Source of the DNA: Candidatus Hermodarchaeota archaeon
Lineage (GTDB): Archaea > Asgardarchaeota > Thorarchaeia > Thorarchaeales > Thorarchaeaceae
Direction of reading: 5' to 3'
Length of the DNA: 48,396 nt
Assembly (NCBI GenBank): GCA_048885865.1
Contig: JBHLLF010000022.1
Location: 1-48,396 of the forward strand
In this document: positions 1 to 48,396 of the stretch, one piece after another
Numbering within the stretch: position 1 is the stretch's first letter
Layout of the letters: every line of letters begins with the position of its first letter
Position numbers and translations under genes: made by a program
The notes under the pieces: generated by a model
Told to the model about the DNA's origin: nothing
Seen by the model: the letters and a program-made list of their open reading frames with translations, nothing else
Database searches by the model: none

Positions 1-3000
1 ATAGATCTTGAAGTATAACCTGTTGAACTGACAGAACACCATCATGATAGGAGCATTTGAAGACCAAGACATGTATGCTATGTCATTGTCGCCCCTGACA
101 GTTTCTCTATAGACCTCGTTGTTTATGTTATTCCCCTGCCGGGTTGTAATAAGGGGCACAATTGGGTAGTTGGGTGAAGAGGTCACTACATCAACCTTGA
201 TGAAGTTCTCTCCTGTTCCAGTCCACTCCCAGATATCGAAGCCCTTTGTATGACCAATAATGATTTCTTGCTTCGAGTCATAGTCCTGATCATCTATAGC
301 GACACTCGTGATTGGATTCCAAGTTGTGACGTTGGCTGGAGCCTCCCATAGCTTTCCAAAGCTAGCGCCACGCCATTCATACACTGCCACAAAGCCATCC
401 TCACGAATCAGGGTTGTGTTGATTCTGCCTCCAATGACTATCTCGCCACGTCCGTCCTCATCAAGATCGCTGAGCGCGAGTGTATCGATCCAAGCCTCCT
501 TGAAGTCTTCATGTGCACCATTGCCGACGAGATACGCAGGACCCTCAAGATTGACACTTCTCATGAAGTATTCATACTGGTAGGTCCATGTGTTATATGG
601 AATGTTATACACGAACAGGAATGGCCCAACTGCGATGATGAGTTCATTCTCACCATTGAGGTCGAAGTCGTCACCCATTCCCAAAGCTGTGACCTCGGTG
701 GCATGCTCAAAGTCATCAGCCTCGACTGACGGATTGTCTCGCATATCAAATGTATAGGCAAGGTCATATGTATCATCAATGCCCGTGTCCTCGAAGACAT
801 AGACCTGCAGCCCTGCTGCTGCAATCAGTTCCTTTAGTCCATCATCATCGATGTCGCAGTCAGCCAGTATGTACTTCACATGGTCCCAAATCACACGATT
901 GAAGGTGCCTGATATTCCTTCGAGCTCCTCCCACATGTAGGGACTCGTATCAGAGACCTCGGTGTGGTTGATATCAAAAGACCTGAAGGCGCGTTTGTAG
1001 GTGTTGTTCAACATGTGTTCGAAGACGTAGATGTTATTATCATAGTCTCCTACAATCACCTCTCCCTTGCCATCAGCATCCACGTCGCCGGTCCTAACAG
1101 TCAGAGTCCAATCTTCAAGGTCGTCCTCTGTGTTCCAAGACTCCATGACATGGTAGCCGAAGTTGTTGCCGAAGTCATAGGCGCCATCATATTGGATTGC
1201 AAACTCCAATCGTTTCACCGTCGGATATGTTGCGACAATGTAGCTGCTTGATTGAGAATAGACTGGCCAGAAGATGTCTACATCGTTGGTGTCTTGTTTG
1301 AATGCCATAATTGTATACTCAGCATCCTGGAATGTTTCCATATCTGAGTTGACATCGTACCAGTAGTCTTGCATCAGACCCCAGCCCATGGGAGCTACTC
1401 GAATATCGGTGTAATGGTTGAACTTCAGATTGGTCTCGGGTCGCGTATTAGAGAATAGCTTCTTTGTTTTCACCCATTTGGGAACTTCTGCTGTCCCATC
1501 ATTTAGATAGCAAGTTGCTCCTTCTCTTCTATCATAGCTTAGGATGAGATCCTGTTCACCGTCCTTATTGATGTCCCACATTTCCGGCTGACCCCAATAG
1601 TCATTCATCTCTTCCTCAGTATTTAGAGATGCAAAGTATCCTGGGACCATTCGGAATCTGGACCAGCCGTCCTCTTGGTATCCAATGTTCTCACAATAGT
1701 AGAGGAACCCGGTGGATAGTATCATGTCTAAGTCGAAGTCGCCATCCCAATCCCCGAACTTCATCCGAGGTACCGTCTTTGCATTGGATAGCGCGACTAC
1801 AATATCGCCGGTGTCATCAAGATCAGCCATAGTCTTGTAGTTGAGTGTTTCATACGGGACATCAGTGGCGGCTCTCTCGAAGAAGTAGATATCTGCAATC
1901 TGATCTGCTATATTCCACCCATATTGACTATCAATCTCAAAATTCGGATCGAATACTCCTACTACAGCTAATGACTGTGGTCCCAGAAACGGATTCTGCA
2001 AGACTGCGGTTTCCACAGTCGCATTCGCATCCGGACCAACCGCCGCAGTAATCTCCGTCTCTATATCGTTGAAATAGGCGGTTCTTACTGGGTCTAGGAG
2101 GAAGGTGGGTCCTTCGAGTCCCAGACCGATTTCAAACACACGTATGGAATGGCGGTCATCTACAACTATTGCTTCATGGGGATATGTTGATCCAACTACT
2201 TCCCAGAACTCCATGTCGGAGAGAGTCCAGTGTCCGTAGGGGCCTGGAAACGGATTCATAACATGGTTTCCAGCACCCTCTATGAATAGCGGGAAGTTGG
2301 TGGTCGACCCTGTATATACAATGTCCCACACGTTATCGCCGAGTGTGTAGAATTCATCTCGTGAGGAGTCCCACATGAGGTCATACTCGTCTGTAACACC
2401 GTTCCAAGAGAAGGCATAGAAATTGCCAACCACGTCCGAAACGATTAATCTGTCGGGTTCATTAGGTGGGCCATAGATGTTGAAATTCTCTGGTAGAGGA
2501 CCAATCTCTACAGAGAGCGCAGTTGCGAGCTGAGTATAGACCTGTTGCAGTTCTATGGAGTCAATAGCATAGAGCTCTCCATTGTATGCTATAATCTCAA
2601 GATAGCGGAACCAGTCCCATCTCTTTTCACTGAGAACATCATCCACATCAACAAAGAGATACTCGCCAAAAGCAAACATCCGAGACATGTCAATCTGTTC
2701 AAGGTGAGTGCTTGACTGTCCGATCGAAATATTCAGACTGAAGACACTTGGCGGGTTGATTGGCGAGAACTTGAGGATGATATCCCAATCAGCACTTGCG
2801 CTACCAGTGCCCTCCTCATCCTTTCCGAAATCAATGAGAGCAGTTGCATTCGGAGCCAGATCTGCTCTGAACCACGAGTAGTTGAAATCTGATGAATTAG
2901 CCATTGCTGTATTGTATGGATAGGCAGGCGTGTCCGGTTCAAATACTCCTGCGCCCATGTATATGTATTCTATAGGCTCACTCATTGGAGTCCCATTTGT

Positions 3001-4215
3001 CATGTAGCTAGTTACATTGTTAGCTCTGACAAGTGAATCAGCCCAGAAATCAAGACGCCAAGGAGCGACTTCTGATGTCTGCCAAGCATCCCAGGGTCGA
3101 AACACTTTGTGGTAGTCATATCGTTGATAGAACTCATCCCAATTAAGCACAAAGACACCTTGTCCCTGAGCAACCAAGGCAATCTCTTCTCCAGGAGTTC
3201 CGTCAAGCTCTCCTACTTTCATGTCCAAAATTGGCGTCCAAGTGTAATTCTCGCTTGTCCATACCAGTTTGTAGTTGTTGTCATTTATGAGAGGGAATGG
3301 CTCACCGTTTATCATCAGATGGATTCCGTCATTCTCAAACACATAGACTCGTCCCTCACGTGTACCAGCTATTATCTCTGGCAAACCATTGAAGTTCGTA
3401 TCTCCGTATCCTATAGTGTAGATTCTCCCATCGATAGACATGTTTGAGTTCCAGACCTCCCGGAACGATATCCAGTGCTCCTCTGAGAATGGATAATTGG
3501 AGTGGTCATCGTACTCGAAGCATCTGACCTTGCCGTCCCATCCACCGATGATGATATCCTCTCGGTAGTCACGGTCAGCGTCGTAGATCTTCACATCGAA
3601 TGCTCTGAAAGTATGAGGACTAGTCCAGACATGGTCGAACATGTTCTCAGTATTGGCCTGTGGGTCGTAGATGTGCCTCTGCTCGAACAGGTAGACAAAC
3701 CCATCAGCACTCGCCGCAGCCACCTCTATGAAGTCATTCAGATCTGTATCTCCCCAAGCAAGGGAGAATACATCCGAGCGCAGCAAGCTGTCACCAGAGT
3801 CCCAGACCTTGTCGAAATCACCGGTCTCAGGATTCAAACGCCAGATGTGGACTTCATTGTCGTAGAGATAGCCTCCTCCCAACGCTAGGAAGCCTGTTGG
3901 CTCATGGAACGCAACCGCATGTATTGCGGCCTTTGTCTTCCAGGGTTCAAATATAGTCTGGTAGTTGTTCTCCTTGTCTTGAAGTACAAGACCTATGTCC
4001 ACGTTCTCGTTGATGCCTGGTTCAGTGTCTTGGGCCAGTGAATTGAAGACATCATTTGGAAAGTTATCAATGTCGATGTCCATTATGTCCCCTGAATCAG
4101 CGGACGCCATGTTATGCGCTTGATTCATTGTGGGTACGGCTGGCACTACACTGAACATACCAATCGTCATCACTGCGATCGCAAACATGGTCATTAGTAC
4201 GTATCTAGCCTTCAT
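1..4215 (-). CDS. Large secreted FG-GAP/VCBS-repeat (integrin-alpha-like) beta-propeller protein, >1405 aa, 3' end beyond window
   Basis: ATG at 4215, 1 nt after the upstream TAA. Manual translation gives MKARYVLMTMFAIAVMTIGMFSVVPA (signal peptide) then repeated DxDxDG-type blades: GDTDLNDFIEV, YDADRDYREDII, GDTNFNGLPEII, GELDGTPGEEI, FGDWDGDFDLDM, WDINKDGEQDL, GDVDADGKGEVI, DIDDDGLKELI, DFDLNGENELI, SDLDEDGRGEI, DQDYDSKQEII. The frame reads open at position 1, and absence from the ORF track is consistent with no stop in the window. Confidence 0.9.
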   Translation of the reverse strand, partial: MKARYVLMTMFAIAVMTIGMFSVVPAVPTMNQAHNMASADSGDIMDIDIDNFPNDVFNSLAQDTEPGINENVDIGLVLQDKENNYQTIFEPWKTKAAIHAVAFHEPTGFLALGGGYLYDNEVHIWRLNPETGDFDKVWDSGDSLLRSDVFSLAWGDTDLNDFIEVAAASADGFVYLFEQRHIYDPQANTENMFDHVWTSPHTFRAFDVKIYDADRDYREDIIIGGWDGKVRCFEYDDHSNYPFSEEHWISFREVWNSNMSIDGRIYTIGYGDTNFNGLPEIIAGTREGRVYVFENDGIHLMINGEPFPLINDNNYKLVWTSENYTWTPILDMKVGELDGTPGEEIALVAQGQGVFVLNWDEFYQRYDYHKVFRPWDAWQTSEVAPWRLDFWADSLVRANNVTSYMTNGTPMSEPIEYIYMGAGVFEPDTPAYPYNTAMANSSDFNYSWFRADLAPNATALIDFGKDEEGTGSASADWDIILKFSPINPPSVFSLNISIGQSSTHLEQIDMSRMFAFGEYLFVDVDDVLSEKRWDWFRYLEIIAYNGELYAIDSIELQQVYTQLATALSVEIGPLPENFNIYGPPNEPDRLIVSDVVGNFYAFSWNGVTDEYDLMWDSSRDEFYTLGDNVWDIVYTGSTTNFPLFIEGAGNHVMNPFPGPYGHWTLSDMEFWEVVGSTYPHEAIVVDDRHSIRVFEIGLGLEGPTFLLDPVRTAYFNDIETEITAAVGPDANATVETAVLQNPFLGPQSLAVVGVFDPNFEIDSQYGWNIADQIADIYFFERAATDVPYETLNYKTMADLDDTGDIVVALSNAKTVPRMKFGDWDGDFDLDMILSTGFLYYCENIGYQEDGWSRFRMVPGYFASLNTEEEMNDYWGQPEMWDINKDGEQDLILSYDRREGATCYLNDGTAEVPKWVKTKKLFSNTRPETNLKFNHYTDIRVAPMGWGLMQDYWYDVNSDMETFQDAEYTIMAFKQDTNDVDIFWPVYSQSSSYIVATYPTVKRLEFAIQYDGAYDFGNNFGYHVMESWNTEDDLEDWTLTVRTGDVDADGKGEVIVGDYDNNIYVFEHMLNNTYKRAFRSFDINHTEVSDTSPYMWEELEGISGTFNRVIWDHVKYILADCDIDDDGLKELIAAAGLQVYVFEDTGIDDTYDLAYTFDMRDNPSVEADDFEHATEVTALGMGDDFDLNGENELIIAVGPFLFVYNIPYNTWTYQYEYFMRSVNLEGPAYLVGNGAHEDFKEAWIDTLALSDLDEDGRGEIVIGGRINTTLIREDGFVAVYEWRGASFGKLWEAPANVTTWNPITSVAIDDQDYDSKQEIIIGHTKGFDIWEWTGTGENFIKVDVVTSSPNYPIVPLITTRQGNNINNEVYRETVRGDNDIAYMSWSSNAPIMMVFCQFNRLYFKIY

Positions 4216-4216
4216 A

Positions 4217-7200
4217 TTACCGCCCTCCTCCTTCGCCCTTCTTCGGGCCTGTTTTCTTCTTTATCTCCTTTTCAGAGGTCTTCGTCTTCTTTGGTTTCGC
4301 TTTCGCGTCCTTCTCTTTCTTAACCTCTTTAGCAGCATCAGCCCTCGCTCGCCTCATCCACAATCGGCGGCCAACCCTGCTCCACCAGCCCCTTCTATGG
4401 CCGACATAGCCTATGAGTACCGTTCCGAACACGGCTCCAGCTGCGATTCCAACCAACAGCCATGGAAACGGCGTCTCACCTGGTTGGACGATGAACCACA
4501 CAGTCTGTGCGTGGATGACTCCAGTGTTGTTTCGACCAAACACCTCCAGCGTGATGTTGCCGGGATCCCATCTGTGGTCGATACTCCTCCATTGTCCTGC
4601 AGCTGCATGGTATTCCAAGGAGATGTTGCCAACCCATCCAGTACCATTGTCATACTTGTAACGGAACCACATTTCTTGGAATGGCGTGAAGTTTGCCACT
4701 GCCACCTGGGCGTCTTGATAGACCTCCTGCTCGGCAGTCGGCAAGAGAATCATCATGCTGCGCTGGCCTCGCTCCACCGCCAGTGCCAGGTCGAACTCTT
4801 GGTTAGACGTGAAGGCCAACGGGTCAAGCCCTAGAACAATTTCTAAGCCGTCCGAATAACCGTCGCCGTCGCTATCCATTTTGGCCGGGTCGGTGCCATA
4901 GATGTAGTATTCATCGCCATCCAAAATTCCGTCCATGTCAGAATCGGGGTTGAGGAATCCGCCGCCCCAGGTTCCCTGGAGACCTATATGAAACTCAATC
5001 CCATCCGGCAATGCATCAAGGTCTGTGTCAAACTCATAGGTATCAGCTATGCCGTCGTTATCGCTATCAACATCCATGGGATCGGTCTCATAGTACAGCA
5101 CTTCAGCCCCGTCCGGCAAGAAATCGCCGTCGCTGTCCGGGTTCGTCGCATCCGTTGGATACATTGGCTGTGCAGGGAAGAACGCCGCTGGTGGCATATC
5201 CGATAAGGCAAACGGCGGCACATAGCCGCCTATGGTCCCGTTATCGCCTGTTCCTATCCCAGTCGACCAATTGGTGGGCGGCCATGGGCCCCACGGCCAA
5301 ATCTCATACAGCGTCTCCTCATTATCTAGGAGCCCATCACCGTCGCTATCATCCCGTAAAGCTGACGTGTTGTAGACCCATATCTCCCACCAGTCTAGAA
5401 TTGTGTCATTGTCAGTATCATTTGACCTCGGGTTGCTTGTGAAAACAATCGCTTCCTGGTAATCTGTTAAGGAATCATTGTCAGTGTCCATCAAGACAGG
5501 AGATGTGTTGAATCTGTAGATAATAGTGATCGCTCTGTACGGATAGATGAGCCCTGACACATTGGCGAGCATCATTTCTGATCCGTCGATCAGCCAATCA
5601 TCATCTGTATCCTTGTCCAAAGGATTGACAGGGATTGGGTCAAGCCACGGAGCTACCGGTCTCGGGCTGGTTCCCATATATAGAGTCCAGCCTCCAACGT
5701 AGAGCTCGATGGCATCGTCCAAACCATCCATGTCAGAATCTGGTCCTGTGGCGTTAGTGCCCCAGATCATGACCTCGTCGTAGTCCGACATAGGCCACGT
5801 CATCTCGCCGTACTCATTCGGTTCCCGGATGGAGTCATGATCCGTATCCCAATTGAGGGGATCCGTATCATAGACCAGAATCTCGTCGCCATCGCTAAGT
5901 CCATCTCCGTCAGTATCGTAGACAAACGCCAACGTGTAGTAGATGAAGAACTCTTCAAAATCTGTGAGACCGTCGTTATCCGAATCCTCATCCATCGGAT
6001 CACTTCCGGTGATGAGAACCTCATATCCGTCCATCAAATGATCGCCGTCGCTATCGTCCGCCATTGGATTGCTGTGCCAGAAGTATAGCTCCTCGCCATC
6101 TGAGAGGCCGTCGAAGTCACTATCCCAAAGGGTCGGTGAAGTGCCGTAGATGAAGAATTCATCGCCGTCTGAGACCATATCCAGATCTGTATCAGGCGAG
6201 AGAGGATCGGTGCCTAGAAGGATGTCCATCATGTCCGGAAGTCCATCGTCGTCCGTGTCTGGGTCCAGGTAGAATGTGTGGTTGCTGTCCTGCCTGAGAA
6301 CGCCCTCCAACCCGTCGATGAGTCCGTCGTCGTCGCTATCTCCATCAGTCGGGTCACTTGGCGGGTCTTGAGCAAGCTCGTAGCCGTCAGAGTTCAGCCA
6401 GGCACCTGGAGGTGGATTGGTGCGCTCTTCAGGAGAAACGCCAGTATCGCCATCAGTATCAGGATTACAAGGATTGGTGTACACATGCTTCTCGTATGGT
6501 TCACCCTCATCATCATAGAGGATGATGGTAAATCCTGCAACCTCGTTGCCATCACTCATCGGGTAGGGCTCGCCCTCATGGCCATCTGGTTCTAGAATTA
6601 TATCATCGACAAGTTGCATGTCAATCCAGCCGTCATATAGCTGGAGCCACGAGTCGTCGTCAGTATCGGCATCGAGCGGATGCGTGTATCCGTTGTTGAA
6701 GATGAGTGGTGCTGGGTCAAAGCCTGAGCCCTCTGTGTCGTTGTATAGGGAGTCGAGACCGTAGTATGCGCCTCCAGGGCCCTCCTGGCCATCTAGGAGC
6801 CCATCTGAGTCTGTATCAGGATTCAATGGATCTGTATGGTCGTCGTACTTGACGCCGCCGATGGTGACATACTCAACGGTCGGGGTCTGGGTCAAGTTCC
6901 AGCGTGTATAGACCTCATACGCATCTGTCAAATGGTCGCCGTCTGTGTCTTGCGTTAATGGATCCGTACCGTAAATCTTGACCTCTTCATGATCAGTCAA
7001 ATCGTCCCAGTCAGAATCCGGCCAGAGGACGTTTGTTCCAAGCTCCCATTCTTCTCCGTCCAAAAGCCCATCGAAATCTGTGTCTGGTATGACCGGGTCG
7101 GAGCCTATAGTCTGGACCTCGAGTTTATCATCAGCCCCGTCATCGTCGGTATCGACCTTCTGCCAGTCGAGTCCGGGTATTTCCTTTTCGTACTCATCTG

Positions 7201-10200
7201 ATAATCCATCATTATCCGTATCAAACCCGACTCCAGACTCCTCGTATTCTTGAGTGCCCTTCGAAGGGCTGAGGTCCCAGGGGCCGCCAGGCTCCCAGGT
7301 CCATGAGTCCCCTTCCTCGAAGAACAGGAAGCGGAACGTGACCTCTACTGTGAATAACAGTCGTAACGTTATCTTCATGGGCGCTGAGGACGCAAAGTCT
7401 TGGAAGAACGTAAGTATGATCTCCATTGAGAGATCGATTATGATTGCCACAATAATGAGGTCGAGTGGTATGTGAACAGTGATGCCAAATGTGATGGCGA
7501 GAGTGAGAGTTGAGACCTCTGGTGCTGTGGCTGAAGCCGCCTTCTTTACAATGTCGAGCTCCACGGCAAGCATGAAGATGATCTTGATCATGTCAAGGCC
7601 AAGGAACTCCATGATTGCAGCCAGAGCGCCGCCACCCAGTCCAGCGGTGAAAATGTCAATGAGTGTGAACTCCTTGCTCAGAGTGATCTTGATGTGAAGA
7701 CCCCACTCAACAACCTTCATGAAGTCCTCGAACGCGAACATGCCGTTCTTGAAGGTGAAGAGGTTGAGGACGAACTTGGCGCTGCCCTCAAAGGCTAGGT
7801 CAAGCCCGAGAAGACTCAGCAGCGTGCCCATGATTGCGTTCTTTGAGGAGTCGAAGCCGCCTACTCCAAGTTCGGCATAGAACTGCGGTGTTATCTCAAA
7901 GAATGAAAAGATGACTTTGAAGAATTCTCCCACATCGTCGATTGAGAACGTGCTACGGGCATCGAATATCAAGCTAGCAATCAGGTCAAACAGGGGCGTG
8001 AGGTCGATATCGAACTCAACACGTATACCCAATGAAATGCTGAGATCAAAGAGTGACCAATCGCCTAGACCAATTGGCAGAGTCGTGGAGTAACCAAGCA
8101 GGTCTGTAATGCCGGCGAAGAGTTCCTTGATGGTGTTCTCAAGGTCATCAAACACCGGATTGAGCAGTCCTCCTAACCAGTCGAAGAGCTTGCCCACAAG
8201 CCACTTCACACCACCTGTGAAGATATCCTTGACCTCCATGAAGAAGGTGAGCAGCTCGCGAAGGGTGTTGGAATCAAAGATGCTGTGCATCAGAGGTTCT
8301 ATGATGTTGAATATCTGATTCACGGTCTCTTGAGGACTGGGCATGGTCTGCGGGTCTAATCCAAAAGCCTTGGGGAAGAACTGTTGTAGGAGCTTCAATA
8401 CTGGGTCCAATGGGACATCATCAAAGTCAGGGATTGTCCCTAGAAGCATCCCTGCAGACATCAGGAGTCCTTGCATGATGCCCTGGAATGACTGACCCTT
8501 TGCCTCCTTGATGAGATTGATGACGCCGGCTGCAATCTCCGACAGCATCTCCAATTCATCTTGATAGGTGCTGAACACGTTCGAAGTGTCCATGAAGTCG
8601 ATAGCCTTCATGACCATGTCAGGAATCGAGCCTAGCTGTGATTGGAAGTCAGAGACCGTCTTGCCTACGAAATTCTTGAGAGCATCCGAGTCAGATACCA
8701 TTGCGATGATGCCAAGAACAGGACCGATGAGCTCGTCTATGGCTTCACCTAGGTCCTGCATCTGAGCAAGTGAAGCATACCCACCATGAGCATATCCAAA
8801 CTCATTGATCACACCGTGGGCAATCTCAAGAATGTCTGGCAGCTGGTTCTTGTTGAATCCTTCATTGTGGAATCCTGCAATCAGAGTGATGATGTCAACT
8901 ATCAGATTCTTCTGGTTGGTTGTGACAATACCAGATACAGCGCCATCAACGATTGTTAGCAGCTCGGACTTGAAAGCATTCACATCCGAGAGAGCACCCT
9001 CACTATAGGTCTTGACCACTGTAAGTAGACTCTGGGTGAGGGAATCAGCGCTCTGTGTTAGTCCTGAAGGCAAGAATTGATTGAGCATGTCAATGACGAG
9101 CTGCATCATGGTGGATGCTTCATAGGTATCAACTAGTTCTACTGCAGTCAGAGCCATCTCGATTACGGCCATGAGATTCGAAATTGCGGTCTCCAGACCG
9201 GTGGTCGAGAAGATGGAACTGAGTAAGTCATCACCCAATTCTGTGATGAATTTGACATAGTCCCCACTGGTTAGGAAGTTGACAGTTGCAGTCACAAAGT
9301 TGACCATTCGCGGAAGCAACGTAGAAATCTGAGGGGATGAAAGTCCTAGTGTGGCAGCTAGAGTCTTGTTCATCACGCCTTCAAGTGCTCTGTTTGTGAA
9401 GAAGCCAAATATCGCATCAAAGACACCTTTGCCCTCTGAAACTACTTCACTGACCAGGTCCCATAGCCCATCATTCACTCCAAGGATGTCAAAGAGAAAA
9501 TCAGTGACCTCTTCAGGGATAACATCAGGTAGCAATGCTACAACAAGATCCCACACAATCTCGAGAATATCGCTGATATCGCCTCTAAGGTTGAACAGAG
9601 CCTTGAGCATGATGTTCAGGTAGTCCTTGAACTCCTCGATGAATGGGAACTCTGATGCTAGAGCTTCGACCACGGACTTGAGAGGCGAGTCCAAGTCAAA
9701 GTCGCTAACTATCCCTACAATTGGCTCAATCACTTCGAAGGCAGACTGGATTGATTCGATTATGTTGGTCGGAATTGTAATCTCGGTCTGTCCTTCGTCA
9801 GCAAGAACTTCAAGGAGGATGTCTATGATATCCCCGATTGGTCCATTCAATGCTGAGAACAGAGGAATTTCTCCTAGACTGAAGTCGCTCGAAGTGACCT
9901 CTGCAGGAGAGCATAGACGTATGGCTGGAGAGAAGTCTTCGGGGAGATTATCGAGAGGAACTTCTGCAAGACTCCCGTCCTCCTGCATCTCGTAGGCCGC
10001 AGGTCTGATAATAGGAGCATGTCGCTCCCACATGTCTTCTGTTCTCTGAGCGAGGGCAAAAGCATCCTCCTCACCGACGAGGTCAACAGGCTCTAGAGTA
10101 CGCCTCACTAGAGTCTCCATGTTGTCCCCATACAGCTTAACAGCCATTGAACGAATGTCCTTTCCTGCATTCTCGTATTTGCTATTGATATGAGCCCTCT

Positions 10201-10759
10201 GTTCGACTATATCTGCAACAGCCCATACATCATAGAGGATTAGGAGTAATCCATCAACCTGCTCGACATTACTATGATGGATGTTCTTATCGAGCGATGA
10301 TAGCCTTGGTGCTAGGGTGAAAGTGTTGCCAGTACCAACCACATGCTGGGTCGACCAATATTCTTTCAATAGCTGGTAGAACTGGCGCCACTCCATATCC
10401 CTGTCTTCGAACACAATATGTCCTAGGTCTGTATTGAGCGCATAGATAGATATCCATGGAGCATCATTCAATCGTGCTTCAACTGTGGTGTAGGATGATG
10501 CAGGTATCAACTCAACATAATTCAGCCTGAATGTCAATATCTCGTATACTGCTTCTGCGACTGCTGTCAATACCTCATCGTTGGGATCATAGAAGATATA
10601 GATAGGATCGAGATCATAGCCCTCAAAGGGCTTCGGGAAGAGCTCCTTATCCGTATCTATCATCTGGCCTGCCCAGACAGCCTGCGGGACATAGCCAATT
10701 ACCATTAGCGTTACAAAAGCAAGAGAAAGAAGTTGAATTCTCAATAATCTCTTATTCAT
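4217..10759 (-). CDS. Giant type I membrane protein with thrombospondin type-3-like (DxDxDGLxD) Ca-binding repeats
   Basis: ORF 4217..10771; ATG 10759 preferred because AGGAGGTG lies 9 nt upstream. N-terminal signal peptide, long amphipathic helical region, beta-rich region, ~26 D[ST]DxDGxxD repeats, C-terminal TM (FPWLLVGIAAGAVFGTVLIGYVG) and Lys-rich tail. Confidence 0.9.
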   Translation of the reverse strand: MNKRLLRIQLLSLAFVTLMVIGYVPQAVWAGQMIDTDKELFPKPFEGYDLDPIYIFYDPNDEVLTAVAEAVYEILTFRLNYVELIPASSYTTVEARLNDAPWISIYALNTDLGHIVFEDRDMEWRQFYQLLKEYWSTQHVVGTGNTFTLAPRLSSLDKNIHHSNVEQVDGLLLILYDVWAVADIVEQRAHINSKYENAGKDIRSMAVKLYGDNMETLVRRTLEPVDLVGEEDAFALAQRTEDMWERHAPIIRPAAYEMQEDGSLAEVPLDNLPEDFSPAIRLCSPAEVTSSDFSLGEIPLFSALNGPIGDIIDILLEVLADEGQTEITIPTNIIESIQSAFEVIEPIVGIVSDFDLDSPLKSVVEALASEFPFIEEFKDYLNIMLKALFNLRGDISDILEIVWDLVVALLPDVIPEEVTDFLFDILGVNDGLWDLVSEVVSEGKGVFDAIFGFFTNRALEGVMNKTLAATLGLSSPQISTLLPRMVNFVTATVNFLTSGDYVKFITELGDDLLSSIFSTTGLETAISNLMAVIEMALTAVELVDTYEASTMMQLVIDMLNQFLPSGLTQSADSLTQSLLTVVKTYSEGALSDVNAFKSELLTIVDGAVSGIVTTNQKNLIVDIITLIAGFHNEGFNKNQLPDILEIAHGVINEFGYAHGGYASLAQMQDLGEAIDELIGPVLGIIAMVSDSDALKNFVGKTVSDFQSQLGSIPDMVMKAIDFMDTSNVFSTYQDELEMLSEIAAGVINLIKEAKGQSFQGIMQGLLMSAGMLLGTIPDFDDVPLDPVLKLLQQFFPKAFGLDPQTMPSPQETVNQIFNIIEPLMHSIFDSNTLRELLTFFMEVKDIFTGGVKWLVGKLFDWLGGLLNPVFDDLENTIKELFAGITDLLGYSTTLPIGLGDWSLFDLSISLGIRVEFDIDLTPLFDLIASLIFDARSTFSIDDVGEFFKVIFSFFEITPQFYAELGVGGFDSSKNAIMGTLLSLLGLDLAFEGSAKFVLNLFTFKNGMFAFEDFMKVVEWGLHIKITLSKEFTLIDIFTAGLGGGALAAIMEFLGLDMIKIIFMLAVELDIVKKAASATAPEVSTLTLAITFGITVHIPLDLIIVAIIIDLSMEIILTFFQDFASSAPMKITLRLLFTVEVTFRFLFFEEGDSWTWEPGGPWDLSPSKGTQEYEESGVGFDTDNDGLSDEYEKEIPGLDWQKVDTDDDGADDKLEVQTIGSDPVIPDTDFDGLLDGEEWELGTNVLWPDSDWDDLTDHEEVKIYGTDPLTQDTDGDHLTDAYEVYTRWNLTQTPTVEYVTIGGVKYDDHTDPLNPDTDSDGLLDGQEGPGGAYYGLDSLYNDTEGSGFDPAPLIFNNGYTHPLDADTDDDSWLQLYDGWIDMQLVDDIILEPDGHEGEPYPMSDGNEVAGFTIILYDDEGEPYEKHVYTNPCNPDTDGDTGVSPEERTNPPPGAWLNSDGYELAQDPPSDPTDGDSDDDGLIDGLEGVLRQDSNHTFYLDPDTDDDGLPDMMDILLGTDPLSPDTDLDMVSDGDEFFIYGTSPTLWDSDFDGLSDGEELYFWHSNPMADDSDGDHLMDGYEVLITGSDPMDEDSDNDGLTDFEEFFIYYTLAFVYDTDGDGLSDGDEILVYDTDPLNWDTDHDSIREPNEYGEMTWPMSDYDEVMIWGTNATGPDSDMDGLDDAIELYVGGWTLYMGTSPRPVAPWLDPIPVNPLDKDTDDDWLIDGSEMMLANVSGLIYPYRAITIIYRFNTSPVLMDTDNDSLTDYQEAIVFTSNPRSNDTDNDTILDWWEIWVYNTSALRDDSDGDGLLDNEETLYEIWPWGPWPPTNWSTGIGTGDNGTIGGYVPPFALSDMPPAAFFPAQPMYPTDATNPDSDGDFLPDGAEVLYYETDPMDVDSDNDGIADTYEFDTDLDALPDGIEFHIGLQGTWGGGFLNPDSDMDGILDGDEYYIYGTDPAKMDSDGDGYSDGLEIVLGLDPLAFTSNQEFDLALAVERGQRSMMILLPTAEQEVYQDAQVAVANFTPFQEMWFRYKYDNGTGWVGNISLEYHAAAGQWRSIDHRWDPGNITLEVFGRNNTGVIHAQTVWFIVQPGETPFPWLLVGIAAGAVFGTVLIGYVGHRRGWWSRVGRRLWMRRARADAAKEVKKEKDAKAKPKKTKTSEKEIKKKTGPKKGEGGGR
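4840..7224 (-). repeat. Protein-level TSP3-like repeat array (~26 units, often 22-23 aa)
   Basis: DTDNDGLSD, DTDFDGLLD, DSDFDGLSD, DSDNDGLTD, DTDGDGLSD, DSDGDGYSD etc., with GTDP/T-N-P linkers. Confidence 0.9.
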
Positions 10760-10771
10760 GTGCCCATGCAC

Positions 10772-10920
10772 CTCCTCTCAAGACGTCCGAGAAGAGTAGC
10801 AAGAGCCCAATAGGTATGAGCCGTGGTGGCATCCCCAGCGAATCCTACATCCTATTCACGCTGGCGGGTGCATACGACCTCTCTCTCCCTTTTCGGCCGC
10901 CCAGCGAATATGAGAAGGGC
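10772..10920 (-). promoter_or_regulatory. Structured 5' leader candidate with SD-occluding hairpin
   Basis: On the minus strand CTCTTCTC pairs with GAGAGGAG (10772-10796), covering the AGGAGG SD. Further stems at 10829-10871 and 10887-10919; CCCAGCGAAT occurs twice. Confidence 0.35.
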
Positions 10921-10988
10921 TGCATATCAACGATATAACATTTCCCTATATTTCGTTGGCAAACCTGTATGTGTGCGTAATCTCAATT

Positions 10989-13625
10989 CTATTTGGCGCC
11001 GCCTTTTGCGCTTATCTGACGAAGAACGACCTGCACCAAAATATCTTCACCAAGCTTGATCTGATGCAAATCAGCTTCACCATCGAATACTGTGCCATTG
11101 CACATCCTAAAGCGCCATCTGAATACATTCTGTAGCCCAAGGATTGCTGATTCAAGAACAGCTGCAGTTCTCTTCTTTGATGATACACCACCCGGTTGAA
11201 CTCGAGGGGATATGTCCCACAGATGCTTTCCAACAACATCTGTCTTTTTACAGCCAAATATCCGTAGTGCTGCTCTGTTGAAATCAATGATTTCTGCATC
11301 CCGGAGCAATATAATAGGTTCTTCAAATGAAGAAAAGGTCAACCTATATTCCTCAACACCTTTGCTGATTGCTTTCTGTAGTGACCTGATTCTTGTGACA
11401 TCATGCACCAGGATTTGGAGTGCAGGTGAACCTTCATACAATATCCTAGATGGATAAATTCGATATTGGACAACATGTCCGTTTCTGTGCAAGTACTCAT
11501 CCTCATAACCCTGGGGAGGAGCATCTAGGCGTCCTTCAAGGATGTCATTCAAGGTTTCGAGGGAACCAGCAAGGCTCCGAGGATGGACAACCTCCGTCAG
11601 CCAGTCTTGACCCATCGTGGTTAGTTCTTCTGGACTGTACCCAGAAACCCTAGTCATCGCTGGATTTGCATACACAATTCCAGGCGGAGTGCCCTGTACT
11701 ATGACAAGAGGCTGGTTGCTGGACTCAATCATAGTGCGGAACTTCTCCTCACTGCTCCTTAACTTCAATTCAGCTTTGTGGCGCTCTGTGATGTCCTGAA
11801 GATGTGCGAGATAAGATGTCACAGTACCAGTTCCCTCTACTCCAAGTGCAGAACCATTGATTTGAAGATAGATGGGATCCAGTTTTGTTGTCCTGAATCC
11901 AGCATCTCTCAAGTCATACTGCAATTCAAAACTGATGACCACGCCTTCCTCAATATCTTTCAAGACCCAGTCTGGCAAATTGGGATCTTCTTTCAGTACA
12001 TATTCGGTATAGTCACTTGGCTGTCTCACGCCAAGGATTTCCATTGCCGCTTGGTTTAGCTGCCTTATTCTTCCTTCTGAATTGAATAGAACGATGCCAA
12101 TGGGAGATGCCTCGAATAGGCTTCGGAACCATGACTCGCTGGCCCGAAGCGTTTCTTCAGCCTCTCGCTGCTCAGTTATATCGACTTCTAGGGACTGCAT
12201 TGCTCGCATTCCATCATGCTCAATAATATTCACATACGAGTCTACCCATCTCACTTCACCATTGGGCTGCATATAGCGAAATCTGTGCCTAGGAAGCTCA
12301 CTTGCCCCTTCATCTACAGCTTTGTTTCGCTCTTTCAATTCAGGAATATCATCAGGATGAACCATGCCCCATGTGTCCTTCGCAGACATAGAAAGCAGTT
12401 CTTTCACTGATCTTCCGACAATCTCAGCATATGCAGGATTTGCGAACAATATTCTTCCTTCACTCAATATCACAATACCCTGAATCGACTCATCAACAAG
12501 TCGACGATATCTCTGCTCGCTCCTGTCAAGGGCAGCCATCATAAGTTTCTCACTAGTTATGTCTAGAATAGTTCCCGCTGCTCGAAGGGGAGTCCCCTGA
12601 TCGTCTCTCTCGGCAACCTGTCCCCGGTCAAGAACCCAAATGTATTTGCCATACTTGTTCTTCATCCGGTACTCAGAGGAGTAATTGTTGGACTTACCGT
12701 CTACATGGTCATTCCAAGATTCCGTAGCCATTTTCACGTCATCAGGATGGATAAGGTCCTCCCATTTATCATCCAAGGAATTCATTTCATCAAGAGTATA
12801 GCCAAGCATCTCAGCATACTGCGCGCTGAATTCCATTTGCCCAGTTTTATGATGCCAGTCCCACGGTGCCAGGTTTGCTCCTCTAAGTGCAAGATCAAGT
12901 TTCTCCTGACTGATTCTCAGAGCCTCCTGAGCACTCCTCTGAGAAGTGATGTCTCTTACCACCGAATATATGCTCTCCCCATCGTCATGGAGGCTCATTG
13001 TCACTGAGAACCAATAGGTCTTCCTTCCTATCTTCAGAGAGTATTCAAAGGCATCCGCTTGTCCAGTTTCCTTAACTTTCTCTGCGAGCTCAACGGCCTT
13101 TTTGTTGACTTCTTGGGGAAGTACATCTCTCTCAGCGAGCTCAGTCGATATCTCGAATGTTGTTGGGACAAAGAATCTAGCGCGGGACCTGAGATACATC
13201 CCCCGAACCCGCTTTGCCCCTCTAGCATCTTCTGCTGGCGGTGGATATTGCTCGACAAGACCTTGCTCCAAGAGCTTTCTCAGATGATAGTAGCATTTGA
13301 ATACAGACACATCAAGTTCAGGACTAGCCTCGTTGATCTGATGAAGAATCTCCTGCACATTCATCCAATAGCGAAGGGATGGCGTCTTGACGGTTATCTC
13401 TTCAGTCAACACCGTGCCATCTTCGAGTGTCCTCTCGCTCCGTGTAATTGCGATGTCGAAGCTCTTCTGCCCTGAATCGAGAGCGCGAAGAATCGCACGC
13501 CTTGTAGGGTGATAAAGTGAATCTCTTTGATCACTCGTTTCCAGCACCAAGAAGCTCAATCGTTCAGATTCTGGAAACTCAGGTAATTCAGGACTATGGC
13601 TCGACATTTTGTGAGAATCCTCCAT
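10989..13625 (-). CDS. One-component sensor: N-terminal ArsR-like wHTH plus multi-PAS array (1 partial + 5 PAS), no kinase domain
   Basis: HPTRRAILRAL...CYYHLRKLLEQGLVE (wHTH); PAS/PAC motifs WDW..FS..YAEMLGY, IHPDD, VHPDD and several DIT/DVT ends. The track start TTG 13703 lies in the AT-rich promoter; ATG 13625 or 13607 is more likely. Confidence 0.88.
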   Translation of the reverse strand: MEDSHKMSSHSPELPEFPESERLSFLVLETSDQRDSLYHPTRRAILRALDSGQKSFDIAITRSERTLEDGTVLTEEITVKTPSLRYWMNVQEILHQINEASPELDVSVFKCYYHLRKLLEQGLVEQYPPPAEDARGAKRVRGMYLRSRARFFVPTTFEISTELAERDVLPQEVNKKAVELAEKVKETGQADAFEYSLKIGRKTYWFSVTMSLHDDGESIYSVVRDITSQRSAQEALRISQEKLDLALRGANLAPWDWHHKTGQMEFSAQYAEMLGYTLDEMNSLDDKWEDLIHPDDVKMATESWNDHVDGKSNNYSSEYRMKNKYGKYIWVLDRGQVAERDDQGTPLRAAGTILDITSEKLMMAALDRSEQRYRRLVDESIQGIVILSEGRILFANPAYAEIVGRSVKELLSMSAKDTWGMVHPDDIPELKERNKAVDEGASELPRHRFRYMQPNGEVRWVDSYVNIIEHDGMRAMQSLEVDITEQREAEETLRASESWFRSLFEASPIGIVLFNSEGRIRQLNQAAMEILGVRQPSDYTEYVLKEDPNLPDWVLKDIEEGVVISFELQYDLRDAGFRTTKLDPIYLQINGSALGVEGTGTVTSYLAHLQDITERHKAELKLRSSEEKFRTMIESSNQPLVIVQGTPPGIVYANPAMTRVSGYSPEELTTMGQDWLTEVVHPRSLAGSLETLNDILEGRLDAPPQGYEDEYLHRNGHVVQYRIYPSRILYEGSPALQILVHDVTRIRSLQKAISKGVEEYRLTFSSFEEPIILLRDAEIIDFNRAALRIFGCKKTDVVGKHLWDISPRVQPGGVSSKKRTAAVLESAILGLQNVFRWRFRMCNGTVFDGEADLHQIKLGEDILVQVVLRQISAKGGAK

Positions 13626-13747
13626 AGGAACGCGGAGACCCCATCCATTTTGTATAATGCAATAGCGTATAATAATTTTGGGTATTAATTTACTCTTTGC
13701 CAATTACTCAATATACTAATGCACAACATTTAAATTATAATAGATAT

Positions 13748-13769
13748 TTATTGCAATTAGTTGCAATAA
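13748..13769. promoter_or_regulatory. Palindromic operator candidate TTATTGCAA-ttag-TTGCAATAA in a divergent promoter
   Basis: Perfect 9-bp inverted arms, just downstream of a TATA-like TTTAAATTATAA (13729-13740), between two wHTH genes. Confidence 0.7.
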
Positions 13770-13791
13770 GCACCTAATAGGATGTATTCGA

Positions 13792-14598
13792 ATGGGTGAG
13801 CTGAAAATGCTCGAAACTAATGACAAAGACATTCTCAATGAAATGGGACCGACCCCAAAGGTCATACTCCAAGTTCAGAGTGACGAGCAGAGAAGAGCGC
13901 TCAGTCATCCAGCTAGGAAGCAAATCCTAAGTGTGCTTAGAAATGGAGTCGTAGACTTCACTACAGAAATCAGAAGAGAAGAGAAGACACTCGAAGACGG
14001 CACTGGACTGACTTACATGGTCGAGGTGAAGAGTCCAGCAATGCGATACTGGATGTCTGTGCCTGAGATCATGAAGCGTGTCAACGAAAGATTTCCGGAA
14101 TCTGAGATAACCAATTTTCAATGCTACTACCATCTTCAGAATCTACGTGATCATGGTCTAGTTGAACAATATCCCACCACTGGAGATATTGACGACGAGG
14201 AATCTTCGAAACGTGTCAGAGGCTTGCGATTCCGGACCTCTGCCCAATTCTTTGCTGTAGGAATCCAAGGGGGCTCACTGAAGGATTCAAACAGATTCTT
14301 CAGTATCCTCAATAATGAGCTTGGGGTAATCCTATCTGAAGAAGATAAGGACGCACTGGTCGCACTCCTCAATCAGCAAGACAATACTCTTTTCATTGCA
14401 CAAGAGTATCTCGCTGGTTTTCTGAGTGATACTGATTGCGTCATTTTGCCAATCATTCTAGAAAGACTCGCCCATGCTTTACTCTCTCAAGATCAGCGGT
14501 TCATAGACCGCTATCGAGCAGTGAAGAAGTTGCTTGACCGTTCAGGTGCGACATTTTCAGAGCTTGAAAATCTAGAGACAATGAGGGATGCAGAATGA
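13792..14598 (+). CDS. ArsR-like winged-helix transcriptional regulator, paralog of the N-terminal domain of the divergent PAS protein
   Basis: HPARKQILSVL...YWMSVPEI...CYYHLQNLRDHGLVEQYP, followed by a helical C-terminal domain. Confidence 0.85.
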   Translation: MGELKMLETNDKDILNEMGPTPKVILQVQSDEQRRALSHPARKQILSVLRNGVVDFTTEIRREEKTLEDGTGLTYMVEVKSPAMRYWMSVPEIMKRVNERFPESEITNFQCYYHLQNLRDHGLVEQYPTTGDIDDEESSKRVRGLRFRTSAQFFAVGIQGGSLKDSNRFFSILNNELGVILSEEDKDALVALLNQQDNTLFIAQEYLAGFLSDTDCVILPIILERLAHALLSQDQRFIDRYRAVKKLLDRSGATFSELENLETMRDAE

Positions 14599-15116
14599 GA
14601 AACGTTACAACAGGTGGGAATGTACACAAAACCGTTCTCTTGGGAGAGGGCGGCGTTGGGAAGACCAGTATAACGCTTCGGTATACTGAGGATCGGTTTG
14701 AGGAAAATCTGAAGATCACTATCGGAGCGAACTTCGCAACAAAACAAGTCCTCGTCGGCGAGGAAATACACACTCTGATGCTTTGGGATCTTGGTGGCCA
14801 GCCTCGATTTCGGGATGTAGTGAGTGGCTACTTTCGCGGAGCCAAGATTGCCATTGCGGTCTATGATGCCACTAGGCCGGTCTCATTAGATCGATTGACG
14901 GATTGGATTGAGCGTCTGAAAGAGGAGGCTCCGGATTGCCAACTTGTCTTTGTTGGAAACAAGAAGGATGCTCGAAATAATGGGAATGGTGTGGCGCTTC
15001 AAGAAGGAATTGAATTTGCTCAGAGGTACAACTCACCATGTTTTGAGGTATCAGCAAAGAGTGGTGAAGGCGTCAATGAGCTGTTTGAGATTGTTGCTAA
15101 TATTATGGCAAATTAG
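14595..15116 (+). CDS. Rab-like small GTPase (Ras superfamily)
   Basis: G1 GEGGVGKT, G2 T(IG), G3 WDLGGQ, G4 NKKD, G5 SAK. RabF-like motifs IGANF, LMLW, RFRDV, YFRGA, VYDAT. No C-terminal Cys prenylation motif. ATGA overlap with the upstream gene. Confidence 0.95.
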   Translation: MRNVTTGGNVHKTVLLGEGGVGKTSITLRYTEDRFEENLKITIGANFATKQVLVGEEIHTLMLWDLGGQPRFRDVVSGYFRGAKIAIAVYDATRPVSLDRLTDWIERLKEEAPDCQLVFVGNKKDARNNGNGVALQEGIEFAQRYNSPCFEVSAKSGEGVNELFEIVANIMAN

Positions 15117-15134
15117 AATCATGGAGGATCATAT

Positions 15135-15395
15135 ATGCCAAGGACAAAACTGAATCCATTCCAGTGTCCCGCTTGTGGCAACGGAAGTTTAGTTGAGATT
15201 GAAATTGATGAGAGAATAATAACTGAGGCTGAACGACTGCCAGCGGTTGTGACAACCAATTGCGGGAAGAACCACACACTAGTTGTATTCGTTGATGGGA
15301 AGTTCAAGATTAGGGACATTGAAGTTGCTTCAGCTATGGAAGGCGATTCTAAGGATGCCTTCACAAACACGGAGGACTGGTTCGGTTCGTTCTAA
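15135..15395 (+). CDS. Small Zn-ribbon protein (CxxC...CxxxH)
   Basis: CPACG...CGKNH; GGAGG SD upstream; in operon with the GTPase. Confidence 0.8.
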   Translation: MPRTKLNPFQCPACGNGSLVEIEIDERIITEAERLPAVVTTNCGKNHTLVVFVDGKFKIRDIEVASAMEGDSKDAFTNTEDWFGSF

Positions 15396-15444
15396 TTGCA
15401 AAATCACGATAACACAGTCACAAATCATTCGGAGTTTAGACGAA

Positions 15445-15888
15445 ATGTACGGTATAATGTTGGTAAACCATGCAGGTGAAACAGTTGCCTCAGTCGGTTG
15501 GGAAAACCTTGAGGGCGATGCGACCCTGTTTGGCGGCTTCCTCTCTGCGGTTCAGATATTCATCAAGAAGATTTCTGGAGGCACTGAGGTTGAAGAACTA
15601 CGATTCGGCAATATGAAGCTCGTCATCGGGAGCTCGAATGAATACCATGTTGTCACGCTTCATGAGGCCAATGCGAAAAAGGCGATTTCTGAGAACCGCA
15701 AGGTCACAGAACTCGTTGAAGAAAACATCGATGGACACCAAACGGACGGCTTTCTTGACCTGGTCAGAGAGATGATAACCAGAGATATGGCCTCAGATGA
15801 AGACGTCAGCAGAAGTGTGAAGGATTGGACAAAGTCAGTTGAAGACAAGAAGAATGCTGCAATTGACTGGGGAAAGACTGTGTTGTAG
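15445..15888 (+). CDS. Longin/roadblock-like domain protein
   Basis: From ATG 15445: MYGIMLVNHAGETVAS...DATLFGGFLSAVQIFIKKISGG..VEELRFGNMKLVI..YHVVTL, a beta-beta-alpha-beta-beta-beta-alpha pattern typical of longin domains. Confidence 0.75.
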   Translation: MYGIMLVNHAGETVASVGWENLEGDATLFGGFLSAVQIFIKKISGGTEVEELRFGNMKLVIGSSNEYHVVTLHEANAKKAISENRKVTELVEENIDGHQTDGFLDLVREMITRDMASDEDVSRSVKDWTKSVEDKKNAAIDWGKTVL

Positions 15889-15900
15889 GGTGTGTAAACC

Positions 15901-17274
15901 ATGGGGTTATACGAAACTACTCAACTCTATCTAGGATTAGCGGTTCTATTTGCTGCCCTGACAATTATCCGGTATAGCAGAAGCAAGTCTGCAGAGCTGG
16001 GTGCAGATCAAAAGAGCGCAATAAAGCCGCTGTATATCATAGCATTCGGCATTTTATTCTACAGTCTGGGTGCGCTTTCGATATACATCGAAGACACGCT
16101 GGGAATCTGGATTCTCTTCGACACATACATGGCATACTATGCATGCGCGATGGTCGAAGTGATTTCATTAAGTGTCGCAGCGGTAATGATAATGAACTCT
16201 AGGCGACTATATGCAATACCTGTTGCAATCACCATGGCAACCTCTGTTTTATTCGGTTCTGCATTTGTGTTCGAACAAACGACCGAGTTCCTGTGGGTGG
16301 CTGGATTCTTCCTTCCAGCAATTGTCCTCGTCTTTGTTGGAGGAGTATTCGTCTGGATTGCAAGGGGCACTGGCCGAAGCATCAGTGCCGCGCTTTCTTT
16401 TGCACTAATCACCCAGATTGCAGGATTGCCTGTCATCTACTTCAGCTCAATGCTTGGATCAGAGTTCATCTACACTTTATTCATTGTGCTTATGGGGCCT
16501 GCAATGATTGTATTCTCTTTCCTCCGCCCAGACCAGAAAGTGTCCTTTGAGCTGGTTGGGTATGGAGCAAGCTTTGCGGGACCAGCTATAATCATTGCAG
16601 GCCTCCAAAATGCTGGACTAACCACAGACCCATACTTCCTTGCGATTGCTGGAATGGGGGCGATAGCAGTGCTCTTCTCTCTTGGAACTGGTGCGTATCT
16701 ATATGGCAGATGGAGAGATTCTGGACAAATCCCAACTGGACTTATGATGACTAGTTTCTTCCTGTTGGCGGTTGGACAAATCTCGGGGATGCTAGGCAAC
16801 TTCGAGGTGATTCCCAGTCCAGATGCGTTCTACATCGAATTCATCTTGACTGGCTACGCCCTTGCAATTCTCGCAGTTGGAGCAATCTATGCTGCAGGGT
16901 GGAAGACAGCAGGGCTGGTGCCGATACTGGCATATCTGCCGATTTCAATCATGACGATTCAGGCATATCCTGCAGACATTGCGACAGTCTTCATGAATCT
17001 GATGTACATCACTGTGCCAACCATCGGGATTATGATACTTCCATCTCTGATCTTTATCGGCGTATGGTGGAAGATGCGCTCTAGACAGGCTCCAGGAAGG
17101 TTGCGTCCTTTGGGAGTGGCCCTGGCCATTTTCCTCTTTTTTGCCATCAGACTACCCCCTCTCATCGCTGAGCTCAGCGGTCTCGATTACGGCTACGGAT
17201 GGGTAGTCCTGAGTTTTGGAATGTTCTGGACAGCGCTGACAGGGCGCCTTGACAGGATTGCTGGGACTGTCTAA
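15901..17274 (+). CDS. Polytopic membrane protein, ~15 TM, apparent tandem of two 7TM-like units
   Basis: 457 aa with ~15 hydrophobic segments; basic loops after TM1/TM5 (RYSRSK, ARGTGR) recur after TM9/TM13 (GRWRDSG, KMRSRQ). Confidence 0.8.
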   Translation: MGLYETTQLYLGLAVLFAALTIIRYSRSKSAELGADQKSAIKPLYIIAFGILFYSLGALSIYIEDTLGIWILFDTYMAYYACAMVEVISLSVAAVMIMNSRRLYAIPVAITMATSVLFGSAFVFEQTTEFLWVAGFFLPAIVLVFVGGVFVWIARGTGRSISAALSFALITQIAGLPVIYFSSMLGSEFIYTLFIVLMGPAMIVFSFLRPDQKVSFELVGYGASFAGPAIIIAGLQNAGLTTDPYFLAIAGMGAIAVLFSLGTGAYLYGRWRDSGQIPTGLMMTSFFLLAVGQISGMLGNFEVIPSPDAFYIEFILTGYALAILAVGAIYAAGWKTAGLVPILAYLPISIMTIQAYPADIATVFMNLMYITVPTIGIMILPSLIFIGVWWKMRSRQAPGRLRPLGVALAIFLFFAIRLPPLIAELSGLDYGYGWVVLSFGMFWTALTGRLDRIAGTV

Positions 17275-17284
17275 TATGACTCAA

Positions 17285-17335
17285 AGAAGTGGGAGTCCCA
17301 TGGGCTCCTCTTCTGCTTTCTCTTTCTTCTTCTCT
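17285..17335 (+). terminator. Hairpin plus pyrimidine tract ending the GTPase operon
   Basis: AGAAG.GGGAG.CCC-AT-GGG-CTCC.CTTCT followed by GCTTTCTCTTTCTTCTTCTCT, 10 nt after the stop. Confidence 0.55.
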
Positions 17336-17487
17336 GAGCCCTAAGATCACGCACACAAGAAGAGGGCAAAGCGACCTCTATGCATCGAGCGTTTCCTTGG
17401 GACTCAAAAACAAGGTGTTAGGCCTTGCAAAAGGATGAATGAGTCTGAGCAAGATAGACTCAAAGCACAAAATGTATTGCTTAAGGC

Positions 17488-17781
17488 ATGGACTTCTCAG
17501 AAAACGAAAGATCATATGAGGAGATGATTAGAGTCATCTCGCCGCCGCATTGTGCACGAGGGCCCAATAGATGTGATGCATGCGCGGAGGCGGCTAAAAC
17601 CAAGGTCATTTGCTTGGTCAGAGTATATCTCGATCCAGGACAGTTTGCAAGACCAATCATGGAGCTGTCGAGGGATGGAGACACCTCATATTACGAATTT
17701 GATGTCGTCAGACGATTCGAAACCGAAGCTGAAGCAATAAAATACGCACTAGATAATGGAATCGAAGATATTGAAATCTAA
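17488..17781 (+). CDS. Small hypothetical protein with HC-x6-CxxC putative metal-binding motif
   Basis: 97-aa ORF, PPHCARGPNRCDAC, globular composition. Confidence 0.7.
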   Translation: MDFSENERSYEEMIRVISPPHCARGPNRCDACAEAAKTKVICLVRVYLDPGQFARPIMELSRDGDTSYYEFDVVRRFETEAEAIKYALDNGIEDIEI

Positions 17782-18014
17782 GTTGAACATCTTGAGGAAA
17801 CCATTCTCACCAAATCGTTTCAGGGCAATATGAGTGAATTAAAGGGAAGCAGGGAACGGAGCAAAATGTTTTTCCGTGCTCCTTACTGGCTATCCAAGTT
17901 ACATCCCCAGCGAAAGACCTTAATGCATGTCGAAATTCAATCCAGACGACAAGCATTCGCAGTCGAGGGAGTCCCCACCCCCACTTGGGATGGCAAGTCA
18001 TGGAGTCAGATTAG

Positions 18015-19829
18015 ATGCGCGTATATCTAGATGCAAACTTCTTCATCAGCGGTTTCAGCAACCGACCGAAAGATGTCTTCATAGTGAAGGAGGCGGCTGA
18101 AAAGGCAGGAATGGAACTCTGGGTCACTCGCCAGGTCTTTCAGGAGCTCAGATGGTACCTGAGAAGGGAGGCAGAGCAAGTAGTCCAGATTGATGAAACC
18201 CTCACAAAGGACATCAAGGAACTGATGGAGAGTATCAATAAGCCTGAAAGTTCTCTTCCTCAGCACAATGACATGTCTCTCATTCTTGGGGCAATGAGGG
18301 TCAAGAAGTCTAAGATCGTCACTAGTGACCTTAAGTTACTCAATACCATTCAAGACATCCAGGTGGACGTGGAAGGAATAGTTGGTTCGGCGTTTGTTCT
18401 TGAGCTCATGGAATCCATTGATGATGAGGGACTAAAGAACAAGCTATCAGTGCTGCGTGAGAGAATCTATGGCGAGGAAGTGAGATATAGTATCTCGCGC
18501 CAAGAGGCCTATGATCCCGTCACAAGAATTAGACTCATAGAGGAACATGCGCTCCGTGTACTTAGGGCAGTCAAGGCACCTGCAGAAGGGTTGGATAGAC
18601 AGCTTTCAAGGGGACAGCCGCTCTTTATTCTTGATTTCCTCGAGGACATCAAAGCTGGAATTCCCACGATGTTTGAGGATTTCCGAAATGGCAAGTACAA
18701 CACACTAGCCCTTGAGATTGAAGCCATTCAAAACGAGATTGAACGACTACTCATAGTTTCCACACTCACCAACGATTCAGACACTCATTCGAAGCTTGTT
18801 CAACATGCATCGGACTTGACGCTGTTTCTCTATTACTTGGAAATGATTTGTCACCTTTATCGTGGAACCAGGCAGGGCATTGAAGAGGCATTGGTCATCT
18901 CCGACGAGGCATTCAGACTCCTAATGTTCGCTGGGGTGTCCAATGATGAACTCAAAGCAAGCGTGTTCTTTGTTCGTATCGTTCTAGCAATGATCCGTGA
19001 GGACTATGATGAGATTGACTACTATTATTCCCTTTACGACTCAATGATTCGAAGGGTGGGACTCGAGGATATGATTGAGACCTCAGAAGGCCTATACGTC
19101 ATCATGCAGGTCTTGAGAGAGTTCATGGGTGGCTTCTCTCTCACAAAGAGCAAGCTCCAATATCCATCTGCAACTCTTGCTTTATTGAGCGATATCGCAA
19201 AACATGCAATTCAATTTGATGAGCACGATAATGCCTGGCAATTGGTTGTGACTTCATACAAGGTCGGTGTGGCGTATGGCAAGGAAGAAGGGGCTCTTGC
19301 ATCTTTCCTCATGCTCTATAAGATCTCATCCTCATCGCACGACAGATTCAAGCCAGCTTTGGAAAAGATTGCCGAGCATGCGCTCAAGATGTTTGTGAAG
19401 AAGGGCTGGGACACATCAAAAATAACTCCGATTCTGAACGAGATTCAAGGCAATTTGCCGCCCATTGAAGACATGACTACAAAGGAGCCAGTAGATTTGG
19501 AGGAGCTGCCTGATGAAGTTTGTAGTTGGATGGATGTCTTATCAGTGGAAACAATAAACGACAATACGACACTTGTTGTTAGGAATGAGCAGCTTCAGGT
19601 CAGAATCGGGATAGATATCATGAAACAGCCCGAGCTTGGAAACTTGAAGACAGGCCACAAGGTAGCTCTGATTGGTGGAAAATTCAGCCTAGCGAATGCA
19701 GATCCAGAAGTGGTGGATAAATACGCTGTCATGCTCATCATAACTCCTGGCGATGATTCAGAGATCTCCTATGAGGGCGAGTATGGTTTTAGCTGGCTCA
19801 AAATCGCAGAACCTGAACCTGAAGTATAA
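18015..19829 (+). CDS. PIN-domain nuclease fused to a helical (TPR-like) region and a C-terminal beta domain
   Basis: RVYLDANFF, VFQEL, NDMSLI and IVTSDLKL supply the four PIN acidic residues; ~350 aa helical middle; beta-rich C-terminus. Confidence 0.8.
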   Translation: MRVYLDANFFISGFSNRPKDVFIVKEAAEKAGMELWVTRQVFQELRWYLRREAEQVVQIDETLTKDIKELMESINKPESSLPQHNDMSLILGAMRVKKSKIVTSDLKLLNTIQDIQVDVEGIVGSAFVLELMESIDDEGLKNKLSVLRERIYGEEVRYSISRQEAYDPVTRIRLIEEHALRVLRAVKAPAEGLDRQLSRGQPLFILDFLEDIKAGIPTMFEDFRNGKYNTLALEIEAIQNEIERLLIVSTLTNDSDTHSKLVQHASDLTLFLYYLEMICHLYRGTRQGIEEALVISDEAFRLLMFAGVSNDELKASVFFVRIVLAMIREDYDEIDYYYSLYDSMIRRVGLEDMIETSEGLYVIMQVLREFMGGFSLTKSKLQYPSATLALLSDIAKHAIQFDEHDNAWQLVVTSYKVGVAYGKEEGALASFLMLYKISSSSHDRFKPALEKIAEHALKMFVKKGWDTSKITPILNEIQGNLPPIEDMTTKEPVDLEELPDEVCSWMDVLSVETINDNTTLVVRNEQLQVRIGIDIMKQPELGNLKTGHKVALIGGKFSLANADPEVVDKYAVMLIITPGDDSEISYEGEYGFSWLKIAEPEPEV

Positions 19830-19854
19830 TCTGAATAAAATGGATGTGTGAATA

Positions 19855-20265
19855 GTGGACCCAGTAGTAGCGCTAGGCATTCTTGGTGGAGTGTTACTTG
19901 CTTCTTGGTTCAACTATATCCTCAATCGTGCTCCTGGATCGGACCCTGATGATTTCCTTGTCGGACCTCCAGCACTTGAGATACAATGTGATTGCTTTCT
20001 CAATACCATGATAGTGGGAGGTATTGCTGTGCTTGCAATGGCATTAATGTCATCCTTCTTTGCTTCAAGGATAGAACTCTACATTGTAGGAATTTTGTCA
20101 TATATTGTCATAACTCTGGCAGGTGTGTATGGGAGGAAGAAACGACATGAGGACTGGATGGAGCTTGATGGCATTCTTAAGAAGTCTTTTCCTGAATCAC
20201 GCAACCCCACAAGAAGGGACCGCCTAGATATGATGTTCAGGGATTATGAGGAAGAAGACTACTAG
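19855..20265 (+). CDS. Small 3-TM membrane protein
   Basis: Three hydrophobic segments, charged C-terminal tail; 25 nt after the PIN gene. Confidence 0.7.
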   Translation: MDPVVALGILGGVLLASWFNYILNRAPGSDPDDFLVGPPALEIQCDCFLNTMIVGGIAVLAMALMSSFFASRIELYIVGILSYIVITLAGVYGRKKRHEDWMELDGILKKSFPESRNPTRRDRLDMMFRDYEEEDY

Positions 20266-20270
20266 AAGAT

Positions 20271-20630
20271 TCAATCAGTTTCTATCTTGTCATCTTTCAA
20301 GTTTGGCAATTTCACTGCTATTATGGTAACATCCTCACTATCAGGCGTTTCAAACCAATGTCGCTCGCTTGGCTCGACCAAGACCACATCCCCCTCATCC
20401 AGGTCATAGAGTGTTTCATCAACTCCCATCCTTGTGGGATTCATAATTACGAAGGCTTCTTCGAGCTCCCCATGCGCATGAGGAGTAGTCTTCATGTTGG
20501 GCGGGATCTTAACAAGAATGAAACCAGCACTCTCAATTGGGTTTGTCAAGCCAATGTCTGCAACGTATTTAACTCCGTAGCCGGCTCGACCCTTTAGATC
20601 GACTTCAGACGCTCTATATACCTTGACCAT
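20271..20630 (-). CDS. Cupin-domain protein
   Basis: PHAHGELEEAF and GDVVLVEPSERHWF cupin motifs; ATG 20630 preferred over TTG 20639. Confidence 0.85.
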   Translation of the reverse strand: MVKVYRASEVDLKGRAGYGVKYVADIGLTNPIESAGFILVKIPPNMKTTPHAHGELEEAFVIMNPTRMGVDETLYDLDEGDVVLVEPSERHWFETPDSEDVTIIAVKLPNLKDDKIETD

Positions 20631-20925
20631 CTTAATCAAGGAAAAGGGAATGATTCGGCTGAATAAGGTTATCTTATTGTATGAAGCTCAGGTATCTTTT
20701 TTGCTGATCATACTCTGCAGTATAACCCTTGGAAAATCCGCATATTCCCGCACAGTCATCTGGCATGATTTCCTCAGATAACACCTGTTGAACCGTGAGC
20801 TTCGCAAGATTACATCTCCTAAACCTTAGGAATCATCTTCCTGTTGCGCTTGAGCGTATTTAGCCACCTACAAGCAAGACATCCATGACCCATAGCTATT
20901 TTTTCGTTTTTGAGAAGGAGAACCT

Positions 20926-22047
20926 GTGAATCGCCCTTCAAAGGAAATCCCTGATGGAGCCAGAGTCATGTACAAGGCTTTGGTTCTTGGAGTCAATTCC
21001 GCTCTGCAAACAGGATTTCTCAATATTGCTTCGGAAGGCACTGTAGCATATCAGCTGCACTCCACAGTTGGAGTAGGCATTGGAGTATCTAGGAGTAGGC
21101 TAGACGATGGTGGAGAAGCGGTACTCCAATTGTGGGCATTGCCCATAACTGAAAGGTTTCCAGGCCTCACTCAAACATTCATGAGAGGGCACAGGGGGGC
21201 GATAATTGTGTTAAGACCAAAAGAAGCAGACTCATTCCTTGATTTGTATAAGGCTCTCACTGAGAAGTCTAGAGCATTCCTGATTGTGGCTATTGTAGGA
21301 AACAGTCAAGGAACTGAAGAAGCGCTTAAGCACATTGCAGATGTAATGGGAGTTCAACCCTTAGTTCGCCATTTGGAAAGCGTTGGAGAAACGATAGGCG
21401 CACTGGCCTCCATGTTGCGAAGTGGCGATTCCAATAGAGACCTCCCGTTCATCGCACTGTTGACCGAAGATGCATGTCCCGCCCAACAACCAATTTCCAG
21501 TCCTAATCAATTGCCTCCGAATTCGAATGAGGAAATGATGATAATCAAGGAGAACGCTGAGGCATTTGGGATCAGCTCAACAAGCACACATTGTATTCTG
21601 GAACTTGATGAAGGAACCATGAAGATTGAGATTTCAATGGGAGAGGCCATTCTTGAACCAGTGATATGCCGGTATTGTCTCAAGAAATGCGTGCGGAGGT
21701 CGAAGATCTGTATTGTAGGAACAGATGCAGGATGGTCATCAGAAGACCTTGGTACAAGAGCGTTGTTGACCTTAGCAAAAATCTACGCACTAGCAACTCG
21801 AGAGATTCCAGACCACGTTGAGAAGCAGCTATACCGAGCCTCAAGATGTTCAAAAATCGAGCTGCCCAATGACTTGAGCAGCAAGCCACTCCTTGAGGAA
21901 AGACTCACGAGGCTAGGATATATCAAGAAGGGAGTCTCCTGGACACTACTGGATGAAGCCAACCGTAGATTGCAAGACGGCAGGCTTTCCGAGATTGATT
22001 ACGAGTCTATTGCTAGAAGAATTCAATCTCAAGAACTAGACCAGTAG
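20926..22047 (+). CDS. Rab-fold pseudo-GTPase with Cys-cluster domain and SHOCT-like C-terminus
   Basis: YKALVLG...STVGV...LQLW....ERF..L...FMRG..GAIIV is collinear with Rab but lacks GxxxxGK, DxxG and NKxD; CRYCLKKC....IC; LLDEANRRLQDGRLSEIDYE. Confidence 0.7.
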   Translation: MNRPSKEIPDGARVMYKALVLGVNSALQTGFLNIASEGTVAYQLHSTVGVGIGVSRSRLDDGGEAVLQLWALPITERFPGLTQTFMRGHRGAIIVLRPKEADSFLDLYKALTEKSRAFLIVAIVGNSQGTEEALKHIADVMGVQPLVRHLESVGETIGALASMLRSGDSNRDLPFIALLTEDACPAQQPISSPNQLPPNSNEEMMIIKENAEAFGISSTSTHCILELDEGTMKIEISMGEAILEPVICRYCLKKCVRRSKICIVGTDAGWSSEDLGTRALLTLAKIYALATREIPDHVEKQLYRASRCSKIELPNDLSSKPLLEERLTRLGYIKKGVSWTLLDEANRRLQDGRLSEIDYESIARRIQSQELDQ

Positions 22048-22048
22048 T

Positions 22049-22558
22049 GTGAATCCCATGATAAGGAGCATTTCTGTGATAGGTGGATCAGATAGCGATG
22101 AGAGTATCCTAGAATTGGCTGAAGCAGTGGGTGAAGAGATCGCAAAACGTGGTGCCGCTGTTGTCTGCGGTGGACTAGGCGGTGTGATGGAAGCCGCTTG
22201 TAGAGGAGCTAAGAAGCATGGAGGCACCACCATTGGAATTCTTCCTACTGACTTCAAAGAACATGCCAACAAGTATGTGGACATTGCTGTTCCTACAGGA
22301 ATGGGATATGCTAGGAACTTCTTGGTTGCGAAGACGGGGGATGCCGTTATTGCAATTGCAGGATCCGCTGGAACATTGAGCGAAATGGCAATTGCCTGGT
22401 TTTCTGACAGACCAATCATTGCACTAGTGCCGTCAGGCGGATGGGCAAAGCGCTTAGCCGGAACCAAGATAGATGAGAGAAGGGATGATGTGGTCCTGCC
22501 CGCTGAATCTCCACAAGATGCTGTTGAAAAGGCATTCAATGCCCTGGGGTGGGAATAG
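22049..22558 (+). CDS. LOG/SLOG family protein (TIGR00725-like)
   Basis: ISVIGGS, CGGLGGVMEAACRGA, GILP, TGMGYARN, GSAGTLSE; alternative start ATG 22058. Confidence 0.92.
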   Translation: MNPMIRSISVIGGSDSDESILELAEAVGEEIAKRGAAVVCGGLGGVMEAACRGAKKHGGTTIGILPTDFKEHANKYVDIAVPTGMGYARNFLVAKTGDAVIAIAGSAGTLSEMAIAWFSDRPIIALVPSGGWAKRLAGTKIDERRDDVVLPAESPQDAVEKAFNALGWE

Positions 22559-23445
22559 CACCAAGAGCCAAGTTCTTTAGGACACCTCATGAGTATGTAT
22601 TTGAGATGCATCTTGCAAAGCGGGTCCTGGAGGGCAAAGCTGACCTCACTGAAGAGGAAATAGAGCAGTTAGTTGGAACCTTGAGTGATCAATACAGGGG
22701 GTTCCCTAATGTTGTCGAAACACCACGAAGAGACGTTTACTACGTTGGTGATCTGCATGGAGAGCTTCAAAGCGCTCTGGTTGCTCAACAACTTCTCCAG
22801 AATCGTAAGGATGCAACAATGATATTTCTTGGTGACTATGCAGATAGGGGGCCACAGCAAATCGAAACTGTCAATCTTGTGTTTTCGATAGCAATTGAAT
22901 ATCCATACAGAGTGATGGCATTAAGGGGCAATCATGAGTCCGACAGTGTCGCCAGGACATATGGATTCTACAACGCTGTGAAAGCCAGATACTCACCAGA
23001 TGTATTTGATAGCTACTGTTCAGGATTCAAGATGCTACCACTAGGAGGTTTGAGTTCTAATGGCGTGTTCTCCTGTCATGGAGGAATACCAGAAGGAGTA
23101 GATACGCTTGAGCAGATTCAAAAAGTGGACCGATTCCATGAGGATTTCCAAGACCCAATCGCTCTCCAATTGACATGGAACGACCCAGCGGAGGGGGATT
23201 TCAGATTCAGTCCCAATTGGAGGGGAGGCGGCTCAATGATCTATGGGCGACTAGCATTCAATGAATTTGCTGAATCCTTGGGGATTGCCTTAATGTTCAG
23301 AGCACATCAGGTGTTTCCAGATGGCATCCAGACCTTCTTTGATGAGAGATTGATTAGCGTATTCAGTGCAACATACAACAACCGAGTAAAGCCGAAGATT
23401 GTACATCTCAGGGATGGATTGGAAACAGAGCTGATTCAGATTTAG
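22549..23445 (+). CDS. PPP-family Ser/Thr protein phosphatase
   Basis: GDLHG, GDYADRG, RGNHE, HGG, WND, RAHQ, SVFSATY; start may be ATG 22606. Confidence 0.93.
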   Translation: MGIAPRAKFFRTPHEYVFEMHLAKRVLEGKADLTEEEIEQLVGTLSDQYRGFPNVVETPRRDVYYVGDLHGELQSALVAQQLLQNRKDATMIFLGDYADRGPQQIETVNLVFSIAIEYPYRVMALRGNHESDSVARTYGFYNAVKARYSPDVFDSYCSGFKMLPLGGLSSNGVFSCHGGIPEGVDTLEQIQKVDRFHEDFQDPIALQLTWNDPAEGDFRFSPNWRGGGSMIYGRLAFNEFAESLGIALMFRAHQVFPDGIQTFFDERLISVFSATYNNRVKPKIVHLRDGLETELIQI

Positions 23446-23565
23446 AGCAAGGCTTTTGGTACAAAACTGCAATTAGGGCGAAGTTCTTAAGGGCACCAAA
23501 TGCGACCACTATCAACTCGAAAAGACTCAATAGCGGGAGATTAAATCGCTTCGAGGGATTATCAT

Positions 23566-24645
23566 ATGCCCAAGGTAGCTGTAGTAAACACCACTGCAAA
23601 GACAATCTTTGACGACATTAGTCGCCTCCTCGATGAGGCCGAATATCAAAAGCATGTCTCAAAGGATGTTGCAACTACCATCAAGCTGAATCTATCCTGG
23701 TCAAAGTTCTATCCCGCATGTTCAACTAACCCCTACGTGTTCGACGGCCTTCTAAGAAAAATGATAGCGGATGGCTATTCACCGCGCAATATTCAAGCGG
23801 TTGAGAACGAAACCGTCGTCACCAATATCTATGCTGGCACTAGGGGGAACAATTGGTATCCTGTAATTAAGAAGCACCGGATTAAGTTCCTCCCACTCAT
23901 TAAGGCCACCTACGTTGATGTGAAGCTCCCTCAAAAGACTCTAGTCCTTGAGGATGTGTTCGGAGAGATCATTGCACCGAAGGAAATCTTTGGAACAAAC
24001 ATAATTCACCTTCCCACTGTGAAGACGCACGGTCACACGCAGATGACGGGGGCTCTCAAGGACTCATTCGGATTGTATTTGACCAAAAAGAGACACCTTG
24101 CACATCTCAAGATCCATGAGGTGCTGGTCGATCTGCTATTGCTTCAGCAAACCATCTCTCACTCTGAGTTTGTACTTACTGATGGTACTGTCATGGGAGA
24201 CGGGGCAGGACCACGAACTATGATTCCAAAGATTGGAAATCTGCTAATCGCTACAAACGACATGGTAGCTGCTGATACGGTACAATCCAGAATCATGGGA
24301 TTGGATCTGAATTGTGTCCATAAGCTTCAGATTGCTGACAGCCTAGGACTGGGTAGTGCAGACCCTGAGAACATTGAAATTGTCGGTGACTACGAGTCGT
24401 GGAAGGATTTGCCGAATTTCCATATGAGTCCAGGCAAATCGCCAGTGATTGCTTGGAACAGAGGATTCCTACGATTTCCGGGCATGGAGCAATTCCTTTT
24501 CCGCTCGCCCCTAATGTGGCTACCTACACAGCTCTCCGGACTGTATCATGATGGAATCTGGCTTCCACTCAAGGGTAAGAAATGGGTGAACTGGTTCCTT
24601 GAGGAAACCGAATGGGGAGATCTTTGGAAATCATATTCAGAATAG
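23566..24645 (+). CDS. DUF362 family protein
   Basis: IKLNLSW..YPACSTNP, LPTVKTHGHT.MTGALK, G.GP, D.VAAD....IMG motifs. Confidence 0.85.
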   Translation: MPKVAVVNTTAKTIFDDISRLLDEAEYQKHVSKDVATTIKLNLSWSKFYPACSTNPYVFDGLLRKMIADGYSPRNIQAVENETVVTNIYAGTRGNNWYPVIKKHRIKFLPLIKATYVDVKLPQKTLVLEDVFGEIIAPKEIFGTNIIHLPTVKTHGHTQMTGALKDSFGLYLTKKRHLAHLKIHEVLVDLLLLQQTISHSEFVLTDGTVMGDGAGPRTMIPKIGNLLIATNDMVAADTVQSRIMGLDLNCVHKLQIADSLGLGSADPENIEIVGDYESWKDLPNFHMSPGKSPVIAWNRGFLRFPGMEQFLFRSPLMWLPTQLSGLYHDGIWLPLKGKKWVNWFLEETEWGDLWKSYSE

Positions 24646-24660
24646 GATGGAGAATCAGAA

Positions 24661-25656
24661 ATGGCAGCTAAGGACTACATCAAATTAATGCGCCCATGGC
24701 AGTGGTACAAGAACTTGCTTGTCTTCATTGCAGTGATATTCGTGGAGATTCCACAGCAATGGCCATGGGAGAAGCTACCAGCAATTTTCGACTGGGCGAA
24801 CTATCCCCTACTTATTCTTGGATTCGTCGCACTTTGCTTTGTATCAAGTGCAGGATACGTCATTAATGACATTTCAGACATGGAAAAGGACTCAGCCCAT
24901 CCTGAGAAAAAGAATCGCCCGCTTCCTTCTGGCGGGGCATCGAAGAAGACAGCCTATATTCTGGCTGCCGTCCTCATGGCTGGAGGGCTCTGGTTGTCAT
25001 ACTATGGTGTCGGAATGCTCGGAGCCTATTATCGAGTGGGAGCTGTGGCAGGGCTCTTCCTACTCATTGTCATCCTGTATATTGTCAATGCTCAACTATA
25101 CAACTACTTCCTTCGCCAATGGGCTGTTGTTGATGTAGTCATCCTCGCAGTGGGATTCATCCTCAGAGCAATTGGAGGCACCTTTCTCATCGGCGTGCCA
25201 TTCACATCCTGGCTGGTAGTGGGCATATTCTTCTTCGCACTGATTCTGGGATTCGGGAAGCGAAAGAACGAGTTACAACTCCTAGGTGAAGATGCTGAGG
25301 CTCACAAAGAGGTGTTTGATCAGTACACAGAGAGCATGCTGGACCAAGGAATTACTATGTCAGCCACCTGGTTTGTGCTCTTCTACGCGCTTTATGTATA
25401 CAATAACTTTCCAAACCCAGTCGCTCAGCCTGTTATGATGACAGTTCCAATAGCTGCAGGACTTATACTGAGATACGTGTACCTCATCCAATCAGGAAGT
25501 CCAGTGGGTCGGAAGCCACATCTAGCTTTCAAAGATCTGGGGATTCTTATCGGAAGCATAATCTTCCTTGGAACATTACTATTTACGATGTTCTTCTGGC
25601 TGCCTGTATTCGAATTCATTCAGGTTATTTTCCCACCCCCTGAAGTAATTCCATAG
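24661..25656 (+). CDS. UbiA-family decaprenyl-phosphate phosphoribosyltransferase-like protein
   Basis: RPWQWYKNLLVF, GYVINDISDMEKDSAHPEKKNRPLPSG, GKRKNEL; multi-TM. Confidence 0.88.
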   Translation: MAAKDYIKLMRPWQWYKNLLVFIAVIFVEIPQQWPWEKLPAIFDWANYPLLILGFVALCFVSSAGYVINDISDMEKDSAHPEKKNRPLPSGGASKKTAYILAAVLMAGGLWLSYYGVGMLGAYYRVGAVAGLFLLIVILYIVNAQLYNYFLRQWAVVDVVILAVGFILRAIGGTFLIGVPFTSWLVVGIFFFALILGFGKRKNELQLLGEDAEAHKEVFDQYTESMLDQGITMSATWFVLFYALYVYNNFPNPVAQPVMMTVPIAAGLILRYVYLIQSGSPVGRKPHLAFKDLGILIGSIIFLGTLLFTMFFWLPVFEFIQVIFPPPEVIP

Positions 25657-26340
25657 GTGTTACAGATGAGCCCGCGCCTCTCAGCCTTTGACCTTCATAC
25701 ACACACCCTATTCTCGAAGGATGGGTTGAATAAGCCGGCAAATCTGTTCAAGCTGATGAGGATGAAAGGGCTAAGGGGCATGGCACTTACTGAGCATTGG
25801 CAGCCGTCCATCTTCAAACCTATAGCCAGAAATGACAGGTTTCTACTCAACGGTTGTGAATACAAATCATCTGACCACGGAGAGCTGATAGGTCTATTCG
25901 TAACCGAACCAATCAAGAATCGCACGTTCGAAGAGATAGCTGATGACATCCATGATCAAAACGCCCTGACGATTCTACCACATCCGAAGGATCCCTTTAG
26001 GAAACACACTGCAACCAGAAGGAAATTGCCTGAGGATCTGATTAGCAAGCATGTAGATCTTATTGAGGGAATAAACTCACGCTGTCTGCTCCCAATACAC
26101 AACACCAAGGCTCAGCGTTTGGCCAAACGACTGAGTAAGCCGATGACAGCTGGAAGTGATGGGCATTTCACGAGAGAGGTCGGGCACGGCAAGACTTGGT
26201 TGCAGGACATAGGAACTGCTGATGATATCTACGAGGAACTAAGGAAGGGAAGAACTCAGATCACTGGTCATGTATCTTTCTTCTACGTTCATATACCTGG
26301 TTTCATCTGGCAACGACTGAGGAGGTGGCCCTATGAGTGA
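25657..26340 (+). CDS. PHP-domain metal-dependent phosphoesterase
   Basis: DLHTHT..SKDG, LTEH, GCE, PHP, AGSDGH; alternative start ATG 25666. Confidence 0.88.
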   Translation: MLQMSPRLSAFDLHTHTLFSKDGLNKPANLFKLMRMKGLRGMALTEHWQPSIFKPIARNDRFLLNGCEYKSSDHGELIGLFVTEPIKNRTFEEIADDIHDQNALTILPHPKDPFRKHTATRRKLPEDLISKHVDLIEGINSRCLLPIHNTKAQRLAKRLSKPMTAGSDGHFTREVGHGKTWLQDIGTADDIYEELRKGRTQITGHVSFFYVHIPGFIWQRLRRWPYE

Positions 26341-27367
26341 TATCGTACCTGATGACAAAGAGTCCGAGGGTTCATTCGTTAGCCTTCGCAAAGTCTTGAT
26401 TTTTGCCTTCGCAGCGGTAGTTGTGTATCTCGCCATTATGTTCGTGTTCCAGTTCGAGCAGGTACTAGCGGCAATCACGGCTATAGATTGGTGGTGGGTT
26501 CTTCCTGTAATGATGGGATTGTCATTTCTGAATTATCTTCTGCGCTATATCAAGTGGCAGTATTATCTACGACGAATCGATGTCAACCTCTCTCACACGG
26601 ATAGTTTCAGCATCTTCCTCGCAGGTTTCACTTTGACAACCTCACCCGGCAAAATTGGCGAAGCAATAAAGGGATATTTCATCCATGACCTAGACGGAAC
26701 TCCAATTGCCAAAACAGTTCCAGTCGTTGTCTCTGAAAGGGTCACTGACCTACTAGCGATGGTATTACTTGCCATGATTGGATTTGTAATCGGGCTTTCA
26801 GGTGTCGATCAGCTGACAACTGTATTATTACTTGGAGGAGTCGTACTTGTAGGAGCTATATTTCTAGGGCAACCAAGGTTCTACAATATCTTCCTTAGAA
26901 AGATGACCTCATTTGGGCCGCTAAAGAGATTCAAGGACAGCGTATCACTTATTGAGGATACGATGGGTAAAACACTATCTCCACAGCCAATGGCCCTCAG
27001 CACAGCCGTCAGTATACCAGGCTGGTTCATGGAGTGTCTCGAACTTTGGCTTCTTCTTTCACTAATGACAGGAGCAGGCATCCCAAGTCTTGCACCAGAA
27101 TCCATTAGTCTGTTAATGATTGCGACTTTCATCCATTCGACTGCTTCAGTTATAGGAGCGCTCTCCTTCCTTCCAGGAGGGCTTGGGACATATGAAGTGT
27201 CAAGTGCGGCATTGATCATTGTCCTCTTGAGCACAACATATGCTGTAGCAGGAGCAGCGACTATCATTATTCGATTTGTTACTCTTTGGTTTAGTGTGAT
27301 TGTGGGATTCATTGCGCTGGGAGTCGTCACAAGACGACGCAAGATGCAGACAAAGAAAGAGGAGTAA
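26333..27367 (+). CDS. Lysylphosphatidylglycerol synthase TM / UPF0104 flippase-like protein
   Basis: LRYIKW, PGKIGE, ERVTD, PGGLGTYE, IRFVTLW. Confidence 0.88.
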   Translation: MSDIVPDDKESEGSFVSLRKVLIFAFAAVVVYLAIMFVFQFEQVLAAITAIDWWWVLPVMMGLSFLNYLLRYIKWQYYLRRIDVNLSHTDSFSIFLAGFTLTTSPGKIGEAIKGYFIHDLDGTPIAKTVPVVVSERVTDLLAMVLLAMIGFVIGLSGVDQLTTVLLLGGVVLVGAIFLGQPRFYNIFLRKMTSFGPLKRFKDSVSLIEDTMGKTLSPQPMALSTAVSIPGWFMECLELWLLLSLMTGAGIPSLAPESISLLMIATFIHSTASVIGALSFLPGGLGTYEVSSAALIIVLLSTTYAVAGAATIIIRFVTLWFSVIVGFIALGVVTRRRKMQTKKEE

Positions 27368-27390
27368 GAAAGGCAGTAGCCTTTCTCACT
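27363..27390. terminator. Hairpin between convergent genes
   Basis: AGAAAGGC-AGTA-GCCTTTCT perfect 8-bp stem, extended by AGT/ACT. Confidence 0.6.
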
Positions 27391-27397
27391 TGCCCAT

Positions 27398-30300
27398 CTA
27401 CAACTTGATTCCAAGACTATCAAGGAGTGCTTCTAGGTCAGCCTTGGAGAGGCTCTTTGCCTGTTCAATAATAATATCAATCTCATCGTCAGACATGCCC
27501 TTACGCTTCAATTTCAAGCGAAGCTCTTCAAGCTCCTCGGGCTTCTCCTCCAGGATCTCCTTGGCCTCAGAAGGAACAGGTTCAGCTTCAGCCAGAGCCT
27601 CCGCACGGCGTGCCTCCTCCTGCTCAATTACCTCACGAATGAATCCAGGTCGCTCACTAGCACGCATTCTGGCCAGGTCCTGTCTGAATGCCTCAAGCTC
27701 CATTTCTCCAAGTCCTGTGATTTCAGCCAGACGCTCCAAGAGGTCCTCAATCTCAGGAACAATTGCTTCAATGCTTGGACCCGGGACATCCTCTAGCTCC
27801 TTACTCAGTCCAGATGCCTTCAGTTCCTCATTGATGATCTCAAGGAGCAAATCCTCTCTGGCACGCACCTTTGGAGCGCCTGGAACTTTTCCTTTGGCCA
27901 GTGCAGCTATCATCTTATTCAGCTGTCGAATAATCCATGGGATGGCAAAGTGCTTGACGTATGCAACAATCCCAATTGCCACGAAGATAAAGAGGAAGCC
28001 TCCGCCCAATGCTAGGTTCTGGGCAAGAATCTGCTCATCTGAGAAGTCTGATTTCAGAGTGAAGGTTATTTGCTGGGAGAAGTACAAGTCCTTTGTGAAG
28101 GTGATAGTCACATTGATTGTACCGCCAGTGCGTACTACATATGGGAAGGTGTAAACACCATCAATTACGGGTGGCCTTCTGTCCTCTGGAAATGAGATTT
28201 CCGCGGGATCAAAACTAACCGTTGCAACGGCATCGCTGATACCTACGTCATGATCTAGGTCTCGAAGAAGTATTACTATGGAATCCTGAGCTCCTGGGAA
28301 TGTCAATATTGTTGTGTTTATTCCAAGTGTATCAATCATGGTGAGCACTGGACGAACGGTTAGGTCAAGGAACTGTGACGATATGCTGTAAATCGAGGTG
28401 GAGAATCCAATCTCAATTCGATAGCTTGTCATGATGAGATAGTCTGGCACACTCAACTCATAGCTCCCATTGTCCATCTGGAAGAGCTCCATTATCAGTC
28501 CACTTTCCCAATATGCCAATCCCTGAAGACCTTCAACTGTTTCGTTTGTTAGGTCATTGATCACATTGAATACGACAGAGCCAGTGTGATTGACAGGAAC
28601 GTCGTACGCCGTTGGGCCCTCAATATGTGCGGGAGTGGCAGTTATGAGAACTCTGACTGTGAGTGATGACAAGGAATAGTTCTGGAGACTGAAGCTTGCC
28701 ACTATGTCGTAGAGTCTAGGCGAAGTTGGAGTCAGAGTAATCTCAACAAGATAATATCCAGTACCTAGGTCAGTTACAGCCCCTGTCCCGCCTTCCCAAC
28801 TAACATCCACAAAGGCTCCCACAATTGGCTGGAGATTGTGTGTGTCATTGTAGTAGAAGGTGAATGTCACGACATCGTTATGGTATCCCTCACGCAGCAG
28901 TGTATTTACGGTCACTTCTGTAGGCACAGGTTGTATTGTTACAACTAGAGTCCTCGTGGCTGTTGCCATTCCAGTTTTGGAGCCTATGATTCTAAGGAAT
29001 ATTGTTTGTGCAGGCAAAGCGCTGGTATCAATTATCGCACTGTATGTGCCATTTGCATTCTCAGTAAGACTTCCTCTCAAACTACCAAGAACATATGTGA
29101 CATTAGCGCCAGTAACATATCCACCATAGTATGTATTATTGTACTCAACGAGAATCGAGAGCATTGCCCCTCGAACAACAAACAATGCTGCTGCACCGCT
29201 TGCTAGTGCAATATTCGTTGGAATTGGAACAATGTTGATGTCTACAATTGCATCAAGGAATGCATGATTCAAGGACGCCGCTGTAATAACCGCCTCATAC
29301 GGGCCCAAGGCAAATCCTGTAGCATCAATGTTTGCCAAGTAGAATCCAGGGGTGCCATTAGTTACAAGAGGATAGACAGTATTGTTCCACTCCATAGTAA
29401 TTGATGAGGCAACAACAGGAGAATTTGTGATAGTATCGTTAAGATATATGGTGAATACTTGAGTTGTGTTGACAATCACATCAAACACTGTTTGTTCGCT
29501 AAGAATCTGACCTGGTGCTTTTGATACTACGAGAGTAAGACTGGTCTGACGTGTCTGGTAGTATTGCCGTGATACAGATATTTGCAAATTATAAACGCCA
29601 AAGTTCTCGTTGGATGTGTCAAGCATTAGCGAATATGTACCATTTGCCAGATCGGTGAAGTAATAGATGGTGCTATTCCAAAGCAGAGTCACATTCGCTC
29701 CAGGGATCAGACTATAGTAGTAGCTCTCCCTAACATCAATGCGGATGTCATGAACTTCGCCCCAGAGTGCATAGACAGCTGTCTTATGAAGAACTAGTGC
29801 GAAGGTTGAGGCTCCGGGAGTAACCGATACAACGATGTTTGAATCTTGATAGAGTGATTTCTGGGCTGTGACCGTAAACGAGTAGTCCTGTGCTAGTAGC
29901 CCGGTCATGTTGAGTGTCAGGGTGTAGAGGCCACCGCCTTCCTCAACGAGCTGGTAGCTTGTTCCATATAGAGATGCCCAATCCGTTGTGATAACAGCAC
30001 CAGATAGAGGTACATCATGATCGAAGTCCATGAGGGTCAGTGTGACATTGATTGGAACACCTACTGCTGTCGAACCAGGTGGAGGTGCTTCTGCAACGAG
30101 GGATGTGATGATTGCTCGTATGCTTGCAGGTACGCCAGTAGCGAGCCTCGAGGAGTAGAATGGGACTCCTCCCTTGCTAGCTGAGATATCAAAATAGACA
30201 ATGCCTAAGCCGCCAAAGACAGTTGAATTGATGTAGATTCTATATGAGCCACTACCCAATTCCACGACTTGATATGCTGGAGCTGACCAATTTGTGCTCG

Positions 30301-33300
30301 CCAGTGTTATCACTGCATTCTCTATGCCATGACCAGACAGGAAGTCAATATAATCAAGCTCAATCGTAAAGTTGTCAGTGTAGGGCACTTCTTCTATCAA
30401 TGGAAATAGAATCTGTGTGGACCTTTCAGTTGTCGTGGCTATGGTGTTGGTGCTTCTAAGTGCATAGTATGGAGGAGCACCAGTTACATCGATCTCCAGT
30501 TGAATCGCCTCACCAACAACAAGGGCTGAAGGATTGAGAACGGTCGAATTGAAGCTAATCTCATAGTACGTGCCAAAGTCGTAAAAGGCGTACTCGCCAA
30601 TTGCGATAGGAGTTTCTGCCACTCCATGCGACAAGGTGATGTGCGACTTGGTAATAGGAATAATCATTCCAGTGATATAGTCTTCAAACTTGAACTGGAA
30701 TGTCACATTCTCGAGGAAAGGCGTATCACCCGGAGTCTGAATAATGAGAATCTGGGTTGTTCTCTCAATCACTCTAGAGGTAATATCATTATTCGCAGGA
30801 AGGTAGTACGGCGCTCCAGAATACGATACAGATACACTCAGGATATATGTTCCAAGATTCCCTAGAGCAGTGCTTTCTACTTCTATGAGATATTGCCCTA
30901 ATCCGAGGTATGTCACCCAGTAGTTTGTATTTAGCGCTAGTGTAAAGGTAGAGTTGCTGCAATCAACAATGACTGAGGCTCCACTGACACCTCTCCCTGT
31001 GCTGTCATCAATATAGGTGATTACAAAAGTGACATTCTCCAAATAGGGGACTGGGTCTGGACTCTCATATCCGAACTGCGTAGACCGCTTGAGCACTGAA
31101 AAGCCAAATGTATCAATTGCGCCTGCAAACGTTGGCTGAGTGGGATCAATACTAGCTACTATCGTATAGAGGCCATCTGTTCCGACGCCTGAAGTATTCA
31201 CTGTAACAAGATAGTGTCCGTTTCCTGCATAAACAACTGTATACCATCCAGCTAAAGATGCATTCAATGTAAGAGTTCCAGTCATTCCGACAGAAGATCC
31301 AGCCACCAAGTCAGTATAGGTGAATTCGATAGTTACATTATTGCCCCATTGGCCAGGAGCGAATGAAGAATGCGTCAACTGTGTGGCTCTTTGGATTACA
31401 GTGACAGTGTACGCCAATGTCACAGTAGTTGTGTAGTATGGTGATCCCACCCAGGTGACATTCAGGACAAGAACGTGACTCCCAATTCCGGCCAATGTTG
31501 AAGTATCAACTCGAAGAAGGAAAGACACATCTCCCGAATCATATGAATAGGAATAGCCCACAGTGCCATTGAGCAGAGATATCGACATTTGAGGAGAGTC
31601 ACCGATACGGGCAGTGGTTAGGAAATCAATGTAGCTGAACTCCAGGTCAGCAAGCTCACCATAGGGTGTGGAGGGCACTGGTATATAGTCGATGTAGGTG
31701 GGTCTCTGAAGCACGACTAAGGTAACAGTCATGGTCTGGTTTTCATAGAGAGGTGATACTCCCTTCGGCCACATGAACCCGATGCGGAATATGAATGAGC
31801 CAGTAGCGTCCAGTTGGGTGCTGTCCAACCTGAATTCATATATCCCTGTTCCAAGACCTGTTTCCGCCACAACAAAGTCACTCTGAGTAACGGGATGTCC
31901 TGCTGTTAGTGAATCAATTGTCAACAGGACATTGAGAGTGTTATTCGATATGTTCGTTGTATTCGTCACGTCATAGTAAACAACAGTGAAGCTGAATTCA
32001 TTCAGGAAATAGACCGCAGTAGGAGCTTGGTCCAAAAATATGTCTGTCGCAGTCCCGGTGAGACGCACGCGAGTGTTAAAGGATTGACCTGTGTATTTGG
32101 TTCCGGTCCATGAAACTGATATTGTCAGATTCTTCCATCCCACGCTACCCCATTGAGTGCTGGGAATGCTGATGTTGTAATGTCCATCACCCAATGAAGA
32201 GGCTACTAATGCAAACTGGACATTTCCAATCTCCGGCGATGTGATAGTAATCTGCACGTTTCCAGTGATGTTCGTGATACCAACCTGCAAGTCAGTGTCC
32301 TGGAAGAATACCAAGACCATAACCTGTTCATTGAATTGAGTCTGCTGGATTGGTTCGTCCAGAGTGAATAGTGTGCTGTGAGACCTGATGATTACAGATA
32401 TGATGAATGTCTGATTTCTCATCAGGTATCCGGAAAGGCTGACTGAAACTGGATAGTTGCCTGGAGCATCGCTATCCAAGGTATAGATTGTGATGTTGTA
32501 GAGACCAGGTGAAACTTCATCCACCTTATAGGTCCCAGCCCAAGTTGTGGTAATTGAATCATTCAGCCCCGTCAAAGGAACATCGTGATCCACATTCATC
32601 CACTCCACCGTGAAAGAGCTGGCTTCGCCAACAGGAATCTCAAGCACATTCTGGACATATGTGGCTCTAGTATTCAGCTCTCTTACGGTCACATAAATGA
32701 GATATCGCTGTGGAAGCACGAAATTGGCTTTCCCAGTGACTTCCACGACATATTCGCCCATGTCCACGAATGTTGTATTCAGCCAGACGAGGTAACTCCC
32801 GGGGGAGCCTGCGACGGGATTGACAGTGTAATAGCTTGTCCAATTGCAGTCTACACTTCCATAGTCAATTGGATTCCCTGTCGAATCCTCGAATCTAACT
32901 TGGAAGCTAGAGTTGTAATTCTTGGGCACTGAGATACCGGGTGATTCAGGGTCTTCAAGAACGAAGGTTGCATCATAGTTCAGGTTGATTGTCAGATAAT
33001 TGACTATGGAGTCAAAGTGCGGATGAGTCCATGCGATTTCTATGACCCAAATGCCATTCGATGGCAGGTCACCAGAATCAAGCGTTATAATGTACTCACC
33101 GTTTCCAGCATCTCCAAAAGTCTGTGGACCAGTTGTCCAGTTGCATGACATCTGCCCTCCTGGCACAGTCACTCCAAGTATATCGCTGTCATTGACACGT
33201 ATTCTAACGAGGAACAAATCGGGATAAGTCACATTCGTTATCCATGTAATCTGTGCATCAACAGGGTTAAGGAGCTCTGAGTTTGAAGCATGAACAACAT

Positions 33301-35062
33301 TGAATGCACGTCGGAAGAAGCCAGTCGCATTCCATGCTGTTGCGCCTATTGAGTTATCACAGAAGGCCTCAAGGATATAGCTTCCAGCGGTGGCGTTCAG
33401 CCCGAAGGTCAACATAGGAGTTTCGGCATATCCAGTAGTGTTCACTGTCGCCAGAGTCGTATACCAAATTGCCCCTGATGGAGAATAGACCGTGAGATTC
33501 ACGTCGACTCCAACAAAGCTTGGATCCAACTGGGCACCTAGCTTTGCAGAATCTCCAGCACGTAGGTCAAGGAATCTCGAGTTCGAGTGTGTGGATGGGT
33601 CGAACATTAAGACATCAGATATCATATTGGGTCCGGTGCTCTTGATCAACCAGTAGCCCCATCTATCTGGGTAGTTGAATGCAGAGATATTCGCAAACCA
33701 AGTCGGACCATGACCTTCATTCCAGTCTGTAATATTCTCTGATGTCAAAAGAGGCGACCCCACATAGTAGACGTCGCGTCCCTCTGGAAGTGTCATGTTG
33801 AAGAAGTACCTGTTATCATATCCTGTTGGAATATCAGCGTTGAACCAAGTGAGATAATCCACATCTGTGGCATTCTCAACTTCAAATACTTCTCCAAACG
33901 CAGAGGGATCTTGTGTATAGACAGTAGTTGTGGCTCCGCGAGCGTAGAGGTTGGTTTCAACATTGAAATCGACCTCAATTTTCCTGTCAGGACTAGGAGT
34001 TGCAGGGTTTGGAGTCCAGGTGAGGTTAATCATTATTGGGCCAGAGGTCCAAGTCGGAACAGGATTCTGCGTCAGATTGCCCAGCCCTGGAACAGTGCCG
34101 AGTCCAACTGCATAATCGTTCACATCCAGCCCGTTCACCTGCAAGTTTACATCCGATGGATCAGTCAAAGTTTCAAGGTACAATTCGAAGTTGTCTACTC
34201 TTGCCTCTGGGTCAAGATCGGGAATGTAATTGACGCCTTGTTGGCTGTAGAGACCCACTTCAATGTCCACTCCATCAGATAAATCAAAATCAGACAGGTC
34301 AGTGAGCTCGATGAGACCGCTGTCATACCATGTTTGTGCTTGGTCAACATCAGCAAAGGACTTCTGCCAGACTCTCTGTTGATAGTCATTGGTTTCAATG
34401 GATACATATACAGCCACGAATCCATCTGCGCCCCAAGCAGAATCTATCCAATAATCTAGACGGAAACCAGCCCACACAACGTCCCCACGATTGACAACCA
34501 TGTTCTGACGGATGTATCCTCTCTCGCCAGTACTTGGGTCTCCTGGAATCGTATATTCAATGCAGTCGTCCCCAGCACCATGACCGTTGGTTAACCAAGT
34601 TGGAAGAGGGGCGCCACCAGCTGAGCCACGAGTCCATGAAGTGTCACCATTCTCCATATCGGGGTCCTGTGTCCATGTACGGTTCTCAGTCAAGTCATAT
34701 ACGCTGACGAACAGCTCATGGCCTTCCCAATCATCACTCATAGGAACGTAAACGGAGGTATCAGTTGTGCCGGAACCCGGAGAATAGGTCATCTGGTTGG
34801 AGAGATGAGTGTCCGTACGATTGCCATATGCGACGGCAGGAATACCCGATGACAGCCCTTGCCATGTTACCATTCCTTGCTCAGACAGCACCATTGTTCT
34901 TTCATCAATGCCCAGTGGCCTCTGCATAGAATCGTCAAAGGAATTTGTACTTTGCAAGTTATCATCAAACATGTTGAGGTCGAAAGCTATTGGGCCTGAT
35001 GCTCCAAAGGCAAGTATGAATGCCAATGCTAGAACCAGGGTCAATCTTGTGGACGATTTCAT
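27398..35062 (-). CDS. Giant type I membrane protein (2554 aa) with Ig-like repeats and conserved helical cytoplasmic tail (paralog A)
   Basis: Signal peptide; N-terminal jelly-roll-like domain; many ~100-120-aa beta repeats with G.G.Y...l.T..L..G.Y motifs; TM LALGGGFLFIFVAIGIVAYV; ~185-aa tail; ATGA overlap with paralog B. Confidence 0.92.
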   Translation of the reverse strand: MKSSTRLTLVLALAFILAFGASGPIAFDLNMFDDNLQSTNSFDDSMQRPLGIDERTMVLSEQGMVTWQGLSSGIPAVAYGNRTDTHLSNQMTYSPGSGTTDTSVYVPMSDDWEGHELFVSVYDLTENRTWTQDPDMENGDTSWTRGSAGGAPLPTWLTNGHGAGDDCIEYTIPGDPSTGERGYIRQNMVVNRGDVVWAGFRLDYWIDSAWGADGFVAVYVSIETNDYQQRVWQKSFADVDQAQTWYDSGLIELTDLSDFDLSDGVDIEVGLYSQQGVNYIPDLDPEARVDNFELYLETLTDPSDVNLQVNGLDVNDYAVGLGTVPGLGNLTQNPVPTWTSGPIMINLTWTPNPATPSPDRKIEVDFNVETNLYARGATTTVYTQDPSAFGEVFEVENATDVDYLTWFNADIPTGYDNRYFFNMTLPEGRDVYYVGSPLLTSENITDWNEGHGPTWFANISAFNYPDRWGYWLIKSTGPNMISDVLMFDPSTHSNSRFLDLRAGDSAKLGAQLDPSFVGVDVNLTVYSPSGAIWYTTLATVNTTGYAETPMLTFGLNATAGSYILEAFCDNSIGATAWNATGFFRRAFNVVHASNSELLNPVDAQITWITNVTYPDLFLVRIRVNDSDILGVTVPGGQMSCNWTTGPQTFGDAGNGEYIITLDSGDLPSNGIWVIEIAWTHPHFDSIVNYLTINLNYDATFVLEDPESPGISVPKNYNSSFQVRFEDSTGNPIDYGSVDCNWTSYYTVNPVAGSPGSYLVWLNTTFVDMGEYVVEVTGKANFVLPQRYLIYVTVRELNTRATYVQNVLEIPVGEASSFTVEWMNVDHDVPLTGLNDSITTTWAGTYKVDEVSPGLYNITIYTLDSDAPGNYPVSVSLSGYLMRNQTFIISVIIRSHSTLFTLDEPIQQTQFNEQVMVLVFFQDTDLQVGITNITGNVQITITSPEIGNVQFALVASSLGDGHYNISIPSTQWGSVGWKNLTISVSWTGTKYTGQSFNTRVRLTGTATDIFLDQAPTAVYFLNEFSFTVVYYDVTNTTNISNNTLNVLLTIDSLTAGHPVTQSDFVVAETGLGTGIYEFRLDSTQLDATGSFIFRIGFMWPKGVSPLYENQTMTVTLVVLQRPTYIDYIPVPSTPYGELADLEFSYIDFLTTARIGDSPQMSISLLNGTVGYSYSYDSGDVSFLLRVDTSTLAGIGSHVLVLNVTWVGSPYYTTTVTLAYTVTVIQRATQLTHSSFAPGQWGNNVTIEFTYTDLVAGSSVGMTGTLTLNASLAGWYTVVYAGNGHYLVTVNTSGVGTDGLYTIVASIDPTQPTFAGAIDTFGFSVLKRSTQFGYESPDPVPYLENVTFVITYIDDSTGRGVSGASVIVDCSNSTFTLALNTNYWVTYLGLGQYLIEVESTALGNLGTYILSVSVSYSGAPYYLPANNDITSRVIERTTQILIIQTPGDTPFLENVTFQFKFEDYITGMIIPITKSHITLSHGVAETPIAIGEYAFYDFGTYYEISFNSTVLNPSALVVGEAIQLEIDVTGAPPYYALRSTNTIATTTERSTQILFPLIEEVPYTDNFTIELDYIDFLSGHGIENAVITLASTNWSAPAYQVVELGSGSYRIYINSTVFGGLGIVYFDISASKGGVPFYSSRLATGVPASIRAIITSLVAEAPPPGSTAVGVPINVTLTLMDFDHDVPLSGAVITTDWASLYGTSYQLVEEGGGLYTLTLNMTGLLAQDYSFTVTAQKSLYQDSNIVVSVTPGASTFALVLHKTAVYALWGEVHDIRIDVRESYYYSLIPGANVTLLWNSTIYYFTDLANGTYSLMLDTSNENFGVYNLQISVSRQYYQTRQTSLTLVVSKAPGQILSEQTVFDVIVNTTQVFTIYLNDTITNSPVVASSITMEWNNTVYPLVTNGTPGFYLANIDATGFALGPYEAVITAASLNHAFLDAIVDINIVPIPTNIALASGAAALFVVRGAMLSILVEYNNTYYGGYVTGANVTYVLGSLRGSLTENANGTYSAIIDTSALPAQTIFLRIIGSKTGMATATRTLVVTIQPVPTEVTVNTLLREGYHNDVVTFTFYYNDTHNLQPIVGAFVDVSWEGGTGAVTDLGTGYYLVEITLTPTSPRLYDIVASFSLQNYSLSSLTVRVLITATPAHIEGPTAYDVPVNHTGSVVFNVINDLTNETVEGLQGLAYWESGLIMELFQMDNGSYELSVPDYLIMTSYRIEIGFSTSIYSISSQFLDLTVRPVLTMIDTLGINTTILTFPGAQDSIVILLRDLDHDVGISDAVATVSFDPAEISFPEDRRPPVIDGVYTFPYVVRTGGTINVTITFTKDLYFSQQITFTLKSDFSDEQILAQNLALGGGFLFIFVAIGIVAYVKHFAIPWIIRQLNKMIAALAKGKVPGAPKVRAREDLLLEIINEELKASGLSKELEDVPGPSIEAIVPEIEDLLERLAEITGLGEMELEAFRQDLARMRASERPGFIREVIEQEEARRAEALAEAEPVPSEAKEILEEKPEELEELRLKLKRKGMSDDEIDIIIEQAKSLSKADLEALLDSLGIKL

Positions 35063-38000
35063 TCCTTCAGACCTCCTATTTGATCAAGTAGTGCATCTAT
35101 TTCCGCCTTAGTCAGCGACCTCGCCTGCTCTACCATGAGGTCTGCCTCAGATGGTTCGATTCCCATCTTGATGAGCTCCTGCTTCAAATGCTCAAGCTCA
35201 TCCTCCGTGAGCATGCGTTCAGCCTCTGAAACCGCCTCAGGTGCCTCGGCTGACACCTCAACCTCCGCTAGTTCCCGAGCTCTCCTTGATCTCTCCTGTC
35301 GAATGACCTCTCCAATGAATCCTGCGCGCTCACTGGGTCGCATCTTTTCGAGGTCACTCCTCAGAACGGCGATGTCGTCATGGGTGAGGCCAACGACGAC
35401 CTGCAGTTCTTCTAGTAGCTGTTCAACATCAAGGGCCTCAACCTCAACTGTGGACACCGCAACATCCTGCATCGTCTTCCTGATGCCAACTGGCTCCAAT
35501 TCGTCATTCATCACGCGAAGGAGGTATGTTCTTCTATCACTGACTTTCGCAGCGGGCGGGATTTGTCCTTTGCCAAGCATTGAAACCATACGTCTAATGA
35601 TTCTGAGAAGCTTCGGAACAGACCAGACTCTCACATATGCAGCCGCCAGACCTGCAACCAAAATCAACAAGAAGCCTGCATAGCTGAAGGTCTGAAACAT
35701 AGCCTGGGTTTCAGGAGAGAACACTGAGTAGATATCCAAAGTTAAGACACCCCTCCGGTAGTCCTCTTTGTCAAGTGTGATGACTAACTCATAGTAACGA
35801 ACAGCACTTGGAATGAAAGCAAATACATACGTACCATTTGGATGAACCATGGCAAGACTGGCTTCATTTTCTAGGGGAGTAGTTGTATTGATTGCGTCGA
35901 TGATTGGAACACCATGGTCGACATCCATGTAGGTGATGCGGACATAGAATGGTTCTCCGACATAGGTGCTTGGAAGCAGAGGTTCAAATATCATTGAGGT
36001 CGCAATCTCGCGAATCGTGAGATCAAAATTCAGCTGCTGTGTTGAGTAGTTAGCTTTGCTGAATAGAATCCTAAGTGCATAGGGTTCGCTTCTCACTTCC
36101 AGCCTGCTAAAGCCAGCCTCTGTGGGACCGAATCTATATGATCCATTACCCAATGCAAAGAGTGGAGCAGAACCAAACTCCCAGAATGCTGTAACAGATG
36201 CATCCACAAGAAGCTCATTGTTTAGAGTATCATTAAACTGGAACATCTGAGTGAAGTCGTCACCAACTGGAACAGTGGCTGAATCAGACCCAATAACCTC
36301 AGTGGAGATTGGCATTGCTACAAACTTAACAACGCTATAGGCATAGTCATAGAGATTCTTCTGGAAGATCACTGAGATATCATGCGCGATGAGACCAGCT
36401 GTAACCCAGGTAGTATTGATGGTTAAAGAGTAGACTCCACCACCGACCTCCACAAGTGTGCCACCCCTGCCTTCCAGCACATATGTCGCCAGTGCACCTG
36501 CTATTCCAATATTGTTGAAGGTGTCATTGAAGCTCAATAGGAACGTTAAGTTGGTCCCGTAGTATCCATTCTGTAGCACATCGCTTATTGGAAGGACTGC
36601 AGTTGGCACTTTGAGAATTGTTATGGTGAATTGGGTAGAGGCAGGAGTAAAGCCATCCTTTAGGCTTGATACAGTAAGAATCCAGTCGCCTATTTGTAGG
36701 GGTGCACCTGTTGGTACTTGAGCGGTGTAGTAGCCATTGCCCAACTCAGTTAGGTCACCTACAATCACATCTATTCCATATGTCAAAGCGGCACCAAGAA
36801 CTGGTCCAGTCAGATCAACATTCTCCAAGTAGACTGTAACATTCACGAAATCTCCAGAAACTGCTGACAACACAGTTACGCCTTGATACGCAGATAGAGC
36901 AGTGGTAATCTCAGTTATCTCAATAGTTATGGGTGTACTTACACTCTTGTAGATTGAGGAGCTTGCTTGGATGAGTATCTGATGGTTACCTACAGCTGCG
37001 TTTGCTACAATCATTTGACCGATGTACTTCTGCTGCGCAGGCACCCAAGTGAGAACACCAGTACCTCCAATCCAGCTATATTTGACCAATCCAATCTCTA
37101 TAGCCGTGCTGTTTGAAAATATTAAGTAATCAGCTTCAATTGTCACTGTTTCTCCGTTAACTGCAACTTGGGGGTCTAGTGAAGCCAGAATCTTAGCTGG
37201 GACTTTATCAATGCGAATCTGAAAGTCTCTTTGTCTGGTTTCATAATTCAAAAGAGTCGATTCGACCCTGATTGTATATTCGCCACTAACAAGACCCATA
37301 GTTGAAACAGTAGCATTGTAAATACCACCGCCGATTTCTGCCATAGTGTATGTTCGCCCATAGAGGGTGAGATTTACAGTGGCTGCTAGGACTGGGGCAC
37401 CATTTCGGGCATCAGTGACATTAGCACTGAACTCAAGAACATCACCCCAAACAGGATCCGTCGGTGAGAATACTAGATCGATCTCAACAGGGATAGCTGC
37501 CAAGAGGATGTCCGCCGTGACTGACCTGCTAAGATGGAGGAACTTTGAAGCGTTAATGCTGAAAGTGTAGATTTGCGCATTGAGTCCTGATGTGTCAATC
37601 TCCATCCTGTAGATGCCGTTTCCAAGCGGAGTGATTGTGTGGGTCGTTCCCCAGAGAGCTGTCCAATCGCTGACAACAGTGGCTCCATCAATGCCTTGAC
37701 CTTCGTTGATATCGGTGAAGGTGATATTTCCAACTACTAGGTCCCCAAGATAATATGTGACTCCTTGAGGTAGGACAAAATTCAGGCTTGTTGAAACCGG
37801 ATTGACTAGCACACTAAACTCCAATCCAATGACGTCCTTGTAGTATGGGGACCCAGACCATGTGATATCGGCACTAAAGAAGTAGCGACCTATCCCGGCT
37901 TCGAGATCGTTTGTATCGACGATTATTTTGTATCGCCCATCGCCCATGTCAACAATCCAACTTGAGAAGACAGAATCATTGACGCACGTGAAAGTCACCA

Positions 38001-41000
38001 TTGCACCAGGGATGGGATCACCAGAGAGGTAGTCACTGAACTCGATGGTGGCACTCAAGTTGAAGTAATAGAAGGCACCAGGAGTTGAAAGCACCCGACC
38101 CTGGGTGAATCGAGCATTTATGTTGACCGCGGTGGATGTTGTTGCGTTGGCATAATATGGAGTGAAGTCGCCCCAGAAGAACTTGACAAAGATCGGATGA
38201 CCTGAAACTAGAACAGATGTCAGAACAGTCGAGTTGATTGATATTATGTAGACACCATTTGCACCACTTATGCTGAATTCTGAATCAAGAATCAGCGTGC
38301 CTCCTCCATGTGTGAGAATGAGTACACTCTTGTTGAGCGATATCGGAGAGCCATCGAGAGAATCGGCTATTGTCAATTCGAAACTCACATTCTCAAGGAA
38401 GGGTGTATTGAGCGGTGACTTTGAAACACTCAGGCTGACAGGTCTTCTTGAAACCTCAATGTCCACCAACCGGACGCGTTCCAAGTAGAAGGGACTGCCA
38501 GTCCAGTTCGCTGTGATTTCTATTGTGTATCGCCCGAAATTACCAAGAGCAACAGTTGATATGCGGACTCTGTAGTAGCCAGAGCCAAGCTCATCGACCC
38601 AGTAGTTGCTGTCCAGCACAAGAGGCTGGGAAGATGTTGCACAAAATGCGTAGACCTGAGCTCCCTCAATCCCTGCATCAGTGCTGTCATCGATGTATTG
38701 GACTGTTATGTTGGCTTGAGTCAGGAATGGTGCAAGATCTGGAAGCTCACTTGTCATCTGGGTACGTCTAGCTTGAATGGTCAAGTAGAAGAAGTCAACA
38801 GCATCTGCACAGAACCTGACTCCTCCATAGGCAATTGAAACATTTACAATGAAAGTTCCGGTAGACGGGAATCCGTCAGTCCTTAACTCAAGTGTATAGG
38901 TTCCATCTCCGTTGTCGGCGTAATCATAGAATCCAGCCATTCCCATAACTGTGAGTGTGCCGCCGTCCATTCCCAGCGATGTGAGATCATCCTGATCAGT
39001 ATATGTAAATACCAAGGTCAGATTGTTGCCAAATTGAACCGGCGAGTAAACGCCATGCGTTAGCGACGTGTACCGTTCACGCACATTGATGAAGATGTTG
39101 ACCGTACGATTCTGATAGAATGGACTACCCGACCATACAAGATTCACTTGAAATGAATGGGTTCCTGTTGACAAGAAGAGCGAAGTATCAACCTGTATGA
39201 AGAATATGCCAGTGGTATCCCCATCATAGTAGATTGTGAAGGCATAGCCGGGTGTCGTGATTTGAAGACTTGGACTATCTAGAATATTGCTGTCCGATAG
39301 TACATCTTTGAAGGTAAGAGTAAGATTGACCTTCTCATCATAAGGAGTGACCGGCAATGGATTCCAGTTAACAACTGTCTGTCTGTATGTGGAAAAGACA
39401 CTGAGGAGTAGAGTTCTGTTCTCATAAAGCGGAAGGGCTCCTTTTGTCCAGTTCACATGTATTCGCAGCTGACATTCGATAAGTCCAGACAAATAGGATG
39501 AGTTGAACTCAATCCGGTATTCACCAGGACTACCAACGAAATCGATTTCTGTTATTACCATGAGGCTCTGTGTTAATGTTTGGCCAGGTGTGATTACTTC
39601 GATGTAGATGAGAACGTTATTGGCGAATGGACCAGTGCCATTCACAATTCCGTTGGTGGCACCGACATCCCAGTAGATTATTGTGAATGTGATATTTTCG
39701 CCATAAGGCGTGGATGTTGGACTGGTCCCTAGAAACAGGTCCGTCGGGGCTCCAGAGATTCTTACTGAGAAGGTCAAGACTTTGTTATCATACTTTGCGC
39801 GTTGGCCGGTCCAATTTGCATATACCGATAGCTGTTTCCAGCCAATATCACCCCATTGGCTCGCAGGCACAGCAATAATGTATTGTCCAGCGATTGAACC
39901 ATTGTAGACCGTATAGGTCAGGGGCTCGACGACTGGAGAGGTCACATAGATTAACACATCTGATCCAATTATGCCTGAGAGTGTTGATGCATCATAATAC
40001 GTCACATTGATGAGAATCATCCCGGTATAAGGTGTAGGCTCTACGGGGTTATCAAGAGATAAGAGGGTAAGATGGCTAGTGACAATGACTGTAATTGAGA
40101 AAGTATGATTCTGATAGCCAAACCTACTCACATCAAAAACAACATCGTAGCTTTGTAGAAAGTCAGTTTCAGTGGAGAAGAATACGACTTCATATATCCC
40201 TGGAGATGTCATTGTTACAGTGTAATTCTGATCTCCGAGAACATGACTTTCTGACCAATTGCATACTATTGAGCTCTCAGCCCCAGTAATAGGCTGATCA
40301 TGATCCGTGTCCCATACTGTCAATGAAACTGACTCTTGGAATCCGATTGGCAGGTATACAACACTCCGAGAGGTCGACACAGATGTGAACAACTGTCTGA
40401 CTTCAATGAATAGCGTGATGCTTGCTGTGACGTAGAAGTCCTTCTGCGCGGTGACGACCACTGCATATGTTCCTAGATTCGTATTCGGAGTTGTTATCGT
40501 CAATGTGTAGTTCCCGGGTTCGCCAGGTGCTGGGACAACTGTGTATGATGAATCAGTCCAATTGCATAGTATGGTGGCTCCATCGATACCTGCATCACGA
40601 GAGTCAGCAAAGATGAGCTCAAAGGATGCATCCCAACTTCGAGGAACTGTCAGCCCAGGCGCATCAGGAGAACTTAGACTTGTTTCTTCTATGACATTGA
40701 TGACAAATGTTTCTAGGATTGAGTCATAGTAGGCATTACTCCATGTTAAAATGATCACATATCTACCGGGGGTTCCTAAATCCGCCGTGTTCAGAACAAC
40801 GCTATATTCACCTGTCCCCATATCATTCAGTGGATTGACTCCACTAGTCCAATTGTAGGTGGCTGTACCGCCAGGAAGAAGGTCACCATTATCAGAATCA
40901 TTGACTCTCACCTGAAGCAGCATATCCTGACCGTATGTGAGGTTCCTCATCCAAGTGATTTTAGACTCCCGAGGATATGTTACATACATGTCTGTGGCAT

Positions 41001-42783
41001 GTTGAATCGCAAACACTCTACCATAGAGACCCACATCGTGAATCGAGCCGCCCGAGATAGAGTCGTTAGCAAATGCTTCAACGGTCCATTGTCCAACCTC
41101 AGCTGTCAACGCATCAAGGTTCACGTCTGTAGTCTCAGCAATTCCACCGACAACTGTGGCCTCAAGGCGGTCCCATAGTGCACCAGAGGTATCATAGATT
41201 GAGAAGCTTACTACTGCACCATTGAAGGCAGAGCTGAGTTGGGCTCTGAAGCGGACATTGTCGTTCGCACGATAGGTATAGGTTGAATCCCAAGCAGAGC
41301 CAGTCCACATCTGCAGGTCTTGAATCATATTGTCGGAGTGCCCTTGGAAACGCCAGAAACCATTTTGGTATGTGTCAGTAATGCCTTCGTACACAGACAC
41401 ATTCACACTGGTCGAGTCTTGAGACCAATAGGCAAAATCAGAATCAGGATATCGAGGCTCAGACACCATGTCAATCGTACGAGTAGTTTCCTTTGTGAGG
41501 TTAAGGAAGTAGAGGTTTGAATATCCATTGGGTACAGCGACGAAATAGTAGCTGTTCCATTGGACCTGAGAGCTATTTGATACTGAGAAATACTCTCCAT
41601 AGCTTTGGACTTCAGCCTGGTATAATGAGGATCTATTCAATTTCCTTGCGTATACGGTCATATCAACTGAGAATGTCACACGAATAACATCAATTGGGTC
41701 TGGATTGACTGGTGTGGGCGTCCAGGAGAAAGTCGAGTTGACTGAGCTTCCAGTCCACGGAATCTGAGGAACTTCAGTGGCGGTTCCAACACCCCATAGC
41801 CAGCCGCCGATGCCGTCGCTAGTGTTTGCCACATCAAGTCCATTCATCTTTAGATTCACCTGAGATGGCAGTACACGCGATTTCACAAACACCTTCACAT
41901 TGTCCATACGGACCTCAGGATTCAGCTGGGGTTGGCAGCCAAACGATCGGGTTGTCCTCACTCCTATCTGTAGTGTGAAATCTGAGGAAGTGATCAGGGA
42001 CGCATTTCCCTCCACGAGTCCAGTGGAATACCAAGTTGTCTGGGCTAGAACATCATTGAATTGAATGTCCCAGAGATGGTTTGCCACGATATCAGCTGAA
42101 CCAACTTGTACATAAAGCTCCCAAAAGCCCACAGGTGCGCCACCCCATGCGTCATCTACCCAATAGTCAAGCGATACACCAACCCATGTAACCTCACCGC
42201 TACTTGTAGATATGCTCTGCTCGGCATAGCTTCGATCGCCAAGGTCATGACGATACCAACCTCCATCCAGATCCCCTGTCTGGGTGAAGCTAATTACTCC
42301 TCCTGATATTACAGGGATGAATAGGTTGGTATGCGGGCCTATTTCATCAGTCCCAAGTGTCCAGTCAGAGGTTGTGGAAAAGTCAGGATTTGTAATCCAA
42401 GTTCGATTCTCTTGGAGGTCACTGATAGAGGTAGAAATTGCTGTCCCTTCCCAGAGAGGACCTAATGGAACTGAAGTTGTATCAGATGTAGTCGTATTGG
42501 AGGTTTCATAGGTGAGTTCAATATCGGTGAAACTATCAGTTCGCACACCGTATTCCGAAACATTCAGAGGAGAGCCAACACCGTCTCGAGCAAGTGGTAC
42601 ATCGGAAAGGCTGTATGAATGGAGAACTTCGTCCGATTGAACCTCAATAGTCTGTCCTCCTCCAATATCCACAAGACGAGAGCTTTCAGTATCTTGTCCT
42701 ATGATGTTATGACCACCAAAGGTCGACAGAAGAAGAATCGGCAGTAGCAAGATTGTAAGTGAAAGAGTCCGACGACTGTGCAT
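35059..42783 (-). CDS. Giant type I membrane protein (~2574 aa) with Ig-like repeats and conserved cytoplasmic tail (paralog B)
   Basis: Collinear with paralog A; ATG 42783 has GGAGG upstream (track start 42819); TM FSYAGFLLILVAGLAAAYV. Confidence 0.92.
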   Translation of the reverse strand: MHSRRTLSLTILLLPILLLSTFGGHNIIGQDTESSRLVDIGGGQTIEVQSDEVLHSYSLSDVPLARDGVGSPLNVSEYGVRTDSFTDIELTYETSNTTTSDTTSVPLGPLWEGTAISTSISDLQENRTWITNPDFSTTSDWTLGTDEIGPHTNLFIPVISGGVISFTQTGDLDGGWYRHDLGDRSYAEQSISTSSGEVTWVGVSLDYWVDDAWGGAPVGFWELYVQVGSADIVANHLWDIQFNDVLAQTTWYSTGLVEGNASLITSSDFTLQIGVRTTRSFGCQPQLNPEVRMDNVKVFVKSRVLPSQVNLKMNGLDVANTSDGIGGWLWGVGTATEVPQIPWTGSSVNSTFSWTPTPVNPDPIDVIRVTFSVDMTVYARKLNRSSLYQAEVQSYGEYFSVSNSSQVQWNSYYFVAVPNGYSNLYFLNLTKETTRTIDMVSEPRYPDSDFAYWSQDSTSVNVSVYEGITDTYQNGFWRFQGHSDNMIQDLQMWTGSAWDSTYTYRANDNVRFRAQLSSAFNGAVVSFSIYDTSGALWDRLEATVVGGIAETTDVNLDALTAEVGQWTVEAFANDSISGGSIHDVGLYGRVFAIQHATDMYVTYPRESKITWMRNLTYGQDMLLQVRVNDSDNGDLLPGGTATYNWTSGVNPLNDMGTGEYSVVLNTADLGTPGRYVIILTWSNAYYDSILETFVINVIEETSLSSPDAPGLTVPRSWDASFELIFADSRDAGIDGATILCNWTDSSYTVVPAPGEPGNYTLTITTPNTNLGTYAVVVTAQKDFYVTASITLFIEVRQLFTSVSTSRSVVYLPIGFQESVSLTVWDTDHDQPITGAESSIVCNWSESHVLGDQNYTVTMTSPGIYEVVFFSTETDFLQSYDVVFDVSRFGYQNHTFSITVIVTSHLTLLSLDNPVEPTPYTGMILINVTYYDASTLSGIIGSDVLIYVTSPVVEPLTYTVYNGSIAGQYIIAVPASQWGDIGWKQLSVYANWTGQRAKYDNKVLTFSVRISGAPTDLFLGTSPTSTPYGENITFTIIYWDVGATNGIVNGTGPFANNVLIYIEVITPGQTLTQSLMVITEIDFVGSPGEYRIEFNSSYLSGLIECQLRIHVNWTKGALPLYENRTLLLSVFSTYRQTVVNWNPLPVTPYDEKVNLTLTFKDVLSDSNILDSPSLQITTPGYAFTIYYDGDTTGIFFIQVDTSLFLSTGTHSFQVNLVWSGSPFYQNRTVNIFINVRERYTSLTHGVYSPVQFGNNLTLVFTYTDQDDLTSLGMDGGTLTVMGMAGFYDYADNGDGTYTLELRTDGFPSTGTFIVNVSIAYGGVRFCADAVDFFYLTIQARRTQMTSELPDLAPFLTQANITVQYIDDSTDAGIEGAQVYAFCATSSQPLVLDSNYWVDELGSGYYRVRISTVALGNFGRYTIEITANWTGSPFYLERVRLVDIEVSRRPVSLSVSKSPLNTPFLENVSFELTIADSLDGSPISLNKSVLILTHGGGTLILDSEFSISGANGVYIISINSTVLTSVLVSGHPIFVKFFWGDFTPYYANATTSTAVNINARFTQGRVLSTPGAFYYFNLSATIEFSDYLSGDPIPGAMVTFTCVNDSVFSSWIVDMGDGRYKIIVDTNDLEAGIGRYFFSADITWSGSPYYKDVIGLEFSVLVNPVSTSLNFVLPQGVTYYLGDLVVGNITFTDINEGQGIDGATVVSDWTALWGTTHTITPLGNGIYRMEIDTSGLNAQIYTFSINASKFLHLSRSVTADILLAAIPVEIDLVFSPTDPVWGDVLEFSANVTDARNGAPVLAATVNLTLYGRTYTMAEIGGGIYNATVSTMGLVSGEYTIRVESTLLNYETRQRDFQIRIDKVPAKILASLDPQVAVNGETVTIEADYLIFSNSTAIEIGLVKYSWIGGTGVLTWVPAQQKYIGQMIVANAAVGNHQILIQASSSIYKSVSTPITIEITEITTALSAYQGVTVLSAVSGDFVNVTVYLENVDLTGPVLGAALTYGIDVIVGDLTELGNGYYTAQVPTGAPLQIGDWILTVSSLKDGFTPASTQFTITILKVPTAVLPISDVLQNGYYGTNLTFLLSFNDTFNNIGIAGALATYVLEGRGGTLVEVGGGVYSLTINTTWVTAGLIAHDISVIFQKNLYDYAYSVVKFVAMPISTEVIGSDSATVPVGDDFTQMFQFNDTLNNELLVDASVTAFWEFGSAPLFALGNGSYRFGPTEAGFSRLEVRSEPYALRILFSKANYSTQQLNFDLTIREIATSMIFEPLLPSTYVGEPFYVRITYMDVDHGVPIIDAINTTTPLENEASLAMVHPNGTYVFAFIPSAVRYYELVITLDKEDYRRGVLTLDIYSVFSPETQAMFQTFSYAGFLLILVAGLAAAYVRVWSVPKLLRIIRRMVSMLGKGQIPPAAKVSDRRTYLLRVMNDELEPVGIRKTMQDVAVSTVEVEALDVEQLLEELQVVVGLTHDDIAVLRSDLEKMRPSERAGFIGEVIRQERSRRARELAEVEVSAEAPEAVSEAERMLTEDELEHLKQELIKMGIEPSEADLMVEQARSLTKAEIDALLDQIGGLKE

Positions 42784-42901
42784 TCTAACGTCTCCTCCAA
42801 TAGATGCAGTGTGACCCATACTGCTCCTGAATTGAACTCAGCTGAGGATGTAAGAGAGTCGTCTCTCCCACATATTAAACAAATGGGTGAATATTGATTC
42901 C

Positions 42902-42927
42902 AAAAAATCAAAAAGCTTTCGATTTTT
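42902..42927 (-). terminator. Hairpin/oligo-T terminator after the metalloprotease gene
   Basis: Minus strand AAAAATCGAAAGCTTTTTGATTTTTT, 12 nt after the stop at 42940. Confidence 0.55.
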
Positions 42928-42939
42928 CGAACGGCGCTG

Positions 42940-45144
42940 TCAGGAGCCTCCAAACTCCCTCCGTCTGTAAATCAATACTCCGGCTGCTGCTATTATCACT
43001 ATGGCACCAGCGCCAAACACAATGGCTACCGGAAATTCAGGAACGGCAATCGTAAACTCTTGACTGAACAGGAGCAATTGCGCGCCATTCATTCCCCAAT
43101 CGGATGCTGATGCATAGACATCCAAGTTTGTGTCTTGGATAATATCGAATGCGGGGATGGAAGCACTCCAATTGGTGCCATCCTGTGAGCAAGTGTATTG
43201 GCCATAGATTTCTTCATTCATCTCCAGAATGATGCTCACATTCTGGACACCTGAGAAGTCGTCGGTGACAGTTACCCAGACATCGAATCCGGATTGATCT
43301 ATTGGCAGACTATCAACACCCCAATCTTGAATGACTGGCGATATTGCATCAAGTTGCGAATAGAACATGTTCCGGGTGTAGTCTCGGGCACGGACTAACT
43401 CATTGTAGCACTCCATCCACATCATGTGATTGTAGTAGGATTGAGCCAGATCAAAGCTTTGCAGAGCCCATTCTTGAGCGTCATAGGTCTCTTGTCGTTC
43501 GTCATCACCTACATCTTGGGACTTCTCGGCAAAATCATTCCAGACCTCAGCCTCCATCTGATCGAGGTATGTGCCCTGCACCCAATTTTGGTCGAAGGTT
43601 GCAGTGCCATTATGGAAGCCGAAGTAGCCCATTGGACTATAGCTGAAGTCGCCAACGTAGTGCCCGTTTATCCATGTATGTCCAATTCCAATGCCATGCA
43701 TCGTTTCATGGAGTTGAACAATTGAAACACCATCCTTTGGTGTGATACCATCAGGACGATAATAGCGTTCCCAAGCCTTCCATATTACCGTCTGGCCCAT
43801 GCCTCCCAGCCCAGTGAAGGTCCGATTATCATAATGCATCTCCATTTGCTGTTTTATGAAGACTACTCCAAAAACTTCTATGTCATCGCTCGTGGTATTG
43901 ATATAGTCCGGCCTCATGTTGGTATAGATATCCCACCACATCGTTGAGCCATTCGCAATGGTAGTCCCATCCTCGACGTAAGCATTTCTCCAAAAGAGAG
44001 CATCCCAATCTGGATGGTTGTCGATGTTGAGAAAATCTATGTTGACCTCCCATGGGATAAATGGGAGGAGCTCGGAGAGATGATGACGCTGCCGGTTGGC
44101 ATCGGTGACCCAAGCTAGACTCTGAACTGGTATGCCCATAGCGACATCCATGCAGAATACCAATCCGACAAATCTGCCTGAATCAACATAGGCAGATGGA
44201 CTATTCTGTTGTGGAATGAACAGGAATGCTACAGGGTCATACAGATAATCATGCAGGTATACATTAAGAGCATGCACTCCCGCAGGTGTACCCAGGTCTA
44301 CTGAAGACACTTTGTCCTCAAGATCCATGGTGCAGTGCTCAGGTTGATCATCATAGGGGGGAGAGCCCCACCAGATGCGTGCCCATCTTAAGTACCATTG
44401 ATCGGCACTCGCATCTAGGACGAATAGGTTGTGGCGGCCGCCAAAGCCCGCATATTGCAGCTTCACATCAGGATTCAGCTCATTGTCCCATTCCAGACGG
44501 AACCAATTCTGTGATTCTCCTGAATCGGAATCAACTGGATTGTAGTCGTACCAGTGCTCAAATGAATGGTCAGCGCTATCGAACTCGCTGAAGTTGAAAA
44601 TGTAGAGAATATATCCGAGATTCGGGGGAGCAACAGCCGGATTCTCATTGAGCCAATCTTCTACAGCCTCACCATCGATAACTCTTCCAGCTCTGGGAGA
44701 GAATATCGTCTGCGGCTCGTCTGGATTGTTCTCTTGATATTCCAAGGCAGCCTCGTCTAGCTGCGACCCTGTTTCAGGTCCATTTATTGAGTTCTCTATC
44801 ATATATTGGGTTAAGTCATCAGTCCAAGATTCTCCTGCATGAGTAACACTGTAGTCTATTTGGTAGCTGATATCAACAATTGGAGTCGCATGATCACTCG
44901 ATACCGGAAGTCCGCCTATCAAGGTGGCTTCTTCTATTAGGGAGGGTTCGTAATTCACTAGCACAATTTCAATAGACCAGGCCCGGTTTATGGTGTCAAT
45001 GGGATCGTAGGTCTGGCCAATTTGAAATGATGATTCAACTGGCTTAACATGCATTGAAGACACAGGCTGTATAATCAATAGACATAGAAGAATGGAAAAC
45101 AGGCTGGCGGGGACACGCATGGTGACGAAGAGGTTTGAAATCAT
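42940..45144 (-). CDS. Secreted, C-terminally anchored metzincin-like Zn metalloprotease
   Basis: Signal peptide; HETMHGIGIGH (HExxHxxGxxH, 43678-43710) and downstream SPMGY Met-turn; C-terminal VPEFP + TM + RRR. Confidence 0.82.
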   Translation of the reverse strand: MISNLFVTMRVPASLFSILLCLLIIQPVSSMHVKPVESSFQIGQTYDPIDTINRAWSIEIVLVNYEPSLIEEATLIGGLPVSSDHATPIVDISYQIDYSVTHAGESWTDDLTQYMIENSINGPETGSQLDEAALEYQENNPDEPQTIFSPRAGRVIDGEAVEDWLNENPAVAPPNLGYILYIFNFSEFDSADHSFEHWYDYNPVDSDSGESQNWFRLEWDNELNPDVKLQYAGFGGRHNLFVLDASADQWYLRWARIWWGSPPYDDQPEHCTMDLEDKVSSVDLGTPAGVHALNVYLHDYLYDPVAFLFIPQQNSPSAYVDSGRFVGLVFCMDVAMGIPVQSLAWVTDANRQRHHLSELLPFIPWEVNIDFLNIDNHPDWDALFWRNAYVEDGTTIANGSTMWWDIYTNMRPDYINTTSDDIEVFGVVFIKQQMEMHYDNRTFTGLGGMGQTVIWKAWERYYRPDGITPKDGVSIVQLHETMHGIGIGHTWINGHYVGDFSYSPMGYFGFHNGTATFDQNWVQGTYLDQMEAEVWNDFAEKSQDVGDDERQETYDAQEWALQSFDLAQSYYNHMMWMECYNELVRARDYTRNMFYSQLDAISPVIQDWGVDSLPIDQSGFDVWVTVTDDFSGVQNVSIILEMNEEIYGQYTCSQDGTNWSASIPAFDIIQDTNLDVYASASDWGMNGAQLLLFSQEFTIAVPEFPVAIVFGAGAIVIIAAAGVLIYRRREFGGS

Positions 45145-45191
45145 ATTAACTCAATGGTCTCTGTATTCAAATCATGACACCAGACTCGCTG

Positions 45192-45209
45192 ATGAATGGC
45201 GCCATTCAT
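45192..45209. promoter_or_regulatory. 18-bp perfect palindrome ATGAATGGCGCCATTCAT in a divergent intergenic region
   Basis: Directly visible; 47 nt upstream of the protease start. Confidence 0.5.
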
Positions 45210-45522
45210 ATCTTCGTAGCACCTCATATCATATATGACAAATTCATATATATTACTGAGATGATATGTGGAAGTTAGTGCGTCGGCCTTCGGTACTCCG
45301 AAAAGAGTTCAACGACTTTCATGCCTGTTGGCATAAAGACTCCACACACACGACCCAAATTGCAAAGACTCCGGCCGACGCCTACTTTATAGATCTCATG
45401 GCCTATTTCGGGGGGAGTAAGCTGATATCTGTAGATGATTAAAGAGCTCGATTCATAGATTGGTTCCTTCGCTACTCTTAAATCACCGTCAGATTCCCCT
45501 TCGCGAGCCCGGAGAGCTTCTG

Positions 45523-46962
45523 ATGATATTGAAAGGCAGACCAACAATCAAAGAAATGCTTGAGATTGAGTCAGTAGCAATAATTGGTGTTTCTCCTTCA
45601 ATGGGATACTACTGGGCGCATTCAATGCTGCAATGGCAGCATGATCTTCGAGTGTGGCTGGTTTCGAGAAGAGAAGGGACAGTTCTTGGACAGAAGCTGT
45701 ATCAGAGTATAGAGGAGATACCAGAGAGGATAGACTATGCCATTATTCGAGTCCCCTATCAAGCTGTGCCGGAAGTATTGAAACAGGCATCAGAAAAAGG
45801 AGCAAAGGGTGCAACGATATTCACGAGTGGGTTTTCTGAGCTTGGAACTGAAGAAGGGTTGCGTCGTGAGCAAGAACTCAAGCAAGTTATCGACGAGTTG
45901 CCAATCCGGGTCTTTGGACCAAATTGCATGGGTCTGATGTATCCAAAGATTGGGTTCAGTTTCATGCCAACTGTCATGCAGAGGATTGGAAATGTAGGAT
46001 TCATCTCCCAATCGGGGGGTGTAGCTATCAGTACATATACCGCAGGGGTTGAATCCGGTGTAGGCTTTAGTAAGGTGTTCTCATTTGGCAATGGAGTTGA
46101 TATCGCTCCGACCGAATTGCTTGAGTATTTCCAGACAGATGAGGAAACAAGTACCGTAGGTGCGTATATTGAGGGAACTAGTCAGGGGAGAGAGTTTCTG
46201 AAAGCCCTAAGAAACCTCGCTGAGAGGAAACCAGTTGTTGTACTCAAGGGAGGAAGATCTCAGGAAGGATCCAGAGTTGTATCCTCACACACCGGAGCTT
46301 TGGCAGGGAGTAAGCATGTGTGGGACGCCGCCTTTCGACAAGCTAATGTTCCCACAGTTAGGACTCTTGAGGACTTAATAGCGACGCTTAGTGTGTTCTC
46401 ACTGAGTCCGAAACCAGAATCATACAATGTTGGCATCATCGCAATTAGCGGAGGAACTAGTGTCGTATACACGGACCTCTGTATCGAAAGCGGATTGAAG
46501 GTTCCAAGGACATCCAAAGAAATCCTAGAGAAACTGGATCCAATGATAAAGGATGTAGGAACTTCTTTGAGTAATCCCATCGATCTTGCTGCTGATTACT
46601 ACGACTTGGAGAATATTGGTGAGATCATAAAGACTGTTGGAGAAGAGAAGAGATTTGATTCAATAATTCTTGAAGCCGACCCCCATCATATTCATCAAGT
46701 GGGTACGATATTGGGATTGCAAGATGCGACCGAGTTCTTCTGGAAAATGATGTCTGAGGCTAGTCGGCATATCGTAGACAGCCAAATCAAGCCAGTTCTT
46801 ATTGCAATACCAGAGGTAGCCTATGCAGAAGCTCGGATGAGGTGCTGGAATGTCTTTGTCGAGGAAGGACTCCCTGTTTTCAGAAATATGAGCGAGGCGA
46901 TAGGAGCTCTATCTAAGGCCTGCCAGTACTATGAAGCAAAAGATAGAAGAAGCAGAGCATAG
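45523..46962 (+). CDS. Acyl-CoA synthetase (ADP-forming) alpha-subunit-like protein
   Basis: CoA-binding N-terminus, GPNCMG, SQSGG, SFGN, YIEG, LKGGRS..G....SHTGALAG (phospho-His), ISGG, NPIDL; no fused ATP-grasp; ATG 45523 preferred over TTG 45460. Confidence 0.88.
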   Translation: MILKGRPTIKEMLEIESVAIIGVSPSMGYYWAHSMLQWQHDLRVWLVSRREGTVLGQKLYQSIEEIPERIDYAIIRVPYQAVPEVLKQASEKGAKGATIFTSGFSELGTEEGLRREQELKQVIDELPIRVFGPNCMGLMYPKIGFSFMPTVMQRIGNVGFISQSGGVAISTYTAGVESGVGFSKVFSFGNGVDIAPTELLEYFQTDEETSTVGAYIEGTSQGREFLKALRNLAERKPVVVLKGGRSQEGSRVVSSHTGALAGSKHVWDAAFRQANVPTVRTLEDLIATLSVFSLSPKPESYNVGIIAISGGTSVVYTDLCIESGLKVPRTSKEILEKLDPMIKDVGTSLSNPIDLAADYYDLENIGEIIKTVGEEKRFDSIILEADPHHIHQVGTILGLQDATEFFWKMMSEASRHIVDSQIKPVLIAIPEVAYAEARMRCWNVFVEEGLPVFRNMSEAIGALSKACQYYEAKDRRSRA

Positions 46963-46968
46963 CTGTAT

Positions 46969-47559
46969 CTAGGATCCTCCACGAACAATCCAAGAAACGA
47001 GCTCGGAATCCATAGCATTCTCTTTAAGCATAGCATTTCGATATGTGGGATTCTGCAGCTGAAGCCACACGTGTCGCAAGTCATAATCAAATCCAACAAT
47101 CTTGAAGGCGGTTTCTATTCCATATGGCCGAAATGCCACAAATGCAAGTGTCATAGTTGCTCCCACGAATGTGAAGAAAAGAGCAGTCCATACAGTGAGT
47201 GGGCGACCATGGCTAAGATCATTTCCTATCAACATGACCGCAAAGATGAGCATGCAGACAGCCAATGCTGCATAGAAGGTGGAAGCTGCTCTCAGCCTCA
47301 TAATGCCACCATCCTCAAGATTATGGTCCTCACACACGTAGACATGGAAGGTCCTGACATCTGGAGCGGGAATCCCAACTAGTTTCCGTTCATAGTGAGC
47401 CACTGCACCAACAGAAAGGAACTTTGTATTGTGATGGGTGGTGACTACTTTGGTAACTCGATTCGTTTCTGAGCCACAGACAGGACACATCTTGGGAAAT
47501 CTGACTCGAGAGATTCGCACCCTAACAAGGGGATCCTTGAAGGTCTCTCTTCTTACCAT
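46969..47559 (-). CDS. Membrane protein with N-terminal Zn ribbon (CxxC...CxxH) and 2 TM
   Basis: FPKMCPVCG...VCEDH, then two hydrophobic helices. Confidence 0.78.
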   Translation of the reverse strand: MVRRETFKDPLVRVRISRVRFPKMCPVCGSETNRVTKVVTTHHNTKFLSVGAVAHYERKLVGIPAPDVRTFHVYVCEDHNLEDGGIMRLRAASTFYAALAVCMLIFAVMLIGNDLSHGRPLTVWTALFFTFVGATMTLAFVAFRPYGIETAFKIVGFDYDLRHVWLQLQNPTYRNAMLKENAMDSELVSWIVRGGS

Positions 47560-47643
47560 TTTGCCGCACCCAAGGATTTGCCATAAATTCCATTCTCAAT
47601 TTAGTCTGCCGGAAAGGGTAAGTCAAGGATAGAGAAAGGGATA

Positions 47644-47660
47644 TGGTCACACCGTGACCA
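47644..47660. promoter_or_regulatory. Inverted repeat TGGTCAC-ACC-GTGACCA, operator candidate
   Basis: Perfect 7-bp arms, ~85 nt upstream of the 47559 start. Confidence 0.35.
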
Positions 47661-47955
47661 CAGATTTGGGCAGTTGTTCTCAGAACTAGTATATCGTGTG
47701 ACCAGCCATATTATATTCTGAACAACAATGGCGTTTACAAAATACAATCGGAATAGAACAAAGAAGAGAATGACTAGAGCAAAGGCTCCGTCAACTGAGG
47801 CTCTAGCCCGTGTTTATTTCGTGAGGTAATCACATGCAGGCCGCTCGTGAAAATGAGCCTTCTGCATTTGGAGGCCTTCTCGCGAGAGCTCGAGTCAAGA
47901 GCAACTTCAATCTGTTTCTTGCATATGTGCTTGCGTTGGAAGCAACGTGAGCACC

Positions 47956-48396
47956 TTACATCCCCTTTCTTCCAGTATGAGAACGTGCCAATCTGAAAAC
48001 AAATCGCCTAAAGCTGCGAGACGTATCACCCCAATTCCTATGAACAATCGAATTCACTCGCCTGATGCTTAGCTCAAAGCCAGCTTCGGCAAAGGCCATC
48101 TTGATTTGCTTCATATCAACTGAGTTTGCAGTCAGACCGCAATCAAGGGCACTGAGAACATCAAATCCATAGGATGTCATCCAGATTGAATGAAGGAAAG
48201 CAATGCCGCGAAGTGTCTGCACTTCCAACTCCTCAAGTTCAGCCACTCTCTGTTTTGCAATGGAAGGGATTAAGCGTGATGCTCGAGTGTCCTTCATCTT
48301 CTGCACATCAAGGAATAGAGTGGGGCCGCCTCTTTCTATTTGATCAGCTAGAAGTTCAACCACTCGGTCATAGATGCGTTCTTTCGAAGACTCATA
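47956..48396 (-). CDS. C-terminal part of a protein starting beyond the window (hypothetical)
   Basis: Frame open to 48396 (YESSKERIYDRVVELL...GGPTLFLD...IWMTSYGFDVL). From recollection it resembles C-termini of Thorarchaeia LRR proteins; unverified. Confidence 0.7.
   Translation of the reverse strand, partial: YESSKERIYDRVVELLADQIERGGPTLFLDVQKMKDTRASRLIPSIAKQRVAELEELEVQTLRGIAFLHSIWMTSYGFDVLSALDCGLTANSVDMKQIKMAFAEAGFELSIRRVNSIVHRNWGDTSRSFRRFVFRLARSHTGRKGM

What the first reader, a model, noticed from the sequence alone, without database searches (positions are those of the whole stretch)
10989..17335. Candidate self-contained Asgard signalling module: PAS-wHTH <-> wHTH, Rab-like GTPase, Zn-ribbon, longin, double-7TM membrane protein
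Seen: five co-oriented genes with gaps of -4, 18, 49 and 12 nt, ending at a hairpin terminator and sharing a divergent promoter with a PAS-array regulator. Known: longin domains form GEF/adaptor modules for Rab-family GTPases in eukaryotes (Mon1-Ccz1, TRAPP), and Asgard genomes encode both. Inference: a receptor-like membrane protein, GTPase, longin partner and dedicated transcription factors form one regulated circuit, a prokaryotic membrane-receptor/small-GTPase switch under PAS control. I know of no description of this gene set.
Basis: partly seen in the sequence, partly recalled or inferred. Interest (0 to 1): 0.85.

Follow-up and report, generated by a model that had tools for sequence, protein, structure and literature searches.

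The report
Asgard receptor-like GTPase switch operon
This Asgard archaeon (a close relative of eukaryotes) keeps a Rab-like GTP switch in one conserved operon with a longin protein, a small zinc protein and a membrane protein built from two receptor-shaped seven-helix bundles, and this copy also has its own repressor gene and DNA binding site, so the likely partners of an archaeal signalling switch can be named and tested.

Summary
The core is four genes: Zn protein, longin, 15-helix membrane protein and Rab-like GTPase. The Zn-longin-membrane triad is contiguous in 57 loci from Thor-, Hermod- and Atabeyarchaeia, with the family GTPase adjacent in 54. This genome has three copies. The longin fold is confirmed (Z 12.6). 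The membrane protein models as 7+1+7 helices: two homologous, parallel, GPCR-shaped bundles. It has a conserved basic cytoplasmic face, variable outer loops, and no kinase, retinal lysine or conserved buried charge. Longin binding that depends on the membrane protein has only weak modelling support (0.36 vs 0.01). The wHTH and wHTH-PAS regulators are not core: 7 of 57 loci. It is unique in the genome, kept in five orthologous loci, and co-varies with the wHTH recognition helix. So PAS control is most likely transcriptional. Best model: a kinase-free membrane sensor/scaffold that, through longin and Zn protein, recruits and switches a lipid-less GTPase. GEF versus GAP, ligand and output are unknown. 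I found no published description; this scan has noted the cassette in many other genomes.

The parts
10989..13625 (-). One-component regulator: N-terminal wHTH (47% identical to the adjacent wHTH) followed by 5 full PAS domains and a partial one; no kinase or receiver. Accessory, type A loci only. Probable start ATG 13607 or 13625 (longest ORF runs to 13703).
13729..13736 (+). Archaeal TATA box of the operon promoter, with a conserved upstream BRE-like block; back to back with the wHTH-PAS promoter
   Evidence: alignment of 7 type A intergenic regions; position; function inferred
13748..13769 (.). 22-bp palindrome (TTATTGYAA-N4-TTRCAATAA) centred on the predicted transcription start: candidate operator of the wHTH repressor
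   Evidence: only match in the 3.58-Mb genome even at 3 mismatches (shuffles: 0 at <=1 mismatch, 3-15 at 3); in 5 of 7 type A loci at <=1 mismatch, a different palindrome at the same place in a sixth; co-varies with the wHTH recognition helix
13792..14598 (+). wHTH transcription factor (HTH_20/ArsR-like, with a long insert and a helical C-terminal domain), first gene, overlapping the GTPase start; probable autorepressor; type A loci only
14595..15116 (+). Rab-like small GTPase, G1-G5 intact, catalytic Gln kept, no prenylation tail; member of a cassette-specific clade
15135..15395 (+). 86-aa Zn protein (CxxC...CxxxH) of a widespread Asgard domain family with no Pfam family above cut-off, with a conserved Trp-bearing amphipathic C-terminal helix; candidate GTPase-binding adaptor
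15445..15888 (+). Single-domain longin protein with a C-terminal Trp-bearing amphipathic helix; candidate GEF/GAP platform or adaptor
15901..17274 (+). 457-aa membrane protein of 15 helices: two homologous parallel 7TM bundles of GPCR-like fold joined by one linker helix; N out, C in; conserved basic cytoplasmic face; no soluble domain
17285..17335 (+). Hairpin followed by a pyrimidine-rich tract; probable terminator (hairpin alone not significant)

Best explanation
The four core proteins form one membrane-attached small-GTPase switch. The 15-helix protein is a kinase-free sensor/scaffold. Its variable outer half takes a small or membrane-borne cue, and its conserved inner face holds the longin. 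The longin, with the Zn protein, recruits the lipid-less Rab-like GTPase to the membrane and sets its nucleotide state (GEF about 45%, GAP about 30%, nucleotide-state effector/adaptor about 25%; my estimates). The output lies outside the operon. In this paralogue subtype an added layer controls how much of the module is made. The first gene (wHTH) represses the operon by binding the palindrome over the transcription start. The divergent wHTH-PAS paralogue, with a near-identical DNA-binding head, relays a cytoplasmic small-molecule or redox cue by competing for the site or by heterodimerising. SHOWN (computationally): gene order and its conservation, folds, topology, conservation asymmetry, GTPase clade, operator. 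WEAKLY SUPPORTED: longin-membrane protein contact. INFERRED: sensing, GEF/GAP role, role of the Zn protein, repression, PAS input.
For: Synteny: the Zn-longin-TM order is kept in 57 loci; the GTPase is adjacent and co-oriented in 52, adjacent on the other strand in 2, cut off by a contig end in 2 and absent in 1. It sits 5' in 22 loci and 3' in 30, so it stays linked through rearrangement. The membrane family is in 44/87 Thorarchaeia-class genomes, and full cassettes occur in Hermod- and Atabeyarchaeia. All 56 cassette GTPases fall in one branch (SH-aLRT 99, quick tree), apart from most other GTPases of the genome. TM model pLDDT 88; C-half matches GPCRs (ADGRL3 Z 16.3, rmsd 3.8, 206 aligned); both halves match bacterial 7TM sensor domains in the Atlas; the halves are homologous (hhalign E 1.9e-6). 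All 8 cytoplasmic segments are more conserved than all 8 outer ones (mean entropy 1.75 vs 2.87 bits), and conserved charges lie only in loops or at helix ends. Longin fold: synbindin Z 12.6, Sec22 Z 12.3. Longin-TM pairs duplicate together (L051, L105). Four-chain prediction, longin as partner: weak support, ipSAE 0.36 vs best control 0.01. The score is lost when the membrane protein is swapped; runs agree in >=76% of contacts, partner pLDDT >=62. The mark was reached by 58 of 80 solved and 2 of 110 mismatched pairs, but at <=0.60 by only 7 solved and both mismatches. Other Zn-domain genes also sit beside GTPases (C27, C1, L134). Asgard Rabs lack lipid anchors, and matching them to regulators from gene layout was called difficult (PMC10933270). 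Operator.
Against: No ligand-binding or catalytic signature identifies the membrane protein as a receptor. A GPCR-like bundle also occurs in a transporter (Ost-alpha/beta, Z 12.1), and Z of about 13-14 can arise for helical bundles by common arrangement. One longin cannot by itself copy the heterodimeric longin platform of Mon1-Ccz1 or TRAPP (established knowledge). Zn-longin pairs with the same Trp tails occur without an adjacent membrane protein or GTPase (L129, L131), and one triad lacks the GTPase (L104). No effector is encoded in the operon. The genomes are related, so counts are not independent. The operator/helix co-variation rests on 7 loci.
Confidence: 0.5

Rival explanations
1. Adaptor/anchor module without sensing. 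The membrane protein is a passive docking site or cargo. The longin acts like AP-sigma/zeta-COP or SRX, binding the GTP-bound GTPase as an effector, so the GTPase controls where the membrane protein or a membrane process is placed (proto-coat or sorting logic).
For: AP sigma/mu, COPI delta/zeta and SRX longins are among the structural matches. Conservation is confined to the cytoplasmic face, and the outer loops are short and variable, which fits docking as well as sensing. The GTPase has no lipid tail.
Against: A duplicated 7TM bundle that resembles bacterial sensor domains is elaborate for an anchor. Up to three divergent paralogues per genome with strongly diverged membrane proteins (26-43% identity) and conserved GTPases (58-68%) fit diversified inputs feeding a common switch.
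Confidence: 0.22
2. The membrane protein is a transporter, channel or lipid flippase, and the GTPase, longin and Zn protein regulate it (signal flows from GTPase to membrane protein).
For: An internal duplication into two bundles is typical of transporters. Ost-alpha/beta shares the fold, and Foldseek's weak best rows are LYCHOS and MurJ (E >= 0.02).
Against: The two repeats are parallel, not inverted; no conserved charge lies in the membrane core and the outer face is not conserved; there is no transporter Pfam match in 23 members; the Foldseek rows have TM <= 0.26.
Confidence: 0.13
3. One reading: PAS array, wHTH pair, GTPase, longin and receptor form one closed loop in which the GTPase output acts on the wHTH factors, as proposed for some actinobacterial G-protein systems.
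For: wHTH and GTPase genes overlap or nearly touch in 6 of 7 type A loci. The operator is unique in the genome, so the regulators are dedicated to this locus. Distant Zn-domain homologues are fused to wHTH domains with sub-threshold DUF742 (CvnC) matches.
Against: 50 of 57 cassettes have no wHTH/PAS pair, including all Hermod- and Atabeyarchaeia copies. A regulator with a single local site cannot be the general output of the switch.
Confidence: 0.1
4. Co-regulated neighbours that do not form one complex.
For: Operon linkage alone does not show binding. Zn-longin pairs occur without the other two genes.
Against: The order is kept across three Asgard classes, the GTPase stays attached on either side, the cassette duplicates as a unit, and the GTPases form their own clade.
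Confidence: 0.05

Closest known systems
Actinobacterial conservons / G-protein systems (CvnA-D, Mfp; PMC13343842, PMC13621833, PMC4316618)
   Same: Four-gene operon, several paralogous copies per genome: membrane sensor, two small regulators (one of the longin/roadblock superfamily) and a small GTPase; no effector in the operon.
   Different: The sensor is a kinase-free double 7TM, not a histidine kinase; longin instead of MglB roadblock; Zn protein instead of DUF742; Rab-like instead of MglA-type GTPase. No component is an orthologue.
Eukaryotic longin GEF/GAP platforms (Mon1-Ccz1, TRAPP core, BLOC-3/CPLANE; GATOR1, FLCN, C9orf72-SMCR8)
   Same: Longin fold (synbindin/TRAPPC4 is the best match, Z 12.6) tied to a Rab-like GTPase.
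   Different: A single small longin with no tri-longin, DENN or Bet3 partner; tied to a polytopic membrane protein; activity untested.
GPCR fold (adhesion/class B2, class C) and bacterial 7TM sensor domains (HisKA_7TM and related)
   Same: Seven-helix bundle, N out and C in, short helix after the last TM, conserved inner loops.
   Different: Two bundles in tandem; 5-12% identity and no Pfam match; no ectodomain, kinase or cyclase; the candidate partner is a Ras-superfamily GTPase with a longin, not a heterotrimeric G protein.
Asgard roadblock-Rab-DENN operon (Liu et al., 10.1101/2020.10.19.343400) and Thor-Rab (PDB 7EZB, PMC10933270)
   Same: Asgard operon that pairs a Rab-like GTPase with a longin/roadblock-superfamily regulator; the GTPase is Rab-like and has no prenylation tail.
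   Different: No DENN or LAMTOR1-like protein; has the Zn protein and the membrane protein; a different GTPase clade; narrower range (Thor, Hermod, Atabey).

Membership tests
Rab-like small GTPase (Ras superfamily) | G1-G5 motifs, switch I Thr, switch II Gln; closest to Rabs | tested here: met
   PF00071 E 1e-40; motifs invariant in 42 members; best solved relatives Rab18, Thor-Rab, Sec4
Eukaryotic Rab (strict) | Hypervariable tail with C-terminal prenylated Cys | tested here: not met
   The window protein ends right after the G domain; only 3 of 42 have any Cys in the last 5 residues
Longin domain | beta-beta-alpha-beta-beta-beta-alpha-alpha, no N-terminal helix (unlike roadblock) | tested here: met
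   Model topology; top 8 structural matches are all longins, Z 10.5-12.6; Fuz_longin_1 only below cut-off
Longin GEF platforms (Mon1-Ccz1/TRAPP) | Longin heterodimer that catalyses nucleotide exchange | not testable with these tools
   Only one longin gene in most loci; needs biochemistry
GPCR | 7TM bundle, N out and C in | tested here: met
   Model, structural match Z 16.3, positive-inside pattern; helical-bundle caveat applies
GPCR | Sequence membership of a 7tm family | tested here: not met
   No relevant Pfam/NCBIfam match for the protein or 23 homologues
GPCR | Ligand-triggered GEF action on a G protein | not testable with these tools
   Receptor-GTPase contact was not scored; no heterotrimeric subunits in the operon
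Microbial rhodopsin | Retinal-binding Lys in helix 7 | tested here: not met
   No Lys in TM7 or TM15 of the window protein and no conserved buried charge
HisKA_7TM-type sensor kinases/cyclases | 7TM sensor fused to a kinase or GGDEF output | tested here: not met
   Shape similar (Atlas feature lead only 0.84) but no soluble domain in any member
Conservon / AGPS | CvnA histidine kinase | tested here: not met
   No kinase in the cassette
Conservon / AGPS | CvnB MglB-type roadblock and CvnD MglA-type GTPase | tested here: not met
   Longin topology; Rab-like GTPase
Conservon / AGPS | CvnC DUF742 | tested here: not met
   The Zn protein has no DUF742; only distant fusions show sub-threshold matches
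Conservon / AGPS | Sensor + two regulators + GTPase in one multi-copy operon | tested here: met
   an organisational likeness only
Asgard roadblock-Rab-DENN operon | DENN protein and LAMTOR1-like roadblock | tested here: not met
   Neither gene is in the cassette
Autoregulated archaeal wHTH repressor | Palindromic operator between TATA box and start codon, over the transcription start | tested here: met
   (sequence only)
Autoregulated archaeal wHTH repressor | Binding and repression | not testable with these tools
   Needs EMSA or in vitro transcription

The most novel reading that the evidence does not exclude
An archaeal, GPCR-like signalling system: a tandem GPCR-fold receptor that, on binding a ligand, directly triggers nucleotide exchange on a Rab-like GTPase, using a longin and a Zn protein as coupling subunits whose Trp-bearing C-terminal helices plug into the two bundles (as G-alpha's last helix does in GPCRs). 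This would join the GPCR fold, longin GEFs and Rab-like switches in one pre-eukaryotic machine.
Probability: 0.2. Interest if true: 0.92.

Novelty: new variant of a known kind. Interest (0 to 1): 0.7.

Why it matters
Asgard genomes hold dozens of Rab-like GTPases and longins. Which acts on which, and how GTPases without lipid tails reach a membrane, is open, and gene layout was thought to be of little help (PMC10933270). This cassette names one GTPase, its two small partners and its membrane partner, all small enough to reconstitute. It thus makes the ancestral role of longins (GEF, GAP or adaptor) and the membrane targeting of pre-eukaryotic Rabs directly testable. If the membrane protein is a receptor, kinase-free 7TM-to-GTPase signalling existed in archaea. 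The operator gives a ready DNA probe and a way to find the inducing cue through the PAS protein.

Tried and rejected
Pfam and NCBIfam gave no family above cut-off for the longin, Zn or membrane protein. PDB sequence searches with the longin and Zn profiles gave only noise, and Foldseek on the whole membrane model gave no match at E <= 0.001. No RNA holder was listed, so co-transcription was not tested. In the complex job, the control that kept longin, Zn protein and GTPase but swapped the membrane protein scored 0.01. That is no support for a longin-GTPase or longin-Zn interface in that run, and no evidence against one. No contacts were returned, so the idea that the Trp tails plug into the bundles is untested. 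The formal one-clade test and the careful tree did not finish; only the quick tree is cited, and two long-branch GTPases inside the clade may be artefacts. PAS genes next to L104 and L121 are unrelated receiver-PAS-kinases, so they were not counted as the regulator. A longin domain in Zn-domain fusions: P0056 scored 11.0 bits vs 3.8 for shuffles (hhalign not significant) and P0048 (contig C27) was not detected, so it is not claimed. Single ~265-aa 7TM relatives in two other Asgard families had no cassette genes beside them in the stretches fetched (one has a longin-like gene about 4 kb away). The sigma-70 promoter scan is not suited to archaea and matched chance. The hairpin's stability is not significant. 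Rhodopsin, sensor kinase and conservon membership were rejected (see membership test). Seven literature searches found no description of this gene set; the library lacks most subscription papers.
Full report
OBSERVATION. The window is contig C22 of a 3.58-Mb genome. Homologues of its proteins are labelled Thorarchaeota. The five + strand genes and the gaps of -4, 18, 49 and 12 nt are as described. The divergent gene is a wHTH followed by five full PAS stretches with no kinase. Its wHTH is 47% identical to the adjacent wHTH gene. Orthologues indicate a start at ATG 13607 or 13625, so the intergenic region is about 170-185 bp. The hairpin after the last gene is real but not more stable than shuffles (z -1.15).

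WHAT IS CONSERVED. The genome itself has two more copies of the GTPase, Zn protein, longin and membrane gene set (C11, same order; C6, GTPase last), neither with wHTH or PAS genes. The membrane protein family was found in 44 of 87 genomes of the class. Full-length matches also occur in two other Asgard families, identified as Atabeyarchaeia and Hermodarchaeia. The loci were fetched by the membrane gene alone. In them the order Zn protein, longin, membrane protein is contiguous 57 times; the other full-length cases are cut by a contig end or are a second longin-membrane pair behind a full cassette. The family GTPase is adjacent and co-oriented in 52 (5' in 22, 3' in 30, including all Hermod and Atabey copies), adjacent on the other strand in 2, cut off in 2, and absent in 1. 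All 56 cassette GTPases lie in one branch (SH-aLRT 99, quick tree). The branch also holds two neighbouring duplicates and two long-branch GTPases of this genome, which are the two that sit beside other Zn-domain genes. The wHTH and wHTH-PAS pair occurs at only 7 loci, one subtype. So the four genes are the system and the regulators are a subtype-specific addition. The genomes are related, so these counts are not independent tests.

THE PARTS. GTPase: PF00071 E 1e-40, G1-G5 invariant, catalytic Gln kept, nearest solved relatives Rab18, Thor-Rab and Sec4, no prenylation tail. Longin: the model has longin topology over residues 1-115 (mean pLDDT 67, tail poorly predicted). Its top eight structural matches are all longins (synbindin Z 12.6, rmsd 2.6, 114 aligned; Sec22 12.3; VAMP7 12.2). 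Zn protein: invariant CPxC and C, near-invariant H. The domain is widespread in Asgard (180 of 301 genomes), with no Pfam family above cut-off. Elsewhere it is found beside other GTPases (C27, C1, L134) or paired with a longin (L129, L131). Both the Zn protein and the longin end in an amphipathic helix with a near-invariant Trp 5 or 6 residues from the end (47/50 and 50/53). Membrane protein: 15 helices plus a short C-terminal helix, pLDDT 88. Residues 1-212 and 240-457 are homologous (hhalign E 1.9e-6), joined by one linker helix, so both bundles face the same way. The C-half superposes on GPCRs (ADGRL3 Z 16.3, rmsd 3.8, 206 aligned; rank 50 still Z 11). Predicted-structure neighbours are bacterial 7TM sensor domains and stand-alone ~220-aa 7TM proteins, for both halves. 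Identity is 5-12%, and helical bundles can reach Z 13-14 by common arrangement, so this is a fold likeness, not family membership. Lys/Arg counts give N out, C in. All eight inner segments are more conserved than all eight outer ones (1.75 vs 2.87 bits). Conserved charges (E217, R270, R402) lie in inner loops, and there is no buried charge or retinal Lys. This is the pattern of a protein with a fixed cytoplasmic partner and a variable or absent outside ligand.

BINDING. One four-chain prediction with the longin as scored partner gave weak support: ipSAE 0.36 against a best control of 0.01, runs agreeing in at least 76% of contacts, partner pLDDT at least 62. The mark was reached by 58 of 80 solved complexes and 2 of 110 mismatches, but at 0.60 or under by only 7 solved ones and both mismatches. 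The score fell to 0.01 when the membrane protein was swapped, so the modelled contact involves it. This agrees with longin-membrane gene pairs duplicating together, but it remains weak.

Aligning the seven type A intergenic regions shows a conserved TATA box (13729-13736) followed 11 nt later by a 22-bp palindrome, 13748-13769, centred where transcription should start. Its consensus, derived from these loci, matches once in the whole genome even at three mismatches (shuffles give 0 at one mismatch and 3-15 at three). It is present at 0-1 mismatch in five of seven loci. These five have IT[N/S]xQCYYHL in the wHTH recognition helix. The two loci with a changed or degenerate palindrome have a Lys at that third position. 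I infer that the first gene is an autorepressor with a single target. The divergent wHTH-PAS paralogue would add a cytoplasmic cue by competition or heterodimer formation. 'PAS control' therefore most plausibly acts on expression of this copy, not on the nucleotide cycle.

MECHANISM. Best model (0.5): a kinase-free membrane sensor/scaffold holds the longin on its inner face. Longin and Zn protein recruit the lipid-less GTPase and set its nucleotide state, and the output is encoded elsewhere. GEF is a little more likely than GAP or effector: longins serve all three roles in eukaryotes (own knowledge; see titles). Rivals: passive anchor or cargo with an AP/SRX-like adaptor (0.22); regulated transporter or flippase (0.13); closed loop with the wHTH proteins as output (0.10); mere co-regulation (0.05).

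COMPARISON AND NOVELTY. It is organised like actinobacterial conservons (sensor kinase, roadblock GAP, DUF742 GEF candidate, GTPase; PMC13343842) but fails every component-level test of membership. It differs from the published Asgard roadblock-Rab-DENN operon. PMC10933270 states that MK-D1 GTPase genes are generally not in operons with longins, which makes partners hard to match. A recent preprint lists GPCR-like and 7TM Asgard structure clusters, with no mention of this cassette in the passages I read (10.64898/2026.10.28.762692). I found no paper on this cassette. This scan has noted it in other genomes and on this genome's other contigs; these are unchecked AI notes, not support. I checked synteny, folds and papers myself. 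Verdict: a real, conserved, apparently unpublished system; a new variant of operon-encoded prokaryotic GTPase signalling; interest 0.7. The boldest reading, direct GPCR-like activation of a Rab-like switch, has about 0.2 probability and would merit about 0.92.

Noticed in passing
L002 promoter (G000 C6:100254-100293; also L047, L048) and C14:67047: The type C copy has its own doubled palindrome (TCCCATWATGGGA) right after the TATA box. The only other exact genomic match lies about 80 bp from the open frame of a GTPase-like gene on C14 (67129-67758), so these may share a regulator. Not conserved outside close relatives.
   Followed up: partly
L134:4482-6058: Another Asgard three-gene run: small GTPase, Zn-domain-wHTH fusion (sub-threshold DUF742), V4R/TRAPPC3-like protein. 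It links the same Zn domain to a GTPase and a Bet3-fold protein.
   Followed up: partly
L129:488-2070 and L131:5001-6665: Zn protein plus longin, both with the Trp tails, followed by a membrane-anchored nuclease-like (weak DUF2130) gene instead of the 15-helix protein.
   Followed up: partly
L085, L086, L087, L088, L089, L090, L124: Stand-alone 262-270-aa single-bundle relatives of the membrane protein in two other Asgard families (6/6 genomes of one), weak DUF5985 match; possible unduplicated form.
   Followed up: partly
G000 C27:31595-33103 and C1:27513-28557: Divergent GTPases each adjacent to a Zn-domain gene; both fall (on long branches) in the cassette GTPase clade.
   Followed up: partly
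window 4217-10771 (-): 2184-aa secreted, C-terminally anchored protein with many Asp-rich calcium-binding (thrombospondin type 3-like) repeats and a long helical N-terminal region; 2554-aa and 2586-aa ORFs lie at 27398-42819 (-).
   Followed up: no
window 18015-19829 (+): 604-aa PIN-domain protein with a long helical region and no adjacent antitoxin; not syntenic with the cassette in relatives.
   Followed up: no
window 20926-22047 (+): Degenerate Ras-like domain (no intact P-loop) fused to a Cys-rich region: possible pseudo-GTPase.
   Followed up: no
window 17488-17781 (+): 97-aa Cys-rich ORF after the terminator; absent beside the cassette in the relatives fetched.
   Followed up: partly

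Follow-up and report, generated by a model that had tools for sequence, protein, structure and literature searches.

The last gene of a compact gene run in a Thorarchaeaceae genome encodes a protein of 15 transmembrane (TM) helices, built as two duplicated seven-helix (7TM) bundles of receptor-like fold joined by a single helix, and this gene is constantly linked to those of a Rab-like small GTPase, a longin-type protein and a zinc-ribbon-like protein. On balance, we favor the view that the 15-TM protein is the integral-membrane part of a four-component small-GTPase module, acting as receptor or docking subunit; the existence of a complex, the exchange activity, the ligand and the direction of signaling are all inferred. 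The analysis itself establishes the topology and internal duplication of the protein, its fold (in predicted models), the conservation of its cytoplasmic face, the longin identity of its neighbor and the unvarying linkage of the genes; that these adjacent and co-diverging genes encode a complex, an exchange factor or a sensor is inferred. The window, by which we mean the whole stretch of DNA analyzed, comprises 48,396 nt of a single contig (JBHLLF010000022.1, assembly GCA_048885865.1; Candidatus Hermodarchaeota archaeon), and its relevant features are listed in Table 1.

Table 1. Features of the four-gene cassette and the genes upstream of it, in window coordinates.
Feature	Position	Strand	Basis or remark
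PAS-repeat and HTH_20 protein, 904 aa, divergent	10989..13703	-	Pfam PAS_3, PAS_8, PAS_9, HTH_20
HTH_20-type regulator, 268 aa	13792..14598	+	Pfam HTH_20, E 6e-6; stop codon overlaps the start of the GTPase gene
Rab-like small GTPase, 173 aa, first gene of the cassette	14595..15116	+	Pfam Ras, E 1e-40
Zinc-ribbon-like protein, 86 aa	15135..15395	+	Family alignment; faint zinc-ribbon Pfam matches only
Longin-type protein, ~146-147 aa	15448..15888	+	Start taken at ATG 15448; hhalign against Fuz_longin_1 proteins
15-TM membrane protein, 457 aa	15901..17274	+	Open ORF; hydropathy and AlphaFold2 helices; no Pfam/NCBIfam family
N-terminal 7TM unit, residues 1-214, TM1-7, N-out/C-in	15901..16542	+	
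TM8 linker helix, residues 217-237	16549..16611	+	Helix in the AlphaFold2 model
C-terminal 7TM unit, residues 241-457, TM9-15 and short C-terminal helix 449-455, N-out/C-in	16621..17271	+	

Topology of the 15-TM protein

Hydropathy analysis gave approximately 15 hydrophobic segments in the 457-aa protein, and the AlphaFold2 model (pLDDT 87.9, pTM 0.87; built on an alignment of 36 homologues) contains 15 long helices, with TM1-7 at residues 3-208, TM8 at 217-237 and TM9-15 at 244-446, followed by a short helix at 449-455. The longest loop in the model is ~18 residues, and the protein therefore has no soluble domain. Across 49 non-redundant homologues, the mean number of Lys and Arg residues was 21.0 in the loops assigned as cytoplasmic versus 0.6 in those assigned to the outside, and both 7TM units are therefore oriented N-out/C-in. 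The chain is thus traced as TM1-7 finishing inside, TM8 going back to the outside and TM9-15 repeating the N-out/C-in course. These results agree with what the initial annotation had read from the DNA sequence alone. The count of about 15 TM segments in a 7+1+7 plan holds by hydropathy, by the modeled helices and by the register of the sequence repeat (see below); the alternation of basic loops is reflected in the Lys and Arg counts; the one inverting helix said to give both units the same orientation can be identified as TM8 from the positive-inside count and the model; and the stated lack of a soluble output domain is consistent with the short loops.

The outer half of the protein has a single basic residue, R417 (nt. 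17149-17151), which belongs to an I-R-L-P-P motif close to the outer end of TM14 and is conserved at 90% or more in the closer paralogues.

Internal duplication

The two 7TM units are recognizable as repeats of each other. Comparison of residues 1-214 with residues 240-457 by hhalign, using a 62-sequence family alignment, returned a probability of 96.5% (E 7e-10) and aligned residues 37-164 with 272-399, which pairs TM2-5 with TM10-13 (the 7+1+7 register) and the invariant P43 with P278. With one half reversed, the comparison gave P 0.22 and 0.46, and with both halves reversed, the signal returned (2.7e-9). The duplication became clear only once distant paralogues had joined the alignment; an earlier comparison of the halves with 36 close sequences found the expected register but only weakly (P 0.002). 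Based on this sequence repeat, one bundle is a duplicate of the other, each TMn corresponding to TM(n+8). Searches for half-size, fused or longer forms of the double-7TM family gave only contig-end fragments and no longer proteins, which is weak evidence, and no single-7TM ancestor of the duplicated protein was found in the half-size searches.

Fold and relationship to known families

Both halves resemble receptor-type 7TM bundles (i.e., those of GPCRs and microbial rhodopsins) over ~200 residues each, with the same helix order and packing, and identical PDB chains top the fold lists of both (8oyx_B, 8jmt_A, 9jqx_A, 8oyy_B, 7c7s_A and 8ikj_R). These lists comprise the best 50 VIA-align rows for each half, which one domain can fill, and transporter folds are absent from these rows. 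Searching the PDB with Foldseek gave no match at E ≤0.001 for either the whole model or the N half; the top rows for the whole model were LYCHOS/GPR155 (E 0.023) and many GPCRs, all with low whole-chain TM-scores, while the transporter rows (MATE, MurJ and GatC) were weak (TM-score 0.10-0.20, E >0.1). The initial annotation had named two outcomes that would refute it, a match to a known transporter or enzyme fold and a failure of the halves to superpose, and neither was encountered: the AlphaFold model and the fold search point to receptor-type 7TM bundles, and the in-register hhalign repeat and shared top PDB chains speak for equivalent halves, with no coordinate superposition at hand.

Caution is needed with a fold known only from prediction, as the GPCR-like arrangement and the 7+1+7 plan could be modeling artifacts hiding some other architecture, a concern raised by shallow alignments (36 and 54 sequences) from a single lineage and by Foldseek E-values that never fell below 0.001. 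We find this hardly credible, given that five models agree (pLDDT 85.6-87.9), that the N half modeled by itself recovered identical helices, and that hydropathy, the positive-inside rule and the sequence repeat each give 7+1+7 independent of the model.

No established family accounts for the protein, with Pfam and NCBIfam scans of the 15-TM protein and a Pfam scan of 54 relatives all returning no match. Membership in the class A GPCRs was rejected, as the D/ERY, CWxP and NPxxY motifs are absent from both halves (TM3 ends in NSRR, TM7 has GPAMIVF and TM15 is without Pro) and there was no Pfam 7tm_1 match. A microbial rhodopsin was likewise rejected. Lys occurs in the protein only at positions 29, 38, 42, 213, 335 and 391, with none in TM7 (189-208) or TM15 (432-446), and it is therefore not a retinal protein.

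The initial annotation had also compared the halves to HisKA_7TM/7TMR-type sensors. While the seven-helix and basic-loop pattern behind this comparison is real, a family relationship is rejected: HisKA_7TM (PF16927) matched neither the 15-TM protein nor the 54 relatives in Pfam, its HMM found nothing in this genome (but scored above the cut-off in 13 other Asgard genomes), and hhalign of either half against 17 HisKA_7TM domains gave P 0.06-0.12, no better than reversed controls. Histidine-kinase fusions were also not found, with the non-fragment representatives of the family being 428-491 aa in length and without an extra domain. The Protein Atlas supplied leads only, one to ~215-aa bacterial hypothetical proteins (score 0.92) and another to a cluster with HisKA_7TM in 10% of its members (score 0.84).

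The four-gene cassette

The membrane gene closes a tight forward-strand run, whose last four genes are separated by gaps of 18, 52 and 12 nt. The GTPase, 86-aa, longin and membrane genes are adjacent in every related locus with enough flanking sequence, despite one change in gene order. The closest solved relatives of the GTPase are Rab31, Ypt51, Rab6, Rab22A and the Thorarchaeota Rab 7ezb, and its motifs are intact (G1 GEGGVGKT, G3 DLGGQ, G4 NKKD and G5 SAK), as they are in those other cassette GTPases whose genes are covered in full by the retrieved DNA. A C-terminal Cys (as used in prenylation) is absent from the last 10 residues of the window GTPase and from those of 28 of the 30 listed sequences, with one of the two exceptions being a truncated read containing X residues; the GTPase is thus without an obvious membrane anchor of its own. 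The 86-aa protein was found in every cassette, and its family alignment displays an invariant C11-P-x-C14 ... C43 ... H47 pattern and a conserved C-terminal tail with an invariant Trp.

The identity of the ~147-aa protein required profile comparison. Pfam Fuz_longin_1 (PF19036) appeared only faintly in a direct scan (1 of 17 family members, E 0.16), and a sequence profile search of the PDB with this family gave nothing beyond a chance match (E 0.3). Using hhalign against 11 Asgard proteins that pass Fuz_longin_1, the family aligned over 79 columns at 96.3% (E 1.8e-9), with reversed controls at P 0.006-0.012. Given this match and its clean controls, the ~147-aa protein is, as judged from sequence profiles, a Fuz/Mon1-type longin. 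A Roadblock/LC7 (PF03259) identity was tried and rejected, with hhalign against 15 Asgard Robl_LC7 proteins giving P 0.17, equal to controls. A Protein Atlas lead for this protein pointed to a cluster named Roadblock/LAMTOR2, in which 22% of members carry Fuz_longin_1.

The longin-type protein has a helical C-terminal tail with a conserved ending, D-W-G-K-x-V-[FL]. We noted that the zinc-ribbon (nt. 15370-15395) and longin (nt. 15850-15888) tails of the window are alike, ending in …S-W-F-D-S-L and …D-W-G-K-x-V-F, with the invariant Trp in both located five or six residues from a hydrophobic C-terminus. The presence of two similar Trp tails facing two 7TM units is suggestive, and docking of one onto the other is an inference.

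The cassette occurs as three paralogous types, all of which are present in this genome. In the first, the membrane protein is ~457 aa and is accompanied by the HTH gene and the divergent PAS-HTH gene; in the second, it is ~472-493 aa and lacks both of these neighbors; and the third is distant (22-27% identity), with the GTPase gene moved across the membrane gene yet still adjacent to it. The HTH_20 regulator lies upstream in six loci (L001, L004, L009, L011, L025 and L026) and only with the 457-aa type, and the divergent PAS-HTH neighbor recurs beside the cassette of this type in L001, L004 and L011. The second cassette of the same genome (L041:3497-6472, forward strand, contig C11) encodes a 488-aa membrane protein with gene order unchanged, and the third (L042:3633-6287, reverse strand, contig C6) is of the distant type, in the order zinc-ribbon, longin, membrane protein and GTPase. 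Across 18 distinct cassettes, there is a strong correlation (rho 0.83-0.92) among the pairwise-identity matrices of the membrane, ~147-aa and 86-aa proteins, and a lower one (rho 0.58-0.67) with that of the GTPase, which is more conserved. Such correlations, derived from sequence identities, fit the duplication and co-divergence of whole cassettes and by themselves would not prove contact.

Immediately after the stop codon of the membrane gene (nt. 17288-17340) lies a short inverted repeat rich in G+C, GGGAGTCCCATGGGCTCC, and after it a long stretch rich in pyrimidines, which plausibly marks the end of the transcription unit. The genes further downstream vary among related loci. In the window, the next large forward ORF (nt. 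18015-19829, 604 aa) displays only weak N-terminal matches to PIN domains (E 3e-4 to 0.03) and is not conserved beside the cassette in other genomes.

Conservation of the cytoplasmic face

Conservation in the membrane protein is concentrated on its cytoplasmic side. Column entropy was 1.86 bits in cytoplasmic loops versus 2.69 in outer loops (p 9e-9), and 1.85 in the cytoplasmic halves of helices versus 2.40 in the outer halves (p 1e-10). At 21 positions, the weighted frequency of the top residue is at least 0.85, and most of these fall on the cytoplasmic side, in loops or at helix ends (P43, L44, F207, E217, L218, G220, Y221, R270, T279, A331, P341, R402, L404, T447 and G448). The most conserved motif of the family runs from the end of TM7 (LMGPAM..F.FLRPDQK) across the following loop to the cytoplasmic start of TM8, where it reads E217-L-x-G-Y-G, with E217, L218, G220 and Y221 near-invariant in 62 sequences. 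Given that the strongest motif spans the TM7 end, the loop and the TM8 start, the linker region is a functional hot spot and not a passive connector. Within the helices, no D, E, K, R, H, Q or N is conserved family-wide at 70% or more. Judged by sequence conservation, such a distribution matches a surface that docks cytoplasmic partners more closely than it does a conserved pore or active site.

This bears on the first of two main alternatives to our reading, namely that the protein is instead a transporter, channel or lipid scramblase whose activity or localization is controlled by the GTPase module, making it a regulated effector and not a sensor. We regard this as unlikely, since no transporter fold came near the top of the whole-chain Foldseek results and the family has neither conserved charged or amide residues in its helices nor conservation at mid-membrane.

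The same pattern could, as the second alternative, be produced by a passive membrane anchor or scaffold that holds the longin, zinc-ribbon and GTPase proteins and senses nothing, much as LAMTOR1 holds Ragulator-Rag at the lysosome by lipid anchors. The missing lipid-anchor Cys of the GTPase, the conserved cytoplasmic face beside a variable outer face, and the lack of an extracellular domain would all be expected of such an anchor. A duplicated 15-helix bundle, retained at full length in all 48 representatives, is however elaborate for this purpose, and three co-diverging paralogous cassettes in one genome suggest specificity. We give a mere anchor little credence, and nothing in the present evidence separates it from a receptor.

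Distribution of the double-7TM family

A word-indexed search of 5.8 billion proteins returned 44 matches to the 15-TM protein, and an exhaustive search of 1.84 billion cluster representatives returned 48 representatives of the family. The named sources of these relatives are Thorarchaeota or Promethearchaeota, except for one Hodarchaeota record and one bin labeled Thermoplasmata. The latter, a 470-aa relative with 39% identity deposited as "Thermoplasmata archaeon M9B2D", is probably from a mis-binned contig. Among 300 other genomes sampled from the phylum, the double-7TM protein was present in 36 of 76 from the window's own taxonomic family and in members of two further families (2 of 19 and 2 of 3 genomes), with none in the other 27 families searched. 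The double-7TM family is thus small and essentially confined to Thorarchaeota. In the whole-genome search, an in-frame TAG (once also a TAA) fell within the match in several genomes of one genus (G120, G149, G103, G194 and G260). In the window, the stop codon of the longin gene (nt. 15886-15888) is in frame with the start of the membrane gene (nt. 15901), and the in-frame codons are likely due to the search reading through the upstream stop, rather than to broken genes.

All family members are named "hypothetical protein" in the databases. In the literature library searched, no paper combines Thorarchaeota, 7TM and GTPase and none describes this protein. A 2026 preprint mentions Asgard "7TM proteins" and a "class C GPCR" cluster, with too few details to identify the double-7TM family.

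Comparison with known systems

The 15-TM protein shares with GPCRs (class C GABA-B, 7c7s and 9jqx, and GPR156; adhesion ADGRL3, 8jmt, and CD97, 8ikj) the order and arrangement of the seven helices over ~200 residues per half and the N-out/C-in orientation. As in the obligate-dimer class C GPCRs, two 7TM units lie side by side, and as in GPCRs generally, there is a conserved cytoplasmic face and a GTPase partner (here, a genetic one). The differences are substantial: sequence similarity, the DRY, NPxxY and CWxP motifs and an extracellular domain are all lacking, the two units are fused through an extra helix and are not separate associating chains, and in place of a heterotrimeric G protein there is a monomeric Rab-like GTPase, accompanied by a longin as a separate protein. 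The LYCHOS/GPR155 protein (8u54, 9jbf and 8wr3) differs in combining a 10-TM PIN-type transporter domain with one GPCR domain and a DEP domain; its whole-chain TM-score is only 0.2-0.3, and there is no evidence of common descent. HisKA_7TM (PF16927) and 7TMR-DISM proteins likewise have seven-helix membrane modules with short loops, those on the cytoplasmic side being basic, but their modules are fused to kinase or cyclase outputs, while the double-7TM family has no fused domain.

In its gene layout, the cassette is reminiscent of the actinobacterial conservons (CvnA-D), where a Ras-like GTPase is encoded along with a membrane sensor, a roadblock protein and a small protein (PMC13343842, PMC13621833, PMC4316618). 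Each is a four-gene operon combining a Ras-superfamily GTPase with a sensor-like membrane protein, a roadblock/longin-class protein and a small protein whose fold is unclear, and both occur in several paralogous copies per genome; the conservon GTPase is taken as the output. CvnA, however, is histidine-kinase-like, whereas the cassette has a double 7TM protein without an ATPase domain; CvnB is an MglB-type roadblock protein and CvnD is MglA-like, in contrast to a longin and a Rab-like GTPase; CvnC is a DUF742 protein; and the cassette is archaeal. HATPase, Robl_LC7 and DUF742 had no match in the cassette proteins; the layout is analogous, and the cassette is not a conservon member.

The Mon1-Ccz1, Fuzzy-Inturned and HPS1-HPS4 complexes are tri-longin-domain Rab exchange factors whose first longin domains form the catalytic site (PMC8833172, PMC12383261). 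The cassette longin matches this first domain (Fuz_longin_1) and is paired with a Rab-like GTPase. It differs in being a single longin with a helical tail and not three longin domains, its dimerization and exchange activity are inferred only, and its membrane targeting would go through a polytopic protein and not through PI3P or amphipathic helices. By analogy, then, the cassette parallels the conservon in layout and GPCRs in logic, and it is a member of neither.

Proposed role and implications

The initial annotation had suggested, as an inference, that the output of the 15-TM protein passes through the co-encoded GTPase and longin. Support for this remains indirect, coming from the constant gene linkage, the longin assignment and the cytoplasmic conservation, and sensing and coupling themselves are still inferred. 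In the reading that we favor, tandem duplication of a seven-helix bundle of GPCR/rhodopsin arrangement gave the 15-TM protein, with TM8 between the copies allowing both to sit N-out/C-in. The product is a covalent pseudo-dimer of receptor-like units with almost nothing outside the membrane. Its conserved surface is the cytoplasmic face, above all the junction of TM7, loop and TM8 and the loops after TM9, TM13 and TM15, and we propose that the longin and the zinc-ribbon protein dock there. Acting as adaptors, these two would enable the membrane protein to recruit the anchor-less Rab-like GTPase or to change its nucleotide state. The 7TM pair would then respond to the state of the membrane, or to a ligand that is small or lipidic, by a change in conformation that leads to activation of the GTPase at the membrane.

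GPCRs are themselves exchange factors for G proteins. It is possible, if doubtful on present evidence, that Thorarchaeota possess a self-contained pathway in which a fused pair of GPCR-fold units that responds to an external or membrane cue, acting through the longin and the zinc-ribbon adaptor, each docked by its Trp tail in one 7TM unit, catalyzes exchange on the Rab-like GTPase.

The genomes of Asgard archaea contain dozens of genes for Rab-, Arf- and Rag-like GTPases, along with numerous ones for longin and roadblock proteins. In a cultured Lokiarchaeon, such GTPase genes are generally not in operons with regulators (PMC10933270), so genome layout cannot match the GTPases to their regulators or membrane sites. 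The cassette is an exception, bringing together one Rab-like GTPase, one longin, one zinc-binding protein and one polytopic membrane protein, and its three co-diverging copies per genome make for a defined, testable four-protein set. Its membrane subunit displays a GPCR-type bundle in Asgard archaea, in the form of a fused duplicate that is genetically tied to a G protein, which bears on the origin of receptor-to-GTPase coupling and of the membrane targeting of Rab exchange factors. The restriction to Thorarchaeota limits what the double-7TM family can say about the eukaryotic ancestor. Should the tentative exchange pathway prove true, the closest relatives of eukaryotes would have a prokaryotic chain running from a 7TM receptor through an exchange factor to a G protein, and the GTPase would be the first Rab-like one of Asgard archaea to be given a membrane site and, on genetic grounds, its regulators.

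Follow-up and report, generated by a model that had tools for sequence, protein, structure and literature searches.

A conserved tandem pair of giant Ig-repeat proteins predicted at the cell surface of Thorarchaeota

The window analyzed in this work, a stretch of 48,396 nucleotides from a Thorarchaeota genome, carries two giant genes in tandem, here called A and B, whose products are annotated as hypothetical proteins in public databases (Table 1). BLASTP aligned the two products collinearly across 2546 aa with 31% identity and 4% gaps; judged from this alignment, A and B are collinear, diverged paralogs, as had been proposed in a sequence-only reading of this DNA that gave each of them about 2550 aa. 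The true start of A is probably M13, at position 42783, given that the motif GGAGGA lies 8 nt 5' of it and that the signal peptide follows immediately. The same reading had pointed out that the genes overlap by ATGA, which proved correct; a GGAGG motif at 35072-35076, inside the last codons of A (IGG), is the ribosome-binding motif for B. A and B would be transcribed as a unit of two genes, and the translation of B would be coupled to that of A through the ATGA and the ribosome-binding site within the final codons of A. In codon adaptation A ranks at the 77th and B at the 92nd percentile, but the ribosomal genes themselves score below the genome median and the rank is therefore uninformative as a proxy of abundance. 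Elsewhere in the window, at 1-4215, another giant gene carries FG-GAP repeats.

Table 1. Position of the genes, expression signals and protein regions in the window
Feature	Position	Strand	Description
Gene A (upstream partner)	35059..42819	-	Open frame, 2586 aa counted from the first ATG
Gene B (downstream partner)	27398..35062	-	Open frame, 2554 aa
ATGA overlap	35059..35062	-	Stop codon of A and start codon of B
TATA-like box 5' of A	42872..42879	-	Read from sequence; putative function
Hairpin and T-run ending the protease gene, 5' of the TATA-like box	about 42901-42929
Terminator-like hairpin just past the B stop	27363..27390	-	12-bp stem, T-rich tail; consensus match only
Metzincin-like, membrane-anchored protein	42940..45144	-	734 aa, HExxHxxGxxH motif
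A head	40942..42711	-	aa ~37-626, all-beta, paralogous to B head
A stalk	35713..40941	-	aa 627-2369, 17 Ig-like repeats
A transmembrane helix	35626..35694	-	aa ~2376-2398, hydropathy peak at aa 2378
A cytoplasmic tail	35062..35625	-	~188 aa
B head	33233..34990	-	aa ~25-610: jelly roll, more beta-sandwich domains, MG-like domain
B jelly-roll domain	34169-34690	-	aa ~125-298
B MG-like domain			aa 478-590, modelled fold
B stalk	28037..33232	-	aa 611-2342, 17 Ig-like repeats
B transmembrane helix	27947..28018	-	aa ~2349-2372, hydropathy peak ~2351; a long helix in the model spans the segment
B cytoplasmic tail	27401..27946	-	182 aa

The two proteins show the same order of regions: a hydrophobic N-terminal signal sequence, an all-beta head of about 600 aa, 17 Ig-like repeats, one transmembrane (TM) helix and a cytoplasmic tail; the layout of signal peptide, TM helix and tail had been read rightly from the letters. 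The ectodomains contain 54 and 59 N-glycosylation sequons and the tails none; this is 2.3 times the number expected from shuffles (z about 7.4) and corresponds to one sequon in about 40 residues, and about half of the sequons are kept in at least 80% of the orthologs. Each protein would be of type I and heavily N-glycosylated. The Cys content is low, with only 5-7 residues. A motif search of A and B revealed no thioester, LPxTG or PGF-CTERM-type signal, and NCBIfam gave no match for either protein, PGF-CTERM and other sorting signals included.

A custom repeat profile identified exactly 17 contiguous repeats of about 100 aa in A and likewise in B, and the lengths are nearly identical between the two proteins, repeat by repeat. 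The repeats are position-specific, given that the mean score of A(i) versus B(i) is 134 and that of the off-diagonal pairs is 46. In the AlphaFold2 model, the last B repeat is a 7-strand beta sandwich (pLDDT >90) that resembles SbsC domains, the phage GP4 fibre and the phage SU10 tail (VIA Z 8.1-9.1, rmsd 2.1-2.5 Å, 76-86 residues) as well as invasin and intimin domains (VIA Z 7.2-7.9). At the level of the modelled fold, this confirms the Ig-like repeats of the sequence-only reading (VIA Z 8-9); the number of 18-20 given there is not that of the family repeats, which are 17, and about 3-4 additional beta-sandwich domains sit in the head, outside the stalk. None of the Pfam matches of whole A and B reached the gathering threshold (the best were CarboxypepD_reg, 23.5 bits against a cut-off of 32.3, and MG2, 15.2 against 32.8), and those of the individual repeats, Big_3 and Invasin_D3 among them, were all sub-threshold (best E 2.5e-5). 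In PDB sequence searches neither A and B themselves nor the profiles of the tail and of the repeat had a significant match, the best being filamin (E 0.0076). The inter-domain geometry of the AlphaFold2 models was not confident (pTM ~0.5), and for this reason the extended rod is a shape that we infer. If extended, 17 or more Ig-like domains would measure roughly 60-80 nm, whereas the Ig-rich S-layer protein of Pyrobaculum, in its folded form, reaches only 37 nm.

The heads of A and B are 31% identical, and 53 columns are invariant when 23 orthologs of A and B are aligned. The AlphaFold2 model of the B head (pLDDT 82) bears out the jelly-roll-like head that had been suggested from sequence. Its jelly roll matches an alginate-binding CBM (8zqf, VIA Z 11.7), MAM domains (2c9a, Z 11.4, and 8yt7, Z 11.2), and CBM16, CBM61 and CBM4 (Z ~10.4); these matches represent fold likeness at 8-15% identity, and Z values of such size are common among beta sandwiches. 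The modelled B head carries, in consequence, a CBM/MAM-type jelly-roll fold whose sugar binding is putative. The MG-like domain superimposes on an MG domain of alpha-2-macroglobulin with Z 10.5 and rmsd 2.1 Å over 92 residues (VIA). The top Foldseek matches included the alpha-2-macroglobulin family and the S-layer proteins of Haloferax and Nitrosopumilus, with TM scores of 0.1-0.2, and are generic for Ig-domain or beta-sandwich arrays.

The cytoplasmic tail is helical and, in the B model, includes a juxtamembrane motif, two groups of three helices and an acidic linker; the tail-bearing B segment was modelled at pLDDT ~88. It is the most conserved region of the protein, with a mean identity of 57% across genera. 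No known family was matched by the tail in Pfam, NCBIfam or PDB sequence searches; with Foldseek and VIA every match of the tail-bearing model fell on the Ig repeat (residues 1-97) and none on the tail, and in the ESM Atlas scores reached at most 0.85, to unnamed clusters only. The tail family comprises only 112 representative clusters among 1.84 billion representative proteins, and its members are always the C-terminus of giant proteins or of fragments thereof. A 201-aa frame on contig C69, considered as a soluble protein with the tail module, is the end of a giant gene cut by the contig edge. An internal duplication of the three-helix units was also considered; pairwise alignment gave a z of 1.1 for B and 2.1 for A against shuffles, not significant, and the likeness of the two units is structural at best.

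A locus search run with a single protein gave matches solely in close Thorarchaeota MAGs. The tail was found in 81 of the 85 genomes of the Thorarchaeota family f1; in at least 35 genomes, of about 15 genera, a tail of A lies 7.64-7.82 kb upstream of a tail of B on the same strand. A is directly 5' of B, with order, orientation and coupling kept, across this family and in the single genome of its sister family f2. The 15 junctions that were inspected are all tightly coupled (-4 nt in 13, -1 nt in one and +4 nt in one), and no contig long enough to judge carries A alone or B alone. The orthologs occur therefore as A and B pairs, as had been anticipated, and not mostly as singletons of variable length; co-occurrence, gene order and coupled translation are those expected of an obligate heterodimer. 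All 28 orthologs examined contain 17 stalk repeats with the same length pattern (one scored 16, where a double-length gap hides a missed repeat). The preserved equal length noted earlier holds for this stalk and not for the whole protein, given that A orthologs span 2590 to 2916 aa. In the tree, the A clade and the B clade are old and separate, each with 100% support, and their topologies are parallel. Of about 2500 positions, only 18 combine strict conservation inside each of the two groups with a difference between A and B, which is no strong signature of complementary specialisation.

The genome carries at least three further tail-bearing giants of the same family type with very different heads. 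On contig C8 there are two more pairs coupled by 4 bp, with 23+23 repeats each; their members measure 6554 and 3987 aa in one pair and 5492 and 3986 aa in the other, and the difference between the heads reaches as much as 2,600 aa. From this it follows that the conserved feature is the matched stalk length, and not the equal total length. The upstream and downstream genes of this 23-repeat clade arose, according to the tree, from duplications separate from the A/B split. A fourth pair may be formed by the giants of contigs C47 (3' end open) and C2 (starting at base 4), with 22 and 21 repeats, whose adjacency is unproven given that the contig ends do not overlap. Tail-bearing singletons of 3094-5084 aa are present in high-quality relatives, and another Asgard family has arrays of three or four tail-bearing genes of unequal sizes; pairing is thus not general to the whole superfamily.

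Models in which eukaryotes arose through contacts between cells assign a role to the Asgard cell surface. The Thorarchaeota are uncultured and, to our knowledge, none of the molecules that compose an Asgard cell surface has been identified; our literature search found no paper describing the A/B family or its tail domain. The family is a concrete, near-universal candidate for the Thorarchaeota surface, with what would be matched glycosylated pillars bearing a lectin-like tip. A large conserved cytoplasmic domain is unusual for archaeal envelope proteins and could connect what happens outside the cell with its interior; in addition, the tail is a clean lineage-restricted marker that can be used as bait for an intracellular partner.

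The closest known analogue, compared by its described architecture, is PySLP of Pyrobaculum arsenaticum, with its Thermoproteales homologs. PySLP has 292 kDa, 19 Ig-like domains and a C-terminal TM helix, and its lattice region is more conserved than its pillar (bioRxiv 10.64898/2026.08.21.746120). It has in common with A and B the size class of about 2,700 aa, a signal peptide, glycosylation, a fixed architecture within the lineage, N-terminal non-canonical beta domains, a long Ig-like array and a single C-terminal TM anchor. In contrast, PySLP is the product of a single gene, forms a homo-hexameric lattice, has a short basic cytoplasmic tail and is Cys-rich, whereas A and B are two diverged coupled paralogs with few Cys, a CBM/MAM-like head and a helical tail of 185 aa. 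SlaA and SlaB of Sulfolobus are, as predicted for A and B, two adjacent co-expressed envelope glycoproteins acting together, with Ig-like domains and a stalk, anchored in the membrane, on which the height of the layer depends; nonetheless, they are not paralogs, SlaB alone is anchored in the membrane, by a coiled-coil stalk, and neither has a cytoplasmic domain. The bacterial giant adhesins (SiiE, the LapA/MpIBP-type RTX proteins, invasin/intimin, Bap/Ebh) are also long strings of Ig-like domains with a ligand or sugar module near the tip, sugar binding being putative for A and B, and the A/B repeats match invasin, intimin and Big_3 domains, though weakly and below threshold. However, these adhesins stay attached to the outer membrane or cell wall after secretion, are encoded by single genes, consist of near-identical repeats of varying number, and have no TM helix with a cytoplasmic domain. 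In the ectodomain of RPTP mu (MAM-Ig-FN3) a MAM jelly roll stands atop an Ig/FN3 stalk followed by a TM helix and a cytoplasmic domain; the B jelly roll superimposes on this MAM domain with Z 11.4 and rmsd 3.3 Å over 144 residues at 8% identity, a likeness at fold level only, since CBMs score as well and the A/B tail has no phosphatase domain.

The same gene order and the same 17-domain stalk are kept across the family, and on these grounds A and B almost certainly function together. The reading that we favor, with moderate confidence, is that they are two subunits of one Thorarchaeota cell-surface structure. Given that the domain count is equal and that the lengths have been kept domain by domain over long evolution, we propose that A and B would bind each other laterally, in a heterodimer or in a larger hetero-oligomer, and so build long pillars or spikes; the ligands of the lectin-like tips may be glycans of the cell's own coat, of partner cells or of particles, and the paired tails could dock a cytoplasmic partner, for which lokiactin, profilin, gelsolin, ESCRT and the Ras/Rab-like GTPases are likely candidates. 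In a more specific version, A and B would be an obligate integrin-like heterodimeric receptor, with lectin-like heads on Ig legs of about 70 nm that contact glycans of partner cells, and with paired tails, particular to the family, signalling to the Asgard cytoskeleton or small-GTPase machinery. The analogy would be one of function: the alpha and beta integrins are also two single-pass type-I subunits with a head on beta-sandwich legs and adaptor-docking tails, ligand binding and tail docking being putative for A and B. The integrins, however, show no homology to A and B, their subunits are not mutual paralogs, their legs are far shorter and their tails unrelated, and no FG-GAP, VWA or integrin Pfam domain was found in A or B, whereas integrins have an FG-GAP beta-propeller in the alpha subunit and a beta-I (VWA-like) domain in the beta subunit. 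We consider this version quite improbable; if true, it would mean that the prokaryotic lineage nearest to eukaryotes has an adhesion link of the outside-in type.

The Pyrobaculum protein (bioRxiv 10.64898/2026.08.21.746120) makes a lattice role a serious rival, although in our judgement a rather unlikely one. A and B would then jointly make up an ordered envelope of S-layer type, the counterpart, in two proteins, of the colossal Ig-rich S-layer proteins (SLPs), with the lattice formed by the N-terminal and middle domains, the membrane-proximal repeats as pillar and the TM helix as anchor. PySLP is near-equal in size and build, and its gradient of conservation is also present in A and B, where repeats 4-11 (50-60%) exceed the membrane-proximal ones (32-45%). 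The family is near-universal and its fixed architecture is unlike that of variable adhesins, the density of sequons is that of thermoacidophile SLPs (PMC11284389), S-layer proteins are among the Foldseek matches, and SlaA/SlaB set the example of an S-layer encoded by two genes. An ectodomain that is secreted, Ig-rich and N-glycosylated, with a membrane anchor at the C-terminus, is as expected of such a protein; little more than a short basic tail or a PGF-CTERM signal should follow the anchor, however, and in A and B a structured, conserved tail of 182-188 aa lies past the TM helix, the best-conserved part of proteins whose known colossal counterparts end in a short basic tail. The Foldseek matches, with their low scores, are generic, and giants of the same genome with such different heads speak for a set of diverse spikes rather than for one lattice. 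An ordered S-layer, moreover, is lacking in cultured Asgards and did not turn up in proteomics (PMC9834061, PMC11284389); both studies concern Lokiarchaeia and not Thorarchaeota, and cryo-tomography revealed complex unidentified surface proteins on their single membrane (PMC9834061).

Two further explanations were considered. A and B could be independent paralogous adhesins or receptors that are co-transcribed and make no contact, their tandem arrangement and equal stalks being inherited from the duplication and kept so that both reach the same height above the membrane. The small number of type-specific residues, the tail-bearing singletons and longer arrays, and the separate duplication in the 23-repeat clade, which indicates that tandem duplication recurs in the family, are in agreement with this idea. 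We nonetheless find it unlikely: order, strand and the -4/-1/+4 nt junction are kept in at least 35 genomes of about 15 genera, neither gene occurs on its own on the contigs that can be judged, at distances at which redundant paralogs are usually lost or rearranged, and the A and B topologies are parallel. A highly improbable alternative is that A and B are substrates or partners of the upstream metzincin-like protein, either as shed ectodomains or as a macroglobulin-like protease trap. This idea draws on the MG-like domain of the head and on the alpha-2-macroglobulin family among the Foldseek matches; yet the TM scores to macroglobulins are just 0.13-0.17 and reflect generic beta-sandwich arrays, a single MG-like domain matches, and the C[GLA]EQ thioester motif is absent from A and B, whereas alpha-2-macroglobulin and complement C3 are marked by the thioester CGEQ along with a bait region and a TED domain. 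The metzincin-like gene, whose product has no Pfam match, is 120 nt upstream of A on the same strand, but a hairpin with a T-run and the TATA-like box stand between them. Homologs of this protein (49-91% identical) are encoded directly upstream of A in six of 13 relatives and are missing from that position in the other seven; the metzincin-like protein may be an accessory of the A/B system, not an obligatory part.

The window corresponds to contig C22 in an Asgard MAG of 3.58 Mb and 87% completeness, which has close relatives among public "Candidatus Thorarchaeota" MAGs. Its region 27398-42819 is occupied by two minus-strand ORFs, A (upstream) and B (downstream). The true start of A is probably the ATG of M13, at 42783, given that GGAGGA is located 8 nt upstream and a signal peptide follows directly; the sequence-only reading had placed the start at this same position. 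Between A and the gene upstream there is a hairpin with a T-run and then a TATA-like box, and a terminator-like hairpin is present 3' of B; from these elements, A and B look like a bicistronic unit, with a promoter and a terminator predicted from sequence alone. The GGAGG in the last codons of A would double as a Shine-Dalgarno-like motif for B, a dual coding-and-signal constraint. At 35062-35080 (minus strand), and at the same place in loci L041-L054, GGAGG codes for a conserved 'IGG/LGG' near the C-terminus of the A-type tail; the ends of the B-type tails differ from it.

Location of the features of the window discussed in the text
Feature	Position	Strand	Description
Gene A	35059-42819	-	ORF of 2586 aa
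Gene B	27398-35062	-	ORF of 2554 aa
A/B overlap, ATGA	35062-35059	-	read from sequence
GGAGG 5' of the B start	35076-35072	-	read from sequence
Gene upstream of A	42940-45144	-	734 aa; signal peptide, HExxHxxGxxH zinc-protease motif, C-terminal anchor
Operon: DUF362, UbiA-type prenyltransferase, PHP phosphoesterase, flippase-like protein (LPG_synthase_TM)	23566-27367	+	convergent with B at its 3' end
Giant gene running past the window edge	1-4215	-	>1405 aa; FG-GAP (integrin-alpha-like) repeats
Giant gene adjacent to the former	4217-10771	-	2184 aa; bacterial TSP3 repeats

The previous description of A and B as collinear, diverged paralogs was borne out, with 31% identity across 2546 residues and 4% gaps. 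Each protein starts with a signal sequence and has, close to its C-terminus, a single TM helix followed by a cytoplasmic tail of 182-188 aa; in both, a profile grown iteratively from one repeat detected exactly 17 contiguous Ig-like repeats of ~100 aa. This stalk ends ~10 residues ahead of the TM helix, and repeat by repeat the lengths are nearly equal in A and B. The mean score of A(i) versus B(i) was 134; repeats at different positions averaged 46, and the diagonal gave the top score in 13 of the 17 rows and 15 of the 17 columns. This excess indicates that the repeats are old and position-specific, and that the 17-repeat stalk is older than the A/B duplication rather than an array in recent expansion. 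There are 54 N-x-S/T sequons in the ectodomain of A and 59 in that of B, versus 23-25 in shuffles (z about 7.4), with approximately half of the sequons retained in at least 80% of the orthologs, and none was found in the tails; the ectodomain excess together with the sequon-free tails supports the predicted outside/inside topology and heavy N-glycosylation.

The head was modelled with AlphaFold2 (B residues 1-810, alignment of 23 orthologs) as an all-beta structure with a mean pLDDT of 82. It includes a jelly roll at residues ~125-298 (Z of 10.5-11.7 against carbohydrate-binding modules and MAM domains), and residues 478-590 resemble an alpha-2-macroglobulin MG domain (Z of 10.5, rmsd of 2.1 Å). 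With the whole model, Foldseek retrieved macroglobulins, Haloferax and Nitrosopumilus S-layer proteins and titin, i.e. generic beta-sandwich arrays with TM scores of 0.1-0.2. In a second AlphaFold2 model (pLDDT 88), the last repeat is a seven-strand sandwich (Z of 8-9 against SbsC, phage fibre and invasin-type Ig-like domains), followed by a long TM helix, a juxtamembrane helix, and two three-helix groups with a disordered acidic linker between them. At the sequence level, a test of whether these two helical units arose by internal duplication was not significant, and none of the family libraries or searches run placed the tail in a family.

Using the TM-plus-tail segment of B as query against 400 genomes of the phylum, the tail was found in 81 of the 85 genomes of f1, the Thorarchaeota family of the window genome, and in the sole genome of its sister family. 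Elsewhere among the Asgards, a small number of families gave weaker matches (f14, in 17 of 19 genomes), and in this search most families had none (0/135 in f22, 0/31 in f8). In at least 35 genomes an A-type tail (36-46% identical) is located upstream of a B-type tail (51-93%) on one strand, 7.64-7.82 kb apart, with the order A-B-A-B in one genome; the other matches lie on short contigs. A precedes B in all 14 paired loci that were fetched, so that the occurrence of orthologs as A+B pairs, proposed earlier as a test, was observed. Including the window, 13 of 15 junctions are of -4 nt (ATGA or GTGA), one is of -1 nt, and that of the sister-family genome is of +4 nt. In all 28 orthologs the stalk consists of 17 repeats, whose pattern of lengths is the same; a single count of 16 reflects a missed repeat, because a double-length gap is present. 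The claim of a preserved equal length thus stands for the stalk but not for the total length, given that six fetched A orthologs are ~300 aa longer, entirely in the head.

In a maximum-likelihood tree of the last ~1000 ectodomain residues, TM helix and tail, the A sequences of f1 form one clade and the B sequences another, each with 100% support and with parallel topologies. The sister-family B is placed beside the B clade (98% support), and the sister-family A at the base with no resolved position. The separate clades and the placement of the sister-family B indicate that the A/B split is older than f1.

When genera are compared, the tail is on average 57% identical to that of the window protein, the middle repeats 4-11 50-60%, the head 41%, the membrane-proximal repeats 32-45% and the TM helix 34-38%. 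A search of 1.84 billion representative proteins retrieved the tail from only 112 clusters, always C-terminal on a protein that is either giant or a piece of a giant; public records label these giants "hypothetical" or "conserved exported protein of unknown function". The search of representatives also returned P0114 (191 aa), which has a Met start and only the first helical unit, C-terminal and without a TM helix, and is a candidate for a soluble relative of this module.

The window genome encodes at least nine tail-bearing giants. Two further pairs, each with a 4-bp overlap, are located on its contig C8 at 25090-56714 and 59005-87440 (minus strand), with sizes of 6554+3987 aa and 5492+3986 aa. 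Each of the four proteins contains 23 repeats, although the two heads of a pair are 1,500 to 2,600 residues apart in length; in the downstream genes the ~45-aa terminal helical unit is present four times, versus once. According to the tree these pairs are duplicates of each other, so that, as independent evidence of matched stalks, they count as a single additional case. In high-quality relatives, singleton tail-bearing giants (3094-5084 aa) exist beside further tandem pairs. Singleton giants of 3094-4618 aa (G336:C1, G389:C24, G329:C1 and G392:C42) carry a third type of tail, with 45-48% identity to that of B; this type was not found in the window genome (87% complete). In f14 (G102:C15, G100:C2) distant tail homologs (26-32% identical) are encoded in same-strand arrays of three or four unequal genes (745-2319 aa), which indicates that the tail superfamily extends beyond Thorarchaeota and tends to tandem arrays.

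We regard as secure the predictions that A and B are expressed together as glycosylated type-I surface proteins, each with a new conserved cytoplasmic domain, and that they have been together since before the family diversified, in a fixed order and with matched fixed-length stalks. This long-kept arrangement is best explained if A and B act in one structure, and the chances are about even that it is a side-by-side hetero-oligomeric pillar. The main rival, in which A and B build an ordered S-layer-like canopy, seems doubtful. The nearest known analogue, described in a 2026 preprint, is the Pyrobaculum S-layer protein (292 kDa, 19 Ig-like domains, C-terminal TM anchor), whose more conserved domains are those that form the lattice (bioRxiv 10.64898/2026.08.21.746120); in contrast to A/B, it is encoded by a single gene and has a short basic tail. 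A classical S-layer is also at odds with the large, conserved tail, with a repertoire of sister giants whose heads are very different, and with cultured Lokiarchaeia, which lack S-layers (PMC9834061; PMC11284389); no imaged Thorarchaeota cells were found in the literature searched.

The singletons, the f14 arrays, and the existence of just 18 type-specific positions (strict within A, strict within B, different between them) limit the pairing idea; that A and B would be independent co-regulated paralogs is unlikely. It is very improbable that A and B are a protease substrate or a protease trap. The protein with the zinc-protease motif encoded upstream of A matched no Pfam family and showed a weak, sub-threshold match to the GVDTG C-terminal sorting domain; it is a frequent but not obligatory neighbour, given that its homologs are directly upstream of A in 6 of 13 relatives.

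On the other side of the pair, the flippase-like gene is also convergent on B in both of the fetched relatives from the same genus and in one additional genus, and a link of this operon to surface glycosylation is possible. The window contains a second adjacent giant pair, both of whose products lack the tail domain; its two genes are separated by a spacer of 1 nt.

Follow-up and report, generated by a model that had tools for sequence, protein, structure and literature searches.

Among eukaryotic type I adhesion receptors, the integrin beta tail binds talin and the tail of classical cadherins binds catenins. NPRL2/NPRL3 (GATOR1), C9orf72/SMCR8 and FLCN are longin GAP subunits of eukaryotes. 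Cultured Asgard archaea encode many longin proteins and small GTPases without, to our knowledge, known cellular jobs. 'NPRL2-like' proteins were described in Thor and Loki lineages (bioRxiv 10.1101/2020.10.19.343400), adhesin-like giants in Nerearchaeum marumarumayae (bioRxiv 10.1101/2025.07.22.663070) and unordered surface densities on Ca. Lokiarchaeum ossiferum (PMC9834061); unordered surface proteins and adhesion-dependent crawling with protrusions were described for cultured Asgard archaea (PMC9834061; bioRxiv 10.1101/2025.11.30.690169).

The window, the whole stretch of 48,396 nucleotides analysed here, carries two giant surface genes, B and A, which lie head-to-tail on the minus strand with an ATGA overlap joining the stop of B to the start of A. 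Their features were as follows.

27398-35062, minus strand: gene A, a 2554-aa secreted single-pass surface protein with a signal peptide, a large sequon-rich ectodomain, one transmembrane (TM) helix and a 185-aa tail
35059-42819, minus strand: gene B, a 2586-aa collinear paralogue, about 31% identical to A
27956-28012, minus strand: TM helix of gene A, residues 2351-2369, hydropathy 2.35
35632-35688, minus strand: TM helix of gene B, position approximate
27401-27955, minus strand: tail of gene A, 185 aa
35062-35631, minus strand: tail of gene B, 190 aa counted from the residue equivalent to the start of the A tail
27367-27386, no strand: 8-bp inverted repeat read from the sequence, directly past the stop of gene A and before the convergent gene; a possible terminator

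Both proteins have an N-terminal hydrophobic signal and a single C-terminal TM helix. N-glycosylation sequons numbered 59 and 54 in the two ectodomains and were absent from the tails, and 6-8 lysines and arginines occurred in the first 30 residues past the TM helix. A and B thus combine what defines a type I single-pass protein (signal peptide, one C-terminal TM helix, sequons outside only and basic post-TM residues), and the confinement of the sequons to the ectodomain together with the basic post-TM residues fits a cytoplasmic tail. No Pfam or NCBIfam family scored above its cut-off for gene A, and none of Loki-CTERM, PGF-CTERM and the other NCBIfam sorting signals did so on the TM helix plus tail of A, B and four non-Thor relatives. 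Four tightly packed plus-strand genes (23566-27367) converge on gene A and were judged by eye to be DUF362-like, UbiA-like, PHP-like and flippase-like.

A and B resemble the Nerearchaeum giants and the Lokiarchaeum surface proteins in being very large, membrane-spanning proteins with signal peptides and FN3/Ig-like domains, a comparison by description only; the accessible parts of those descriptions deal with ectodomains, whereas a conserved cytoplasmic tail or a partner does not figure in them. With integrins and cadherins the giants would share a signal peptide, a long repeat ectodomain, one TM helix, a conserved tail and a membrane-proximal docking site for an adaptor, the last of these predicted here. 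They differ from both in giving no sequence or fold match, in their tail modules and in the type of adaptor, and no link to actin was shown. By analogy, the giants would work like eukaryotic adhesion or cargo receptors with adaptor-docking tails while being members of no such family.

The preliminary description had claimed a conserved cytoplasmic domain of about 185 aa on both giants, and this was borne out: the segments it quoted are present, and the two tails were identical at 76 of 183 positions (42%, BLASTP E 3e-43), compared with 23-37% in ectodomain windows. It had placed the second copy at 35059-35620; the tail is indeed there, but extends slightly further than given. In 58 of 58 full-length gene A orthologues the tail was more conserved than the ectodomain (mean 61% vs 50%). 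Homologues that carry names were from Thorarchaeota or Promethearchaeota.

The structure of the tail was predicted with AF2 from an alignment of 103 tails (mean pLDDT 86, pTM 0.41; folded units about 86-90), that is, the model consists of confidently folded units without a fixed mutual arrangement. The two small helical bundles described earlier were recovered (helices within residues 69-124 and 139-180), together with a third module that had been missed, a juxtamembrane helix-loop-helix (helices 7-20 and 33-48). We refer to the modules as J, H1 and H2.

27788-27955, minus strand: module J of gene A, tail residues 1-56, juxtamembrane helix-loop-helix, predicted adaptor-docking site
27584-27766, minus strand: unit H1 of gene A, tail residues 64-124, three-helix bundle
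27407-27547, minus strand: unit H2 of gene A, terminal three-helix bundle homologous to H1
35464-35631, minus strand: module J of gene B, residues directly past the TM helix
35260-35442, minus strand: unit H1 of gene B, E 4.9e-20
35074-35211, minus strand: unit H2 of gene B, E 9.7e-17

In module J, P6, R10 and R33 were invariant and G22 and P25 conserved, while most positions invariant within Thorarchaeota (L76, F105, Q112 and E113) fell in H1. Among gene A orthologues H1 and H2 were conserved above J (73% vs 47%). A profile built from non-Thor units only gave at least 10 bits in 59/103 H1 and 48/103 H2 units versus 0/618 shuffles, and profile-profile probabilities for H1/H2 were 97.7% and 95.8%; these profile comparisons show H1 to be homologous to H2. 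Contig C8 encodes two paralogues in which H2 stands four times in tandem.

The first helix of J is basic and amphipathic and the remaining tail is acidic, as might be expected if the tail were a mundane anchoring or stabilising element of S-layer-like proteins. Such a role is most improbable in view of the invariant polar residues R33, Q112 and E113, the confidently folded units, the higher conservation of the tail than of the ectodomain in every orthologue compared, and the existence of a co-distributed partner (see below).

No library (Pfam, NCBIfam, PDB) names J, H1 or H2, in agreement with the earlier suggestion of a possibly unnamed domain family, and a fold search of the tail returned generic helical bundles only. 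The likeness to RecX, Pex14-N or UBA units that had been proposed for the last bundle was not supported. The H units are like the RecX repeat, the Pex14 N-terminal domain and UBA in being small three-helix bundles of 45-50 residues, but sequence scores were sub-threshold only. The RecX three-helix domain (PF21982, RecX_HTH1) reached 16.4-16.8 bits over 21 residues, about 10 bits below its Pfam cut-off of 26, and matched 28/103 tail members at E<0.05 (best E 0.0014). Pex14-N (PF04695) matched two of 103 tails, at E 0.026 or worse, and two of 61 H units, the better of these at E 0.001. The fold search with the H unit, which was of limited power, likewise returned generic helical bundles, and RecX, Pex14-N and UBA were not among them.

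The survey of tail carriers proposed in the preliminary description placed the tail well beyond this pair. Nine tail-bearing genes were found in this genome; the eight with an assembled ectodomain encode proteins of 2,550-6,540 aa, and several stand as tandem pairs. A search of 1.84 billion representatives gave 101 matches; wherever the N-terminal side was included, the tail was C-terminal and preceded by a TM helix, save in two chimeric-looking records. In these (P0162 and P0165) part of the tail stands behind unrelated sequence, and they are probably chimeric assemblies or frame errors. The full tail was present in 74/76 genomes of the Thor family and a diverged form in 19/19 of another Asgard family (family names here were taken from the NCBI labels of marker proteins).

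Iterated profile searches showed that the tail modules travel separately. A profile of the TM helix plus J matched 216/301 Asgard genomes, including 75/76 Thor, 68/68 of the large Loki-type family, 7/7 of a second Loki family, 4/4 Odinarchaeum, 5/5 Jordarchaeales, 1/1 Baldrarchaeia and 1/1 Helarchaeota, plus others, and all named matches of the global search with this profile were Asgard. Few or no matches came from the Heimdallarchaeum aukensis family (1/28), from Borrarchaeum (0/5) or from three further families (0/11, 1/21 and 4/11, three of the last four being weak). These near-empty families indicate that the profile does not fire on just any TM helix with basic residues behind it. J makes up the entire tail (46-60 aa) in several lineages, and such J-only tails stand behind LamG, carboxypeptidase-regulatory-like and invasin-like ectodomains, with 3-12 J genes per Loki-type genome. 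H units had a narrower distribution (148/301 Asgard genomes) and were found also without J.

Two further groups of surface proteins were seen with other tails. In a usually single-copy Loki receptor (L031, L078-L085, L087, L095), an Ig-like ectodomain and a TM helix are followed by a longin-like domain, a part resembling a winged helix, a single H unit and a helical C-terminal end, without J. Large surface proteins of this genome with ectodomains related to those of A and B (G000:C6:21897-26627, C7:105748-111519, C93:915-5681 and C91:221-4672) carry a different, winged-helix-like tail; judged from sequence, the stalk family of A and B uses alternative cytoplasmic cassettes.

Neighbour clustering revealed one dominant family downstream of J genes, a soluble protein of about 370 aa, whose gene has the orientation of the J gene and begins no more than about 50 bp away from it at 14 loci in 13 genomes. 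This adjacency spans Odin, two Loki-type families and others, and the coordinates of profile matches reveal more adjacent pairs; the Thorarchaeota giant genes do not adjoin a gene for this protein, hereafter the adaptor. Several J genes in Loki-type genomes each have their own adjoining adaptor paralogue. The adaptor profile matched 217/301 Asgard genomes. Both J and adaptor were found in 212 genomes and neither in 80, with J alone in 4 (three of them weak, E about 5e-4) and the adaptor alone in 5; presence of the two agreed in 28/30 families. As related genomes are not independent, this co-occurrence amounts to a few concordant events, not 292 observations, and it may reflect few loss events, or both profiles missing fast-evolving lineages. 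The sole strong J matches in three otherwise negative families (L104, L113 and L115, in G280, G205 and G295) are J-adaptor pairs, each on one contig and with Loki-like sequences, possibly through bin contamination or transfer of the pair. In one Loki-type genome, adaptor matches lie within open frames of about 2,660 aa (G210:C9:430373-431437 and 438724-439788), which suggests direct fusion to a large protein.

It is unlikely that the tail mainly pairs or clusters surface proteins, A with B or all paralogues through their H units, and has no partner outside this family. In favour of this, A and B are equal in length and coupled in translation, and H units, as is usual for homotypic modules, are repeated up to four times in a row and recur in the tails of unrelated receptors. 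Clustering would, however, leave the J-only tails and the adjacency and co-distribution of the adaptor unexplained; for the H units alone it is compatible with docking of an adaptor on J.

This genome has three adaptor paralogues, the closest of which is encoded on contig C20 (locus L144:209-1345, 379 aa). The adaptor was 85-93% identical across Thorarchaeota genera. It matched no Pfam family above cut-off; its members gave weak winged-helix matches in the C-terminal region, databases label them hypothetical or ArsR-like, and their Atlas neighbours were Asgard clusters. The N-terminus contains a W-x4-G motif (W in 48/49 members, G in 49/49) with the spacing of C9orf72 W33 and G38 (PMC12290439). 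The residue after the invariant glycine was Leu in 24/49 and Ala in 13/49, the proline of the GP motif that precedes the second strand in NPRL2/C9orf72-type proteins being rare. Adaptor profile searches gave no NPR2, uDENN or longin family match; the likeness of the motif suggests that the adaptor N-terminus is a longin domain. The paralogue on contig C90 has the full WDxxxGP motif and a GTPase gene overlapping it, and two genes upstream of it lies a membrane protein (G000:C90:5827-7998, L145) that has a weak J-like segment (E 0.18) and whose tail of 450 aa is acidic.

An Arf/Roc-like GTPase gene, N-terminally extended and scoring best as Arf, follows all three adaptor paralogues, and a GTPase gene follows the adaptor also in most of the relatives checked (Thor and four other families). 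The adaptor would resemble NPRL2/C9orf72-type proteins in its N-terminal W-x4-G spacing, its winged-helix C-terminal region and its gene adjoining that of a small GTPase; it differs in that Pfam NPR2 gave no match, the GP proline is rare and the arginine finger was not located. About 5.5 kb from the adaptor-GTPase pair on contig C52 a 180-aa protein with almost no ectodomain consists of a TM helix and a J-like segment (G000:C52:1953-2492, L146:153-692, plus strand; E 3e-7); it might act as a decoy for the adaptor or anchor it to the membrane.

A complex of J of gene A (56 aa) with the C20 adaptor (379 aa) was modelled with an ipSAE of 0.84, compared with 0.00 for the best of 3 controls. The model runs shared at least 97% of contacts, with a partner pLDDT of at least 82. 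The ipSAE mark, which 58/80 solved complexes but also 2/110 mismatched pairs attained, is roughly valid here, own alignments having been used, and the complex was modelled with one of the three adaptor paralogues, close cousins being able to pass as well. In the model J R33 (95% conserved) meets adaptor D215, P342 and Y344 (97, 100 and 92%), and the first helix of J meets L370 and L373 (100 and 97%); conservation of the adaptor interface was modestly above background (0.62 vs 0.53, p 0.03). Neither chain resembles a solved structure by sequence beyond a generic wHTH, which makes recall of a memorised complex less likely. The predicted interface lies in the C-terminal half of the adaptor and spares residues 1-159, so that the longin-like part would stay free for a GTPase. 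J probably docks the adaptor, the score being the confidence of a model and no measurement of binding.

A cytoplasmic partner, for example of the cytoskeleton or of signalling, had been anticipated in the preliminary description; a partner is now predicted for J, while the lead to actin through WH2 failed its sequence tests. WH2-like motifs are known in Asgard gelsolins (PMC9433394). J and WH2 (Pfam PF02205) both have an amphipathic helix with I-x-x-G at its end, then a basic stretch and, further on, an Arg, and the two best PDB sequence matches of the TM plus J profile were WH2 segments with helix-Gly and Arg in register (Spire 3mn7, E 0.24; WIP 2a41, E 0.67), although both values are insignificant. 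An LKK motif occurs in one Loki J, which Pfam WH2 matches weakly, and the genome encodes an actin. The best WH2 overlap on J was nevertheless 11.5 bits against a Pfam cut-off of 23.1, WH2 was not listed for 62 members, and in 22 unselected Loki-type genomes all 4 weak WH2 matches lay outside the 132 J modules. The LKKT motif was not conserved, position G+3 after the J helix, that of the LKKT Leu, being Pro in 23/62, Val in 12, Ile in 8 and Glu in 7. The same face of the J helix is buried in the predicted adaptor interface. By these tests J is no WH2 member, and direct binding of Asgard actin by J as a WH2-like motif, tying surface proteins to the cytoskeleton, is very improbable; J rather folds as a unit of two helices, with a different protein as its predicted partner.

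Taken with the gene order, these data make it reasonably likely that the tail serves as a modular scaffold for docking, carried by a paralogous family of Asgard surface proteins that are large, single-pass and probably glycosylated, with J docking on an adaptor encoded next to an Arf-like GTPase. By sequence J, directly past the TM helix, is the oldest part of the tail. Its first helix and conserved Arg are predicted to clamp the C-terminal half of the adaptor, leaving the N-terminal longin-like domain free, and gene order suggests that this domain engages the N-terminally extended Arf/Roc-like GTPase. The surface proteins may in this way be positioned by, or signal to, a small-GTPase switch, with either direction of information flow. 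H1 and H2 would be a second, repeatable interaction module that Thorarchaeota and a number of other lineages have added, either to cluster the proteins or to engage another partner.

Eukaryotic AP and COPI adaptors read cargo tails, and the AP sigma and mu subunits are longin proteins recruited by Arf. J could similarly be a sorting or localisation signal through which the adaptor and Arf-like GTPase place or recycle surface proteins, in protrusions or budding vesicles, with no signalling. This inside-out variant of the docking model would suit a shared address tag, as J alone forms the whole tail on many ectodomain types, several times per Loki-type genome, and it agrees with the best score of the adjoining GTPase as Arf. 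We consider it rather unlikely: the predicted J site is on the C-terminal half of the adaptor and not on the longin-like domain, and Loki-type J genes with their own adjoining adaptor paralogues suit dedicated pairs better than one general sorter.

More tentatively, the docking scaffold may extend in most Asgard archaea to a pathway from a giant-adhesin docking tag through a longin/winged-helix regulator to an Arf-like GTPase, coupling adhesion to protrusion or membrane dynamics. If true, prokaryotes would have, in this surface receptor-adaptor-GTPase pathway of Asgard parts, a counterpart to the adhesion signalling and cargo-adaptor sorting of eukaryotes; in the Heimdall-type families searched it would apparently have been lost or have changed beyond recognition. 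The near-absence of J from those families bears on whether eukaryotic adhesion signalling was inherited from such a system or replaced it. The literature searched, comprising few subscription journals and some sources in part, gave no mention of the tail, of the tail-adaptor pair or of a surface link to longins or GTPases, and no published report of longin GAP subunits bound to the tail of a membrane protein; within that literature the tail and adaptor are not described. They offer a testable link between the Asgard surface and eukaryote-like switch proteins, and a small soluble pair for which contacts are predicted, consisting of a peptide of 56 residues and a protein of 379 aa, the two kinds being encoded side by side in Loki-type genomes.

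Some neighbours of the giants were also recorded. Within the window, the minus-strand gene at 4217-10771 encodes another secreted membrane protein, of 2184 aa, which contains bacterial TSP3 repeats (E 1e-13) and internal hydrophobic segments and whose short basic tail has neither J nor H. Many Thor genomes have a RadA-like gene in convergent orientation immediately behind one of the giant paralogues (L008, L009, L011, L012, L013, L017; G000:C2:9446-10276), which is probably plain synteny. On contig C8 a 433-aa protein with a Rab-like C-terminal GTPase-type domain (G000:C8:57588-58952, plus strand) is encoded between tandem giant pairs of 3986+6541 aa and 5473+3986 aa.
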